Of a DNA stretch of 64,000 nucleotides, positions 1-64,000 are shown one piece after another (the first letter of the stretch is position 1; every line of letters starts with the position of its first letter). The notes under the pieces were generated by a model, which searched no databases, was not told where the DNA came from, and worked only from the letters and a program-made list of their open reading frames with translations. The stretch comes from Kiritimatiellia bacterium (GTDB lineage: Bacteria > Verrucomicrobiota > Kiritimatiellia > JAAZAB01). Made by a program: the position numbers and the translations under genes. The DNA lies in the NCBI GenBank assembly GCA_040767085.1, contig JAXGPF010000014.1:32001-96000 (forward strand). The letters run 5' to 3'.

Positions 1-445
1 GTTCAAGATGTCACGGTTCGCGAAGATCAAGACCATAGATGGATTGATCCGGGCTGAGTTGCGCGAAAACAATCAGATTGCTGGACCTTCCGACGCTGTT
101 GAAGAGGTCTTGATGTTCCTCCGGAGATGGGGGGAATTTCATTTTCCAAGATACCTTGGTGCATTGGACAAGATCCAACGAAGCGTGTTTGAGCGAGCCG
201 GCCATCAAGGTGGAAACTACGAACCCTACTGTGCGGCAGTGAAGCAACTCTTCATGCCCTTGTCCGCAACGGTGTTGGAGGAGTATGGAATCCCATACCA
301 ACTGTCCATGAAACTCGAAGAGCGTCTTCCGCTTGGAGATGACGTGGACACTATTCTGAGCAATTTGCCGAGAGTCGATGTTGCCAGCCTGAAGATGTCA
401 GGATTTGAACGAGACATGCTCAATGATGCGCTGAACAATTTGTGA
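1..445 (+). CDS. C-terminal part of a protein running in from outside the window; possibly an SF2 (HamB/Ski2-like) helicase tail
   Basis: Frame is open from the window edge; ends 13 bp before hsdR. FPRYL...Y...LEEYGIP pattern recalls C-termini of defence-associated DEAD/DEAH helicases, but no helicase motifs are inside the window. Confidence 0.35.
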   Translation, partial: FKMSRFAKIKTIDGLIRAELRENNQIAGPSDAVEEVLMFLRRWGEFHFPRYLGALDKIQRSVFERAGHQGGNYEPYCAAVKQLFMPLSATVLEEYGIPYQLSMKLEERLPLGDDVDTILSNLPRVDVASLKMSGFERDMLNDALNNL

Positions 446-458
446 GAAGTCGCTCAGA

Positions 459-3400
459 ATGAAGACAACAACAGAGCACGCGTTTGAAACCCACGTGGAG
501 GAACTTCTCCTCGGACAGTCGGGCTGGAAATCCGGCACGAATGCCGAGTGGGATAAGGAGCGGGCGCTGTTCCCAGCGCGTATCTTCGCCTTTCTGCAAG
601 ACACACAGGCGAAGTTGTGGGAGGAGATGCGTGGACTTCACGGCCCCGGTCTTGAGTCCATGCTCATCGCGGCGCTGGTTAAGGAACTCGACATTAAGGG
701 CATGCTGCATGTGCTTCGGCACGGCTTCAAGTTCTACGGCAAGACGTTTCGGTCGGCATATTTCAAACCGGCGCACGGGCTGAATTACGAGATCATTGAC
801 CTATTCAATAAGAATCAACTTACGATTACCCGCCAGACACCCTGCCATCCGGCCGACAATTCCACTGTGGACATGGTGTTTGCCGTCAACGGTATGCCGG
901 TCGCCACATGTGAATTGAAGAATCCCGGAACTGGCCAGAGTTGGCGCAAGGCGGTCAATCAGTACCGCGAGGATCGCGATCCGCGCGCGCCGTTGTTCCA
1001 GTTCAAGAACAGGGCTTTAGTTCACTTCGCCGCCGACCCGGACGAAGTCCACATGACCACGCGACTGGCGAATGAGCGGTCGCACTTCCTACCCTTCAAC
1101 AGGGGGAGTCATCCGGGCGAAATCCAGTGTGGCGCGGGCAATCCGCTGCATCCATCCGGCTATCGGACGGGCTATTTCTGGGAGGATGTCCTTCAGCGTG
1201 ACAGTTTCTTGGACATTCTCGGTCACTTCATGTTCGTCGAGAAACGCGATCAGAAGAAAGATGATGGCAAGGGCGGAAAGATTCGGGTGACAACGGAGAC
1301 GGTCATCTTTCCGCGTTACCACCAACTCGACGCCGTGCGAAAACTCGTGGCAACCGCCCGCAGAGAAGGCGCTGGCCGCAACTATCTCATTCAACATTCG
1401 GCGGGAAGCGGGAAGACCAACAGTATTTCCTGGCTTTCACACCGATTGGCGAGTCTGCACAACGAAAAAGACGAGAAGACGTATGATTGCGTCGTCGTCA
1501 TTACGGACCGCCGCATCCTCGACCAGCAGTTGCAGGACGCCATCTATCAGATTGAGCACTCACAGGGCGTGGTAAAGGCGATTGATCAGGACGCCAAGCA
1601 ACTCGCGGCGGCGCTGATTGACGGCACGAAGATCGTCATTACCACCTTGCAGAAGTTCCCGTTCGTGTTGCGCGGTCTGTTGCACACCGCTGGTGCCGAG
1701 AACCAAGATCAGGCAACCGACGATGAGAAACGGCAGGCTAAGGAATGGGAAGCCGCCATCGCCGCCCGAAAGTACGCGGTGATCGTGGACGAGGCTCATT
1801 CCAGCCAGACCGGCGAGACAGCGCGGGAACTGAAAGCCATTCTCGGAGCGAACGCTGCGCCAGAACCGGAAGACGCCGAACCGGACTGGGAAGACCGCTT
1901 GAACCAGATCATGCAGTCGCGGGGGCGGCAACCCAATCTGAGCTTCTTCGCGTTCACCGCCACGCCCAAGGGGAAGACCCTTGAATTATTCGGCCGGCCC
2001 GGAGCCAATGGCACACCGGAGGCTTTTCACGCCTACAGTATGCGGCAGGCTATCGAGGAGGAGTTCATTCTGGACGTACTTCAGAACTACACCTCGTATG
2101 ACACGTATTTCCGGCTCGTCAAGGCGGTGGAGGAGGACCCGAATGTCCCGAAGCACAAGGCGGCGCGTGCACTGGCGAAGTTCATGAGTCTGCATCCGCA
2201 CAACATTGAGCAGAAGACCGAGGTTATGGTTGAACACTTCCGGCTACATGTGAAGAACCAGATTGGCGGGCGGGCCAAGGCCATGGTAGTGACTTCATCC
2301 CGCCTGCACGCAGTGCGCTACAAACTGGCGTTTGAGCGCTACATTGCCGCGAACGGCTATACCGACGTGAGGCCCCTGGTGGCGTTCAGCGGAACAGTCA
2401 AAGACCCGGAGACCGGCCTTGAGTACACAGAACCGAGCATGAATCCAGATGTTGTGACCGGCAAACCGATCAGCGAGTCGCAGTTGCCGGATCGCTTAGA
2501 CTCCCCCGACTACCAGGTCTTGCTGGTCGCCAACAAGTACCAGACCGGTTACGACCAACCTTTGCTTCACACCATGTACGTGGATAAACGATTGGACGGC
2601 GTCCAGGCCGTGCAGACTCTATCCCGTCTGAATCGGAAGATTCCCGGCAAAAGCGAACCGTTCATACTCGATTTTGTAAACTCACCCGAAGACATCTACC
2701 GCGCGTTCAAACCGTACTACGACGCCACGAGTCTTCAGGAGGCATCCGATCCTTCCAAGCTGGAGACATTGAAACACGAACTGGACCAAGCCCAAGTCTA
2801 CTTCTGGAGCGAGGTGGAGGCGTTCGCGCAAATCTTCTATCGCCCTTTGGAGAAACAGAATGCCGGCGACCATGCCCGCATGCAGCAACACCTGCAACCG
2901 GCAGTGGACCGTTTCAAGGCAATCCCGGAAGAGGAGACGCGGACAGCATTCAGGGAGAAGTTGAGCGGTTATGTTCAGATTTACGCATTCCTGAGCCAAG
3001 TTGTCCCCTATGTGGACTCTGAACAGGAAATGCTCTACAGTTACGGCCGCTTCCTGCTTCCGCACCTGCCGCTTGAGCGAGACACCACGGTCTTGAAACT
3101 CGGGGATGAAGTCGGCCTCCAATACTACCGGCTGGAACGCGTGTCATCCGGCGCAATTCAAGTCCGCGAGGGGCCGCCTGAAGGCGTAAAGAGCCCGACG
3201 GATGTCGGCACCGGCAAGGCAAAGGACGAGAAGGTCCCGTTATCCGAAATTATCCAGGTACTCAACGACCGTTTTGGAACCAACTTCACCGAAGAAGACC
3301 GGTTGTTCTTTGAGCAGATCAAAGAAAAGGCGATCAAGAACGAGAAGGTCATCCGGACGGCCCGTGCCAATCCGCTCGATAAGTTCCAACTTGGCATCCG

Positions 3401-3569
3401 CAAACTGATCGAAGACCTCATGATTCAACGCATGGCCGACAACGACAAGATCGTAACGCGATACATGGACGATCAGGAGTTCCAGAACTCTGCCTTCCCG
3501 ATTCTCGCGAAGGAGATATTCGAGTCTATCCATGCGGGAGACGAATCGGAAACGACTACGCCAGGCTAG
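459..3569 (+). CDS. hsdR: Type I restriction-modification endonuclease subunit R
   Basis: Nuclease motif VDMVFAVNGMPVATCELKNP, Walker A IQHSAGSGKT, DEAHSSQ, FTATPK, KYQTGYDQP, QTLSRLNR; 1036 aa. Confidence 0.96.
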   Translation: MKTTTEHAFETHVEELLLGQSGWKSGTNAEWDKERALFPARIFAFLQDTQAKLWEEMRGLHGPGLESMLIAALVKELDIKGMLHVLRHGFKFYGKTFRSAYFKPAHGLNYEIIDLFNKNQLTITRQTPCHPADNSTVDMVFAVNGMPVATCELKNPGTGQSWRKAVNQYREDRDPRAPLFQFKNRALVHFAADPDEVHMTTRLANERSHFLPFNRGSHPGEIQCGAGNPLHPSGYRTGYFWEDVLQRDSFLDILGHFMFVEKRDQKKDDGKGGKIRVTTETVIFPRYHQLDAVRKLVATARREGAGRNYLIQHSAGSGKTNSISWLSHRLASLHNEKDEKTYDCVVVITDRRILDQQLQDAIYQIEHSQGVVKAIDQDAKQLAAALIDGTKIVITTLQKFPFVLRGLLHTAGAENQDQATDDEKRQAKEWEAAIAARKYAVIVDEAHSSQTGETARELKAILGANAAPEPEDAEPDWEDRLNQIMQSRGRQPNLSFFAFTATPKGKTLELFGRPGANGTPEAFHAYSMRQAIEEEFILDVLQNYTSYDTYFRLVKAVEEDPNVPKHKAARALAKFMSLHPHNIEQKTEVMVEHFRLHVKNQIGGRAKAMVVTSSRLHAVRYKLAFERYIAANGYTDVRPLVAFSGTVKDPETGLEYTEPSMNPDVVTGKPISESQLPDRLDSPDYQVLLVANKYQTGYDQPLLHTMYVDKRLDGVQAVQTLSRLNRKIPGKSEPFILDFVNSPEDIYRAFKPYYDATSLQEASDPSKLETLKHELDQAQVYFWSEVEAFAQIFYRPLEKQNAGDHARMQQHLQPAVDRFKAIPEEETRTAFREKLSGYVQIYAFLSQVVPYVDSEQEMLYSYGRFLLPHLPLERDTTVLKLGDEVGLQYYRLERVSSGAIQVREGPPEGVKSPTDVGTGKAKDEKVPLSEIIQVLNDRFGTNFTEEDRLFFEQIKEKAIKNEKVIRTARANPLDKFQLGIRKLIEDLMIQRMADNDKIVTRYMDDQEFQNSAFPILAKEIFESIHAGDESETTTPG

Positions 3570-3621
3570 ATAAGTAGATAATAATAGATAAGGGTCAAAA
3601 ACACCCAGGGTCAGACCTAAA

Positions 3622-3749
3622 GGGCGTGTTGCCCAAACCGGAGCCGCCCTCACCGCGGGCGGCTACAGTCGGAAAATTAGCGTTTCTTTACTATAAGCCG
3701 CGTTCGGTAACCGCGGATTCTTTATGTTGTGGATTTGGGCAACACGCCC
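3622..3749. mobile_element. 128-bp MITE-like element
   Basis: Perfect 16-bp terminal inverted repeats GGGCGTGTTGCCCAAA (3622-3637 / 3734-3749), TAAA direct repeats on both sides (3618-3621, 3750-3753), no ORF. Confidence 0.7.
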
Positions 3750-3822
3750 TAAATAAGTAACAAATACTTGATAAGAATTACGGATTATCTTGGTATCCTG
3801 GCATGGTTAGGCACAAATCTGC

Positions 3823-4743
3823 TTAGATTGCCTTCTTGAAAAGTTCAAAACGTTCTTCCAGGGCCGCCTGATCTGGTTTTAACTGATCTGGTTTAGGAAC
3901 CATGATTGTTTGGCCGTGAAAGCCCTGCAGTCCATGCTTCAGCATCGGGCCGTCAGTTTCATTGAGAACGTCTTTTCGAACTTCGATGATGTAATCAGGG
4001 CGTATCCCTAAGATTTGCCGGTCAAAAGCTCCGTGGTGCAGGCTGCAAAGAGCCAAACCATTTGAAACCAAAGGTAATCCTTTCGGATGACTGTCCGGAA
4101 GAATATGGGCAGCTTCAAGTAGCTCCTGATGCTTTAAGCGGCATATAGCACAGCGTTCGTGGTAAGCCAGCAAAACACGTATCCGGAATGACTGCTGGTG
4201 CATTCGTTGCCTGGCCTCAATGGTCTTGTAAAGGCGGCGGCCGAAAATATCCTGCTCAGCTACACCGGCGGGAGTTATTCCAACCTTGGCTTCATCGACG
4301 GCCACGGAGAAACTTAATTTATCCGGTTCATCATTGACAATGAACACGGGCCAGAAAGGCTGATACAAACCTTTCACAACACCAAACAAATATATAAGCG
4401 GTATCTTATGCTGCATCGCCAGTCTGAGTCCTACGTTATCCCTATGGCTGGGATCGGTGCCACGGTATCGGTAGCACAACAGATCATTATAATCGAATCC
4501 ATCCTCATAAGGACGTGCCTTGCCTTCGACTTCAGGTGCTGTCGTGATGGATAGCGGTAATTCTAAGACGGCTGGTTTGAAAATGCCCTGGGGTCCAATC
4601 AACGGCACCCGCCGGCCTTGAAACTCGAAGCCTTTAGCAAGCAGCGCCCTGGGTAGGACATCCCCATGAAACTGGGTAGCATTACGCAGGAAATCGAAAG
4701 CTGCATTTCGCACCTGAATATCGATGGATGATGCGCTGTTCAT
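3823..4743 (-). CDS. HNH endonuclease with N-terminal SRA-like domain (putative modification-dependent restriction enzyme)
   Basis: C-terminal CAIC...LEAAHI...NGLALCSLHHGAFD HNH motif; N-terminal PYEDGF...YRYRG...DNVGLRLAM...PLIYLFG resembles the SRA-fold pattern. Confidence 0.8.
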   Translation of the reverse strand: MNSASSIDIQVRNAAFDFLRNATQFHGDVLPRALLAKGFEFQGRRVPLIGPQGIFKPAVLELPLSITTAPEVEGKARPYEDGFDYNDLLCYRYRGTDPSHRDNVGLRLAMQHKIPLIYLFGVVKGLYQPFWPVFIVNDEPDKLSFSVAVDEAKVGITPAGVAEQDIFGRRLYKTIEARQRMHQQSFRIRVLLAYHERCAICRLKHQELLEAAHILPDSHPKGLPLVSNGLALCSLHHGAFDRQILGIRPDYIIEVRKDVLNETDGPMLKHGLQGFHGQTIMVPKPDQLKPDQAALEERFELFKKAI

Positions 4744-4816
4744 CGTTCATCTACAGCTAATATTATTGCCTATCTATAAGACATAGTAATGCATGCATTC
4801 TGGCACTGCTCGCCGC

Positions 4817-5632
4817 CTACCTGGCCGCCTTCGCTTGGTTTTCCATGGCTATCACATAGCGCTTGAGGTGATATGTTATCAGATGGACGTCCGCGTCGTC
4901 GATCTGGGCGTGCCGTTTAGCCATCGCCTTGGTGAAGGACAGATGGTTCATCAACCACACCTCGGGCCAATCGACGGTTGCCTTTACGAACCAGCCAGGA
5001 TACAGCACCACGGGCTGGACTTTGAATTCCTTGCCGGTGCTGGACTCTATGAGGTCGCGCAGCCATCGGGCTTCTGACAGGGCTTGGATCACGGGGTCAC
5101 GGTCGGGCTGGAAGCCGTTAACCTTTACCTTTTCGCCATCGTACGTGACCATGCACGGCCCATTAACGGGCTTGCTGTGGGTCTTGGTCTCGATGGCATA
5201 GATCCCGCCAGGGCCGACCAGCACGTGGTCCACGTTGAAGCTGTCGGAATGGATGTCATGCAGCACCTGATACCCGGCCGGGCGCAGCTTTTCCTCCAGG
5301 TACTGACCAACAGCCTCTTCGCCGATTTGCCCCAGGTGGAGCGACTTTATTTTCTTTTTCGTCCGCCACAGCTTCACCCCGGCTAACGTGACGGTCAAGG
5401 CGGCCATTATGGTGTATAGCCAGGGTGATCTTTGGGGATGGAACAACACGGCGATCCACTCGAGAAAGGCGACCACGATCATGCAGAACGCGGCGAAAAT
5501 CCAAGGCACGGCCACTTCATCGAACAAGTATTCAATACGTTCCCTGATCGACTGTCCTGGCATTCGAACAGGCAGGTCTTTGATCGGGCTTTTCCTATGT
5601 CGCTTGTTTTCTGGCATAATATCAACCGTCAA
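4817..5632 (-). CDS. NERD (nuclease-related domain) protein with two N-terminal TM helices
   Basis: GEEAV...VLHDI...NVDHVLVGPGGIYAIETKT NERD motif; two hydrophobic stretches precede it. Confidence 0.85.
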   Translation of the reverse strand: MTVDIMPENKRHRKSPIKDLPVRMPGQSIRERIEYLFDEVAVPWIFAAFCMIVVAFLEWIAVLFHPQRSPWLYTIMAALTVTLAGVKLWRTKKKIKSLHLGQIGEEAVGQYLEEKLRPAGYQVLHDIHSDSFNVDHVLVGPGGIYAIETKTHSKPVNGPCMVTYDGEKVKVNGFQPDRDPVIQALSEARWLRDLIESSTGKEFKVQPVVLYPGWFVKATVDWPEVWLMNHLSFTKAMAKRHAQIDDADVHLITYHLKRYVIAMENQAKAAR

Positions 5633-5907
5633 CTTTCAATTTAATTTAGAGCACTTTTATCAGATTGGCACGGAAAGAGAAAGACAAATCAGACAGAAAT
5701 ATTGGAACGAAACAGGACTGGAAACGGGCGGCATTCAACGCCGCCGCCGACAACTTCATTTCTCCGCCTTCCATGAAAAGACGCGTCGGAGTGCGCAAAG
5801 CACATCCGCTTCAAACACCGAGGATCAGATAGCATTCAAGGCAGGTGGAGATCCGTGCGGGCGAGGTATTTTCCGGATAAACAAGGGTGATATTTGGAAA
5901 TAGGGCG

Positions 5908-8250
5908 TCATTCAAGTTGTTTTGTGATTTTAAGGGAATTAGAGGTCGGCGGGTTTAATTTTCCAACCATAATGCCGAGTATGGGGTAGGCGCAGTCAGC
6001 CTTGGGAACGCATATGTCTTTATAAGCGGGATTGGTTGAACGGAAAATCCAATAGTCGGGAGACTGGATCAGGCGTTTGACGGCATGTTCAGTGGTTAAA
6101 TCGCTCGTAATCCCCAATTCAGTAAGATTTGCGATAACGATTTGATTCGGCTTGCGCGGCGCCCGGTGATATTCAAATATTATTCTATCGCCGATATTCA
6201 GTTCCGGTTCCATCGAATTTCCGGCAATTCGCACTACAAACCGATTCCGGCCGGCCAGGCGGTCAGGCACTATGATCCATGGACATTCCGTGGCATATTT
6301 CAGGTCGGAAATATCGAAGCCGGTGTATGCCGCCCCGGCTGCCAGCGTCCCAATAACTGGTAAATATCTTACAAAAGCCTCTCCGCGTATGTCGGCGTAG
6401 TTGCGGATTTCAAATGCGCTTTCTTGCTCAACCAGCCTGGCGCCCGGCCCTGCAGCAGGCTGATTCATGTGAGATTGTGCCGGAAAGGCGTTTGAATTGG
6501 CGCGCTTGCCCCTGGCCGATGACGGCATACGGACAGCGGCGGATTGTGCCGGCGGTTCCCATCGCGGCACGCAGCGCCGGAAGGCGGTGAGTTCCACGGC
6601 TTCCACCAGGCGCGAGAAGAGCTGTATTTGCCATTTATTACGTTGCAGTGGTAAATTCCCGCAAAATCCCGTTGCTTCCCGTTCAAATCTTTCAGAAAGG
6701 GACTCCCGCAAAACTTCCCAGCATCCAATTATCTCATCCCGGCGGCGATGCAGCAGCCCATTGGACGGTAAAGCGTCGCGTTTATTGTTGTTAATTTCCG
6801 GATGGCACGGCAAAAGGTTCCAGAGGTCGTTGTTGTGCCAGAGCGCAAATGGAATGACATGGTCCATGTCAAAGCGGGACGCCCGGATAGGCCTGCCTGA
6901 CCAGACACACTCGGAAACGCCCGTTTGTTCGAACAGCAGCCGCGCATCGCGAGTTTCACGTTCAGGGTCGGATATCGAAAGCAGTTTCTCCACGATGGCG
7001 CTTAAACTTGTCGCGCCCCTGGACAGGCGTTCCGTCAATTCCGCCCAGCGCAATATTGTTGCGTCCTGAATCCAGTTGCCGGTCATTGTCAGTTCGCGCC
7101 AGAGTTCAAGGGGCATGGTGACTTGCCGGGTTGTTTTATCAAAGCCGAAAACCGAGAAATCCGCACCGCCGCCCGCATAACGCACCGGCATATTCCAGAT
7201 CGTGCTTTCAATTTTCCGTATCGCCATGCGATAATATTCTTGCACATCAGCCGGCAAACCGTTGTTCTTGAGCGCGACCAGGAAGGCCGGCAATCCGCCG
7301 CCCTCACTGAAGGAATTGATCACTTTGCCTATCGGGGCGCGAATGGCAATTGGTTTTGAGCCATCCTGTGTTTCCCCGTATTTCTGGGCGATGAATTTTT
7401 CCGAAGCAATCAGCGGCCAGTAATAGACCAGCCACCGTTCGGCCAGCGTCCGTATGGGGATCCCGACCTGGCCGGGCAGGTCGTAAGTGGCGAGGTTATA
7501 CTGCGTCTGGGCAATCTCCGACAATGCGCGAAACAAGGCGAGTTTATATGTGGCGTCTTTCTTGTCGCGATTCAAGATGCTCTCAACCAAATCCAGCGGC
7601 CGGCCGGCATCATCGCCAAACCTCTGGAAAAGAAACGTGGCCCAAAATGTTCCCGGCCGGTCTTGGGCGTCGGCGGTTTCTTTTTCCCATAACAAGCGAA
7701 ACCCAACCCGTTCCAGGAGGAGCTTCAATTTTGCCGGCGGCAGATCGGCAAAGTAGCGATCATGCGGATCCCGCCGGGTTTTGGGGTCAATGTCAGGTCG
7801 GCGGGCGGGAATTGAAAGCAATAGGCGTCCGCCTGGCCGCAAGACGCGGCGCATGCCGTAGATTGCATCGAACAGATATTCTTCCGGCAGGTGCATCAAA
7901 ACCGCCGAACACAACAAACCATCAAACGAGGAATCGCTGCATGATTTCAATTCCGGCAAGCAGTCCAGCGCGAGGGATCCTTCGGCAGCGAACCCCGCCG
8001 TTCGGCAAGTCTGCGCTGCGATATCAAGCATTGCCTGGCAGGCATCGATCCCGGCAACGTCATGGCCAAGCTGCCGCAACCGCGCGAGGTCCCGGCCTGA
8101 TCCACAGCCGATGTCCAGAATCTTCCCAAACCCATTGAACGCATCTGCAAAATAATCAGAAACACCACCATTTACCGACAGATAGCGGCCGGCCAGCTGC
8201 TGGCTATGGGTGGAGTAATAGTTAAGGGTCTGGGCGTCCAGGTGATCCAT
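5908..8250 (-). CDS. Fusion of class I SAM methyltransferase, helical domain, HNH nuclease and S24 (LexA/UmuD-like) peptidase
   Basis: ILDIGCGSGRD and VLRPGG (MTase); CVWSG...DMDHVIPF...LWNLLPC...NNNKRD (HNH); LPVIGTLAAG, GNSMEP and AVKRL (S24). Confidence 0.85.
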   Translation of the reverse strand: MDHLDAQTLNYYSTHSQQLAGRYLSVNGGVSDYFADAFNGFGKILDIGCGSGRDLARLRQLGHDVAGIDACQAMLDIAAQTCRTAGFAAEGSLALDCLPELKSCSDSSFDGLLCSAVLMHLPEEYLFDAIYGMRRVLRPGGRLLLSIPARRPDIDPKTRRDPHDRYFADLPPAKLKLLLERVGFRLLWEKETADAQDRPGTFWATFLFQRFGDDAGRPLDLVESILNRDKKDATYKLALFRALSEIAQTQYNLATYDLPGQVGIPIRTLAERWLVYYWPLIASEKFIAQKYGETQDGSKPIAIRAPIGKVINSFSEGGGLPAFLVALKNNGLPADVQEYYRMAIRKIESTIWNMPVRYAGGGADFSVFGFDKTTRQVTMPLELWRELTMTGNWIQDATILRWAELTERLSRGATSLSAIVEKLLSISDPERETRDARLLFEQTGVSECVWSGRPIRASRFDMDHVIPFALWHNNDLWNLLPCHPEINNNKRDALPSNGLLHRRRDEIIGCWEVLRESLSERFEREATGFCGNLPLQRNKWQIQLFSRLVEAVELTAFRRCVPRWEPPAQSAAVRMPSSARGKRANSNAFPAQSHMNQPAAGPGARLVEQESAFEIRNYADIRGEAFVRYLPVIGTLAAGAAYTGFDISDLKYATECPWIIVPDRLAGRNRFVVRIAGNSMEPELNIGDRIIFEYHRAPRKPNQIVIANLTELGITSDLTTEHAVKRLIQSPDYWIFRSTNPAYKDICVPKADCAYPILGIMVGKLNPPTSNSLKITKQLE

Positions 8251-8572
8251 GGTTCAGTATCGCACTTTAGAGCAAAATGCTTGTGCTGATTTTCAGGATA
8301 AGTCAATCCAGAGCAAACGGCAATAAAATTAATTCCAAACGCCGTAACTCTTTAAAAATGTCCCCCTGACCGAGGGTCTGGCCGAGGGGAGGGGCCACAA
8401 CACCCAGGGTCGGCCCTGAAATTAAAAGTTAATTGTTTTGCTATCCGGACCATGCTCCAGGGAATGGCGGCCAAGGCGCTGGCCGCGCTGGCGGTGCGGG
8501 CCAGGCGGTCAAGGGACTGACCGCCCTACCAAAATTCTCAATTGCCGAGACAATTGAGAAGAAAAAGCGCAG

Positions 8573-9478
8573 TCAAGCCTGCGCACTCCAAAGCCGTTGC
8601 GCGGGCCCCATGGACTGGTCGCGATAATGCGATGGGGCGCAATGAAAATGGTGGCTGAAAACGTGGTAGAAATGCTGCAAATTGGCGAAGCCGCAATCCA
8701 TCCCGATGCGCTTGATCGGCTCGCCGGTCGACCGCAGCAGCCAGGCGGCGCGCGAAATCCTGGCCTGGAGCGTGAATTGCCGGAAATTAAGGCCCATGGT
8801 CCGGGAAAAAACATAGCGGAACCGGCTGGGGCTCAGCCCGCAATCCCGGGCCGCCTCGTTCAGGAGATAGCGCGCCGCGGGCTGGCATTTCAGGCGCTTG
8901 AGCGCGGGAACAATGCGCTGCAGGTTTTGCAACCGCGGCGCCGTTTCCGGCCGGCCGGCCGGGCTCTGCCAGTTGGCGATCATTAGCAGCAGCAACTCGT
9001 GGATCTTCAGCCAGAGGAGCGATTGTTGGCCACGCGCCGGCGGGTGCGTTCTTGCGGTTTGAAAAATCATTTCTCCGATCCGGACAACCTGCTGGCGGAG
9101 AGCGGGCGAGCTGGCGCGCGGCCGTTCGGCGGGAGACGCGAAAAACGGCGCCAGCCAGTCCACTTCCCCGAAGGGCGCGGCATGGCCGATGAATTCCGGC
9201 GAAATGGTGATGACAATGCGTTTGGCCGGCTTGGTCAGCCGGGTGGCGTGCGGCTCCCAGCAGGAGGTCAGCCAGAATTGCCCCGGTCCCGCGCTCAGGC
9301 GGTGGTTCGGGTAAGCAATTTCCTCGCACCCGCGCAAGACAACGCCGATTTGCAGATCATAATGGCTGTCCGCGGAAAATGCGGGGGTTGGCTGCCGGTA
9401 TTTTACGCAGCGGACATTGAACGGATTGGCGGCGTCCAGGTGATGATCAAATCGGACGGCATGCGTCAAGGTATCCAT
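8573..9478 (-). CDS. AraC family transcriptional regulator
   Basis: N-terminal cupin-like region; C-terminal double HTH (AARDCGLSPSRFRYVF...IGMDCGFANLQHFYHVF...PSHYR). Confidence 0.9.
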   Translation of the reverse strand: MDTLTHAVRFDHHLDAANPFNVRCVKYRQPTPAFSADSHYDLQIGVVLRGCEEIAYPNHRLSAGPGQFWLTSCWEPHATRLTKPAKRIVITISPEFIGHAAPFGEVDWLAPFFASPAERPRASSPALRQQVVRIGEMIFQTARTHPPARGQQSLLWLKIHELLLLMIANWQSPAGRPETAPRLQNLQRIVPALKRLKCQPAARYLLNEAARDCGLSPSRFRYVFSRTMGLNFRQFTLQARISRAAWLLRSTGEPIKRIGMDCGFANLQHFYHVFSHHFHCAPSHYRDQSMGPAQRLWSAQA

Positions 9479-9541
9479 CGGCGGAGCCTCGCAAAAAGCC
9501 CGGCGTTAGAGTTGTTTCCAAAAGTCAGGTGTCGCAAGCAG

Positions 9542-9797
9542 GGTTCAGCAGGTAGTGTTCAGCAGATAGTGTTCAGCAGGTAGTGTTCAGTGTTCGGTGT
9601 TCAGTGTTCGGGATTGAGTGTTCAGTGTTCGGTGTGGGAGGGTCAGCGTTCGGTGTTCAGGGGTCGGAGTTCGGTGTTCAGTGATCGGAGTTCGGGGGTG
9701 GGGGTTGGGTGTTCGGTGTTCGGGGGTCAGGAGTCGGAGTTGGGTGTTCAGTGTTCGGCATTCGGTGTTCAGCGTTCGGTGTTCGGAGTTCGGAGTT
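9542..9797. repeat. Degenerate 7-bp tandem repeat tract (GTGTTCR / GAGTTCG), starting with three 14-mers (GTGTTCAGCAGRTA)
   Basis: Directly visible period-7 G/T-rich tract between two divergent genes. Confidence 0.9.
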
Positions 9798-9836
9798 AAA
9801 GACAATCTTTCAGACGGAACAGACAATACCCGGGGA

Positions 9837-9864
9837 TTGCATTTAGCGATAAAAGCGGCATAAT
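9837..9864 (+). promoter_or_regulatory. Possible sigma70 promoter for the large secreted protein gene
   Basis: TTGCAT-N16-CATAAT about 50 bp upstream of ATG 9916. Confidence 0.35.
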
Positions 9865-9915
9865 GAACAAGGATTGCATTTGGAAAGTAGCACCCATCGG
9901 GAAAATAATCAAGTT

Positions 9916-12900
9916 ATGAAAAAAAGCCCTGGTTTCATCAGGATAATCGCCAGCGTCTGCGCGGCGGCCGCCATTTCAGCCCGGGCGCAAAACATCCAGG
10001 ACGATCCGCCGCTCAACGAAACATTTATCGGCCAATCCCTGCTCCTGAATGCCGCGGCCGCCTTCCCGGTCACGGCCTTTAAAGCCGGGGAAAACATGGC
10101 GGAATTTTCCGGGTTTACCGGGGTAACCAATCTCGCCGTCCGGGAGGGGACGCTGACTTTTACGCTGGTGGCGGACCAGGCCGTCCTGGCGTGGGGGAAA
10201 CACGATCAATCCCGGCCGGATTTCAAAATCCAGACCTATCCCGGGTATTTCACGGTCAACCTGGCGGCGCGCCAGTCGGCGGCCTGCGCCTGGACTTGCG
10301 TTTACCGCGATCCGACGCTGGCCAGCGTCAATGGCGCGCCCATCGCGGGCAAGCCGTTCAAGGACGGGCAGGGGCTGGTGTTTGAAAATGTGACTTCCAC
10401 CGGGAAGCGGCGTTATGACAGCAAGAAAAACGCGCTGGCCGCCGCGGTGGCGGGCACCGGCAGCCTGGAATTCACCATCCGGGGTCCGGCGGGGACCCGG
10501 ATAGAAATTACATCCGCCGAAATTGTGGAGCCGCTGCACAAGGTTTTCGCGCGGCATGAATTTGTCGTGCCCCCGGGGAAAATCTGGCGCGCGATCGCGG
10601 ATGTGGCCGGCGCGGCATTTTACGGCCATACCAGGAACCAGGCCAGTTTTTACGTGAATGGCCACGAGGTCAGGTTGCCCGTGCCGGCCATCCACCGGAT
10701 GAACGGGCATACGCTGGACATAACGCCGTGGCTGGTTCCCGGAACCAATGTGGTAGGCGGGTATGTGGAACAACATGTCTTGCAGCCGTCTTTCCACTTT
10801 CAAACCAGAATCGTGATGGACTCCGGCGAACTGGTGGAGGTGACCACCGGGCCGGGGTGGCAATACAGCTTTACGGCGCCGGAGGGCTGGAGCCGGCCGG
10901 GATTCGACGCGGCGGGCTGGCTGGCGGCCACGCAGACGACGGCGCTGACCCGCGCGCAAATGAAGCAGGGATTGAAGGGGGGGCGGACGGATTTCTGGAT
11001 GCCGGAATACCAGGGCCGCCTGGTGCTGGCCAATCCCGCCGGCCGCGAATTGGCCTTTGCCGAAACCAGCAATGTCGTCATGGAAGTCTGCATTCCCATT
11101 GGCCTGCGGGAAACGCACCCGGCGGTTGGCTATCGCGCGGGGCTTTGCCGGGGCGGCCGGGTTACCCTGCTGAAGGAAGGCCGGGTGTCCGAGTGCGCGG
11201 CGGATGGCCTCGACGCCGTTTTCCGGATTGACCTCGGCCGGCTGGCCGGCGGCGTTCATGTCATCGCCCTGGCGCTCCTGGATCGAGCCGGGAATGCGGT
11301 GGAGACGCGCGCGCGCGAACCGTTCCTCGTTATTCCCAACGCCCGGGGCAAAATCATAACCGGCCGAGACTACACCGAGGGCCTGGATTTGGAACTGGAG
11401 GACACGATTGATTTTACGGACGCCAAAGATCCGCATCCCAACTTTGAATCCTGCCCGGCGGAGGGCGAGATTAAAACCCCGGTGATTGTCAGCAAGCCGG
11501 GGTTGCGTTACCGGGAAGTGTCAAGCTGGCGGCGCGAAGCGGGCTTTTCGTACCGCATCGAGTTCAAGCATCCGGGTGATTTTTACCTGATGGAGGTGGA
11601 ATATCCGAATGACGCCAAGCGGCTGATCGAGGTGATGATCAACGGCAAGCAAACCGGGGTGTGGAACAATTGCCAGTCCGCCAGCGGCGCGGAGACGGGG
11701 GGGCGTTCCCTGCCAACCGGCAAAATGGAAAAGCTCCAGTGGCTGCACGTGGCCGATCCGGGCGTCCATTCGGTGGATATTGTCAATCACCGCAATCATG
11801 AAAAGTGCGCGGCCAGCCGCCTGAACATCTACCGGGTCAAGGGGCGTCTGCCGGAGCTGGCCGCCGGGCGCAGCCGCGCGTTCGGTCAATACACGGAGAA
11901 TGTCAAGTCGTATGGCGGCGTGGGGAATGTATTCGGAGTGGGCCGGATCGGTTCCGCGGATAATCCCGATTTCCCGGCCGAAATGACCCTGCCGCTGACG
12001 GCCTGGCACATCAAGTACCTGGAATGGTTTTACGATGTGTTTGACCGGTACATGCAATACAACAAGTTCTGCGGCCGCAACCTGCTGCTGATGGGGTGCT
12101 ATCAATACAGCGCTAAGACCGCCATGTATTTGCCGGCGCCGGAATACCAGACCGCGCGCATCAGCCAGTGCTGGCGCCGGATGCTGGCGCAGTTCATGGA
12201 CAAGAACGGCATGGAATTTTTCACCGAGGTGGACTGGGTCGAGCCGCCGGCGATTGACCATCCCGATGCGACCAACCCGGAAATCGCCGCGGGCGCCGAC
12301 ACGCTGCACATGGTTAACCGGGAGGGCGACCAGGTGGCCACGTATAACTGGCTGCACCCGCTGGTCAAAGAAAAATACATGGAATTGATGAGCGACCTGA
12401 TGCGGTCATTTGGCGATTTAAAAGCCTGCCGGGGCGTGCACACGGGGCTGGGGCCGCGCGCCGTGATCTGGAATATTCCGGGTTTTGCCCCGCATGACGG
12501 GCAGATGGACGCCCTCTATTCCAGCTATGACGATGTCACCTTCGGGCTCTTTGAGCGGGAAACCGGGGCCCGGACCGGCGCGGCTCCGCAGGACCCGGAC
12601 CGCTTCCGCAAACGCGCGGGCCGGCTGGAGCGAGATGCCGCGCTGCGGGCGGAGTTCCTGGCCTGGCGCGGCGCCAAACTGACCGGATTTTTCACCGAAG
12701 CCGCCGCCGCCATCCGGCGGCAGCGCGCGGATTTGTCCCTGGCCATGGTGCCGGCGCTGACGCTCTTCATGCGCAGCAACCGCGTGCCGGTATTGTTTGA
12801 GGAGTTGGAGTTAAAGCAAATCGGGCTGGACGAGTACCTGAAAAGTTTCGGCATCAGCCTGCCGGACTTGAACGCCATCCCGGGTGTCTTCGTCGGGCGC

Positions 12901-14518
12901 TGGGCCATCGGCTGGCTGCGCAGCAAGACCAATCCTTACAATTCCACCCAGGATGCATACACCTGGCTGGGGCAGACGGCCGGCAAATATACCGACCTGT
13001 TCAACCGCGGCGCGCCGGCGCACCGGTATGTCATGCTCTTTGCTGATTGGAATGAGAGCTGGTTCAACGGGCCCGGCGGCAAAAAGCGGGATGCCTCCAA
13101 AATTCCCGGCTTGGAAGACGGCTCGGACTGGATCATGTCCCGCCAACTTGTCCGCTGCCATAGTCAATTTGGCGGACTGAACGCGCGGGAGCCGGTCACG
13201 CACGCGCTGATTACCGGCGATCCGGATATCATGGCGCACGGCTTCTCCGACCTGGCGCTGCCGATCGGGCATGAGCAGGCGCTGCGCAGCATCGCGCGCG
13301 TCATTACCGCCCTGCCCGCGGAATTGTTCAGCCCCGTCCTGAAGACGCGGCTGGACACCAACCTGGCGATCCGCCGGCTCCAGCGCGCCGATGCCACCTG
13401 GTTTTACGTGGCCAATCCCTGCCAGTGGCCGGTCCAAGGCGTCCTTGCGCTCGAGCATGGCGGGAACATCCGGACCGTGCCGGACGGGGAAAACGCCGGG
13501 CAAAATCCGGCGACGCTGCCAATAAACCTCGAGCCGTTTGGCGTCCTGGCTTTCAAGTCCGATTCGGTGGCCTGTCAGATCACCGGGTATCGGACCGAAC
13601 CGCTCGCTCCGGAATGGCTGGAGCGGCTGGCGGGGGTGATGCACGCCATACGGACTTTTATCAAAGACAATGCCGCGCAGTTTTCGGACGCCAAAACAGC
13701 CGCCTTGGAAGCGGAAATCCAGGCGATTGAAGCAACCATTGCCAGGGGCGAATACGCCCTGGCTTGGGTCCGGTTGACCGATCCGGAAATGTGGCAGTAT
13801 TACATCTATGAACCATCCTGCGAAGCCAGGATCAGGAAAGCGCTGCTGCGGAATTACCTGACGGACAAGCCGGCGGCCTTACCCCCGGATTTCAAGCGGG
13901 CAGAGCCGCCGGATGGCCAGCCGCGGGTGCTGACCGTCAAGCGCGCTGCCGGCCCGATCAAGGCCGATGGCGTCCTGGCTGAAGCCGATTGGCAGGACGC
14001 CGTTTTCAACTCCGCTTTTTGGGATTGGGAGCGGCAAACCAACGCGCTGGTCGAAACTGGCGTAACCGCGCAGTTCGACGATCAGGCGCTTTACCTGGCG
14101 CTGGTCTGCGCCGATCCGGATACGGCCCGGCTTGAGGCGTCCGCCAGCGGGGAGCGGAATTTATGGGCGGGCGACGATGCCCTGGGAATTCTGCTGTATC
14201 CGCGGGAGCAGGGGTGTTACTATCAGTTCGGGTTTAATTCGAAGCGGGCCCGCTTTGACCAGAAGGTAATCATCGGCGGCAAGGCGCTATATGACGACTA
14301 CCGCCCGGAATGGCAATTCGCCTCGACCGTCCATCCGCAATACTGGCTGGCCGAGGTGAGGATTCCATGGAAAGCCATGGGCCTGGAATCGGCCGCCGGA
14401 AAAGATGAGCGTTAATTTTTTCCGTGCGTTCCGCTATAATGCCGTGGAAGGCGGATTCTGGAGCCCCGCTTCCGGGGTTCATAGCTACGAATATTTCGGC
14501 GGGGTGAATTTCGAATAA
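9916..14518 (+). CDS. Large secreted carbohydrate-active protein (galactose-binding-like domain, putative GH TIM barrel, C-terminal CBM9-like domain); +1 frameshift near 14400
   Basis: Signal peptide MKKSPG...ISARA; CBM9-like ADGVLAEADW...DDQALYLA...AEVRIPW. As read it stops at 14415, but the +1 frame from 14405 supplies the missing tail SVNFFR...W...H...FGGVNFE* ending at 14518. Confidence 0.7.
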
Positions 14519-14610
14519 ACTTGCGCGGCGCAAATTTAAATCGGGTGAACTGCGATATTCGCGCATAATTCAGGCGGAAAGAAAGGATATGTCTGACGAG
14601 GAGGTATCGC

Positions 14611-15705
14611 ATGCATGCTAAAATCATGGGGTGTATCATGCTGCTGGCGCTGGCCGGCGGCGCGGCGTGCGCCACGAACCGCTACGTGGCGACCAATAGC
14701 CCGGACCCCGTTTCGCCCTTCACCAACTGGGCGAACGCGGCCACGAATATCCAGAATGCCATTGATATATCATCGGTGGGCGATACGGTCTGGGTATCCA
14801 ACGGCGTTTATGATACCGGGACAAAAACGGCGACGATCAGGGCATCGCCGGAAACTTTCCGGATTGTGCTGGACAAGGCCATTACGGTCAGAAGCGCCGA
14901 CAACGACCCGGCGAACACGATTATCGCCGGCCAAACCGCCCCGGATGTCAAATGCGTCGGCATGGTTTCGAGTTCCACCCTGGTCGGCTTCACGATTTAT
15001 AATGGCCGGGCCAGCACGAATGGCTGGTATGGCGCGGGGATCCTGGGGAATGCGGATAAAACCGCGGTGGTGTCCAACTGCATTATCAGCGCTTGCTCGA
15101 ATGTGACTTATGGCGGCGGGGCGCAAAGCGTGACGCTGTATAATTGCCTGGTCGCCGGCAATAGGGCGCCGAACGGCGGCGGCGGCTTGCGGTACGGGGT
15201 GGCGTACAACTCCATCTTTACGGGCAATTCCAACCAGGCGATGGAGGAGTGCACCGCGTATAACTGCCTGGTGTCCGGCAATTTCGGCAACGGCGGTGTC
15301 GGCGCGCGCTATAGTCTCCTGTATAATTGCACGGTTGTCTCCAATACGGCGCTAACTTCCGGCGGGGGAACATTTCGCGGCACCAATTACAACTGCATTT
15401 CATGGGATAACAACATGGTTGATTATCAACCTCTGGCTTTCCATAGCTGCGGGGTGGGGTATACCAACGGGGGTTCGGTTTACGGCAATATCACCAACAA
15501 CCCGCTCTTTAAAAATCCCGGCGCCCAGGATTACCGCCTCGGCCGCGGATCGTCCTGCGTCAACGCCGGATCCAACCAGGAATGGATGGCCGCCGCCGTG
15601 GACCTGGATGGCAACCCGCGGATTATCGCCATTTTCGGCACCAATGTTGACATGGGCGCCTTTGAATACTTTGTCGGGCCGGGCACTTTGTTTTATGTCC
15701 ATTAA
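14611..15705 (+). CDS. Secreted parallel beta-helix protein with choice-of-anchor-Q-like C-terminus
   Basis: RBS GAGGAGG; signal peptide; YVATN...GDTVWVSNGVY; repeated NC..GN..GGG; PLF...DYRL..SSCVNAG...DLDGNPR...VDMGAFEY; ends PGTLFYVH. Confidence 0.8.
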   Translation: MHAKIMGCIMLLALAGGAACATNRYVATNSPDPVSPFTNWANAATNIQNAIDISSVGDTVWVSNGVYDTGTKTATIRASPETFRIVLDKAITVRSADNDPANTIIAGQTAPDVKCVGMVSSSTLVGFTIYNGRASTNGWYGAGILGNADKTAVVSNCIISACSNVTYGGGAQSVTLYNCLVAGNRAPNGGGGLRYGVAYNSIFTGNSNQAMEECTAYNCLVSGNFGNGGVGARYSLLYNCTVVSNTALTSGGGTFRGTNYNCISWDNNMVDYQPLAFHSCGVGYTNGGSVYGNITNNPLFKNPGAQDYRLGRGSSCVNAGSNQEWMAAAVDLDGNPRIIAIFGTNVDMGAFEYFVGPGTLFYVH

Positions 15706-15947
15706 ACTGGAGCCGGGCGCCGCCGAGCAAGGCGCTTTGATCCGCCGGCTGGGATTCCGGCGCCGCGGCTGGCAATCCCCGGGCGGGCCGCGCTGGCGGC
15801 ACTGGCCGCCCTCCCGGGAATTGCGATCGGAAATGATGCCTCCGCGGCGGTCCAGGCGGTAATTTTGGATTGCCGGGCTAATCCTCGCAGCGTAAATCCC
15901 GCACACTTCCGGATTGCATATCACGCGGATTTGCGTTAAAAAAATGC

Positions 15948-17481
15948 GGCTCCTAACCAGAATTTGTGGGTAAAAAACAGGTTTTAAAGTTTAAGAAGTT
16001 CTCCAAGCAATGGCGCCAAAAGATGGTGGAGTTATTAACAGCCTGCCGCTTTGGGCGTTTGGCGGCCCCGCAGCAGCCTGATTAATAACTCCTGATTGGC
16101 GCGATGGCGGAACGGAGATAAAGCGGCGGCAAAAAAATAGGCTGGCCTTTCCGTAATCCATTGCGTATGCAATGGGTGAACACAAAAAAAGGAGGACCAG
16201 CCCAAGGTGAAACTTAAAACAATTTTGAATCGTTTGCAACCTTTGAAACGTTTTATTTATCAGGAAACTTGTATGGTTTTGGATCGTCGCGGCCAATGGA
16301 AAGTGGATATAAGCATTCGTCCGCATCGCCAACGCGCGGCATGCTGCTCGCGTTGCGGGCGACCGCTGGCGACATACGACACTCTGCCTGAACGGATATG
16401 GGCGTTTGTGCCCATTTTGAATGTGCCGGCTTTTTTGCATTATAGTCCGCGCCGGGTAAATTGCCCCGAACATGGCGTGGTGGTGGAAGCGCTGCCTTGG
16501 AGCGATGGCAAACGACCCTACAGCAAGGCGCTGATGCTTTTTTTGGGGAACTGGGCGCGGAGGTTGTCCTGGAAAGAGACGGCGCTGATTTTCAAAGTCA
16601 GTTGGCAGGCGGTTTATCGGTCGGTCGAGTGGATGGTGGAATGGGGCTTGGCGCACCGGGAATTGGCCAATATAACGGCGATTGGTGTTGATGAACTCCA
16701 CGTAGGCAACGGTAAAAAGAGCAAGAACTATCTGACCTTGATCTATCAGATTGATGCGCAATGCCGCCGATTGCTCTGGGTCGGCCAAACCCGCCGGGCG
16801 GCCGCGCTGCGTAAAGGGTTGCAATCTTTGGGAAAACCCGTGCTGGCCGGCATTCGACATATATGTAGCGATATGTGGCGACCTTATCTGAAAGTCATTG
16901 CTGCGAGCCTCAGCCACGGTTGCCACATGATTGACCGCTTCCATGTCGTGCAAACCTTGAATGCCGCCGTGGACGAGGTCCGGCGCCGGGATATGGCGGC
17001 GATGACAGCGCGTCCGGCGGCCAAGCAAAAACTCAAGAAAATGCGCTGGACCTTGCTGCGCCGCAAAACCCGCGTGCGCGGCAAAGCTCGCGAAATGCTT
17101 GATCGGATATTGGGCACAAGACTGCAAACCGGCCGCGCCTATTTGTTCAAGGAAAGCTTTCAGCATTTTTGGAGCTATCACAGCCCAACCTGGGCGCGTA
17201 ATTATCTCCAGGCATGGGTCAAGCGCGCCTGTCGTAGCCGCATTGCGCCAATCATTAAGGCGGCTAAAACCATTGCTAAACACGAGGAGCTGCTTTTGAA
17301 CTGGATCAGAGCCAGAAACGAGGTTTTTACTGGCGCAACCGAGGGCTTGAACAATAAAGCTCGAGTGGTTACCAAACGATCTTATGGCTTCAGAACTTTT
17401 CATGGCGCGGAAATGGCGCTATATCATACCCTTGGGCAATTGCCCGAACCGGTAATCACCCACAAATTCTGGTGAGGAAAC
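15948..17481 (+). mobile_element. ISL3 family insertion sequence, copy 1 (1534 bp)
   Basis: 24-bp imperfect IRs (GGCTCCTAACCAGAATTTGTGGGT / GTTTCCTCACCAGAATTTGTGGGT, 21/24 match); 8-bp TSD AAAAATGC at 15940-15947 and 17482-17489. Confidence 0.95.
16207..17475 (+). CDS. ISL3 family transposase
   Basis: Zn finger CSRCG...RVNCPEHG, IGVDE, CSDMW, IDRFHVV, TEGLNNKAR...RSYGFR. Confidence 0.95.
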   Translation: MKLKTILNRLQPLKRFIYQETCMVLDRRGQWKVDISIRPHRQRAACCSRCGRPLATYDTLPERIWAFVPILNVPAFLHYSPRRVNCPEHGVVVEALPWSDGKRPYSKALMLFLGNWARRLSWKETALIFKVSWQAVYRSVEWMVEWGLAHRELANITAIGVDELHVGNGKKSKNYLTLIYQIDAQCRRLLWVGQTRRAAALRKGLQSLGKPVLAGIRHICSDMWRPYLKVIAASLSHGCHMIDRFHVVQTLNAAVDEVRRRDMAAMTARPAAKQKLKKMRWTLLRRKTRVRGKAREMLDRILGTRLQTGRAYLFKESFQHFWSYHSPTWARNYLQAWVKRACRSRIAPIIKAAKTIAKHEELLLNWIRARNEVFTGATEGLNNKARVVTKRSYGFRTFHGAEMALYHTLGQLPEPVITHKFW

Positions 17482-17557
17482 AAAAATGCAAATCGGGGTG
17501 ACGGACGGCGGGATTCAAACCAGCGGCCGCGGCGAACCGCCCCGCGGGGAGGAGCAC

Positions 17558-18412
17558 ATGCAGCTTTGCGTATTAGCCAGCGGCAGCTCGGGCAATTGCA
17601 TCTATGTCCGGGCTGGCGCCACGCAGATATTGATTGATGCGGGATTGAGCGGACGGGAGACGGAACGGCGGCTGGAGCAGATCGGCGTGCAGCCCGATGC
17701 AATCCAGGCCATCTGCCTGACGCACGAACACAGCGACCATGTCGCCGGCCTGCCGGTGTTGTATTCGCGGCATCACATGGCGTTGTATGCCAACCGCGGC
17801 ACGGTGGATGCCCTGCGGCGCGATGAACGCCGCGGCGACCTGGCCTGGAATGTCTTCACCACCGGCGCGCCATTTCAGATCGGCGAACTGGCGATCGAGC
17901 CGTTTTCCGTTTCCCACGACGCCTACGAGCCGGTGGGATTTATCCTGACCGGCGCCGGCACGCGCGCGGGCGTGGTGACGGATATCGGGGTCGGCACGCA
18001 CCTGGTGCGGGAACGCCTGCGCGGCTGCCGGGTGGTGGTGCTGGAGTCGAACCACGACGAGGAAATGCTGTCCGATGCCCGGCGCCCGGAGTACCTGAAG
18101 CAGCGCATCCGGGGCCGGCAGGGCCATCTTTCCAACCGGCATGCCGCCGAAATGCTGGCGGAAATCGCCGGGGCCGAACTGGAACAGGTGTTCCTGGCGC
18201 ATATCAGCGCCGATTGCAACCTGCCGGAATTGGCCGCCCACACGGTCGGGAACATTCTGGCGGAGCATGGCTTGGGGCAAGTGCGCATCAACATGACTTT
18301 CGCCGACCGGATCAGCGAAGTATGGCGCGCCGGTGCTCCCGCCGGATCAGCGCCAGCAGCCCCAGCCATAACCCCAGCCATAGCAGTTGCCCCGGCCAGC
18401 GGTGCAATGTAA
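17558..18412 (+). CDS. MBL-fold metallo-hydrolase (YycJ/WalJ-PhnP-like)
   Basis: LASGSSGN, THEHSDH, SHDA, LESNHD, GHLSN, LAHIS; GGAGGAG RBS before ATG 17558. Confidence 0.9.
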   Translation: MQLCVLASGSSGNCIYVRAGATQILIDAGLSGRETERRLEQIGVQPDAIQAICLTHEHSDHVAGLPVLYSRHHMALYANRGTVDALRRDERRGDLAWNVFTTGAPFQIGELAIEPFSVSHDAYEPVGFILTGAGTRAGVVTDIGVGTHLVRERLRGCRVVVLESNHDEEMLSDARRPEYLKQRIRGRQGHLSNRHAAEMLAEIAGAELEQVFLAHISADCNLPELAAHTVGNILAEHGLGQVRINMTFADRISEVWRAGAPAGSAPAAPAITPAIAVAPASGAM

Positions 18413-18737
18413 GGCCGACGGGAATGAACACGCTGGCGAACGGGTAAAGCAGCCAGCGGGTGGCATATCCGTGGGTGAAGACGTCCACGCCGATGTGCAG
18501 CAGCGCGCCCCAGGCGATCCGCGGCCGGCGCCACAGGAGGAGCAGCAGCAGGGGCAGGTTAAAGGCCAGGGAATGCGACCAGCGGTAGGCGTAGGTCCAG
18601 CCGCTCAGCCGTCCGGCCAGCGCCAGGATATCCGGCAGGATGCCGATCAACGCCGCCAGCAGGAGTTGCGCGCGGCGGCGTTCGCCGAGCCGGTGGGCCA
18701 GCCAGGCGGCTGAGATGGTGTGGAATGCCAGGTCCAT
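18312..18737 (-). CDS. Membrane-bound metal-dependent hydrolase (YdjM-like)
   Basis: MD...H, GILPD, WSHSL, LHIGVD..TH, LLYPF motifs among hydrophobic segments; overlaps the convergent MBL gene 3' end. Confidence 0.7.
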   Translation of the reverse strand: MDLAFHTISAAWLAHRLGERRRAQLLLAALIGILPDILALAGRLSGWTYAYRWSHSLAFNLPLLLLLLWRRPRIAWGALLHIGVDVFTHGYATRWLLYPFASVFIPVGLTLHRWPGQLLWLGLWLGLLALIRREHRRAILR

Positions 18738-18781
18738 GGGTTGTAAGGCAAATGTTTTGACATGATTATGCTTGTTGACGT

Positions 18782-18962
18782 GCGTGGTGAATTCCGTTTG
18801 AAAAAGGCAGTGGCGATTTCGGGGCGTCTGTCCGCTGCGCGGACCCTGCGGGCGTGGTTGCAGACGATGGCGCAATCGAGAGATTAGCGCCATCACCTGC
18901 GCCCACGCATCCACCCCAAACTTGCCTTGCTTTTTCAAATGCAGCAGCGGAATTCACCACGC
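18782..18962. repeat. 181-bp inverted-repeat-bounded structured element (MITE-like or ncRNA)
   Basis: Perfect 15-bp IR GCGTGGTGAATTCCG / CGGAATTCACCACGC, inner TTTGAAAAAG / CTTTTTCAAA and a nested hairpin GATGGCGC-AATC-GAGA-GATT-A-GCGCCATC. Confidence 0.6.
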
Positions 18963-19165
18963 GGTGCACCAATTTCGACGGGGACGCTGGCAGAGTCATC
19001 GTCGAAATTACCGGAAATAGAGCCAAGGGATTTAATACCGATACATTTAGCAAAATAATCTTCCTGTAACCATGTCCATAGTGATTGACGGAATGAATAC
19101 GAGGGGTTATTCTAACCGGCGGCAGTGGCCCCGGCAATGATTAATCAGCGGAAAGGAGCGGCGCC

Positions 19166-19858
19166 ATGCCTAAACTGTCGGCCAAGCAATGGATGCTGAT
19201 TCTGGCGATCAGCGTGGTTGTATTCGCGCCGCCTATGGTATGGAAGCGCTACCGCGGCAGCGCCCGCATGATCCGTGCAGTGCGCGCTGGAAACGTCACG
19301 CGGGTGGAAAAAATGCTGTCCGCGCACCCGGAATTGCTGAACGCCCGCGACGACCACCATCGCGCCGGCGCCGTGCAATGGGCGGTGGTGGCCAATCAGC
19401 CGGCAATCCTGGAATTGCTCATCGAGCGCGGCGCGGATTTGGATGCCGGCGACCGGCATGGGATGACGGCCCTGCATTCGGCCGCGATTTTCAACCGGGC
19501 CGACATGGTCCAGCGGCTGCTCGCGCGAGGCGCCGATCCCTACGCCATGGGCCTGGGTTATGGAGCCATCCGGCTGACGCCGCTGCACAAGGCGGCGGAA
19601 GCCGGCTCGCTGGAGGCGGTGGAGGCCTTGCTGGATGACGGCGTGAATGTGAATGTCCTGACGGAAGGCGCCAACCGGGTGTCGCCATTGCATATTGCCG
19701 CGGCCCGCGGCCATCAGGGCGTCATCCGGCTGCTGGCTGACCGCGGCGCGCAGATGAATCTCCGCGATGTCACCGGCGCCACGCCTTTGCGCTGGGCCAT
19801 GCGCATGGAGAAAGACGATACCATCACACTCCTGCGCCTGCTGGGCGGGCGGGAGTGA
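19166..19858 (+). CDS. Ankyrin repeat protein with N-terminal membrane anchor
   Basis: Repeated TALHSAA / TPLHKAA / SPLHIAA...LL.RGAD; AAAGGAG RBS; hydrophobic N-terminus. Confidence 0.9.
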   Translation: MPKLSAKQWMLILAISVVVFAPPMVWKRYRGSARMIRAVRAGNVTRVEKMLSAHPELLNARDDHHRAGAVQWAVVANQPAILELLIERGADLDAGDRHGMTALHSAAIFNRADMVQRLLARGADPYAMGLGYGAIRLTPLHKAAEAGSLEAVEALLDDGVNVNVLTEGANRVSPLHIAAARGHQGVIRLLADRGAQMNLRDVTGATPLRWAMRMEKDDTITLLRLLGGRE

Positions 19859-19918
19859 TGCTGGCGGAAGGGGCGCGGAAAGGGGCAAAGGATCAAAGGG
19901 GCAAAGGAGCAAAGGGGA

Positions 19919-20298
19919 AGAGTGTTACTTTTTCAGGCATAAAACTATAAAACGGTAAACCTTAAAACTTACACCGCCCAGGTTCGACCTCCAGGGGATC
20001 AGGTCCGTGCCTACCCACACATATAATTTCCGCTCCCCCTTCGTGTCCTTCGTGAGCTTCGTGGTTAAATCAGAAAAGGCACAGAGGGGCAGGCGGAGAG
20101 GGGCAGAGGATCAAAGGGGCAAAGGCACAAAGGGGCAGAGTGTTACTTTTTCAGGCATAAAACTATAAAACGGTAAACCTTAAAACTTACACCGCCCAGG
20201 TTCGACCTCCAGGGGATCAGGTCCGTGCCTACCCACACACATAATTTCCGCTCCCCCTTCGTGTCCTTCGTGAGCTTCGTGGTTAAATCAGAAAAGGC
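19919..20298. repeat. Tandem duplication (162-bp core, 218-bp period) embedded in 8-mer repeats
   Basis: 19919-20080 vs 20137-20298 differ at one position; flanked by AGGGGCAA/AGGATCAA/AGGCACAG-type 8-mers; contains CTTCGTG repeated with 9-bp period. Confidence 0.9.
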
Positions 20299-20384
20299 GG
20301 AGAGGGGCAGAGTGAAGAGGTGAAACAATCTGTCTATGATCCTTTGATCCTCTGTGCCTATGCCACTGCTGAGGGAGGCAAACG

Positions 20385-23012
20385 TTGACTGTGCCTGCCA
20401 GCCTTCCCATTAACGATATCCGCGCGGAATTGGTGCAAGCCTGCGCCGGACATAACCGGATCATCGTAACCGCGCCCACCGGGTCGGGCAAATCCACCCG
20501 GGTTCCCGGGTTCCTGGCCGATGAGGTCTTGCCCGGCGGCGGGCAGGTGGTCTGTCTGCAGCCCCGCCGCCTGGCGGCGCGGATGCTGGCGCGGCGCGTG
20601 GCGGGGGAACGCGGCGCGGCGCTGGGCGGCGAGGTCGGGTATCGCGTGCGGTTCGACTGGCGCATGGGGCCGGCCACCCGGATTGTTTACGAGACCGACG
20701 GCATCCTGCTTCAGGAACTGCGGCGCGATCCCGACTTGCGCCGGGTCGGTGCGATTGTCTTTGACGAATTCCACGAGCGGCACCTGTATGGCGATATCCT
20801 GCTGGGCCTGGCCTTGACGCTGCAGGCGGCGCGCCGGCCGGATTTGAAAATCGTGGTCATGTCCGCCACCCTGGAAGCCGCGCCGCTGGAACAATTCCTC
20901 GCGCCTTGCGCCCGGGTGCAGGCTGGCGGCCGGTGTTACCCGGTGGATATCCGGTATCATGGAGAACGGTCGGCGCGGCCGCCGCCGGTCTGGGAGCAGG
21001 CAGCGCAGGTTTGGGCGCAGTCGCGCGCGGCGGCCGGCGGCGGGCATACCTTGATTTTCATGCCCGGCGCCCATGAAATCCGGCGCACAGTGTCGGCCTT
21101 GCAACTGGCCGGCGCGTCCGCGCAGCGGATTTTCCCGCTTTACGGCGAACTCACGCCGGCGGCGCAGGATGCGGCGGTGGCGCCGGACCGCGTCCCGAAA
21201 ATTATCGTGGCCACCAACATTGCCGAAACTTCCGTGACTATTGACGGCGTGACGCTGGTGATTGACAGCGGGCTGGCGCGGCGGGCGGGCTACGATCCCG
21301 AGCATGGGATTAACACTTTGCTGGTGGAGAAGATCAGCCGCGCGGCGGCCGAGCAGCGCGCCGGCCGCGCCGGCCGGACCGCGCCCGGGGTTTGCCTGCG
21401 GCTCTGGTCGGCGGAGGAACATGAACGCCGGTCGGCGTCGGAAATTCCGGAAGTGGCGCGCCTGGATTTAAGCGAAGTGGTACTGAGTTTGCGGGCGCTG
21501 GGCGTGGCGGACCTGACGGCGTTCCGCTGGGTGGAACCCCCGGCGGCGGAACGGCTGCGCTACACGGAAGAATTTTTAAAGGAGATCGGCGCGCTGCGTC
21601 CGGCGGATGGCGCCGTCACGGCGCTGGGCCGGCGTCTGCTGGATTTTCCCGTGCATCCGCGCTGGGGCAGGCTGCTGCTCACGGCCGCGGAATACGGCTG
21701 CGTGGCGGAAGCGGCGCTGCTGGCCGCGCTGGCCCAGGAGCGCGGCATGCTGGCGCAGGCGGGAGCGCCGGGGCGCCCGGCTGCCCCCGCCGCCGCCGCG
21801 CGCCGGTCCAGCCGCCAGGGCAGCCTGCGCCAGTCGGACCTGGACCGGGAAATCCGGGCCCGGCGGGAGGAATTGGCCGATCCGGAATGGGAATCGGATT
21901 TACTGCTGCGCCTGCATTTGTGGCAGGCGGCCGCCGCGGAAAATTTCTCATCCGCGGCATGCGGCGAGCTGGGATTGCATGCCGGCGCCTGCCGCCGCGT
22001 GGAGGAAATGCGCGGCCAGTTCCTGCGCATCGCCGAGCGGATGGAATTGACGGGCGCCGCCGCGGCCGGCGGCGGCGCGCCGGCGATCAGCATCTTAAAA
22101 TGCCTGCTGGCCGCGTTCCCCGACCAGGTCGCCCGGCGCGTCAGCGCCGGGAGCGCCCGGGTGGAACTGGTGCACGGGCGGCGCGGCAGCCTGGCGCCGG
22201 AGAGCGCGGTGCGGCATGCCGCGTTGCTGGTCGCCCCTGAAATCCGGCGTCTGGAAGCACGCCGCGGTGAAATTGAAACCCGGATCACCCTGGCCTCGGC
22301 CATTGCGCCGGAATGGCTGGAGGAATTGTTTCCGGAATCCATCGCGCGCCGCCGCCGGGTGGAATTTGACCCGGTGCAGCGCCGGGTGATTGCGCGCAAC
22401 GACCTGTTTTACCACGATTTGGTCATGGCCGCCGGCCGCGCGGAGAAGCCGTCGGCAGACGAAGCCGCCGGCAGCCTGGCGGCGGAAGTTCTGGCCGGCC
22501 GGCTGGTTTTGAAACAATGGACGGCGGCGGCGGAGCAATGGGTGTTGCGGTTGAACAGCCTGGCCGGCTGGAGCCCGGAGCTGGGGTTGCCGGCGATCGG
22601 CCCGGATGAACGCCGGCATCTGATCGAGCAAATCTGCCATGGCGCCTTCAGCGCGAGCGAGATCAAAGAGCGCCCGGTCATGCCGACCCTGCGGGCCTGG
22701 CTGAGCGCCGCCCAGCAGGCCTTGCTCGAAAAATACGCTCCGGAGCGGATCAAGCTGGCCAATGGCCGCGCGTTCAAACTGACGTATGAGGCCGGCCAGG
22801 CGCCGGTATTTTCCGCGCGGATTCAGGAATTGTACGACGCGCCGGAATGCCCGGCGATCGCCCTGGGAAAAGCGCGGCCCCGGGTAATGATCCTGGCGCC
22901 CAATCACCGCCCGGTCCAGATCACCGACGACCTAGCGTCCTTCTGGGCCCATGGATACCAGCAGGCCAAAAAGGATTTGCGCGGCCGCTACCCCAAACAC
23001 GAGTGGCGGTAA
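20385..23012 (+). CDS. hrpB: ATP-dependent RNA helicase HrpB
   Basis: APTGSGKST, DEFHER, MSAT, ATNIAETSVTI, QRAGRAGR; C-terminal RPVQITDDLASFW...LRGRYPKHEW. Confidence 0.95.
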   Translation: MTVPASLPINDIRAELVQACAGHNRIIVTAPTGSGKSTRVPGFLADEVLPGGGQVVCLQPRRLAARMLARRVAGERGAALGGEVGYRVRFDWRMGPATRIVYETDGILLQELRRDPDLRRVGAIVFDEFHERHLYGDILLGLALTLQAARRPDLKIVVMSATLEAAPLEQFLAPCARVQAGGRCYPVDIRYHGERSARPPPVWEQAAQVWAQSRAAAGGGHTLIFMPGAHEIRRTVSALQLAGASAQRIFPLYGELTPAAQDAAVAPDRVPKIIVATNIAETSVTIDGVTLVIDSGLARRAGYDPEHGINTLLVEKISRAAAEQRAGRAGRTAPGVCLRLWSAEEHERRSASEIPEVARLDLSEVVLSLRALGVADLTAFRWVEPPAAERLRYTEEFLKEIGALRPADGAVTALGRRLLDFPVHPRWGRLLLTAAEYGCVAEAALLAALAQERGMLAQAGAPGRPAAPAAAARRSSRQGSLRQSDLDREIRARREELADPEWESDLLLRLHLWQAAAAENFSSAACGELGLHAGACRRVEEMRGQFLRIAERMELTGAAAAGGGAPAISILKCLLAAFPDQVARRVSAGSARVELVHGRRGSLAPESAVRHAALLVAPEIRRLEARRGEIETRITLASAIAPEWLEELFPESIARRRRVEFDPVQRRVIARNDLFYHDLVMAAGRAEKPSADEAAGSLAAEVLAGRLVLKQWTAAAEQWVLRLNSLAGWSPELGLPAIGPDERRHLIEQICHGAFSASEIKERPVMPTLRAWLSAAQQALLEKYAPERIKLANGRAFKLTYEAGQAPVFSARIQELYDAPECPAIALGKARPRVMILAPNHRPVQITDDLASFWAHGYQQAKKDLRGRYPKHEWR

Positions 23013-23033
23013 CATTGGCCAGCCGCGGCGGGA

Positions 23034-24620
23034 TTAATAATCGGCGCTGACGATGCGGGCGCAGAAATCGTAAAGATCGAGTTGCTCCTGCTGCAGGTCG
23101 AAGTAAGCGGTGATCTCCCGGTGGATATCAATTACTTCATAGCGGATTATGTGCCCGGACATATCTTCCATGCCGGTGAAATACAAACCGAGCAAATCGT
23201 GCCAGGCTGTGCCGGCCCAGGAGCAAATCGCCGGGGTATAGAAATCAAAGGCATCCGGAGCATGCCAGACCAGATCAAATTCCCGTTCGGGGAAATATAT
23301 GGAAACACCATGCACCTTGCCGGTCCAGTTTGCGCCGTGATATTCCGCGATGACCGTCCGGTCAATCGCTTCCATGACTGATTGCGCGCGCGCCTGCAGG
23401 GCGGCGAAAGGCAGCGCCGGTTGCAGCATGGCGTCCGACAATGCCAGCAGGTTCGACGCCAGGACCGGCATGTGTGCCAGGTCCGAAAGAGCGAGGGTGA
23501 TGCCGGGGACGGCGGCATAGTGTGCAGCCAGCCGGCTATGAATGTCCCGGGCGGCCACGCCGGCCGGCCAGTCCGGATTGGCAAAGAGCCCGGACAACAT
23601 GGTCCGGTAAGGCCAGTCCGACTCGCTGTAATTCTGCGAGCCAAGCGCGTAGGCGGCGCCGCCCTGCGCCAGGTCATACAGGGTCTCCACGGTCTGCATC
23701 AGGCAGTTGTCCAGCAGGACAATATCCACCTGGGCGGGGGCTGCGGCCAGCACCGCGCCCAGGTCGGCCAGGAACAAGGTCTGCGAACCATGCGAATCGT
23801 CAACACATAGTCCGCGCCAGCCGAAACCATGATCGCCCGTGATCAGGATGTAATGCCGGCTTGGATACCGTTCCATGCCCCATTTTATAAAGGATTGCAG
23901 CGTGGCCGGATCGGCCATGTTGACTTCCCGGCCGCCGCGGCCATCGCCCCAGTCCGCTATGGCGGAGGCTTGCACGGGCTGGATGCCGTTGGTGATGACG
24001 AACCGCTCGCATCCGGTCCAGGCGTTGAAATTGGTGGAGTATCCGCCGCGGTCGAGTTGGGCCAGCAAAGCGACATTGCTGCCGCTTTCGCCCTGGGCGA
24101 GCTCAACGAATTTGGCCAGGAAATCCGGTTCGAGATTATTGTCGGCATCCATGTAACACAACACCGTCCAGGATGATACCGGCACTATTTCAAACTCCAG
24201 GCTGACAACCTGGGCCGGCCAGGCGCCCGGCTCGCCCAGGCCGAAGTAAAACACATAGCGGCCGGCCGGCAGATCGGCCCCGGCAAAAATCAACGCATCC
24301 TGAAGATAGCTTAAAGGCATCCGGACGGCCGGCTGCAAGGCGGCAATGTCAAATACCTGGAGCCAGCCGTCCGGCGTCAGGCAATACCATCCCTGGGGGC
24401 CATGCGCCGCAACCCACCAATCAGCCATGACGCCGTAATACGGGCCCGGGGTGACGCTGACCGCCACGGCTACGCTGGAAGTTGCCGGCAGCGGCGGCGA
24501 GTTGGCGCAGCCATTCACGCTCAGCGCCATGGAAAAGCCGCCGGGCGCCGTTGTCGCGGCCGCAGTCTCTGCGAGCGGACATAAACATCCGACCATCATC
24601 AAGGCGATGAATCTGCTCAT
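23034..24620 (-). CDS. Secreted clostripain-family (C11) cysteine peptidase
   Basis: Signal peptide; WTVLCYMDADNNLE, NMADP, DHGFGW (His), DNCLMQTVE (Cys), GVSIYFP. Confidence 0.85.
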   Translation of the reverse strand: MSRFIALMMVGCLCPLAETAAATTAPGGFSMALSVNGCANSPPLPATSSVAVAVSVTPGPYYGVMADWWVAAHGPQGWYCLTPDGWLQVFDIAALQPAVRMPLSYLQDALIFAGADLPAGRYVFYFGLGEPGAWPAQVVSLEFEIVPVSSWTVLCYMDADNNLEPDFLAKFVELAQGESGSNVALLAQLDRGGYSTNFNAWTGCERFVITNGIQPVQASAIADWGDGRGGREVNMADPATLQSFIKWGMERYPSRHYILITGDHGFGWRGLCVDDSHGSQTLFLADLGAVLAAAPAQVDIVLLDNCLMQTVETLYDLAQGGAAYALGSQNYSESDWPYRTMLSGLFANPDWPAGVAARDIHSRLAAHYAAVPGITLALSDLAHMPVLASNLLALSDAMLQPALPFAALQARAQSVMEAIDRTVIAEYHGANWTGKVHGVSIYFPEREFDLVWHAPDAFDFYTPAICSWAGTAWHDLLGLYFTGMEDMSGHIIRYEVIDIHREITAYFDLQQEQLDLYDFCARIVSADY

Positions 24621-24649
24621 TATATTTTCTCCTGAATTTTACGCGGCAC

Positions 24650-25735
24650 TCATCCCGGCGGGATCAGTTCCGCGACGTGCGCCGCGACGGCGGCGCCCAA
24701 ACCGTCCAGCCGGTAGCCGCCTTCCAGGAGCGACACCAGCCGGCCCCCGCAGGTCTGCGCGGCGATTTGCCGGACAATCCGGGTCATCTGGGCGAAGCCG
24801 GCCACGGTGACGTTCATGCCGCCCAGGGGATCGTGCGCCAGGGCGTCAAACCCGGCGGATACCAGGATCATGTCCGGCGCAAAGTCCAGGGCGCGCGGGC
24901 GGAGCAGGGTTTCGAACACCTGGAGGTATTCCGCGTCGCCGCTGGCGGCGGGCAAGGGGGCGTTGATGGTGTAACCGCGGCCGGGGCCGGCGCCGGTTTC
25001 CGAAGCCGCGCCGGTGCCGGGGTAAAACGGATATTGATGCACGGAGAAGCACAAGACCGTCGGATCGTTCAGAAAGATCGCCTGGGTGCCATTGCCATGA
25101 TGCACATCCCAATCCACGATCAAGATGCGTTGCAGGCCATAACGCTGCTGCGCGTACCGGGCGCCGACAGCGGCGTTGTTGAAAAGGCAAAATCCCATGG
25201 CCCGGCTGCGGGAGGCGTGGTGGCCCGGCGGCCGCGCGGCGCAGAAGGCATTGGCTGCCCGGCCGACCATGATGGCATCAATTGCCGCGATCACGCCGCC
25301 GGCGGCCAGGCGCGCCGCGTCATATGACCGCGGCGAGACGGGAGTATCCGGGGCATGCAGGTAGCTGGCGCCGGAGCGGCAGGCCTGTTGGACTTCGGCG
25401 ATGTATTCGGGGCTATGCACGTCAGCCAGGGCCTCGAAGGGAGCGGGCGCGACCGGCAGCGGCAGCAGGCGCTCCATGAGCCCCGCCATTTCCAATCCGC
25501 CGATGACCGCCCGCAGTCGGCCGGGTTGTTCGGGATGGTCCGGTCCGGTCTCGTGTTCCAGGCAGGCCGGGACATATGCCAGGCCGGTAGGCGGCGGTGC
25601 AGGCGCGGGCGGCGGCGGCGCGGGATTCGCGGGCGGGCCCGGCACGGGCGGAGCCGGGTCGCCCTCGAGGCTGATGATTGCCAGCATGGCAACCCAGATC
25701 GGCCAGGTTTCGGGATTTAGTAAAAATGTCAGCAT
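24650..25735 (-). CDS. Histone deacetylase family amidohydrolase
   Basis: HPEQPGRL, RPPGHHA, GFCLFNN, DWDVHHGNGTQ, SAGFDA...DPLG, LEGGY. Confidence 0.95.
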   Translation of the reverse strand: MLTFLLNPETWPIWVAMLAIISLEGDPAPPVPGPPANPAPPPPAPAPPPTGLAYVPACLEHETGPDHPEQPGRLRAVIGGLEMAGLMERLLPLPVAPAPFEALADVHSPEYIAEVQQACRSGASYLHAPDTPVSPRSYDAARLAAGGVIAAIDAIMVGRAANAFCAARPPGHHASRSRAMGFCLFNNAAVGARYAQQRYGLQRILIVDWDVHHGNGTQAIFLNDPTVLCFSVHQYPFYPGTGAASETGAGPGRGYTINAPLPAASGDAEYLQVFETLLRPRALDFAPDMILVSAGFDALAHDPLGGMNVTVAGFAQMTRIVRQIAAQTCGGRLVSLLEGGYRLDGLGAAVAAHVAELIPPG

Positions 25736-25748
25736 AGGCAGGCCTGGT

Positions 25749-26579
25749 TCAAGCCCGGATTTTCCGGAAAGCCGCGGGCCCCAGCCCGCGCAGCCGGTGA
25801 AAGACGCGGGTCAGGTGGTAGCGGTCGCAGAACCCGGTTTCGGCGGCAATGCCTTCGATTGTCTTATCGGTATAACGCAGGAGCAGGCAGGCTTGTTCAA
25901 TGCGTTTGTGCCGGAGATGTTCCTGCGGGGTCATGCCCATGGCCTGTTTGAAGAGCCGGATAAAGGCGTTGGTATTCATGCCGACCAGCGCTGCCAACTG
26001 GTCATTGCGCATTTCCCGGTCCAGGCGCGCTTCCATTTCCGCCAGGATGCGGCCGATGCGCGGGTGGGAGCGCGGGGATCGGAATTTATCCGCCGGCACG
26101 GCCTGCAGCGCCAGGTAGGCCAGCAGGTGGGCCGGGACGGCCATGGCCTCGCGCGCGGCCGCCGGGTCGTGGCGCAGGCGCCGCAGCGCCTCGGAAATGG
26201 CGGCGATGGCGGCGACGGCCGACCGGCCCGCATGGAAGGCATAGATGCCCGGCGCCACCGCCGTATAAGGCGCGCTGGCGAGGAAGTGCAGGTAAAAATG
26301 GTCCACCGGCCGCGGATTGCGCGCGGCAAACGGCGTATTGGGCGGCAGGGCGTAGGCCTTGGCCGGCGTCATGCGGGTTTCGGAGCGGCCGACCCGGATG
26401 AAGGCACCCGGCCCGGCATTCCAATACAAGCGCCAGAACGGCGCGCTGAGATTGGCGTAATTCCAGGCGCCGGGGCGTAGCGTCTGCCGGGCGCAGACCA
26501 GGATGCGCGCGCATGGTTCGGGAATTTGCTGTTCCAGGATGGGCATGTCGGGGCAATCACAATCAATCTTGATTTGCAA
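25749..26579 (-). CDS. AraC family transcriptional regulator
   Basis: C-terminal HTH LAALVGMNTNAFIRLF...IAAETGFCDRYHLTRVF; start uncertain. Confidence 0.9.
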   Translation of the reverse strand: MQIKIDCDCPDMPILEQQIPEPCARILVCARQTLRPGAWNYANLSAPFWRLYWNAGPGAFIRVGRSETRMTPAKAYALPPNTPFAARNPRPVDHFYLHFLASAPYTAVAPGIYAFHAGRSAVAAIAAISEALRRLRHDPAAAREAMAVPAHLLAYLALQAVPADKFRSPRSHPRIGRILAEMEARLDREMRNDQLAALVGMNTNAFIRLFKQAMGMTPQEHLRHKRIEQACLLLRYTDKTIEGIAAETGFCDRYHLTRVFHRLRGLGPAAFRKIRA

Positions 26580-26974
26580 TCATCTCAATCCGGCGGCGTT
26601 GCCGTCCCATGCGAGAAAAATACACAAAATAAATGCGCGCGTCCATTGTTTTTAAAGGGACGAGTGATACCATGCCCGCTTATATACATTTGAGCCTAAA
26701 TCCGGCATTTGAAATTCAAAAATTGTCATATGCAATTTAAAATACGGAATGTAGGATTTCTGTCGCAAACATCTTTTAGGTGTGGGAAATTTTTGAATTT
26801 CAAACCGGAAATTGGTTGGCGATTTTACCGCATCTGCTTTGTTGGCAAGGGTTCGGAGTATACTAATACACCGTCACCCTTGCCGCCGCGCATCCGCGGC
26901 AAACTTGCCAACTGCCGGATTTAGGTTAAAGGCCGGGGGATCGCATTAAAGCGGCAGGATTTAAGGTGAAAAAT

Positions 26975-28270
26975 ATGAGCAAGCAACGTCCGTATGGCGC
27001 GGGGAATTCGAAGTGGTTCGTGCATGATCGGTTCGGTATGTTCATTCACTGGGGCACGTACGCGGCCGCCGCCCGGCATGAATGGGTGAAGTGCCGGGAG
27101 AAAATCGGCGAGGCTGCCTACCAGCGTTATTTCGACCATTTCAATCCGGACATGTACAATCCGGCGGAGTGGGCGCGCGCCGCCAAGCAGGCCGGGATGA
27201 AGTATTTTGTCATCACCACCAAGCACCACGAAGGATTCTGCCTCTGGGACACCAAGTACACCGATTACAAGGCCACCAACACGCCTTACGGCAAGGATTT
27301 GCTCAAGCCCATGGTCAAGGCGTTCCGCGAGGCCGGCATCCGGGTCGGATTTTACTACTCCCTGATCGACTGGCATCACCCGGAATTTACCGTGGACTGC
27401 CTCCATCCCCGGCGCGATGAGCCCGAGGCGCGGGCCAGGAACCAGCAGCGCGACATCAAGAAATACGCCGCTTACATGCGCCACCAGGTCACCGAATTGC
27501 TCACCAAGTTCGGCGATGTGGATGTGCTCTGGTTCGATTATTCCTATCCCGTCAAAGACGGCAAGGGCCGCGACGATTGGGAATCGGAAAAGCTGATCCG
27601 GCTGGTGCGCAAGCTGCGCCCGGATATCCTGGTGGACGACCGCCTGGACCTGCCGGGCTCCGGCGACATCATCACCCCCGAGCAATACCAGCCGCTCGGG
27701 TGGGTGGTGGATGCCGAGGGCAAGCCCACGCTGTGGGAAGCCTGCCAGACCTTTTCGGGCGCCTGGGGGTATCACCGGGACGAGCAGACCTGGAAGAGCG
27801 TCAAACTGCTGTTGACGATGCTGGTGGATTCCGTGAGCAAGAGCGGCAACCTGCTGTTGAACGTCGGGCCGACGGCGCGCGGCTACATTGACCAGCGGGC
27901 AATGGACCGGCTGGAGAGCATCGGCCAGTGGATGAAATACCACAACCGGGCGATTTACGGCTGTACGGCCGCGCCCTTCACGCCGCCGCCGGATTGCCGT
28001 TACACCTGGAACGGCAAGCGGCTGTATCTGCACATCCTGAACTGGCCGTTAAAAAACCTGTTCCTGGAAGGGCTGGCGGATAAAGTCGAATACGCGCAGT
28101 TCCTGCACGATGCCAGCGAGGTCAAGCTGACAACTGAACGGCCGCCGAAACCGACCCGGATGAGCGACAAGCAGTTTGACCAGCACTGGCCCAAGGGCTA
28201 TGCCGTTCTGGATATTCCGCCGGTGCAGCCATCCGTGGAAATCCCGGTGGTGGAACTGTTCCTGAAATAG
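26975..28270 (+). CDS. Alpha-L-fucosidase (GH29)
   Basis: RFGMFIHWG, TTKHHEGFCLWDT, YYSLIDWHHP, LWFD, GNLLLNVGP. Confidence 0.95.
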   Translation: MSKQRPYGAGNSKWFVHDRFGMFIHWGTYAAAARHEWVKCREKIGEAAYQRYFDHFNPDMYNPAEWARAAKQAGMKYFVITTKHHEGFCLWDTKYTDYKATNTPYGKDLLKPMVKAFREAGIRVGFYYSLIDWHHPEFTVDCLHPRRDEPEARARNQQRDIKKYAAYMRHQVTELLTKFGDVDVLWFDYSYPVKDGKGRDDWESEKLIRLVRKLRPDILVDDRLDLPGSGDIITPEQYQPLGWVVDAEGKPTLWEACQTFSGAWGYHRDEQTWKSVKLLLTMLVDSVSKSGNLLLNVGPTARGYIDQRAMDRLESIGQWMKYHNRAIYGCTAAPFTPPPDCRYTWNGKRLYLHILNWPLKNLFLEGLADKVEYAQFLHDASEVKLTTERPPKPTRMSDKQFDQHWPKGYAVLDIPPVQPSVEIPVVELFLK

Positions 28271-28326
28271 CCTGGTCGGCATCGGCGCGGAACCGCGCAT
28301 AAGCGGCGGCCGGCGGGCGGCAGGAG

Positions 28327-29352
28327 TCAATCCCAGTTCAGAATCACCTTGCCGGAATTGCCCGAGCGCATGATTTCGAAGGCCTGGGCGAATTCGGTGT
28401 AGTGGAACCGGTGGGTGATAATCCGGGAAATATCCAGCCCGCTTTGCAGCATGGCGGTCATCTTGTACCAGGTTTCATACATTTCGCGGCCGTATATCCC
28501 CTTGATCATCAAGCCGTTGAAAATCACCGTGTTCCAGTCGATTTTCGTTTCCGGCCCCAGGATGCCCAGCAGGGCAATCTTGCCGCCATGGCACATGCTG
28601 GCGAGCATGTTCTGAAAAGCGGAGGCATTACCGGACATTTCCAGGCCGACGTCAAATCCTTCCTTCATCCCGAGTTTTTTCTGGGCGTCCGCCAGTTTTT
28701 CCGTGCGCACGTCCAGCGCCAGTGTTGCGCCCATTTTGCGCGCCAGCTCCAGGCGGTAGGGGTTGACGTCCGTAATCACCACGTAGCGCGCGCCGGCATG
28801 CCTGGCGATGGCGACCGACATGATGCCGATCGGGCCGGCGCCCGTGATCAGGACATCTTCGCCCAGCACGCTGAAGGACAGGGAGGAATGCACGGCATTG
28901 CCCAGCGGATCGAAAATGGCCAGGGTATCAAGCGGAAGTTTCGGATCGGCATACCAGACGTTGGTGACGGGAATGCTGATGTACTCGGCAAACGCGCCCG
29001 GCCGGTTGACGCCCACGCCGCTGGTCTTCATGCACAAATGCCGCCGGCCGGCCAGGCAGTTACGGCAGCGGCCGCAGACAATATGGCCTTCGCCGCTGAC
29101 GATATCGCCGGGATGGAAATCCACGACGTTAGTGCCGACTTTTTCCACCACGCCCGCGAATTCATGCCCGATCACCATGGGCGCCGGGATGGTTTTCTGC
29201 GCCCAATCGTCCCAGTTGAAGATATGCACATCGGTGCCGCAGATGGCCGTACGCTTGACCTTGACCAGGACATCGTTGATGCCGACCGACGGCATGGGGA
29301 CGTCTTCCAGGTGCAACCCCGGCGCCCGTTCTTTTTTCAGAATGGCTTTCAT
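28327..29352 (-). CDS. tdh: L-threonine 3-dehydrogenase
   Basis: [58 protein letters not shown]. Confidence 0.96.
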
Positions 29353-29493
29353 CGAAAAATACTCCCAAGGCAGGCGCAAACCCGCACCCCAATTTAATTC
29401 TTCCCTCTCATCTGAGTCATCCGCGGATTATTTTTATCCACAGATTACGCAGATTTGCGCAGGTTATTTTACCGGAATACAGGACATCGCCTG

Positions 29494-30300
29494 TCACAGG
29501 CGGGACAATTCCATGGCGCGTCCTTCACGTGCATTGGCCACCGCGCAAACCCGGGGCACGTACGAGCGGGTTTCCTCGGGCAGGTAAGGGGCCAATTCGG
29601 CAAAAGTCGTCAAATTGTAATCCTGCATGGCGCGATCCACGAGGCCTTCGCCGGCATTGTAGGCTGCCAGCGCCAATTCCCAGCATTGAAATTGCCGGTA
29701 TAGTTGCTTCAAATATTGCGCGGCGGCGCGTGCGCTTTTTTCAGGCAACTTGCGTTCGTCCAACGGTTTAAGTTGCAGGCCGAACCGCAGCGCGGTTTCC
29801 GGCATCAACTGGAATAATCCGACCGCGCCGGAGCGGCTTTCAGCGTTATGATCGAAGGCGGATTCCACTTCCGCCAGCCAGACCAGGTGTTCCGGCACGC
29901 CTTCATCGGAAAAAATCTGCTTCAACCGGGGCACCGCCCGCAGGAACAGGCCTACGCGCTTCTGGACGGGAGTCATGGTCCAGAATCGGGCTGAATCAGG
30001 GGGTGTGTTCTCGCGATCGGGACGGCTCGTCCGGCGTGCCTCGCCGAAGCCTGGCGCAGACGGGCGGCCGCGCCCTGCTGGTGAACGATTTAACAGCATG
30101 GCGGCGGCGAAGTCGTTATACTTGGCCGCCGTGTATGTTAAGTTGTTGCCTGGTAATATGATATACGGCGGGAACTCGGCCAGCGGCATGCTGTCCCGGT
30201 TCTTAGGCAGGGGGCAGGCATTGATAGGCAACTGGGCGGAAGCCGAGACGGCCAGCAGAGCTGCGGCCAAGAAGCCGGCGGGACCGATTAATTTTTGCAT
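29494..30300 (-). CDS. Lytic transglycosylase (SLT / MltD-like)
   Basis: LAEVESAF, SGAVGLFQLMP, LAAYNAGEG, ETRSYVPR; signal peptide. Confidence 0.9.
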   Translation of the reverse strand: MQKLIGPAGFLAAALLAVSASAQLPINACPLPKNRDSMPLAEFPPYIILPGNNLTYTAAKYNDFAAAMLLNRSPAGRGRPSAPGFGEARRTSRPDRENTPPDSARFWTMTPVQKRVGLFLRAVPRLKQIFSDEGVPEHLVWLAEVESAFDHNAESRSGAVGLFQLMPETALRFGLQLKPLDERKLPEKSARAAAQYLKQLYRQFQCWELALAAYNAGEGLVDRAMQDYNLTTFAELAPYLPEETRSYVPRVCAVANAREGRAMELSRL

Positions 30301-30398
30301 GTAAATCTCCCGAGAACACATGCAAACCAAATTACAATCAAGGATGGTTTGGCGTTAATCCGGGAAGTTTTGCCGTCCGGCCTGCTTTTGTCAAGCCG

Positions 30399-31406
30399 TT
30401 AATCAGAAATTTTCACGCCGGGGATGCCGAGTCCAACCTGGCGGGCCTGGCGGTAAACCGTCTTGCCGCCGGCGCCCCCGCAAACCCGCCATTCGCGGGC
30501 GCGCTCCTGGCCGTCGCCGAATCCGCAGACTTCGGTAGTGGCGCGGATTGCGTCCAAAACCCGCTGGAAAAGTTCCCGGGCAGGCCGGACATCGCCGTAT
30601 TTCAGCCCGATGCGGCGCAGGGTATCGAGGTCTTTTTTTTCATCCCGCAGGCTCATGCTTTTATTGCCGAGGCACAGGTTGGATGGCGCATCATACGCCG
30701 AGCAGGGCGGGCAGATCATGCAGGGGCCCTGGATCAATTCGACGGGAAGCTCCGGGTTGCGCTGTATGGCGGCGATGGCTTCCGCCAGGTTGTCGGCGGG
30801 GATGGGGTCAATTTCCGCGGCCGGTCGGCCGGCATGGAAGCAGACCATGCAGAGCAGATGGTGGGGGCGGATGCGCAGGCGGGCGGCGGCGGCGACAACC
30901 TGGGCGGATTCGCGCTTCACGGCCTGCTTTTCCGATTCGGTGCGCTGCGGCACAATCCGATCCAGACCGGCCGCCAGGCCGCGCTCGTAATTGCCGCTGG
31001 CAGCATACCGGCAGGCCGGCCAGCCGGGCGCTTCCTGGGCGGGGTAAGCGCAGACGCCCAGGCAGGCGGGGATGGCGTCAGGAATGCCGCTGAAGCAGTC
31101 AATCGCCGGCCGGTTGGCGCCGGGGGTCAGGCCCAGCCGCTGCAGGATGGTCAAGTCGCGCAAGTCATTGTAAAGCGGACCTTCGGGAGTGTCGTCCGCG
31201 CGGCCCGGGTTCTGGTAGCGAAATACGGAAGCTGTATTGCACCGCAGGGTCAACGGCAGGGTCGGGTCGGCGCGGACGGCCGCCTGAATCCGGTCCAACT
31301 GCGCTTCCATGAAATACGGTTCAGCCGCCGGATTCTTGCGTCCTTGCCGGCACACCAGGCAAAGCAATTGATATGGGCGGATTTCAAGAGTATTGATTGT
31401 TTGCAT
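30399..31406 (-). CDS. Cys/His-rich protein with two DUF1284-like domains
   Basis: Internal duplication: IRPYQLLCLVC and IRPHHLLCMVC, followed by GPCMICPPC and DLDTLRRIGL. Confidence 0.65.
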   Translation of the reverse strand: MQTINTLEIRPYQLLCLVCRQGRKNPAAEPYFMEAQLDRIQAAVRADPTLPLTLRCNTASVFRYQNPGRADDTPEGPLYNDLRDLTILQRLGLTPGANRPAIDCFSGIPDAIPACLGVCAYPAQEAPGWPACRYAASGNYERGLAAGLDRIVPQRTESEKQAVKRESAQVVAAAARLRIRPHHLLCMVCFHAGRPAAEIDPIPADNLAEAIAAIQRNPELPVELIQGPCMICPPCSAYDAPSNLCLGNKSMSLRDEKKDLDTLRRIGLKYGDVRPARELFQRVLDAIRATTEVCGFGDGQERAREWRVCGGAGGKTVYRQARQVGLGIPGVKISD

Positions 31407-31426
31407 GGTGTTTGGTGTAGCCTCTG

Positions 31427-32443
31427 TCAGCCGCGATCCCGGTAAATCTTGTCGTAATATTCACGATAAGCGCCGCTGCGGATGCGTTCCCACCAGTCGC
31501 GGTTGGCGAGGTACCATTCCACCGTGCGTTTCAGTCCGCCGCGGAAGTCATATTGCGGTTCCCAACCCAGTTCCGCCCGGATTTTGGCGGTGTCCATGGC
31601 ATACCGCCGGTCGTGTCCGGGGCGGTCGGGCACGTGTTTGATCAAGCTGGCGGGTTTGCCGAGCAGGGCCAGGATTTGCTGCACCACTTCCAGGTTGGGC
31701 ACATCGTGCAAACCGCCAAGATTATACACGGCGCCGGTCTGGCCGCGGCGCATGACCAGGTCGACGCCGCGACAATGGTCGGCCACGTAAATCCAGTCCC
31801 GCACTTGCAGGCCGTCACCGTACACCGGCAAAGGCTTGTCTTCCAAGGCGTTAGCGATCATCAGGGGGATGAGTTTCTCCGGGAATTGATACGGCCCGTA
31901 ATTGTTGGAACAGCGGGTGGTGACGGCGTTGAGTTTATGCGAATTAACGGCCGCGCGCACCAGGAAATCGGCGGCAGCCTTGGTGGCGGCGTAAGGATTA
32001 TTGGGCTGGATGGGCGAATTTTCCGTGAATTGGCCCTGGCGGCCCAGGCTGCCGTAAACTTCGTCGGTGGAGACATGCATGAAGCGCGGCACTTTGTATT
32101 GTCGGGCGAAATCCAGCAGGCGCTGCGTGCCGAGGATGTTGGTCCGGATAAAAGCCTCGACACCCAGGTGCAGGCTGCGGTCCACGTGGCTTTCGGCGGC
32201 GAAGTGCGCGATGGCGTCGAACCGCGTGTCCGCCAGCACCGGTTCCAGGTCGGCTGGCTCGGCGATATCGCCCTTGACGAACCGGTAGCGCGGGTTTTTT
32301 TCCAGTGCGCGCAGGCTTTCCAGGTTGCCGGCGTAGGTCAAAAGATCGAAATTAACCACCTGCGCGTCAGGGTCGGAACCCAGCAGGTGATGGATGAAAT
32401 TGCTGCCGATGAAGCCGGCGCCGCCCGTAACCAGGATATGCAT
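31427..32443 (-). CDS. rfbB: dTDP-glucose 4,6-dehydratase
   Basis: LVTGGAGFIGSN, LTYAGNL, AAESHVDRS, VSTDEVYG, NNYGPYQFPEKLIP, DRPGHDRRY. Confidence 0.96.
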   Translation of the reverse strand: MHILVTGGAGFIGSNFIHHLLGSDPDAQVVNFDLLTYAGNLESLRALEKNPRYRFVKGDIAEPADLEPVLADTRFDAIAHFAAESHVDRSLHLGVEAFIRTNILGTQRLLDFARQYKVPRFMHVSTDEVYGSLGRQGQFTENSPIQPNNPYAATKAAADFLVRAAVNSHKLNAVTTRCSNNYGPYQFPEKLIPLMIANALEDKPLPVYGDGLQVRDWIYVADHCRGVDLVMRRGQTGAVYNLGGLHDVPNLEVVQQILALLGKPASLIKHVPDRPGHDRRYAMDTAKIRAELGWEPQYDFRGGLKRTVEWYLANRDWWERIRSGAYREYYDKIYRDRG

Positions 32444-32531
32444 GGAGAAGGAGAAGATTGTGTTAAAAAGCCCGGGTTGTCCGCGGACGTTTACGCCCGC
32501 GGCAACCCGGTTGAAAAAACGCCGGTATGCT

Positions 32532-32912
32532 TTACCGGGTTTCCCAGAGACCGTGGAGGTTGCAGTATTCGCGCACGACCAGGCCCGGCTGCATGGGCAC
32601 ATAAAACTCGGCTTCCGGCTTCTGGCCGGGCGCCAGGTACTTGCGGGTGACGTAATCGCCGTTAATGACTTCAATCCACTGGATATGATGTTCCGGCAGC
32701 ATCGGGTGGGGGACGGAGCCGACGGCGACTTTCACCCCGATTTGACCCATACTGACCACCGGCACATGTTTTTCCTTGCCTTCCTGGGCCGCGGATTTGG
32801 GCTGGAGGAGGTCCATGGGCTTGCCGCAGCAGGTCAATTCCCCGCAATCGGCGTTGCCCAGCACTTCCACGGTTACGCCTGGCCGGCATTGATAGACTTC
32901 GTTCTTCTTCAT
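32532..32912 (-). CDS. dfx: Desulfoferrodoxin / superoxide reductase
   Basis: CCGKPM, EKHVP, HPM..EHHIQWIE, YCNLHGLW. Confidence 0.93.
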   Translation of the reverse strand: MKKNEVYQCRPGVTVEVLGNADCGELTCCGKPMDLLQPKSAAQEGKEKHVPVVSMGQIGVKVAVGSVPHPMLPEHHIQWIEVINGDYVTRKYLAPGQKPEAEFYVPMQPGLVVREYCNLHGLWETR

Positions 32913-33162
32913 TGGCATCCTTTCTGGTTGGAGTTTGCCCGCCGGCGCTCCGCGCCGGCAGCGTATTTAATATACGCGGAGCGGATTATAGCCGCTGTAT
33001 CCGCCAGCGTCAATTGTTTCATGCCGGTAAAATTTATGCGCTTGACACGCCGGTTGGGATATGGAAGCATCCGCCGGTTGACTTTGCGCCGCATCCTGGC
33101 GCATTCCTCCGCTTTTTGGCAGGCAGGCGTTTTCTGTTCAACCAGTGCATGGGAGTCAGGCT

Positions 33163-34326
33163 ATGATAGTGGGAATACCCAAAGAAATCATGAGCGGCGA
33201 AAACCGGGTGGCCGCCATCCCCGAAACCGTGAAAAAAATGACCGCCGATGGATGCAAAATCCTCGTGCAAACCGGCGCGGGCAACGGCGCGTTTTACCAT
33301 GACGAGGATTACGCCGCGGCGGGCGCCAGCCTGGTGGCCGATCCCCAAGCCATCTACGCCCAGGCGGATGTCATCCTGAAGGTCAAGGAGCCGCAATTCA
33401 ACCACACCCTGCAGAAGCATGAAGTGGAGATGATGCATCCGGGCCAGGTGGTCATTACTTTCTTCCATCCGGCGTCGCCGGTGAACCATGCCATGATCAA
33501 GCAGCTCGCCGCCGCGGGTGTGATCGGGTTGACGTTGGACGGCATCCCGCGCATCAGCCGGGCGCAAGCCATGGACGCGCTTTCCTCGATGAGCTCCTGC
33601 GCCGGATACAAGGGCATGCTCATGGCCGCCGACAGCATCGCCAAGTTCATGCCGATGATCGGGTCGGCCGTCGGGATGATCAAGCCGGCCACGGCCCTGG
33701 TGATCGGCGCCGGGGTGGCCGGCCTGCGCGCCATCGCCACCGCCAAGAGCCTGGGCGCGGTGGTGTATGCGGCGGATATCCGGCCGGAAGCCAGCGAGCA
33801 GGCGAAATCGCTGGGCGCGAAAATCGTGGACACTGGCGTGCCGCCCGAAATCGCCGTCAGCCCGGACGGCAAGCATGCCAACAAGCTGGCGGATAGCTGG
33901 CTGGAAACGGAGCGGCGGCAACTGCAGCCAGCCGTGGCGGCGGCGGACATAATTTTCCTTTCCGCGCTGCTGCTGGGCAAGAAGGCGCCGACGCTCCTGA
34001 CGGCCGACATGGTGCGGACGATGCGGCCGGGCAGTTGCATCATGGATATTTCGATTGACCAGGGCGGCAACTGCGAGGCGACGCGGCCCGGCGAAAAGAC
34101 GGTGCTGAACGGAGTCCTGGTGGATGGCTGTAAAAACATTCCCGGCTTGCTCCCGCAAAGCTCCACGTGGATGTTCGCCCATAATATCTACAACCTTTTG
34201 AAATACCTGACCCGGGACGGCGGGATCAAGCTGGACCTGTCGGATGAAATTACGGCTTCGATTTTGATTTGCCGCGACGGCCGCCTGGTGCATGCCGGCG
34301 CCCTGGAAGCCATGGGCTTGAACTAA
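33163..34326 (+). CDS. pntAA: NAD(P) transhydrogenase alpha subunit part 1 (domain I)
   Basis: IVGIPKE...ENRVA, PRISRAQAMDALSS, GAGVAGL, DQGGNCE. Confidence 0.93.
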   Translation: MIVGIPKEIMSGENRVAAIPETVKKMTADGCKILVQTGAGNGAFYHDEDYAAAGASLVADPQAIYAQADVILKVKEPQFNHTLQKHEVEMMHPGQVVITFFHPASPVNHAMIKQLAAAGVIGLTLDGIPRISRAQAMDALSSMSSCAGYKGMLMAADSIAKFMPMIGSAVGMIKPATALVIGAGVAGLRAIATAKSLGAVVYAADIRPEASEQAKSLGAKIVDTGVPPEIAVSPDGKHANKLADSWLETERRQLQPAVAAADIIFLSALLLGKKAPTLLTADMVRTMRPGSCIMDISIDQGGNCEATRPGEKTVLNGVLVDGCKNIPGLLPQSSTWMFAHNIYNLLKYLTRDGGIKLDLSDEITASILICRDGRLVHAGALEAMGLN

Positions 34327-34355
34327 AATTCCGCCACAGAGAAGGGGATCCGGTG

Positions 34356-34664
34356 ATGACGCTGTTGCAATGGATTTTGCTGGGGGTGTTCGCCGCCGCC
34401 ACCATCGCGGGTTACCGCCTGATCAACCAGGTGCCGTCCTTGCTGCATACGCCGCTGATGTCGGGCATGAACGCGCTGTCCGGCGTGACGCTCCTGGGAG
34501 CGTTGCTGGCGGCGGCCATCGCTTTTTCCGGGACGCGCCCGGCGCTGGCCGGCGCCGCCGGCGCCCTGGCGATCATCGTGGCCATGATCAACCTGGTCGG
34601 CGGTTTCTGCGTGACGGACCGGATGCTCAAGATGTTTTCGCGGAAGGAAAGCCATCGTGAATAA
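34356..34664 (+). CDS. pntAB: NAD(P) transhydrogenase alpha subunit part 2 (membrane)
   Basis: LHTPLMSGMNALSG, INLVGGFCVTDRMLKMF. Confidence 0.93.
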   Translation: MTLLQWILLGVFAAATIAGYRLINQVPSLLHTPLMSGMNALSGVTLLGALLAAAIAFSGTRPALAGAAGALAIIVAMINLVGGFCVTDRMLKMFSRKESHRE

Positions 34665-36138
34665 CCCATTCTGGCTGGCCGGCGCGCTGGGCATGACGAT
34701 TCCCGACAATGGCTATTACCTCCTGGCCGCCATTTTGGCCGGCGTGGTGCTTTACGGGATTCACCTGATGAGCCGGGTGCAGACCGCGCGCCTGGGCAAC
34801 CTGCTCAGCGCCGCCGCCATGGCGGCCGGCGTCATCCTCACCCTGGTCAAGTACAACCTGCTGCAGGCCTGGATGCTGTATCCCTGCCTGGCAGTGGGCG
34901 CGGCCCTGGGCCTCCTCCTGGCTTACCGGGTCAAAATGATCGAAATGCCGCAGATGGTGGCATTGTTGAACAGTCTTGGCGGCCTGGCCTCGGCCATCGT
35001 GGGCGGGTACGCCTGGATGGGCATCGGGGCCGCCGGAGACCGTTTCAGCACGCTGGCCGCCGTGCTGGCCCTGGAGGTCGGGGTTCTGACATTTTGCGGC
35101 AGCCTGGTTGCGGCGGGCAAGCTGCACCGCCTGCTGCCGCAAGCGCCGCTGACGCTGCCGCGACACCAGTGGTGGACCGGCACGGCCTGCGCGCTCTGCC
35201 TGCTGCTGGCCCTGGCGCCGCAGTTTGTCGGCTGGCCGGCAGCCGGGCTGCTGGCGGCGGCCGCCGCGGCCGCGGCGGTGTTCGGCGTGGTCTTTACCAT
35301 TAAAATCGGCGGGGCGGATATGCCGATTACGATTTCGCTGCTCAACAGCCTGTCCGGCGTCGCCGGCGCGATTTCCGGCCTGGCCATCGGCGATGTGCTG
35401 CTGGTGGCCGTCGGCGGGATTGTGGGGGCTTCCGGCCTGTTGCTAACCCAGATCATGTGCCGGGCCATGAATCGCCGGCTGTTTGACATCCTGCTGGGCT
35501 CGACGCGCGCGGCCGGTAAGTCCAAACCGGCGCCCGAGTCCGGGCCGGCACCCGGGTCCGGGCTGGCACCCGAGTCCGGGCCGGCGGCGCCCGCTGCCCA
35601 CCCGCCGCCGGCTGCCGCCTCCGATCCGCTGGCAGTGCTGCAGCGCGCCCGGAACGTCATCATCGTCCCGGGTTACGGCATGGCCCTGGCCCAGGCGCAG
35701 CACCTGGTGAAGGAACTGGCGGACCGGCTGCGCGCCGGCGGGGCGCAGGTGCGTTATGCCATCCACCCGGTGGCAGGGCGCATGCCCGGCCACATGAACG
35801 TATTATTGGCGGAAGCCAACGTGGATTACGATGATTTGTTCGAAATGGACGATTTGAATCCGGAGTTTGCCGGGGCGGACCTGGCGATTGCCGTCGGCGC
35901 CAATGACGTGATGAATCCCGCGGCGCGCGCGGCGGAAGGCACGCCGATTTACGGCATGCCGGTGCTGAATGTGGATGCCTGCAAAGAGATCTTCATCTTC
36001 AACTATGACCTGCGGCCGGGTTATGCCGGGGTGGAAAACCCGCTTTACCAGCGCCCCCAGGGCGTGCACTTGTTTTTGGGGAATGCTGCCGAAACTTTGA
36101 AAAAACTGCTGGATGAATACAAGCCCGCCGGGAATTGA
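34657..36138 (+). CDS. pntB: NAD(P) transhydrogenase beta subunit
   Basis: EMPQMVA, IGGADMP, MCRAMNR, PGYGMA, HPVAGRMPGHMNVLLAEA, GANDVMNPAA. Confidence 0.95.
   Translation: MNNPFWLAGALGMTIPDNGYYLLAAILAGVVLYGIHLMSRVQTARLGNLLSAAAMAAGVILTLVKYNLLQAWMLYPCLAVGAALGLLLAYRVKMIEMPQMVALLNSLGGLASAIVGGYAWMGIGAAGDRFSTLAAVLALEVGVLTFCGSLVAAGKLHRLLPQAPLTLPRHQWWTGTACALCLLLALAPQFVGWPAAGLLAAAAAAAAVFGVVFTIKIGGADMPITISLLNSLSGVAGAISGLAIGDVLLVAVGGIVGASGLLLTQIMCRAMNRRLFDILLGSTRAAGKSKPAPESGPAPGSGLAPESGPAAPAAHPPPAAASDPLAVLQRARNVIIVPGYGMALAQAQHLVKELADRLRAGGAQVRYAIHPVAGRMPGHMNVLLAEANVDYDDLFEMDDLNPEFAGADLAIAVGANDVMNPAARAAEGTPIYGMPVLNVDACKEIFIFNYDLRPGYAGVENPLYQRPQGVHLFLGNAAETLKKLLDEYKPAGN
35527..35580 (+). repeat. Three 18-bp in-frame tandem units in the PntB linker
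   Basis: CCGGCGCCCGAGTCCGGG / CCGGCACCCGGGTCCGGG / CTGGCACCCGAGTCCGGG (PAPESG-like). Confidence 0.8.
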
Positions 36139-36201
36139 CCGTTCCGCCTGCGGCGCGGTCATGGCGGCCTGGTCAAGGCGCGCGGTTAATCGGGGGAAAT
36201 C

Positions 36202-36954
36202 ATGAAAGTTGGCGTAGCTGATTACGGGATGAACGTCTGGGATGGCGGATTATTCGATATCGAGGAACGGTTGCTGTCTTTGAAGGCGATCGGATTTGAC
36301 GGCACCGAACGGCTGGCGGCGGTGTCGCCTTCGGATGCCCTGCTCAAGGCCGGGCTGTACCGCCGGCTGGGCATGGATTTCAGCACCTGCCGCGGGCCGG
36401 ACGTCCAAACCAACATCGAGTGGACCGCCGCCCTGGGCAAGGATTACATCTGGATGACGCCCGGGGATACCAGCCGCAAGGTGCCGCTGGATGTTTTCTG
36501 CCGGCGGGCGAAGGCGCTGGCGCGCAGTTGCCGGCGCTGGGGATTGACCGCCGCCATCCACAACCACATGTACCAGCGGATTGAAAGCCAGCAGGAGCTG
36601 GAGGATTTTCTACAGGCCGTGCCGGATGCCGGCATAGTGCTGGATACCGGCCATCTTTCCATGGCCGGCGGCGATCCGGCGGCCATTGTCCGCAAGTACC
36701 ATCAACGCATCGCCGTCATGCACTTGAAGGATGTTTTATTGACCGGGCAGACGCGCGACGATGGCCGGCCGGATTACCGCTTCTGCGAACTGGGCGCCGG
36801 CAATAACGGCTTGGATAACGCGCAGGTATTGCATGCCCTGCGCGAGACGGGCTGGGATGGCTGGCTGCACATCGAGCACGATCACCACCAGCGCGATCCG
36901 CTGGAGGATTTACGGATCAGCCGCGCATTCATCCGCCGCGCCATCGGCGTGTAG
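36202..36954 (+). CDS. Sugar phosphate isomerase/epimerase (xylose-isomerase-like TIM barrel)
   Basis: AIHNH, LDTGH, MHLKD, ELGAG, WLHIEHD. Confidence 0.85.
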   Translation: MKVGVADYGMNVWDGGLFDIEERLLSLKAIGFDGTERLAAVSPSDALLKAGLYRRLGMDFSTCRGPDVQTNIEWTAALGKDYIWMTPGDTSRKVPLDVFCRRAKALARSCRRWGLTAAIHNHMYQRIESQQELEDFLQAVPDAGIVLDTGHLSMAGGDPAAIVRKYHQRIAVMHLKDVLLTGQTRDDGRPDYRFCELGAGNNGLDNAQVLHALRETGWDGWLHIEHDHHQRDPLEDLRISRAFIRRAIGV

Positions 36955-37065
36955 CCGCCCGCCCGCCTCGGCGCCCAAGGGACTGGGCGCCCTACCGATT
37001 AATTGGATGGTAGGGCGTGTAGCCACCCCTCCGCCTCGGCGCCCAAGGGACTGGGCGCCCTACCG
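36946..37065. repeat. REP-like tandem hairpin repeat (two 52-bp units, 68-bp period)
   Basis: CCGCCTCGGCGCCCAAGGGACTGGGCGCCCTACCG twice; hairpin GGCGCCCA/TGGGCGCC; GGTAGGGCG pairs with CGCCCTACC; related copy near 8510-8530. Confidence 0.75.
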
Positions 37066-37110
37066 TTTAGCAGCCCTGCCCCCCCCGTGGCGCATTGCCC
37101 GAATTTAAAG

Positions 37111-37139
37111 TTGATTGTGCCCGCGGATATCGGCATAAT
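37111..37139 (+). promoter_or_regulatory. Probable sigma70 promoter of the degT-uppS-cdsA-dxr operon
   Basis: TTGATT-N17-CATAAT, 45 bp upstream of ATG 37184. Confidence 0.5.
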
Positions 37140-37183
37140 TGCGGGCAGGTCTGATTGAAAACCGGTTTCCCCGAGGTAATTGC

Positions 37184-38329
37184 ATGCAAGTGCCATTGTT
37201 GGATTTGAAGGCGCAGTACCAGGCTTTGCGGGAAGAAATCCGCCGGGCCATGGATGAAGTCTGCGACGCGCAGCAATTCGTGCTGGGCCCCGTGGTCCAG
37301 CGCTTCGAGGAGGAAACCGCCGCGTATTGCGGCGCGCGTTATGCCGTCGGCGTTTCTTCCGGCACGGACGCGCTGCTGGCCGCCTTGATGGCGCTGGGGA
37401 TCGGGCCGGGCGACGCCGTGGTGACCACGCCCTTCACTTTTTTTGCCACGGCCGGCGCCATCGCGCGCGTGGGCGCGCGGCCGGTGTTCGCGGATATTGA
37501 CCCGGTGACGTTCAACCTGGACCCGGCGCAGGCGCGCCGCCTGTTCGAGAATCCGCCGGACTACCTGCGCGGCCGGCGTCCCGCGGCGTTAATACCGGTG
37601 CACTTGTTCGGGCAATGCGCCGACATGGACGCGCTGCTGGCGCTGGCCGGCGAGCATGGCTGCCCGGTCATCGAGGATGCGGCCCAGGCCGTGGGCGCGG
37701 AATATCCCCCGCCGGAGCGCGTCCGGCGCGCGGGCGCCATGGGCGCCATGGGCTGTTTCAGCTTTTTCCCGTCCAAGAATCTCGGCGGTTTCGGCGATGG
37801 CGGGCTGGTGACCACCAACGACGCCCGGCTGGCGGAAACCCTGCGTTCGCTGCGGATGCACGGCGCCGTGGAAACCTATTACCACCGGCAGGTGGGCGGC
37901 AATTTCCGCCTGGATGCCCTGCAGGCCGCGGTGCTGCGCGTCAAACTGCGGCACCTGGATCGGTGGCACGCGGCGCGGCGGGACCATGCCGGGTTTTACA
38001 ATCGCGCTTTCCGCGGCAGTTGTGTGGTGACCCCCGCCGCGGCCTACCCGGACCTGCCGCGCGGGCATATCTATAATCAGTATGTCATCCGCGTGCCGCG
38101 CCGGGACGAGGTGCGGCGGCGGCTGCAGGATGCCGGCGTGGGCAGCGCGGTGTATTATCCCTTGCCGCTGCACCTGCAGGAATGTTTCAGATCGCTGGGC
38201 TACCGGGCCGGCGATTTTCCAGTCAGCGAAAAAGCGGCCGCGGAAGTGCTGGCGCTGCCAGTTTACCCGGAATTGCGCCCCGAGCAGGTGGAATACGTTG
38301 CGCGGGCCGTCCTGGAGGCAGGGCAATGA
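37184..38329 (+). CDS. DegT/DnrJ/EryC1/StrS PLP-dependent sugar aminotransferase
   Basis: SSGTDAL, TPFTFFAT, PVHLFGQ, IEDAAQA, SFFPSKNLGGFGDGG, NFRLDALQAA. Confidence 0.95.
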   Translation: MQVPLLDLKAQYQALREEIRRAMDEVCDAQQFVLGPVVQRFEEETAAYCGARYAVGVSSGTDALLAALMALGIGPGDAVVTTPFTFFATAGAIARVGARPVFADIDPVTFNLDPAQARRLFENPPDYLRGRRPAALIPVHLFGQCADMDALLALAGEHGCPVIEDAAQAVGAEYPPPERVRRAGAMGAMGCFSFFPSKNLGGFGDGGLVTTNDARLAETLRSLRMHGAVETYYHRQVGGNFRLDALQAAVLRVKLRHLDRWHAARRDHAGFYNRAFRGSCVVTPAAAYPDLPRGHIYNQYVIRVPRRDEVRRRLQDAGVGSAVYYPLPLHLQECFRSLGYRAGDFPVSEKAAAEVLALPVYPELRPEQVEYVARAVLEAGQ

Positions 38330-39069
38330 CGTCCCCGGCCGGCATACCCAGGCACGTGGCCGTGATCATGGACGGCAACGGCCGCTGGGCGCAGCAGCGC
38401 GGGCTGTCCCGGCTGGCGGGCCATGCCGAGGGAGTCAAGTCCGTGGAAGCCATGGTCCGCGCCTGCCGGGAAGCCGGCGTGCAATACCTGACCTTGTATG
38501 CCTTCAGCACGGAAAACTGGTCGCGCACCCCCGCCGAGGTCGCCGGCTTGATGCGGCTGCTGGAAAAGTTTCTGCGCTCACACACCGCGGAAATGCACAA
38601 GCACGACATCCGCCTGCGGGTCATCGGCCGGCTGGACGATTTGCCGCTGGCGGTGCGCAACGCCCTGCGCCGCGCCATGCAGGCCACCGCCGGACACACG
38701 GCCGGGCAGTTGATCCTGGCCCTGAGCTACGGCGGCCGCGATGAAATCACCCGCGCCGCGCGCGAGATCGCCCGGCAGGCTGCCGCCGGCGCCATCCGGC
38801 CGGAGGCGGTGGATGAAGCGATGATATCCGCCCATCTCTATGCCCCGGATGTGCCGGACCCCGACTTGCTGATCCGCACCAGCGGGGAGTTGCGGCTGAG
38901 CAATTTCCTGCTCTGGCAACTGTCCTACGCGGAATTATATTTCACCGATGTGTTGTGGCCGGACTTCCGGGAGGCGGAATTCCAGGCGGCGCTCCAGGAA
39001 TACAGCCGGCGGCAGCGGCGTTTCGGCGGCGTGCGGGACGCCGACGCTCAACCGGGAGGCGCCGCATGA
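38326..39069 (+). CDS. uppS: Undecaprenyl diphosphate synthase
   Basis: HVAVIMDGNGRWA, YAFSTENWSR, DLLIRTSGELRLSNFLLWQ, RRFGG. Confidence 0.96.
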   Translation: MTSPAGIPRHVAVIMDGNGRWAQQRGLSRLAGHAEGVKSVEAMVRACREAGVQYLTLYAFSTENWSRTPAEVAGLMRLLEKFLRSHTAEMHKHDIRLRVIGRLDDLPLAVRNALRRAMQATAGHTAGQLILALSYGGRDEITRAAREIARQAAAGAIRPEAVDEAMISAHLYAPDVPDPDLLIRTSGELRLSNFLLWQLSYAELYFTDVLWPDFREAEFQAALQEYSRRQRRFGGVRDADAQPGGAA

Positions 39070-39938
39070 GCCCGGTCCTGCGCAAACGCATCGTCAGCGG
39101 CGTGATCCTGGCCGCGGCCGGGGTGGGCATGCTGTACCTGCCCGGTTGGGCGGTGGGATTTGTCATTCCGCTGATCGTCATCCCGGCCCAGTTGGAGTTT
39201 TACAAGTTTTTGCACCAAGCCGGCATACCGTCCTTCCGCGCCATCGGGCTGGTGTCGGGGGCGTGCCTGGCCGTCGGCGTCTGGCTGGCTTACCTCCTGG
39301 GCGGCGGGGCGGTGGACTGGGAATTCGAAGCCTTGGCGCTGTTTCTGGCGGTGGCAGTGCTATGTACCCGGCAATTGCCCCGGAAAAACGACCCGCAGCC
39401 CCTGATTACCCTTTCCTGCACGCTGTTGGGGATCATGTATGTGCCGTTCCTGTTCACTTTTTTCCTCCGGCTGGCTTATGGATGGGAAACGCCCTCAATC
39501 GAGGCGCCTCTCGGCGAGACCGGCCGCCGGATTTTCATTTACCTGTTGGCCATCGTCAAGCTGACCGATGTCGGGGCCTATTTCATCGGCAGCCGCCTGG
39601 GCCGGCATAAATTGATGCCGCGGATATCCCCGGGTAAAACGGTGGAAGGATTGATCGGCGGATTGGCTGTAGGGCTGGCGGCCAGCCTGATCTGGCACCG
39701 GGTCTGGCAGGGCCAGTTCGGCGTCCTGCGTCTATCCGCCGGCGATGCCTGGCTGCTGGGCTTGCTCCTGCCGGCGGCGGGCGTCATCGGCGACCTGGTG
39801 GAATCGATGTTGAAACGCGCCGCCGGCGCCAAGGATTCCAGCAGTTGCTTCCCCGGCCTGGGCGGCATGCTCGACGTGTTCGACAGCCTGCTGTTTGCGG
39901 CGCCGGTGATGTTTTTCTATTTAAGGTGGTTTGTATGA
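39066..39938 (+). CDS. cdsA: Phosphatidate cytidylyltransferase
   Basis: DVGAYFIG, ISPGKTVEG, GDLVESMLKR...KDS...PGLGGMLD. Confidence 0.95.
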   Translation: MSPVLRKRIVSGVILAAAGVGMLYLPGWAVGFVIPLIVIPAQLEFYKFLHQAGIPSFRAIGLVSGACLAVGVWLAYLLGGGAVDWEFEALALFLAVAVLCTRQLPRKNDPQPLITLSCTLLGIMYVPFLFTFFLRLAYGWETPSIEAPLGETGRRIFIYLLAIVKLTDVGAYFIGSRLGRHKLMPRISPGKTVEGLIGGLAVGLAASLIWHRVWQGQFGVLRLSAGDAWLLGLLLPAAGVIGDLVESMLKRAAGAKDSSSCFPGLGGMLDVFDSLLFAAPVMFFYLRWFV

Positions 39939-41125
39939 CCGCGGCGCCGCGCAACCTGGTGATTCTGGGCAGCACCGGCTCGATCGGCCGGAGCGCGTTG
40001 CGTGTGGTGCAGGCCTTGCCGGAACAATTCCGGGTGCTGGGTCTGGCGGTGCATCGCCAGGAGGAGGAAGCGCTGCGGCAGGCGCGGGAATTCCGCGTGC
40101 CTCTGGTTGCCGTGGCCGACCCCGCGGCGGCGCGCCGCGCGGCGGCGGCCGCCGGCGGCGTCAAGGTGCTGTCCGGCCCGGAAGGCTTGCTGGAACTGGT
40201 GGCCCAGCCGGGGACGGACATGGTCCTCGCGGCCATTGTCGGCATGGCGGGCTTGCCGCCGGTGCTGCGCGCGCTGGAACTGGGCGTGGATGTGGCGCTG
40301 GCCACCAAGGAAACCCTGGTGGTGGCCGGGGCGCAGGTCATGGCGGCGCGCCGGCGGAGCGGCGCGCGGCTGCTGCCGGTGGACAGCGAGCATAGCGCCA
40401 TCTTCCAATGCCTGGAAGGGCGCCCGGCGGACCATGTGCGCAAACTGATCCTGACAGCCTCCGGCGGGCCGTTCGCGGGCCAGCCGGACCTGGACTGGAA
40501 CACAGTCACCGTGGCCGCCGCGCTGCGGCATCCGCGCTGGAATATGGGCCGCAAAGTCAGCGTGGATTCCGCCACGATGATGAACAAGGGATTGGAAATC
40601 ATGGAGGCCCGCTGGCTGTTCGGCGTGGACTTGGACCGCATCGAAGTCATGCTGCATCCGGAAAGCATTGTACATTCCATGGTGGAGTTGACGGATGGCA
40701 GCCTGCTGGCACAGCTCAGCGTTTCCGATATGCGCTTTGCCATCCAGTATGCCTTGACCTGGCCGCAGCGCCTGGACGGGCAGTTGCCGCCGCTGGACCT
40801 GGCCCGGCTGGGCGCCCTGCATTTCAGCCTGCCGGATGCGCAGCGCTTCCCCTGCCTGGCGCTGGCCCGCGCCGCCGCCTGCGCCGGCGGCACCATGCCG
40901 GCGGTGTTGAACGCCGCCAATGAAGTGGCGGTCGAGGCGTTCCTGGCGGGCCGCCTGCCTTTCGCCGGCATCTGGCGCGTGGTGGAGCAGACCATGGCGG
41001 CGCATCGTATGCAGCCGAACCCGAACCTGCCGGACATCATGGAGGCGGACCGCTGGGCCCGCGGTGCGGCGCGGGAGCGGGCGGGGCATGGAACGCCGGC
41101 CGGAAAGTCAGACGGCGGCAAGTGA
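39935..41125 (+). CDS. dxr: 1-deoxy-D-xylulose-5-phosphate reductoisomerase
   Basis: ILGSTGSIG, LPVDSEHSAIFQC, HPRWNMGRKVSVDSATMMNKGLE, NAANEVAV. Confidence 0.97.
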   Translation: MTAAPRNLVILGSTGSIGRSALRVVQALPEQFRVLGLAVHRQEEEALRQAREFRVPLVAVADPAAARRAAAAAGGVKVLSGPEGLLELVAQPGTDMVLAAIVGMAGLPPVLRALELGVDVALATKETLVVAGAQVMAARRRSGARLLPVDSEHSAIFQCLEGRPADHVRKLILTASGGPFAGQPDLDWNTVTVAAALRHPRWNMGRKVSVDSATMMNKGLEIMEARWLFGVDLDRIEVMLHPESIVHSMVELTDGSLLAQLSVSDMRFAIQYALTWPQRLDGQLPPLDLARLGALHFSLPDAQRFPCLALARAAACAGGTMPAVLNAANEVAVEAFLAGRLPFAGIWRVVEQTMAAHRMQPNPNLPDIMEADRWARGAARERAGHGTPAGKSDGGK

Positions 41126-41183
41126 ATGTTAAAAAGAAATAATACAAACCGGCCCGCAGTCCGGCCGGGAATGGAGCGGCTCG

Positions 41184-42611
41184 ATGATCGGTTATGCCTT
41201 GTACGTGATTGCGGCGGTCGTGGTGTTGTTTGGCGCCACGATTTTTGCCCATGAATTAGGCCACTTCATCGCCGCGCGCCTGTGCGGCATGGTGGTGGAA
41301 GTTTTTTCCATCGGGTTTGGCCCGGCGCTATGGCGGCGCAAAATCCGCGGCATCTGGTACAAAATCGGCGCGCTGCCGCTGGGCGGCTACGTGGCTTTGC
41401 CGCAAATGGACCCGTCGGACGGCGCCTCCCCCGAGCAAGCCGACGCCGCCGCGCTGAAGGACAAGGATGCCGGGGAACCGCCGGCGCCCATGCCGCCGAC
41501 CACGCCGCCGCGTAAGATCATCGTTTCGCTGGCCGGCGGCGCGGGCAACATTGTGCTGGCTTTTCTGCTGGCATGGGCGGTGTACCTGATGGGCAAGCCT
41601 TCCATGCCGGCCGAGCGGTGCGCGGTGATCGGTTTTGTCGAATCCAACAGCGTGGCTTACGCCGCCGGGCTTCGGCCCGGCGACGAAATCCTGAGCGTCA
41701 ACGGCCGGCCGGTGGCCAACTGGCAGGATGTGCTCCAGGAAAATGCCATGGGCGACGCGGCGCAGATGGAAGTCCGGACGCCCACCGGCAACTTGAGCGT
41801 CGCCTTGCCCACCGAGCGCAGCATGCTGGGCTTCCGCATCGTGCCGGGCTTGCGCGAAATCAGCCTCTGCCGGGTGATGGCCGTGGAGCCGGAGTCCAGC
41901 GCCGCGCAGGCGGGCTTGCGTTCGGGCGACCTGATTGTCGGGTTCGACGGCGAGCGTGTCTTGAGCGTCGAACACCTGGTCACCCTGGTGGCGGCGCGGG
42001 CCGGCATGCCGGCCGCCCTGGCGGTGGAACGCGACGGCGCGCCCGTGGCCATGGAAGTTACGCCGCGGCTTGACCCGGAACTGGGCCGGGCGCGGATCGG
42101 CATCCGGTTCGACCCGATGGCGGTGGAATATGACAAGGTTGTGCATATCCCGCCGCTGACGCAGTTGCGCGCGCATGCCACCGGCATTTTCCGGATTTTG
42201 CGCCGGCTGGTTACTCCGCGCGAAGCGCGCGGCACGGCGGAGGGGCTGGGCGGGCCGCTGATGATCATCTACATGTTTCAGGACATGGTGCGCAAGGGGT
42301 TGGTCGTGGCCCTGTGGTTCACCTGTTTCCTGAATGTCAATCTGGCCATCCTGAACCTGTTGCCGCTGCCGGTGCTGGATGGCGGCCATGTCATGTTCGC
42401 CCTGCTGGAATGGGTGCGCGGCCGGCCGCTTTCCGCCCGCGCCCTCGGCTGGATCAGCCAGGTGTTTTTCTTCCTGTTCATCGCCTTGTTTGTCCTGCTG
42501 ACCTGGCGCGATGTGCAGCGCGTGTACCGCATTTCCCGCCTGTTCCACCCGCCCGCGGCGGAGCCGGCGCCCGCCAATGCGCCGGCGGCCGCGCCGGATG
42601 AAACACCCTGA
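41184..42611 (+). CDS. rseP: Site-2 intramembrane metalloprotease RseP with two PDZ domains
   Basis: HELGHF, FSIGFGP, PLGGYV, two AGL..GD PDZ motifs, NLLPLPVLDGGH. Confidence 0.95.
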   Translation: MIGYALYVIAAVVVLFGATIFAHELGHFIAARLCGMVVEVFSIGFGPALWRRKIRGIWYKIGALPLGGYVALPQMDPSDGASPEQADAAALKDKDAGEPPAPMPPTTPPRKIIVSLAGGAGNIVLAFLLAWAVYLMGKPSMPAERCAVIGFVESNSVAYAAGLRPGDEILSVNGRPVANWQDVLQENAMGDAAQMEVRTPTGNLSVALPTERSMLGFRIVPGLREISLCRVMAVEPESSAAQAGLRSGDLIVGFDGERVLSVEHLVTLVAARAGMPAALAVERDGAPVAMEVTPRLDPELGRARIGIRFDPMAVEYDKVVHIPPLTQLRAHATGIFRILRRLVTPREARGTAEGLGGPLMIIYMFQDMVRKGLVVALWFTCFLNVNLAILNLLPLPVLDGGHVMFALLEWVRGRPLSARALGWISQVFFFLFIALFVLLTWRDVQRVYRISRLFHPPAAEPAPANAPAAAPDETP

Positions 42612-42627
42612 AACAGGCGTTAGCACC

Positions 42628-43737
42628 ATGGCCGATCGCGATGCAATCCTCAAACCGCGGCGCCTTACCCGGCAGGTCCGGGTCGGCCGGGTGGCGGTCG
42701 GCGGCGATGCTCCGGTTTCCGTGCAGAGCATGACCAAGACGGACACCCGCGACGTTCCCGCCACCATCGCCCAGATCCGCGAGTTGGCGGCCGCCGGCTG
42801 CGACATTGTCCGCCTGGCCGTGCCGGACGAGGCGGCGGCCCGCGCGCTCGCGCAAATCCGCCCGGCCGTGAATGTGCCGCTGGTGGCGGATATCCATTTT
42901 GACCATCGGCTGGCGCTGCTGGCCTTGCAGGCCGGCATGGACGGTCTGCGGATCAATCCGGGCAATATCGGCGCGGTCAGCCGGGTGCGGGAAGTGGTGC
43001 GCGCCGCCGCCGAGCGCCGGGTCCCCATCCGCATCGGCGTCAATGCCGGCTCGCTGGACAAGGATGTTTTGGCCCGGCATGGCGCGGCCACCGCCGCGGC
43101 GCTGGTCGAAAGCGCCCTGCGCCATGTGCGTATCCTGGAAGACCTGGACTACCGCGAAATCAAGATTTCCGTCAAGGCCTCGGACGTGGCGCGCACGGTG
43201 CAGGCTTACCGCCAATTGGCGGAGCAGACGGATTATCCCCTGCATCTTGGCCTGACGGAAGCCGGCACGCTGCTGCCCGGCGCCGTGCGCTCCAGCGTGG
43301 CGCTGGGTCTGCTGCTGGCCGATGGCATCGGCGATACCATCCGCGTGTCGCTCTCCGAGCCGCCGGCCGCGGAAGTGCGCGCCGGGCTGGCGCTCCTGCG
43401 CAGCCTGGCCTTGCGGCCGCCGGGGCCGATGGTGATTGCCTGCCCCACCTGCGGCCGGGTGGAGATTGACGCCTCCGCCCTGGCCCACGCGGTGGAAGCC
43501 GCGCTGGAAAAACTGGCGGCGGAGTTCCCCAAGGCCGCCTGGCCCACCGTGGCCGTGATGGGGTGCATGGTCAACGGTCCCGGCGAAGCGCGGGACGCCG
43601 ATATCGCGGTCGCCGGCGGCAAGGGCCGGGCCGCGTTGTATGTCGCCGGCCGGCACATCGCCACGGTGCCGGAAGCGCAAATTCTGCCGGCGCTGCTGGC
43701 GCAGGTGCGGGCCTTCCTGGGCCGGCCGGCGGACTGA
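42628..43737 (+). CDS. ispG: (E)-4-hydroxy-3-methylbut-2-enyl-diphosphate synthase
   Basis: VSVQSMT, ADIHF, RINPGN, RIGVNAGSL, GIGDTIRVSL, CPTCGR, MGCMVNGPGEA. Confidence 0.97.
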   Translation: MADRDAILKPRRLTRQVRVGRVAVGGDAPVSVQSMTKTDTRDVPATIAQIRELAAAGCDIVRLAVPDEAAARALAQIRPAVNVPLVADIHFDHRLALLALQAGMDGLRINPGNIGAVSRVREVVRAAAERRVPIRIGVNAGSLDKDVLARHGAATAAALVESALRHVRILEDLDYREIKISVKASDVARTVQAYRQLAEQTDYPLHLGLTEAGTLLPGAVRSSVALGLLLADGIGDTIRVSLSEPPAAEVRAGLALLRSLALRPPGPMVIACPTCGRVEIDASALAHAVEAALEKLAAEFPKAAWPTVAVMGCMVNGPGEARDADIAVAGGKGRAALYVAGRHIATVPEAQILPALLAQVRAFLGRPAD

Positions 43738-43762
43738 CTTGTGTTTTTACGCGCCGCGGGCT

Positions 43763-46700
43763 CTACCCGCCGTCCAGGATTTCCCGCAGCTTGCGGGCAA
43801 GTTCATCGCGGGTGATCGGCTTGCTGAGGAAGTGCACGCCCTGTTCGAGAATGCCGCGGTGGGCGATGACGTCGGCGGTGTAGCCGGACATGTAAAGCAC
43901 CTTCAGCGCCGGGTACTCCCGCGTCAGGTGTTGGGCCAGCTCGCGGCCGCTCATGCCGGGCATGACCACGTCCGTCAAAAGCAGGTCAATTCCGCCCGCG
44001 GCATCGGCTGCCATGCGCTGCGCCGCCTCCGGCGATTCCGCCGCCAGCACGGTATAACCGAGGCGTTGCAGGCCCCGGCTTAACGTGACGCGCAGCGGTT
44101 TTTCATCCTCGACCAGCAGGATGGTCTCGGTCCCGCCGCGGCGCGCGGCAGGTAGATGCGGAAAGTCGCGCCTTTGCCCACCGCGCTGTCCACGCAGATG
44201 AAGCCCTCGTTCTGCTTGACGATCCCGTAAACCGTGGCCAGTCCGAGCCCTGTGCCATGGCCGAGCTCCTTGGTGGTGAAGAACGGATCGAAGATGTTGT
44301 CGCGGACTTCCGGGGCGATGCCGCAGCCATTGTCGCTGACCGCCAGCATGACGTACTGGCCCGGCCGCGCGTCAGGTTGCTGCGCGCAGCATGCGGCTTC
44401 AATGGCCGTGTTTTCGGTCTCGATGGTAACCTTGCCGGCCCCTGCGATGGCGTCGCGCGCGTTAACGCAGAGGTTGGCGAGCATCTGGTCCACCTGGCTG
44501 GGATCTATTTTGACGGGCCACAGCTTCGCGCCGGGCTCCCAGGCCAGATCAATGTCCTCGCCGATCAGCCGGCGCAGCATCTTCAGTATATTGGCTACCG
44601 CATCGTTGAGATCGAGAATTTTCGGAGCGATGGTCTGCCGGCGGGCGAAGGCCAGCAGTTGCCGCGTCAGGTCAGCCGAGCGCTCGGCTTCACGCGTGAT
44701 CTCGTCCAGCCATGGGCGGATCGGATGGTTTTCGCCGACTTCCTCGCGGCACATCTCGGCATACCCCATGATCCCCATGAGCAGGTTGTTGAAATCGTGC
44801 GCCACGCCGCCGGCCAGTCGGCCCACGGATTCGATCTTCTGTGACTGGCGCAATTGCGCTTCGAGCGAGTCGCGTTCCGTGACGTCCTGCACGAATCCGA
44901 GAAAGCGTTCCCCGCTCAGCGCCACCGCCAGCACATGCCACCGCCGGCGCGCGCCATCCTTCCGGACGTAATTTAACTCGCCCGCGCTGCGTCCGGATTC
45001 GAGGACGGCCTGGAAATGCCGCGCGCCCTTCTCGCGATCCTCCGGGGCGAGCGAATCGGCAATGTGCATGGCCAGCAATTCTTCCCGGGAGTAGCCGGTG
45101 ATGGCGGAGGCGGCAGGATTGACATCGACATAGCGTCCGGCCCGGTCGGTAATGAAGATGCCGTAGGGCGCATGCTCGACATACGACCGGAACCTGGTTT
45201 CCTCCTCGCGCCGGCGCTGCGCGGTCTCCAGGGCGTGCAGCGCGTAGGCGACGTCGCCGACCAACTCGCGGAACAGCGACTGTTCCTCCGGGTCGTCGGC
45301 CAGGCCGGCTGGCAAGGCGACGACGAGGGCGCCGAACTCGCGATCGCCGTGGCGCAGAGCGCCGGCGAGAGCCGCTGTGTCGCGATACGTGCTGAACAGA
45401 GGGCAGGTCGGGCAGTCGGTTGCGGAATTGAGCACGACAGCGATGCCATCCGGACTTTGCGTGGCTCGCCGGCAACATGCGGGCCAGACGCCGCGTTCAA
45501 TTTCCTGGCGCACCGCTTCAAACTCGTCGCCGATGCCGCTTTGAGCCAAAACCGCCATCCGCCCGTCTGCTTCGCGCAGCGCGACCCAGGCGCTGAGGTA
45601 GCCGCGCGTCGAGATGAGGGTTTCGCACGCGCGTTGCAGGAGCGCGTCGCGGTTGTCTTCGTGGGTGATGAGATGGTTCACATCGCGGATGGCGCGCAGC
45701 ACCCGGTTCAAATGCATAACGTGCGCTTCATGCCGTTTGCGGTCGCTGATATCGCGCGCGACACCCTGCAGATGCAAGGGCGCGCCCGTCTGGTCAAACA
45801 CCGCCTTGGAATGAATCTCCACCGCAACCGGGCCGCCGTCTTTGCGGCGCATCTCGGTCTCGAAAACCAGGCCCTGTTTTGCCGGGCCCCGGGCAAGCTC
45901 CTGCCGGATGATCTGCGCCAGCCGGGCAAAATGCGCCTGATCGCAGTGGTCGGACAGGCGCGATCCGATCCATTCCCGCGGGGTGTACCCCGTGAACTGC
46001 TCGATGGCGGGATTGACGTAGGTGAACTCCAGATCGAGACTCATCGTCCAAATCACGTCCAGCGTATTGTCAGCCAGCAGCCGGTAGCGTTGTTCGCTGG
46101 CGCGGATGGCTTCTTCCTGCGCCTTGCGCTCGGTGACATCCCAGACGATGGAGATCATGCGGTCGGAGCCCGGCACGGGCGTGTTCCGCGCGGTAATGTA
46201 ACGCGTTGCTTCGCCCGCCCTGGCGATGGGCACATCCGGCCAGTACATTCGTTCCGGATCGCCGCTGGCGCAGTCCGCCTCCACGCGCGCGCGGAGGCGT
46301 TGCCGGAGTTCCGGGTCCGGATAGACTTCGCGCCAGAACGCCCCGACCGACGAGAGCGCCGCGCGCGTCGTGCGGTAGAAATGCGGGAAAAGGTCGTTCA
46401 TGTACTCCAGGGGCGCCGCATCATCCCGCGCATTGACGGCCACCCCGACGGGCAAGTTGTCCAGGACGTTGCGGAAGAAGGCCCGCTCTTCGCGCAGTTC
46501 GCGCGTTTTAACCGCCACTTGCCGGCCCAGAATCCACGACCAGAGCAGCGCCAGCAGGACGATCAGGATCAACGGCCCGGCAACCAGGGCGACGATCCTC
46601 AGCAGGTCGCTCCACACGAAATGCTCTTCGTAGACCCCCATCCATTTCTCGTGCAGACGCCGATATTCGCCGGAGTCCTTGAGCAGGCGCAGGCCTTCGG

Positions 46701-48117
46701 TGAATTCGGCCAGCAGGGCCTCCTGGCCTTTGGGCACGGCATAGCCGTACTGACCGGAGTAGAAGGCCCGATCGCCGAGCACGATATTCGTCCAGCCATG
46801 CTTGCGGATGGCGTAGAGGGCGCCATAACGCGTGGCGAGGCCGCAATCATGCCGGCCTTCCGCCACCGCGCGGACCACGTCCTCCTGCGTGGCGACCGTG
46901 CTGACGCGCGTCTCGATGCCGCGTTCCGCCAGCTCGTCGAGGATGGCATCCTCGGCCTGAACCACGATGTCGCGCCCCGCCAGCTCTTCGATGGCGGCCG
47001 GCGGAGCACCTGAGCCGCGGCGCACCATGCTGACACAGTGGAGCACCAGGTAGCGGGGCGAGAAATCGAAGAGGCGGTCCCTTTCGGACGAATAAAACAT
47101 CCCCTGGATGGCATCAATCCGGCCCTCGCGCAGCGACGCCACCGTGTCCTCCCAGGGAGCGAGCCGGATTTGCACATCCATGCCCATTTCGCGGGCGATG
47201 GCGCGGGTCAGATCAACCGTGAAGCCGGCGGGGCGGCCCCGCTCATCGAGAAACTCGAAGGGCGGATATTGGTGGTCGCCGCCAATCACGATGGGGCGGC
47301 CCGACGGCAGTTCCAGATGCGCAAACCATTTTGCGTGCAGGCGGCGGTAGGTGCCGTCGGACATGCAGAGCGCCAGCCCCTCGTTGAGCAGCGCCAGCGT
47401 CGCGCGGTCGCCCTCCTGCACCGCGAAGCAGAAGTCCTGCGGGAATTCCAGTACCGGCTGTTCGACGATGCGCAGCCGGCCGGACAAGCCCGTTTCCGCG
47501 AGCAGGCGCATGGCCACAAGCCGCTGGATAAAAACCGCGTCGCACCCGCCGTCCGCGAGAATGCGCAGCGCGTCCGGGAAGGTGGGCGCCGGCCGAATCT
47601 CCAGGCCGCGATCCTTGCGCCGCAGGAATTCCTCGGCGTTGTCGCCTTGCATCACGCCGACGGTGCGCCCGCGCAGGTCGGCGAGGGTCTGGATGCCCGT
47701 CGTATCACGGCGCACGACGATGGCCCCGTGCATGGTCAGGTAGGGGACGGTGAAATCGAACAAAGGCTCGCGTTCCGGTGTGCGCCCGACCAGCGGCAGG
47801 CAATCGATCTCGCCGCGCTGGAGCCAGGCGCTGACTTCTGTCCAGGGGCCGGTGCGGAAACTGACTTCGCGCATCATCTTACCCAGCGCTGCGCGCATCA
47901 GCTCGACGGCGAAACCATCCGCGCGGCCGTCCTCGTGGACGATGCAGAAGGGCGGGTAATCCACCTCGCACCCCGAACGCAGCGGCGGGCCGGCCGCCTC
48001 CTGCGCGGCCCCCGCCGTCACCGACAGCCAGAGGGCGAGCACCGCCGCCAGGATGCGTCCCGGCCCGCCCGCCGGCGGATTATACAGCCCCGGAATATAT
48101 TTGGGAGCCTGCGCCAT
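43763..48117 (-). pseudogene. Hybrid sensor kinase (2 periplasmic binding domains, TM, PAS x3, GAF, HisKA, HATPase, REC); receiver domain out of frame
   Basis: DYPPF and QYPPFEF PBP domains; LAGGVAHDFNN; PFFTTK...GTGLGL. After IYLPR the REC (RGGTETILLVEDE...LLTDVVMPGMSG...KP) continues in another frame near 44135-44145. Confidence 0.85.
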
Positions 48118-48258
48118 ATGCTTGCCCAGGATTAGGCATCCCGCTTCCACATTGATTGATAAAAGTATAATGTTCCGGGTGTGTGCTGTCAATAGTAATC
48201 ATTTGGTTGTAGTTATGATTAACCGTCGCGGCCGCGCGGGATTTCACCCGCCGGCCGG

Positions 48259-49914
48259 TCAGCCGGTGAAATACAGGTACACGCTGATAATCAGCAGGAA
48301 GATCAGGACGGTGTTGATCACATCCCAGCGGTTCCAACTGCCGCGGATTTCACGGCGCCCGTCGCCCGTGACAGTGGCATAAGTCAAGCCGCTGATTTTT
48401 TCGCGCGCGGGCGCCGCGGTCAGCAGGCTGACGGCCGCCAGGATCAGGCAACTGGCCAGGAAGAGATACACGCAGAACACCAGGAAATTGATCCGGCCGT
48501 AATAGGCCAGGATGCCGGCCAGGCCGCCGGGAACGGCGTCCGCCGGCAGCATGCCGGCGTAAATCTGGCAGGCCAGCTTGCTCAAACCGAGCACAAATCC
48601 CGCGCCGAGCGCCGCCAGGGCGCCCTTGCCGTTCAGCCGGGGCCAGAAGACGCCGAGGAAGAACACCGCCGTCATCGGCGGCGCCAGGTAAGCCTGCACG
48701 CTTTGCAGGTATTCATAGAGCGCGCCGGAGACCAGCTTCATCACGGGAATCCAGGCCAGGCCCAACAGGACCACCACGCCGGTGGCGATCCGGCCGACGG
48801 CCACCAGTTCGCGTTCCGGTGCGCCGGGCTTGATTTTGCGGTAAATATCCACCGTAAACAGGGTGGAACAGGAATTGAACAGGGAGGAAAGCGAACTCAT
48901 CAGCGCTGCCAGCAAGCCGGCCACCACCAGGCCGCGCAATCCCGCCGGCAGCAATTGCTGCACCAGCGCGGGGTAGGCTTGGTCCGGCGAAGCCATGACC
49001 AGGAGGTTTTTGCGGGCGAGGGCGAAAGCGATCATGCCGGGCACGATGAAGATGAACACGGGCGTCAGCTTGAGGTAGGCCCCGAAGATCGTGCCGCGCC
49101 GCGCGCAACTCAGGTTGCGCGCGGCCAATGTCCGCTGGACGATGTATTGATCGGTGCACCAGTACCAGAGGCCGACAATCGGCGCGGCGAAGAGCATCCC
49201 GGGCCACGGGAACTCCGGGTCGCTGGCCGGCCGCCACAGGTTGAAGAAGGCGCTGCCGCATTGCGCGCGCAGCTCCGACCACCCGCCCAGGAGCCGCAGG
49301 CCGATGACCGTGATGCAGAGCGAACCGGCAATCAACACTATGGCCTGCAGGGCGTCGGTGTAAACCACCGCGCGCAAGCCGCCGAAGAGCGTGTAAATGC
49401 CGGTCAGCACCACCGTGGCCATGGCGCCGGTCCAGAAACTGTCCAGTCCGGCGAAGGTTAAATCCGGCATCAGCGTCCGGCAGACCATGCCGCCCGCGAA
49501 GACCGTTACGCTGACCTTGGTGAAGACATAGGAGACCAGGCTGACCAGCGACAGCATCCAGCGGCAGGCGGGGTTGTACCGGCGTTCCAGAAATTCCGGC
49601 ATGGTGAAGACGCGCGCGCGGTAATAGAAGGGGACCAGCACCCAGCCCAGCACCAGCAGGCACCAGGCATGGAGTTCGTAATGCGCCATGGCCACGCCGC
49701 TCTTGGCCCCGGCGCCGGCCAGCCCCACCAGGTGTTCCGAGCCGATGTTGGAGGCGAAGAGCGAGGCGCCCACCGCGAACCAGCCGATGTTGCGTCCGGC
49801 CAGAAAATAATCCTCCGAGGTCCGCTGCCGCCGCGCCGACCACCAGACCACCGCCGCCAACCCCGCAAAATACAATCCGACCACCAGCCAATCCAGACCA
49901 GACAAAGCATGCAT
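48259..49914 (-). CDS. Sodium:solute symporter (SSS/SGLT family)
   Basis: DYFLAGR, SLFASNIGSEHLVGLAG, TMPEFLERRY, WYWCTDQYIVQR. Confidence 0.95.
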   Translation of the reverse strand: MHALSGLDWLVVGLYFAGLAAVVWWSARRQRTSEDYFLAGRNIGWFAVGASLFASNIGSEHLVGLAGAGAKSGVAMAHYELHAWCLLVLGWVLVPFYYRARVFTMPEFLERRYNPACRWMLSLVSLVSYVFTKVSVTVFAGGMVCRTLMPDLTFAGLDSFWTGAMATVVLTGIYTLFGGLRAVVYTDALQAIVLIAGSLCITVIGLRLLGGWSELRAQCGSAFFNLWRPASDPEFPWPGMLFAAPIVGLWYWCTDQYIVQRTLAARNLSCARRGTIFGAYLKLTPVFIFIVPGMIAFALARKNLLVMASPDQAYPALVQQLLPAGLRGLVVAGLLAALMSSLSSLFNSCSTLFTVDIYRKIKPGAPERELVAVGRIATGVVVLLGLAWIPVMKLVSGALYEYLQSVQAYLAPPMTAVFFLGVFWPRLNGKGALAALGAGFVLGLSKLACQIYAGMLPADAVPGGLAGILAYYGRINFLVFCVYLFLASCLILAAVSLLTAAPAREKISGLTYATVTGDGRREIRGSWNRWDVINTVLIFLLIISVYLYFTG

Positions 49915-50037
49915 GAAAACCTCGCATTGCCGGAACGAAAGAAAAAAACCTTGCGCCGCGCCCGCGAACGATGATTAATCAATATCAGAAAACCGCGTCC
50001 GCTGCAAACGGAATGCAATGTGGAGCCGGCGCTGACT

Positions 50038-50865
50038 TCAATTTTCGCTTAAAACACCGGCTGGCCGGCGAAAAACGGAAGGATTTATTTTGTAAACCCG
50101 TTTAAACGTCCGTGAAAAGTGGTAGTGGTCGCAAAATCCCGCGGCGGCGGCAATTTCCTTGATGCCGGACGTTGAATAACGCAACATGATACTGGCGCGG
50201 TCCAGCCGCTTATGCAGACCGTATATATGCGGCGGTTGCCCCAGCAGCCGGTGAAAATAACGGCAAAACGCCGTTTTTTCCATGCCGATCTGCCGCGCCA
50301 GCGCGCTGTTGGGAAGATTAGTCCACCCCTGCGCTTCCCACCAGCGCAGCAGCAGGTTAAGGCGCGGCTCGATCTCCATCAAGTGCGACAGGTGTTGCGG
50401 CAAAGTCAGCAGTGCGTGCCAGCAGAGGGTCATGACGGCGGCTACGCGCCAGGGATCGTCCTGGCGGGGAGTGTTGCCGCTGGTTGGGTAATGCGGATAG
50501 TATTTCCGCATGATTGCGATTTGCCAGGATTGAACGGGAAACTGATGCACGCATGAGTGCAAGAGGGCATATGGCAACCCGGCGGTAAAGTGCGCGTGAA
50601 AATGCGCCGTCGGCGCCGCCAGATCGGAGGAAAGGATGGTGTTCGGAGCCACGAGCGTACAGGTGCCTGGCTCAATGGAATAACGCGCGGTCGCCGAATA
50701 TAAAAAAGCTCCCGGCCGATCGTTCCAATAGAGGCGCCAGAATCCCCCCCGGATATTTTGCGCGCGCCATTTGCTCAGAAGGCTGCGCTGCTCGCAATAC
50801 AGCAAATGCAGTTGCGGCGAATAGGTGAAATTAATCGGCGTTCTTGCCGGAGGAATATGTTTCAT
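50038..50865 (-). CDS. AraC family transcriptional regulator
   Basis: HTH IKEIAAAAGFCDHYHFSRTFK; shares FWRLYWN..PGAF with the AraC at 25749-26579. Confidence 0.88.
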   Translation of the reverse strand: MKHIPPARTPINFTYSPQLHLLYCEQRSLLSKWRAQNIRGGFWRLYWNDRPGAFLYSATARYSIEPGTCTLVAPNTILSSDLAAPTAHFHAHFTAGLPYALLHSCVHQFPVQSWQIAIMRKYYPHYPTSGNTPRQDDPWRVAAVMTLCWHALLTLPQHLSHLMEIEPRLNLLLRWWEAQGWTNLPNSALARQIGMEKTAFCRYFHRLLGQPPHIYGLHKRLDRASIMLRYSTSGIKEIAAAAGFCDHYHFSRTFKRVYKINPSVFRRPAGVLSEN

Positions 50866-52633
50866 GGTTATCCTGCGCCACATACGCCAGGCTTTGCCAT
50901 AACTTAACATGTTTTTAATCAAAAAGCACGTGTTTTCAGGAAACTCCGGCGCCAAGGGGCAGGGAGCTTCATGTCCGGCGGCGCCAGTTTGCATACCTTT
51001 TCAGAGCACGGCAATTATTTTACACAAATTAGTCAATTTACAACATTGCCAGGACGGCCAGCATGGAATAACCTATTGCAGTATCTGTGCAGTATCTGCA
51101 CCGATCTATGATCTTAATGTTCCGGATATAATTGCGCGACCGTAAAGCCCGCCACAAACGCGGGATTGATCCTCCAGGCGGCGGAGTGCATCCAGTAAAA
51201 CAAGGAAACCCGATATGCATACATTCATGAAAAGCGCTTTTTTCATCGCCGCCAGCCTCAGTTTATCAGCCGCAATTCCGGCGGCCGCTTCAACAAACCT
51301 GATCCGCAACCCCGGGTTTGAAGAAGTTGACCCGGCCGGCCTGCCCGCCGCCTGGGACATCTCCGGACAGGATCAGATCACGGTCGCGATTGACACCAAC
51401 GATCAGCGCTCCGGCCGGCATGCCTTGCGTTTGCATTTCCAGGGATACCCCCAGCATGTCATTGCCCGCCAGAAGATTCCAGGCCCGTTTGCGCCTGATC
51501 GGCCATACGAGTTCGGCTTCGAGGCGCGCGGCAGGGACCTGATTCCGGATGAAGGCAACCCGGGGTGGCACGCCTATGCCACGCTGCGCATGCATGACAC
51601 CGGCGACAAGGTCATCGCCCAGGAAGCCTTCGGGCTGGATCATGGCGACACCGATTGGCGGCGTTACGCGCGCGATTTCAGCGTGCCGCCGGCAACGGAA
51701 TATATTTCCGTGATCATTGGTGATTATCGCAATAACGGTGCGGTCTGGCTGGATGATTTTTGCCTGAGCGCCGGAGAATTGGCCGCGCACCGCGCCGAGC
51801 CGTATGTGGACGCGTCTTTTAAATGCGGCGCCGACCGCATGACCCTGGCGGAAATGCAATCCGCCGGCATCACGGCCTTGACGCATGTGCCGCCGCACCC
51901 GGAAATGTATGCGGCGGCGCGCAAATACGGCATGCGTATTCTGCCGTACGTCTCCGCCATCAAGGTCGCCAAAAGCGACGCAGGCCCCTGGGGGCCATGC
52001 GTGCTCCGGCATCATTTCTGGAGGGAAATAGACGTGGTGCGCCACCCGGAATGGCAGGCCTGGCATCGCGACGGCAGCGGACGGGAGGCGGAATATGCGA
52101 TGAATTATTATCCGTATTTCAAGCTTGGCTGCCATTACCAGGCCGGCTACCGCGCAGCGATCACCCGCGGCGTTTTAAATCTGCTGGAAGACGGCGCGGG
52201 AGGAGTGTTCGTGGATAATGTTTCGGAATACCGGCATAATGCCCTGCCGTGTTCCGGTCCGGCCCTGGGAAAACATCAACATCCGGACGGCGGCCAGGAT
52301 CAATTTGATTATTACCTGGCGACATTAAGCAACATGTATGCCCGGGCCAAGGCGGCGGACCCGGATTTCCTGGTTTTCATCAATGCCGGCATGCTGGATG
52401 TGTATGGCGGCAACGGCGACCTCAGCATGCATGAAAACGTTCTGCAATTGCCCCTTGCGGGATACCGCGGCAATATTCCTCCCGATTATTCCGAGTTGGA
52501 TCACCGCCATTTGAACTGGCGCCGGTTCTGGACCATCCATCAGCAGTTGCAGGAATACCAGGCCCGCTACCAAACAGATGTGTTCACCTCCACCACCGCC
52601 GGCGATGTTTGCTCCGCGCACGAAAATCTTTTT

Positions 52634-54164
52634 GTTTCCTCACCAGAATTTGTGGGTGATTACCGGTTCGGGCAATTGCCCAAGGGTATGATATAGCGCC
52701 ATTTCCGCGCCATGAAAAGTTCTGAAGCCATAAGATCGTTTGGTAACCACTCGAGCTTTATTGTTCAAGCCCTCGGTTGCGCCAGTAAAAACCTCGTTTC
52801 TGGCTCTGATCCAGTTCAAAAGCAGCTCCTCGTGTTTAGCAATGGTTTTAGCCGCCTTAATGATTGGCGCAATGCGGCTACGACAGGCGCGCTTGACCCA
52901 TGCCTGGAGATAATTACGCGCCCAGGTTGGGCTGTGATAGCTCCAAAAATGCTGAAAGCTTTCCTTGAACAAATAGGCGCGGCCGGTTTGCAGTCTTGTG
53001 CCCAATATCCGATCAAGCATTTCGCGAGCTTTGCCGCGCACGCGGTTTGCGGCGCAGCAAGGTCCAGCGCATTTTCTTGAGTTTTTGCTTGGCCGCCGGA
53101 CGCGCTGTCATCGCCGCCATATCCCGGCGCCGGACCTCGTCCACGGCGGCATTCAAGGTTTGCACGACATGGAAGCGGTCAATCATGTGGCAACCGTGGC
53201 TGAGGCTCGCAGCAATGACTTTCAGATAAGGTCGCCACATATCGCTACATATATGTCGAATGCCGGCCAGCACGGGTTTTCCCAAAGATTGCAACCCTTT
53301 ACGCAGCGCGCGGCCCGGCGGGTTTGGCCGACCCAGAGCAATCGGCGGCATTGCGCATCAATCTGATAGATCAAGGTCAGATAGTTCTTGCTCTTTTTAC
53401 CGTTGCCTACGTGGAGTTCATCAACACCAATCGCCGTTATATTGGCCAATTCCCGGTGCGCCAAGCCCCATTCCACCATCCACTCGACCGACCGATAAAC
53501 CGCCTGCCAACTGACTTTGAAAATCAGCGCCGTCTCTTTCCAGGACAACCTCCGCGCCCAGTTCCCCAAAAAAAGCATCAGCGCCTTGCTGTAGGGTCGT
53601 TTGCCATCGCTCCAAGGCAGCGCTTCCACCACCACGCCATGTTCGGGGCAATTTACCCGGCGCGGACTATAATGCAAAAAAGCCGGCACATTCAAAATGG
53701 GCACAAACGCCCATATCCGTTCAGGCAGAGTGTCGTATGTCGCCAGCGGTCGCCCGCAACGCGAGCAGCATGCCGCGCGTTGGCGATGCGGACGAATGCT
53801 TATATCCACTTTCCATTGGCCGCGACGATCCAAAACCATACAAGTTTCCTGATAAATAAAACGTTTCAAAGGTTGCAAACGATTCAAAATTGTTTTAAGT
53901 TTCACCTTGGGCTGGTCCTCCTTTTTTTGTGTTCACCCATTGCATACGCAATGGATTACGGAAAGGCCAGCCTATTTTTTTGCCGCCGCTTTATCTCCGT
54001 TCCGCCATCGCGCCAATCAGGAGTTATTAATCAGGCTGCTGCGGGGCCGCCAAACGCCCAAAGCGGCAGGCTGTTAATAACTCCACCATCTTTGGGCGCC
54101 ATTGCTTGGAGAACTTCTTAAACTTTAAAACCTGTTTTTTACCCACAAATTCTGGTTAGGAGCC
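52634..54164 (-). mobile_element. ISL3 family insertion sequence, copy 2 (1531 bp)
   Basis: Near-identical reverse complement of copy 1; 8-bp TSD ATCTTTTT at 52626-52633 and 54165-54172. Confidence 0.95.
52640..53905 (-). pseudogene. ISL3 transposase, frameshifted
   Basis: Split into three ORF pieces by a -1 indel near 53310 and a -2 indel near 53045 relative to copy 1. Confidence 0.85.
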
Positions 54165-56897
54165 ATCTTTTTTATTCTTTTGTCTTTGCGCGGATGATCG
54201 GCTACAACCAGTGGGGAGCAGGCATTAAAGGGCCGTATCCCCACGGGCGCCGGTGGGGGCGCTTGCCCGGCATGTCCGCGTTGCGCGCCCTGTATCGCCA
54301 ATGGCGGGGCATCGGCGCGCCCCTGGCGCCGCCGGTAATCACCGCCAACCATGGCAGCCAGGCTTTCGAAAAGGCCTGCCTGGTCATTAATCCCACGCTG
54401 GAGGAACAGGAGATAACTTTTTCGGTGCGGCACCTGGAACTGCCGGCGGTGGATTTGTTTTCCGGCCGCCCGCTGGACGCGGCCGGGGATGGCGCGGTTT
54501 CCATGCGCCTGCCGTTTTATGCCGGGCGGATCATTGTGTCCCGCGCGGACGCGCTGCGGAACGAACTCGCGGAATTGCGCGGGCAATTGGAAGCGGTTTA
54601 TCAATATCTGCGCGACAACTCAAGCTTGTCCAATCCGCAATTCAAGCAAGGGCCTGCTTTTGAAATCCTGGCGGATTTACGCCGGGCCATCGGAGCGTTG
54701 CCGGCCGAGCCCCTGGAGATCAAGGCGGAGGATTTTAACCGTTTGACCATGCGCCTGGCGGAATTGTCGCCGGCCGATTTTCTGGACGAGCCCGGGGCGC
54801 AGCTATGCGCCGCCGGGGACAGCCTGGATGGCGATGCCGTCCGCAAATTGCTGGCCGCGCCGGACAGCCGGTTGTCCCCGCCGGAAATATGGGAAAGCGG
54901 CGAGGCGCGATATGCCATTTTGCGTTCGGCCGGCGCGGCCTACAGTTTTGAGCCGCATTTGAATTACGGCGCGGATGCCTTCCATAACTATGGTTCGGCG
55001 CCCGTCGGGCATGTCTGCTGTTCCGCCGAACGCCCGACGGAATGGCTGGTGTATCCGCAGGTATCCGCTCTGCGGTTTCAAGCGAGCATTTCCGCGCCGG
55101 ACAATAAAACCATCAGCATGACGCAAGGCCGCTTAAAAAGCATCGAAAAACTTGCCGGTTCCGCCCGGGAACAAAACGTGTTGCTGCGGTATGCCCTGGA
55201 ACCACCCGCCGCCGGTCCGGTTGAGGAGGAGCATCCGGATTTGACCGTCATGGCCGCGCTGCATCAAGGCTCCCCGGTGTTATCGCTGGAAATCGGCCTG
55301 GAAAACACAAGCGGGCCCGTCCCCGGCGCCTGGATTGAGGTCGCGCACATGACGGGGGTAACTGCGCCGGGCAGCGCGCGGCGCGCGGTGTTCGGCAGAG
55401 GGGCGGATGGCGCAACCAATTGGTTTTACCTGCCGGAACCGGAAAACAACCGCGCCGGGGAATTGGTCATCGGCCGGCCGGACTTGCGTTTTTTGCGCGG
55501 CCGCCTGGCCGGCCAGCCTGGCGCAAAGTTGAAATTCGACGTGGTGCGTCTGCATGCCCATGATCATTATTTTCTCGATGGACGTTTGCGATTCGCGCGG
55601 CTGGCCGCCGGACGCGCGGCGCAATTGTTGAACAATATCTACCTGGAGGCGCGGCCGAGTCCGTCAAACAAGGCGTTTATCGGGGAAAACGTGGAACTGA
55701 AACTGACGGCGGCCGATGCCGCGGGCGCAAATCATGCCGGCGCGGAGTTTGCGCTGCAGGCGGATTTGACCGTGGTCAGCCGCCCGGGCATGGTGCAACC
55801 GGTGGCGGCGGAACAAGCGACGCCCGGCGTTTTTAAGCTCGTGGAGTTGGCCGCAACGGAGGGCGATGTGCTCATGTTGAACGGATCGGCGGTCATCCCA
55901 ACCCCGGCGGCTGGAACTTTTCATGCCGAAAAGGCATGGCTTTTACGCATGCATAATCCGGTTATAAGCCGGTTAACCCGTCTGCCGCCGGCCGCGCCGG
56001 GCCAATGCCGTTACGAATTGCGGGTTATCAACAACAGCGCCAGCCGTGACTTCCAGGGGCTGGCCCGTTTGACGCCGCATAACCAGGCCTGGCCGGTGGC
56101 GCCCGCCCAACATGAACTGCACATTGCGCCCGCGGGCGAATTCATCGGGGAATTCAGCATTACCGGCGGATCCAACGCCATCAACACCCTGGCCAGCGGC
56201 CAACTGGAACTGCAGCGGGACGCAAAAGTGCTGGAGAATCAGCGTTGCGGCATACACTTCTCGCCCACGGCGCGCGTGCCCTTTCTGCGGCAACCGCCCA
56301 AGCTGGACGGCAAGCTGCAGGATGCCGAATGGGCAGCGGCGGTTTTGTTGCCGGGCTTCCGGCGCGCGCGCACGGGCGCGCCGGACCCGGATACGCAGGT
56401 CCGGCTGGGTTATGACCAAAAGCATTTATATCTTGCCTTCCATTGCGGTAATTTTAATAATGGCGGGAATAAGCAGGAAGTTGAACCGGCGGCGCAAAAT
56501 GTTTATGACGACGCCGCCTTGCGGGACGACAGCGTGGAAATATATCTGCGGCCGGATTTCCGGAATCCCGCGGCCGCGCCGGAGCGGCTGGGCATCAATT
56601 ATCAGGGCAATTATAAAACGGAAAGCATCGCGGAATTTTCCGCCGCGGCCGGCGGCGGCCCGGGATATTGGACGCTGGAAGTCGCCATTCCTTTCGAGTC
56701 CCTGGGGCGGAACGCCCCGGCTTCCGGCGATGTCTGGAGCGGCAATTTCTGCCGCACCTATCATGCGGCGGCCGCGCCGGAGCGTTATGGCGCGGCCTGG
56801 TCTTTTTTGAGCGGCGGATACAACCAGCCGGAACAGTTCGGCTGGCTGCATTTTGAGTGAGGCGGCGGGGGCGGGAATTCAACCAGCGAGGTATGAC

Positions 56898-58331
56898 ATG
56901 TTAAAATATCGGAAATTAAAAGTTTGGCTGGCGGTTTTAGGCGCCGGCGCGCTGGCCGGCGCCCCGGCGGTGTTGGCGCAGACCACCTGGTATGTGGCGA
57001 CCAATGGCGCCGGCGGGGGAACGGGGGGCTGGCCGGAGGCCACCAACAGCCTGCCGGGCGCGATCCGCGCGGCGGCGGGCGGCGATACGGTGCTGGTCAG
57101 CAACGGGATTTACATTTCCACCGGCGCCATGGGCAATCGCGCCATGCTGAATATCACCAACGGGATTGCCGTGCGCAGCCTGGACGGCCGTGAGGAAACA
57201 GTCCTGGACGGCAATGCGCCGACAAGGGAAAACACGGTGGTTTATCTGGGCCATCCCGAAGCGGTGCTGGAAGGATTCACCATCACGCGCGGCCTGGCCG
57301 TCGGCGGCAGCCAGGCCTATCGTTATGGCGGCGGCGTGCTCATCACCAATGGCGGCGCGGTGCGGGATTGCCTGATCACCGGCAATGCCGCGGGAAGAAC
57401 CAACTCCAGTAGCGGCCGCGGCGGCGGAGTATATGTTTGCGCCGCTTCCGCGGCGTCTATCAGCAATTGCGTCATTTCGAACAATGTCACGGATACCGAC
57501 ACCCTGGGCGGCAGCACCGGCGGAACCGGCGGCGGCGTTTATATCGATGGGAGCGATGATGGAGAGCATGCGGTGGAGATTGTAAACAGCCGGATTGTCC
57601 ATAATCTGTGCGGCGGAACGCAAGGCGGCGGATTATATGCCGCCCGGGGCGTTTTCACCGGCTGCTTGATCGCGTGGAACCAGGCGCCCAGCACCAATGC
57701 TAACAACGGTTTAGGCGGCGGGATGACCTTATCAAAAACCGCTGAAGCGCGCAATTGCGTGATAGCAAGCAATTATGCCTATAAAGTATCCGGTGTACGC
57801 ATGTATTATGGCGGATTGCTGCGCAATTGTTTGATTGAAGGCAATCGCAGCGATGTTGAACCGGCGATTTACTTTTCCCAGGACGGCATGATGCAAAATT
57901 GCACGGTAGTGAATAATGTCAACAGCAATGGCTTGACGGGCGGCATCCAGATAACTCTAGCCGAAGGGTTGGTCAGCCTGGAAAACAATATCGTCTGGAT
58001 GAATGACGCCCCCAATGGAACTTACAGTAATTACTACCGGGGTTCCGGAACCATGGCGATATCCAATAACTGCGTGGGCTCCACCTCCGCGGATTTTCAC
58101 CTCGATGATCCCGCGTATGGCAATATCAATACGCCGCCATTGTTTATGGATGAGGCAGGCGACTACCGGCTGCAAGCGCCATCGCCCTGCATCAATGCCG
58201 GCCAAACCCATCCCTGGATGCGGGGCGCGGTGGACCTGGCCGGCCACCGCCGGCTGGATTGGGTGACCGGCGTGGTGGATATGGGGGGTTATGAATACGC
58301 GCCGCCGGGCACCCTGATCCAATTGCGTTGA
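56898..58331 (+). CDS. Secreted parallel beta-helix protein with choice-of-anchor-Q-like C-terminus
   Basis: Signal peptide; YVATN...GDTVLVSNGIY; GGG/NC repeats; DYRL..SPCINAG...VDMGGYEY; ends PGTLIQLR. Confidence 0.82.
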   Translation: MLKYRKLKVWLAVLGAGALAGAPAVLAQTTWYVATNGAGGGTGGWPEATNSLPGAIRAAAGGDTVLVSNGIYISTGAMGNRAMLNITNGIAVRSLDGREETVLDGNAPTRENTVVYLGHPEAVLEGFTITRGLAVGGSQAYRYGGGVLITNGGAVRDCLITGNAAGRTNSSSGRGGGVYVCAASAASISNCVISNNVTDTDTLGGSTGGTGGGVYIDGSDDGEHAVEIVNSRIVHNLCGGTQGGGLYAARGVFTGCLIAWNQAPSTNANNGLGGGMTLSKTAEARNCVIASNYAYKVSGVRMYYGGLLRNCLIEGNRSDVEPAIYFSQDGMMQNCTVVNNVNSNGLTGGIQITLAEGLVSLENNIVWMNDAPNGTYSNYYRGSGTMAISNNCVGSTSADFHLDDPAYGNINTPPLFMDEAGDYRLQAPSPCINAGQTHPWMRGAVDLAGHRRLDWVTGVVDMGGYEYAPPGTLIQLR

Positions 58332-58558
58332 TGCCGGTGTCACCGCTAGTTTGCAAATAGCCGCGGGCTTCGTCCTGAAGGTGAAGCGCGGAACAGCAGA
58401 TACCACATCGCGGAATGTCGCGGGCAATGCCTGTTGATGGTGAACGGTTTGATTTAAAGCAATTTTTCTCTTATGCATCTGATCCATCCTGTTGTTTCTG
58501 TCTTGAATTAACAACGGCGTCGTATGGAGATAACAAGCAACAATACCGGAAATGTTTC

Positions 58559-61500
58559 ATGAGTTACGAGTTTTATGATGATTTTGCCGTTTATTCGGAA
58601 GGCGAACACCCGATTAGTTGGTTGGTTGAAGAGCATACAGCGCATTCGCATCGGCATGGTTGTGTGCATAATGGCGCATATGCATTGCTTTTACGCGACA
58701 ACAAACACATGCCTTGCATGCCGCCGCTGTGCGATTTTATTCTAACATGCAATTGTCACGGAGATCCTGGCGTGACGGAAGCCGCGGTTTACGTGTTCTT
58801 CCGCTATGATCCGGAGATATTGACCGGTTATTTTCTCAAGTATCTTTGGAACCGGCAGAGTGCAGTGACAGAGTTTGGTTTGATTCATAACAATATCCCG
58901 CTGCTCATCGACAAATATGAGAAAGATTTAGTCTTTACGGCGGATCCCGCCGGTGCGGATAATCGGCTGCGCCTGGAAGTAAGAGGAAACTTATTTGCGT
59001 TTTATCACAATGATGTTAATGCCGGAGTTTTTAAAGATACGCAACGCGCGCTTAACGGCGCCGGGAAAATTGCTTTTGACCGGCCACATGCGCGTGCGCC
59101 TGATCGAGGAATGATTTGGCTGAAAAATGTGCGTATTTCCTCTGACGATGCGATTGGCCGCCGGCCCGTCTGGCAGCCGATATCGATCCTTTTCCCTTCG
59201 AGTTACAACGGCATGGTTTCGCCTTATAATTTTCACTTGCAATCGTCGGCTTTACCAGGTTGTTTCGAGTTGAAGGCGCGTTTGACAGGTGGACCGGCAG
59301 AACGTCACGACACATCTTTTGATGATTATAAAAAAGCGCGTCATTGGATGAACGAGCTGATGACCGGGCCCTATCTGCGGATTGAAAACGGCTCCGGTCG
59401 ATCCCTTGGTAAGTTTTACCTGTGCCGCGGGACGGTTGGCCTGAATGCCAATTGGGATCGTCAGGCCACAGCTTTGCCCCCGGCGCAGCATGAGTGTCCG
59501 ATCGAAAGGACTTTTATGCTCCCGGCATTGCCGGCGGACGCTAATCTGATTTTCGGATACGACTGTTATGAGGCCGAAGAACGGCAAATTTTAAAAGGGG
59601 GTCCGACAGAAATAATTATAGATCCGAAAACTGGTGCCGTTTTACATGGCGGGCCAGCTCTCGAAAACCGCAAATATTACATTGAAATCCGATCGGGCGG
59701 CCAAAAACAAATCTGCGCGCTTATTCCCGGTGATGAACCGCGTTACGCGGAGGCCCTGGCATTTGCCGAAAATAATCATTATTTTTATACATCAGAACCG
59801 GTTGTTTTTCAAATCTCGGCTTATTGCAGGAACCACGGGGATAATCCGGCAATAATCAAGAAGATTAAAATATCGGCGCGTTTACTGGATGTGTTTGCCA
59901 GGCCGGTAGGAAGTTGGCGCCATTTGCCCATAGATGGAGAAAATAACGCAAACGCGGATATTTTGTTGCGCATGGGTTTTAATACATTTACAGCCAGGTT
60001 GGACTGGGGCAACCGTCCTGTAGGAGTTTATCATGCGGAACTGCGTTTGCAATTGGCTGATTCAACAATTGCTTCGCTTGTGCGCGCGTTTGAAGTGATG
60101 CCGGTTGATCAAGAAGCTATCCCGGCGCCGTTGGCTTCCGGTTTGCCTGAATTATTGTGCGCGGAATTCTTTGAGTGTCAATCGCCGGCGGCCGGATTCG
60201 ACCCATGGGTTGGTCGTGATGTTGATGAATATCATTATGTCTCGCATAATGTGTTTGACGGCGCGTTTGCCAGGCGGAACAAAACGCGGCGTGTATTGCG
60301 CTTGTATCGAAGACGCTGCATGTTGTGGCTGTTCCCGTGGATGCCGGAAGGCGTCAATCCTGAGTTGTATAAAGATTTTCTTGCGGAAGCAGATTTAATT
60401 TATTCAGCCGGGATTATGCTCCGGTTTGATTTATGGCGGCGGAGCACTTACGCGTGCCGTAAAGGCGGGTGGAGTTTGTCGTGCGATCCGCGTTTTTTTG
60501 AATGTTTTTTGGAATTTTTGCGCAGTCCTGTATTTTTAAAATCGAATCATTCCGTATTGTCGGCTGAAATCGTGGAATCGCGGGGCAGTATAACGGAAGA
60601 AGAATTCTCAATTCTGGTTGATCAACATTGGAAAATATGGCTGGAATATTTTAATCGTTGGTATTCTAATGTTTATGCGCCGGTTGAATGCCAGCGCATG
60701 AAGGCTCTGGCGCCAAAATCGCAATGGGGATGGTTTGGGCCGTATCCGCCATATGGGTCCATATACAAATCCGCATATTTCGCGCGTTATATGGGCCGTG
60801 ATCTTACCCTAAACTGGCATAAGGCATTGCAGGGCCCGCTGCGATTTGAAAGTTATCCGTATATTTGCGATTATCCTGTTCAACGCGATGTCTTTATGCT
60901 TGCTTCCATGAAAATGGAGGCGCCGGAAATGCGGTTGTATCCCGAAATATACGGGCTGGTGGCCTGTCCGACCGACGGCCATGTAATGAAAGGCAGCCCG
61001 CCTTACGGCCGTATCCGGACGCCAGGCGCTTCCTTGACGAAACGTTTTTATGAATATGCCTATGCCGCCGTGTGGCATGACGGCTCAGAATTTCGATATT
61101 GGCAGGATAACGGATTTCAACCGACGCATTGGGCGCGCGATCATTTTGCCGCCTTGCTTGCTGCCTGGCCGACCATTCGCGAGGTACGGCCCCTAAAGCC
61201 GGCGCGCACAACAGCTTTTGTTTACAGCCGTGCCGCTTGCATCCGACACCCAGATTTCCATGATCGCCGCAACCCGACTTATAATGGTCGTTCCGCTATG
61301 CCCGATGACGTTTTTAATACGGCGGAAGAGGCAATTGCGTTTGCCTATGAAAAAGCTCGGTTGGACGGACAATCCGCCGGATTTGTCACGGAATTGAGGC
61401 ATTTAGCTACGCTTGACCCGGAAGATGTGGATACGCTGGTATTGCCTCCATTGAGCGGCTTGCCGGTAGAAAGTATAGGTATGATCCGCCGTTGCCATGA

Positions 61501-62185
61501 GAATGGCATGAATTTGCTGGCATTCGAGGAGGTCAACGGCCTGGAAGATGTGTTTGGCGTGGTATCAACAGATTCCGTGGCGGTCAACGAAATATTTGTT
61601 GCGCCGGAGTATAGCTCGGATAAACGGTGGCATGAATTAGCCGGATATCGAGAACATGCGGCGCATTCCCTTTGCCGGGCGCATTATCAATCAAACGGGT
61701 GCCGGATTATATTAAACGGCATATCTTCATGTGGAAATACTATTCCTGTTTTGACGTTCAATCAGACCCCGTTTGGTTCAACCGCCTTGTTTACAATTCC
61801 GCCGACCGTAGTCCGCCGCGAAGATGGCGCTGGAGTGTATACTTATGGCAGCGCCAGTATAAGCCAGCTGATTAATCGCGCCCTGGCTTTAATATTGCGC
61901 CAACTGGGTTCGCCGATAGTCGAAACCACATCCGGCATATTAATCGCATTTTGGGATACGCAAAAAGCATTGCGTATTATTGTGGAGGAGGCCGGCGCTC
62001 CGGAATCCATTGCTCCGCATGAAGCGTTTGTGACAATACGAATTCCAAAGCACACAATCGATAATATAGAATCTGCGCATCAATATGACCTTATAAAACA
62101 AGACGGCGGGGAAGCATGTTTACGCTTGGAGCTTGGCCGCAATGAATGCGCGCTGATAACTATACATATGCATGATAACAAATAA
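58559..62185 (+). CDS. Large hypothetical protein (about 1200 aa), possibly carbohydrate-active
   Basis: Long uninterrupted ORF in a lower-GC block; N-terminal beta-sandwich-like region; DTLVLPP suggests a GATase-like trimerisation domain; no clear signal peptide. Confidence 0.55.
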   Translation: MSYEFYDDFAVYSEGEHPISWLVEEHTAHSHRHGCVHNGAYALLLRDNKHMPCMPPLCDFILTCNCHGDPGVTEAAVYVFFRYDPEILTGYFLKYLWNRQSAVTEFGLIHNNIPLLIDKYEKDLVFTADPAGADNRLRLEVRGNLFAFYHNDVNAGVFKDTQRALNGAGKIAFDRPHARAPDRGMIWLKNVRISSDDAIGRRPVWQPISILFPSSYNGMVSPYNFHLQSSALPGCFELKARLTGGPAERHDTSFDDYKKARHWMNELMTGPYLRIENGSGRSLGKFYLCRGTVGLNANWDRQATALPPAQHECPIERTFMLPALPADANLIFGYDCYEAEERQILKGGPTEIIIDPKTGAVLHGGPALENRKYYIEIRSGGQKQICALIPGDEPRYAEALAFAENNHYFYTSEPVVFQISAYCRNHGDNPAIIKKIKISARLLDVFARPVGSWRHLPIDGENNANADILLRMGFNTFTARLDWGNRPVGVYHAELRLQLADSTIASLVRAFEVMPVDQEAIPAPLASGLPELLCAEFFECQSPAAGFDPWVGRDVDEYHYVSHNVFDGAFARRNKTRRVLRLYRRRCMLWLFPWMPEGVNPELYKDFLAEADLIYSAGIMLRFDLWRRSTYACRKGGWSLSCDPRFFECFLEFLRSPVFLKSNHSVLSAEIVESRGSITEEEFSILVDQHWKIWLEYFNRWYSNVYAPVECQRMKALAPKSQWGWFGPYPPYGSIYKSAYFARYMGRDLTLNWHKALQGPLRFESYPYICDYPVQRDVFMLASMKMEAPEMRLYPEIYGLVACPTDGHVMKGSPPYGRIRTPGASLTKRFYEYAYAAVWHDGSEFRYWQDNGFQPTHWARDHFAALLAAWPTIREVRPLKPARTTAFVYSRAACIRHPDFHDRRNPTYNGRSAMPDDVFNTAEEAIAFAYEKARLDGQSAGFVTELRHLATLDPEDVDTLVLPPLSGLPVESIGMIRRCHENGMNLLAFEEVNGLEDVFGVVSTDSVAVNEIFVAPEYSSDKRWHELAGYREHAAHSLCRAHYQSNGCRIILNGISSCGNTIPVLTFNQTPFGSTALFTIPPTVVRREDGAGVYTYGSASISQLINRALALILRQLGSPIVETTSGILIAFWDTQKALRIIVEEAGAPESIAPHEAFVTIRIPKHTIDNIESAHQYDLIKQDGGEACLRLELGRNECALITIHMHDNK

Positions 62186-62251
62186 GAATTCCGGAATAAA
62201 TATTTTGCCCAATTGCGGATTATCAGGATCACGGGCACATGATGGCATAAG

Positions 62252-63121
62252 ATGAACCCAGTAATTAACAGTCCGCGGGCGAATAATGTCGACAATATTG
62301 TGCGCCTTATTGTCGATAGTGCGAGATTTGACGTTGTCAATCACACGATTTATGTTGGCACGTTTTTCGGCAAGGGGCATAGACATCCGGAACATTATCA
62401 GATGAGTTATGTTATCAGCGGGCGATGTGATGTGGTAATTGACGGCCAACGTTGTCGTGTTTGCCCGGGACGTGTTATATGGATTCCTCCGAATACTTTG
62501 CATTATTCCTGCCGACCTGATGAGCGTGAGCGCTTTGAGCTTGCGCAGACCAAGTTTTATTTATCGCGTAAGCCGAGATTTCAATTCCCGGTCATGATGA
62601 TGGTTCAGGCGCCACAGCAGTGGTTGACGCTCTTTCAGCAAATGTTAAACGAGTATTATAGCCAGCGGTATTGCCGTGAAACCGCTCTACGTCTATTGCT
62701 GGCCCAATTGGTGTTGTTGATGGCGGAGGAAATGGCGAGCGGATACCGGCGCGGAATAATAAGCAGAACTTACGATAGGGCAAAAACGCTACGGCGGACG
62801 AAAATCAATCAAGCCATCAGTTATTTGCACAATCATTATGGCGAATCATTAGGTTTAAAAGATATTGCCGCGCATGTCGGCATGTCGGTCAGCGCTTTAA
62901 GCCACGAATTCCGATTGGTAACCGGGCTTGCTCCGATTAATTATCTGATCAATTACCGTCTATCGCAGGCGGCTGTGCTGCTGGGCGACCCCCGTTTAAA
63001 AATCAGCGCGGTGGCTGATGCGGTTGGCTTTAATTGTCCATATTATTTTTGCCGGCAGTTCAAAAAACGTTATCGTGCCTCGCCGCGCGCTTATTATCGT
63101 AAAATATCTCATGCAAGATAG
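62252..63121 (+). CDS. AraC family transcriptional regulator
   Basis: Cupin HRHPEH...IPPNTLH; HTH KISAVADAVGFNCPYYFCRQFKK...SPRAY. Confidence 0.92.
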   Translation: MNPVINSPRANNVDNIVRLIVDSARFDVVNHTIYVGTFFGKGHRHPEHYQMSYVISGRCDVVIDGQRCRVCPGRVIWIPPNTLHYSCRPDERERFELAQTKFYLSRKPRFQFPVMMMVQAPQQWLTLFQQMLNEYYSQRYCRETALRLLLAQLVLLMAEEMASGYRRGIISRTYDRAKTLRRTKINQAISYLHNHYGESLGLKDIAAHVGMSVSALSHEFRLVTGLAPINYLINYRLSQAAVLLGDPRLKISAVADAVGFNCPYYFCRQFKKRYRASPRAYYRKISHAR

Positions 63122-63194
63122 TATAATAAATATGCGCGATCGTTCATTGAGCTTTTCCCGTGGCCTGATATAGATTTATGCCATAGGAGGAACC

Positions 63195-64000
63195 ATGGAC
63201 AAAATAAATGTCGGGATGATCGGATGCGGAATGTTTGCACGTGTAATGCACGCGCCCAACCTGAAAAAGAATATCAAGTATAAAATTCACGCTGTTATGG
63301 ATATTAATCCCCAAGCGGCGGAAAAAATGGCGCAGGATACCGGCGCCGCTTATGCCACGAATGACGTTAATAAAATATTTGCCGATAAGGACATTCACGC
63401 GGTCTTGATCACTACGCGCCACGATTCGCATGCGGCCCTGACAGTTCAGGCTGCCGCTGCCGGCAAACATGTTCTCTGTGAAAAACCCATGGGCTTAAAC
63501 CGGGATGAGTGCCGAGCCGTTGCGGAGGCAATCGCTGAATATGGGGTCAAATATACAGTTGGTTATAACCGCAACTTGGCGCCGATGGTGCAAGAGGCTA
63601 AAATACTGTTGCGCCGGATTTCCGGCAAAAAAATGATTTATCATCGATTGCAGGCGGCCTTTCCAGCAAATAGCTGGACACATGATCCCAAAGTAGGCGG
63701 CGGCCGTTTTGTCGGAGAGGGGTGCCATATATTCGATTTGTTATGCGAACTGATCGAAGCGCCTCCAGTATCTGTTTATGCAGCCGGCGGAATATTTTTG
63801 GATCCGGGGAAGGTCAACATACCGGACAGCGGGATTATTACTATTGCCTTCGCGGATGGATCCGTTGGAACAACATTGATCGCAAGCGCCGGTTGCAAAA
63901 CATTTCCCAAGGAGGCTACGGAAATATATTGCGATGGTCGAGCCATTATTATCAATGATTTCAAGGAACTATCCTGGCATGGGTTTGAAGGCGCGATCAG
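63195..64000 (+). CDS. Gfo/Idh/MocA family oxidoreductase (runs off the window; absent from the ORF track)
   Basis: AGGAGG RBS; MDKINVGMIGCG..., TTRHDSH, GKHVLCEKP, VGYNR, GEGCHIFD. Confidence 0.92.
   Translation, partial: MDKINVGMIGCGMFARVMHAPNLKKNIKYKIHAVMDINPQAAEKMAQDTGAAYATNDVNKIFADKDIHAVLITTRHDSHAALTVQAAAAGKHVLCEKPMGLNRDECRAVAEAIAEYGVKYTVGYNRNLAPMVQEAKILLRRISGKKMIYHRLQAAFPANSWTHDPKVGGGRFVGEGCHIFDLLCELIEAPPVSVYAAGGIFLDPGKVNIPDSGIITIAFADGSVGTTLIASAGCKTFPKEATEIYCDGRAIIINDFKELSWHGFEGAI

Follow-up and report, generated by a model that had tools for sequence, protein, structure and literature searches.

An S24 (LexA/UmuD-type) peptidase tail on a predicted methyltransferase-HNH defence enzyme: a possible RecA*-responsive switch

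What would a self-cleaving peptidase of the LexA/UmuD type do at the end of a predicted nuclease? The question is raised by a gene in the 64,000-nucleotide stretch of Kiritimatiellia DNA analysed here (the window), the product of which joins a methyltransferase fold, a reader-like domain, an HNH nuclease, a linker and an S24 peptidase domain (Table 1). An earlier, sequence-only reading had described a single open reading frame of 780 residues with its domains in this order, and the ORF list, the translation and Pfam agree with that description. The ORF lies on the minus strand, a point that the earlier reading left out; it begins with ATG and its stop codon occupies positions 5908-5910, the plus-strand reading of 5908..8250 is crowded with stops, and three domains of the protein exceed the curated Pfam cut-offs. 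The motifs quoted in that reading are exactly where it placed them (DIGCGSG at residue 46, TYKLAL at 234, LPVIGTLAAG at 630, GNSMEP at 677 and VKRL at 724). It is also correct that no helix-turn-helix precedes the S24 domain, as HTH families are missing from the 11 that the protein matches in Pfam at E<=1. Foldseek returned only methyltransferases when the whole model was used as the query.

The fusion is neither an assembly artefact nor a one-off event, and both possibilities are ruled out by the size of the family. Full-length relatives are 45-66% identical to the protein (89% for locus L001), a length of 700 residues or more is reached by 117 of the 120 best protein relatives, and an S24 tail is present at 38 of the 80 genomic loci examined, the other 42 being tail-less or ended by a contig edge. 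Mean pairwise identity is 57-66% over the domains and 58.4% over the S24 core, versus 19.1% over the linker. The earlier reading knew of no description of this architecture, and our literature search likewise found no paper on it. The literature searched also gave no report of a restriction or defence enzyme joined to an S24 domain; where PMC5714182 mentions S24, it deals with signal peptidase genes located near other nucleases.

Table 1. Positions in the window of the gene, its parts and the neighbouring genes
Feature	Positions	Strand	Basis
Hachiman HamB C-terminus	2-445		neighbour gene
Type I HsdR-like gene	459-3569		neighbour gene
HNH_2 gene	3823-4743		neighbour gene
NERD gene	4817-5632		neighbour gene
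Whole gene: methyltransferase / reader / HNH / linker / S24	5908..8250	minus	ORF and translation, 780 aa
S24 (LexA/UmuD-type) peptidase domain, residues 608-765	5956..6429	minus	Pfam, alignment, dyad
Lys725 in VKR	codon 6076-6078	minus	alignment
Ser679 in GNSM	codon 6214-6216	minus	alignment
LPVIGTLAAG, predicted self-cleavage strand, residues 630-639	6334..6363	minus	motif position, conservation
Disordered, poorly conserved linker, residues 570-607	6430..6543	minus	AlphaFold pLDDT <50; identity 19.1%
Cas9-type HNH nuclease (D463-H464, N474, N478, N487) then helical bundle, residues 440-566	6553..6933	minus	Pfam HNH_4, fold
Conserved reader-like middle domain, residues 214-432	6955..7611	minus	fold comparison; without Pfam family
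Class I SAM-dependent methyltransferase fold, small-molecule type, residues 1-210	7621..8250	minus	Pfam, Foldseek, motif I

The N-terminal domain has the Rossmann-type fold and the GxGxG motif of class I SAM-dependent methyltransferases. Methyltransf_25 matches residues 44-141 (E 3.9e-16, 60 bits against a cut-off of 27), there are further Pfam matches to Methyltransf_11/12/31/23 and TehB, and 52 sequences all share D46, G48, G50 and G52 of motif I (D46-x-G48-C49-G50-x-G52). Foldseek matched the domain best to the small-molecule methyltransferases SpnF, MitM, RPA2492 and UbiG (E 3e-10 to 1e-7). No NCBIfam model reached its cut-off, the best being small-molecule methyltransferases, and no DNA methyltransferase family (N6_Mtase, DNA_methylase and the like) was matched in Pfam at E<=1. 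The earlier view that this is not a DNA methyltransferase is therefore upheld by Pfam, NCBIfam and Foldseek alike. The domain presumably binds SAM and would either modify or sense something.

The middle domain was conspicuous for its lack of named relatives. Pfam, run on 66 such domains, gave no match except five weak ones to WHIM1; a profile of the domain matched PDB sequences only in a chance ribosomal-protein match (E 0.24), Foldseek returned nothing at E<=1e-3 for a model of the reader plus HNH domains, and an ESM Atlas look-up led to unnamed 'hypothetical protein' clusters. The fold model has a pLDDT of 91, and conserved residues include K231, ATYKLAL (233-239), YYWP (276-279), W384, W393 and R401-W402. 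When the model was compared with known structures using VIA-align, it matched the sulfur-binding domains (SBDs) of Hga (8h0l_B; Z 6.9, 117 of 146 residues, rmsd 3.2), SprMcrA (7ccd_A; Z 6.6) and ScoMcrA (5zmn, 5zmo and 5zmm; Z 6.1-6.5), all middling scores at the same level as those of Cdc6/ORC winged helices (Z 6.3-6.7). As modelled, then, the domain seems to resemble the SBDs of phosphorothioate-dependent restriction enzymes at middling scores only. The 'TYKLAL helical domain' of the sequence-only reading thus keeps its motif and its conserved domain, but 'reader-like' is a better label than 'helical'. No match to DndC was found in the organism's own genome (95% completeness), which is compatible with phosphorothioate dependence and is not evidence for it.

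The next domain has the profile match, the catalytic Asp-His and Asn residues and the beta-beta-alpha fold of an HNH (His-Me finger) nuclease. HNH_4 matches residues 448-495 (E 7.9e-8, 32.6 bits against a cut-off of 22), and all 52 sequences compared share D463, H464, N473, N478, N487, K490 and D492. VIA-align superimposed the domain on the HNH domains of Cas9 with Z scores of 7.4 (8d2k_A) and 6.2 (7mpz_A). It is thus a predicted nuclease, and presumably cuts DNA.

Beyond a linker that is of low complexity, as had been noticed from the sequence (AlphaFold pLDDT <50 over residues 570-607; 19% identity), the C-terminal tail has the features of the S24 family: the profile, a Ser/Lys dyad and an Ala/Cys-Gly bond N-terminal to the core. 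Peptidase_S24 (PF00717) matches residues 631-760 (E 2.9e-11, 43.5 bits against a cut-off of 23.3); a phmmer search of PDB sequences with the tail alone gave nothing at E<=1. The predicted scissile bond is A638-G639, and cleavage there would leave the N-terminal fragment with a new C-terminus, ...TLAA. The dyad and cleavage loop recognized in the earlier reading are retained almost throughout the family: among 120 relatives, A637, A638 and S679 are each kept in 119, and G639 and K725 in 118. The G, S, M and K residues are invariant across 29 aligned tails, one of them the host's own UmuD-like protein, with which BLASTP aligned GNSM to GESM and VKR to its counterpart. The cleavage strand aligns with KVAAG of this UmuD-like protein and with VAAG of one helicase tail. 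Some tails have Cys-Gly at the site (L041 and L043), and in a few the Gly is absent (LAAS in L045, AAAS in P0250). Judged from these alignments, conservation of the S24 features is well beyond chance, and the module is complete, under purifying selection and apparently catalytically competent.

The gene does lie in a defence island, as had been proposed, with HamB, HsdR-like, HNH_2 and NERD genes as its neighbours. GC content is 51-57% over positions 1-9000 of the window, versus 60-69% further on. When 12 tailed and 14 tail-less loci were compared, no conserved neighbour was found; HNH_2, NERD, Mrr, AbiEii, GmrSD, type I R-M and McrBC genes occur nearby at the examined loci. The gene turns up sporadically (in 10 of 401 Verrucomicrobiota genomes and in one of two other genomes of the same genus), and no relatives were found in the viral contigs searched. 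A promoter and terminator scan gave no enrichment (3 found versus 4.2 expected, and 9 versus 7.9). The best explanation of this setting, with no constant partner amid varied defence genes, is that the gene is a stand-alone defence gene.

The distribution of the tail proved informative. Tailed loci are almost all from Verrucomicrobiota, Lentisphaerota and Kiritimatiellota, and tail-less forms of about 560 residues, such as the 562-residue one of Acidovorax soli (L080), are spread over many phyla. In a tree of the core, tailed and tail-less rows interleave, such that four to five changes are needed, at least three of them forced by well-supported branches. At least three tail lineages occur on the methyltransferase-HNH family, each grouping with the tails of other enzymes (SH-aLRT 98-99); L020 and L044, with ORFs of 754 and 755 residues, have complete tails of a second type. 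We considered, and rejected, an arrangement in which a neighbouring gene supplies the S24 domain, as none was seen at 14 tail-less loci. These comparisons indicate that the tail is dispensable and mobile on this enzyme, and that the enzyme appears to be safe and functional without it. Because tail-less relatives are common, the tail is probably no obligatory inhibitor.

The same kind of tail is found on other enzymes. A shared-word search among longer proteins returned almost only the tail's own family. In an exhaustive profile search, 62 proteins of at least 300 residues were present among the best 150 matches, and these included 10 Type ISP enzymes, seven Schlafen-type helicases (two with GIY-YIG), three ResIII/helicase proteins, two each of DUF3427, HsdS and cpYpsA, and one each of LlaJI and MZB. 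G-S-M...K is kept in all 41 of the partner tails examined, and Ala/Cys-Gly stands at the aligned site in 40 of the 41. By this evidence the tail is portable among restriction and defence enzymes. Several of the tail-bearing partner types are R-M enzymes that work untailed. The architecture, the intact catalytic and cleavage residues, their conservation across the family and the portability of the tail are thus established by computation.

For the function of the tail we tentatively favour an off-switch, a reading to which we give somewhat less than an even chance, and which we prefer to an on-switch. The protein would be a DNA-targeting defence enzyme in which the middle domain, as a reader of DNA or of a DNA modification, directs the Cas9-type HNH nuclease, and in PVC-group bacteria this enzyme of about 560 residues would have gained the portable S24 tail, joined to it by a flexible linker. 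Upon the formation of RecA-ssDNA filaments (RecA*), the tail would cut its own chain at Ala638-Gly639, as LexA, UmuD and CI do. The most likely effect would be to turn the enzyme off, its fragment ending in ...LAA, a ClpX-type end like that on cleaved LexA; the nuclease would then be cleared during chromosome repair, as a built-in, SOS-coupled form of restriction alleviation. We infer the self-cleavage, its stimulation by RecA*, the direction of the switch and the ClpXP step. Passages of PMC10584840 describe how LexA cleavage exposes latent ClpX signals and how ClpX binds the N-terminal fragment of CI only after cleavage. The ...LAA end is not in itself specific evidence of a degron, since a hydrophobic-Ala-Ala sequence is intrinsic to S24 cleavage sites and would be expected under any model. 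Moreover, if the enzyme is modification-dependent (type IV-like), it would spare new, unmodified DNA, and the need for alleviation would then be less obvious than for Type I or Type ISP enzymes. The host genome has RecA, ClpX and a UmuD-like protein with KVAAG, the gene for which adjoins a UmuC-like gene; co-protease activity of the host RecA is implied by the UmuD-like gene only. LexA was not found in this genome at 95% completeness, there being only two PF00717 matches and no match to LexA_DNA_bind.

The opposite direction was proposed in the sequence-only reading, in which the tail blocks the nuclease by occlusion or forced dimerisation until RecA*, arising from phage replication or DNA damage, brings about cleavage and frees an active methyltransferase-HNH enzyme. 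The intact, conserved self-cleavage module supports such activation as well as it does the off-switch, S24 cleavage has a precedent as an activating step in the conversion of UmuD to UmuD', and the Schlafen/DUF2075-type helicase partners (PADLOC PDC-S41/AbiO/Nhi) are of classes that could act late in infection. As formulated, however, release of the nuclease by RecA* is not supported, and we regard it as the less likely of the two, though as a serious rival. Many phyla contain tail-less forms, which are common and fall among the tailed ones on the tree, so that cells apparently tolerate the enzyme with no inhibitor attached; a tail that moves between unrelated enzymes, joined to them by a disordered linker that is not conserved, is hard to square with a co-adapted inhibitory interface; and the architectures that bear it include Type ISP and HsdS proteins, which function untailed and for which RecA* gating would delay restriction of incoming DNA. 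An added off-switch fits better than an obligatory inhibitor, because the enzyme appears functional without its tail and because tails also occur on R-M enzymes that work untailed.

Other readings give RecA* a smaller part or none. If the tail had no link to SOS and mainly dimerised or oligomerised the enzyme, or carried out a slow, RecA-independent self-processing (maturation), this would be in keeping with the role of S24 domains as the dimerisation domains of LexA and CI given in a passage of PMC10584840, and the failure to find LexA makes the state of the SOS circuitry uncertain. Pure dimerisation, though, would call for neither the dyad nor the Ala/Cys-Gly site. The dyad nevertheless persists in 118-119 of 120 relatives and in every one of the 41 tails examined on other enzymes, 40 of which also keep the site, and the host has RecA together with a UmuD-like gene that has a cleavage site; the probability of this reading is low. 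The tail might instead dock the enzyme on RecA-ssDNA filaments and so deliver the nuclease to intermediates of recombination or replication, those of phage for instance, with cleavage only ending the visit. S24 proteins do bind RecA filaments in order to be cleaved, and all tail partners are DNA-acting enzymes, but conservation of the dyad points to cleavage itself as what selection maintains, and we think recruitment quite improbable. Least probable of all, and very improbable, is a protein with no immune role, acting as a DNA-repair or mutagenesis factor under UmuD-like post-translational control. Both the S24 module and the HNH domain occur in repair contexts and the substrate of the methyltransferase fold is unassigned; against this stand the patchy, accessory distribution (10 of 401 genomes), the low-GC island with its variable defence-gene neighbourhoods, and the restriction and defence enzymes that are the tail's other partners.

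To our knowledge, how a restriction or defence nuclease is made to spare its own chromosome during repair has been worked out in detail in only a few cases, chiefly that of EcoKI and ClpXP. The off-switch that we favour, a RecA*-responsive self-cleaving tail fused to the nuclease, would be a simple and transferable solution, and would put the LexA/UmuD switch to a new use beyond transcription and translesion synthesis. Whether off or on, the outcome would extend to the whole set of tailed R-M and defence enzymes, which DNA damage may directly switch. It is possible, though we would not rely on it, that S24 tails are a portable RecA*-sensing cassette on many DNA-cutting immune enzymes, a post-translational 'SOS regulon of immunity' that destroys or unleashes them; in the present genome, where LexA was not found, such tails could be a main route by which DNA damage acts on immunity. 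A bolder addition, that the TehB/TPMT-like methyltransferase and the sulfur-binding-like reader act jointly on phosphorothioate DNA, is a long shot. For engineering, the tail could offer a compact DNA-damage-responsive tag for degradation or activation.

Among known systems, the tail is most like LexA, lambda CI and UmuD (MEROPS S24), with which it shares the G-x-S-M serine, the V-K-R lysine and a hydrophobic-Ala-Ala|Gly site before the core. LexA and CI release a DNA-binding domain and UmuD a 24-residue peptide, whereas here the S24 domain is a C-terminal appendage on an enzyme of 570 residues, and our protein, having no HTH, is not a repressor. The mad2 protein of MADS (PADLOC PDLC04134) has a class I methyltransferase domain in common with our protein (E 2.8e-13), but residues 31-182 align to positions 280-416 of a 492-position profile and the remaining protein is unmatched; membership of MADS was rejected, as the match is to the methyltransferase domain only and not full length.

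The untailed portion is most reminiscent of the SBD-HNH type IV enzymes ScoMcrA, SprMcrA and Hga, in which a reader is likewise followed by an HNH domain in a single stand-alone polypeptide, and five SBD entries are among the best non-HNH fold matches (Z 6.1-6.9, 117-129 residues). In ScoMcrA, the spacing of 48 between H116-R117 and Y164-P165, residues with roles described in a passage of PMC6224610, equals that between K230-K231 and W278-P279 here, a putative mapping. The differences are that sequence-level similarity is lacking and the fold scores are tied with those of Cdc6/ORC winged helices, and that our protein has an HNH domain of the Cas9 type (HNH_4), an N-terminal methyltransferase fold and an S24 tail. 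The nearest parallel to the proposed off-switch is the restriction alleviation of EcoKI, described in PMC4231737 as ClpXP-dependent and as occurring once unmodified sites arise, for example through homologous recombination; there too a nuclease is proteolytically removed when host DNA is vulnerable. In the EcoKI case alleviation is set off when HsdR translocates for a prolonged time along the chromosome, and self-cleavage plays no part, whereas the enzyme described here would be removed through RecA*-stimulated autoproteolysis by a module built into its own chain.

The gene is a single open reading frame of 780 aa, as the sequence-only reading had claimed; read on the plus strand, the same interval contains many stops. 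The motif positions proposed in that reading were all exact: DIGCGSG at residue 46, TYKLAL at 234, LPVIGTLAAG at 630 with the A638-G639 site, S679 (GNSMEP at 677) and K725 (VKRL at 724). Its claims that no helix-turn-helix precedes the S24 domain and that the methyltransferase lacks DNA-methyltransferase character also held, with neither kind of family among the 11 Pfam families matched at E<=1; because it has no helix-turn-helix, the protein is not a LexA/CI-type repressor. The AlphaFold model, made from 52 relatives, is confident overall (pLDDT 86.3, pTM 0.71), with low-confidence stretches at residues 570-607 (the linker), 639-644 (just past the predicted cut site) and 711-720. Two terminator-like hairpins near its start suggest that the gene is its own transcription unit, in a window whose terminator/promoter scan was overall not enriched relative to shuffles.

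Features of the 780-aa protein and its surroundings (window positions unless residues are stated)
Feature	Position	Strand	Remarks
Hachiman HamB C-terminus	2-445	+	5'-open ORF; PADLOC E 2e-25
Type I HsdR-like gene, 1036 aa	459-3569	+	HSDR_N, SWI2_SNF2, T1R_D3
HNH_2 protein, 306 aa	3823-4743	-	PADLOC "HNH" E 3.6e-23; downstream of 780-aa gene
NERD protein, 271 aa	4817-5632	-	directly downstream of 780-aa gene
780-aa protein	5908-8250	-	ATG start
Methyltransf_25 domain	residues 44-141		Pfam E 3.9e-16, above curated cut-off
HNH_4 domain	residues 448-495		Pfam E 7.9e-8, above curated cut-off
Peptidase_S24 domain	residues 631-760		Pfam E 2.9e-11, above curated cut-off
Two terminator-like hairpins	8535-8584	-	3' of AraC gene, upstream of start of 780-aa gene
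AraC-type regulator			other side of 780-aa gene from HamB, HsdR-like, HNH_2 and NERD genes
1513-aa ORF	9874-14415	+	no Pfam or PADLOC match

A word-indexed protein search with the 780-aa protein returned 638 proteins at E<=1e-3, and the best 120 of these (45-66% identity, same precomputed Pfam content) were used to assess conservation. The doubt that the S24 join might be a one-off fusion or an artefact is answered by the length of these relatives, 117 of the 120 being at least 700 aa. Among the best 120, methyltransferase motif I (D46, G48, G50, G52) is kept in 119, the cut-site residues A637 and A638 in 119 and G639 in 118, and the S24 dyad in 119 (S679) and 118 (K725). The HNH residues D463-H464, N478 and N487 are invariant in an alignment of 52 sequences. 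Mean pairwise identity is 57.5% in the methyltransferase, 66.4% in the middle domain, 63.8% in the HNH domain, 58.4% in the S24 core and 19.1% in the linker; the S24 core is thus comparable to the enzymatic domains, which implies the same purifying selection. On all sequence criteria the S24 part qualifies as a LexA/UmuD/CI-family peptidase. To our knowledge, all characterised proteins with this dyad and site cleave themselves when RecA-ssDNA filaments form.

Forms with and without the S24 tail were compared in a scan of one genome per species, which gave 297 relatives; the comparison uses the 80 loci retained from these. The tail is present in 38; record titles assign 36 of them to Verrucomicrobiota, Lentisphaerota/Victivallales, Kiritimatiellota or the "PVC group" and one to Desulfobacter, and the last has no label. 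The remaining 42 are tail-less or interrupted by a contig end. Tail-less forms (about 555-565 aa) have the helical bundle behind the HNH domain as their C-terminal end, and their hosts are Acidobacteriota, Pseudomonadota, Planctomycetota, Myxococcota, Synergistota, Bacteroidota, Bacillota, a candidate-phylum bacterium and Methanomethylovorans. No family relatives were found among 2.9 million viral contigs. A middle-domain profile matched 10 of 401 genomes sampled from the window's phylum (nine strongly), seven of the matches being open frames of 751-830 aa, and of two other genomes in the window's genus, one has the gene. Tailed forms are confined to one half of an enzyme-core tree of 72 rows, where tail-less rows are interspersed among them; 4-5 changes between the two states are needed, at least three of them forced by well-supported branches. 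This tree left out nine loci, as partial (L003, L026, L033, L037, L066) or with split matches (L018, L022, L065, L074); two others that it labels "part", L020 (754 aa) and L044 (755 aa), are complete ORFs with a tail. In L015, L018 and L065 the family matches are spread over about 2.7-3.0 kb, as against 2.3 kb, or split into segments or frames, and these may be insertions or frameshifts.

The same kind of tail is found on other enzymes. In the Kiritimatiellota locus L046, three genes downstream of the family member, a 795-aa Schlafen/DUF2075-type helicase (13705-16092, plus strand; PADLOC match PDC-S41/AbiO/Nhi) has a C-terminal S24 domain containing VAAG and GESM. Searching 1.84 billion representative proteins with a profile of this helicase tail, 27 family tails and the host UmuD-like protein gave 24,489 matches at E<=1e-3, of which 1,631 reached E<=1e-10 and 41 reached E<=1e-30. 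All 62 proteins of at least 300 aa among the best 150 matches were scanned with Pfam, leaving out 88 shorter ones, many of them fragments. Thirteen of the 62 had the architecture of the 780-aa family, 10 had Type_ISP_C (mostly with Eco57I or N6_Mtase), seven were Schlafen-type helicases (two with GIY-YIG), three had ResIII/Helicase_C, and there were two each with DUF3427, a type I specificity subunit (Methylase_S) and cpYpsA (one also with HNH_4); RE_LlaJI, MZB, a topoisomerase zinc ribbon and a weak AAA_2 match occurred once each, and 19 had S24 only. The S24 match sits at the very end of the chain in nearly all scanned proteins. Of 41 non-family tails examined, every one keeps G-S-M...K; in 40 the aligned position reads Ala-Gly or Cys-Gly, following the pattern LPxYxL+AA[AC]GxF. 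In the HsdS-type proteins P0234 and P0181 (Methylase_S) an S24 tail with the site AAC-G forms the C-terminus; if such a tail on HsdS cleaves itself, methylation would be affected as well as restriction. The 401-genome sample contained 12 more long open frames (494-1365 aa) outside the family with such a tail.

A tree of 70 tails placed 24 family tails in a clade with two ResIII-helicase tails and one cpYpsA tail (SH-aLRT 99), the L041 and L043 tails with a cpYpsA-HNH protein (support 98), and the L050 tail with a helicase tail (98) within a large Type ISP/Schlafen/HsdS clade. From these three separate placements, at least three tail lineages occur on one enzyme family. The tails of L041, L043 and L050 have 21-27% identity to that of the window. 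Together with L020 and L044, which were outside this tree, they represent a second or third tail type, with sites ACG, TAG and AAAG.

Neighbourhoods of 12 tailed and 14 tail-less loci, taken as three genes on each side, showed no conserved neighbour gene, and no separate S24 gene adjoined the tail-less forms in their 14 loci. The neighbours across the 26 loci are varying defence genes (HNH_2, NERD, Mrr, AbiEii, GmrSD, type I R-M, McrBC, zeta toxin, Vsr); HNH_2 genes lie near family members in L001, L005, L013 and L059 and are absent in the other 22. The defence-island setting claimed for the 780-aa gene is confirmed by the HamB, HsdR-like, HNH_2 and NERD genes beside it, and it is a stand-alone gene in this island. 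The Hachiman system probably begins just upstream of the window; no HsdM or HsdS gene was seen adjoining the HsdR-like gene within the window. GC content is 51-57% across positions 1-9000 as against 60-69% beyond. A 1533-aa counterpart of the 1513-aa ORF occupies the same position by an AraC gene in L001.

The host genome (95% complete) has RecA and ClpX. Its only two PF00717 matches are the 780-aa gene and a 149-aa UmuD-like protein (L081:1477-1926; KVAAG, GESM, VKR) adjoining a UmuC-like gene; with no match to the LexA DNA-binding domain in this genome, the host may lack a canonical LexA.

Once RecA-ssDNA filaments form, the tail would be expected to cut at A638-G639. The sequence-only reading proposed that cleavage could activate the nuclease, and this is a serious rival to the reading that we favour, in which self-cleavage would remove the nuclease and so act as an off-switch. 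Forms without a tail are frequent and sit nested among those that have one, so the enzyme is apparently tolerated in its tail-less state and the tail is probably no obligatory inhibitor, which argues for the off-switch. That tails are exchanged among unrelated enzymes, on an unconserved, disordered linker, is likewise easier to explain with a generic tag than with an inhibitory interface that has co-adapted. The Type ISP, HsdS and LlaJI partners are R-M enzymes that have no need of activation, and such enzymes endanger the chromosome when recombinational repair yields unmodified DNA; it is in that situation that the restriction alleviation of EcoKI by ClpXP works (PMC4231737). After cleavage the enzyme fragment would end in ...LAA, and other tails would leave AAA, VAA or AAC. 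The signal of LexA for ClpX is reported by Neher et al. (2003) to be a C-terminal VAA.

The ...LAA end also favours the off-switch by its parallel with the latent ClpX signals of LexA and CI: LexA cleavage uncovers such signals, leading to degradation, and the CI N-fragment is bound by ClpX only after cleavage (PMC10584840). ClpX recognition of the fragment end in the host's group is predicted from this precedent. Against the off-switch, an end of the ...LAA type is intrinsic to S24 sites, and a modification-dependent nuclease has less need of alleviation. Two further readings are also serious rivals, namely that the S24 tail has a RecA-independent role in dimerisation and that it recruits the enzyme to RecA filaments. 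A DNA-damage-responsive proteolytic tail common to many immune nucleases would, if confirmed, be of high interest.

The methyltransferase fold is class I, of the small-molecule class, and belongs to no DNA methyltransferase family. Pfam matched Methyltransf_11/12/23/25/31 and TehB (family relatives also match TPMT), no NCBIfam model reached its cut-off on the 780-aa protein, and the best Foldseek matches of the model were SpnF, MitM, RPA2492, toxoflavin methyltransferase and UbiG. Identity with MADS mad2 was rejected, the methyltransferase domain alone being in common. The nuclease is an HNH_4 member by sequence. No Pfam family and no PDB sequence matches the middle domain (residues 214-432). 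A separate, very confident model of residues 212-568 (pLDDT 91.2, pTM 0.89) gave nothing in Foldseek at E<=1e-3. With an independent aligner, residues 219-348 of this model align to Cas9 HNH domains (Z 7.4), and residues 5-215 to the sulfur-binding domains (SBDs) of phosphorothioate-dependent type IV restriction enzymes: Hga (8h0l_B, Z 6.9, rmsd 3.2, 117/146 residues), SprMcrA (7ccd_A, Z 6.6) and ScoMcrA (5zmn/5zmo/5zmm, Z 6.1-6.5). Since these Z values are middling by the tool's scale and equalled by Cdc6/ORC winged helices (Z 6.3-6.7), an SBD-like reader is kept as a lead, not a finding. No DndC match was found in the 95%-complete host genome, which is compatible with this idea, no more.

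No paper reporting the fusion of an S24 domain to a restriction or defence enzyme was found in a full-text search of papers available without subscription. Annotation pipelines do recognise the domains, to judge from automated JGI names such as [quoted passage not shown]. What would be new is the joining of a putative S24 switch to a nuclease with a reader-like domain and HNH, the kinds of component being already known. ScoMcrA and SprMcrA have a reader followed by HNH, the order proposed for the 780-aa protein. PMC6224610 gives the sulfur pocket of ScoMcrA as H116, R117 (Lys in most homologues), Y164 and P165; on a reading of the sequence only, K230 and the invariant K231 would stand to W278-P279 at the same 48-residue spacing as these pocket residues.
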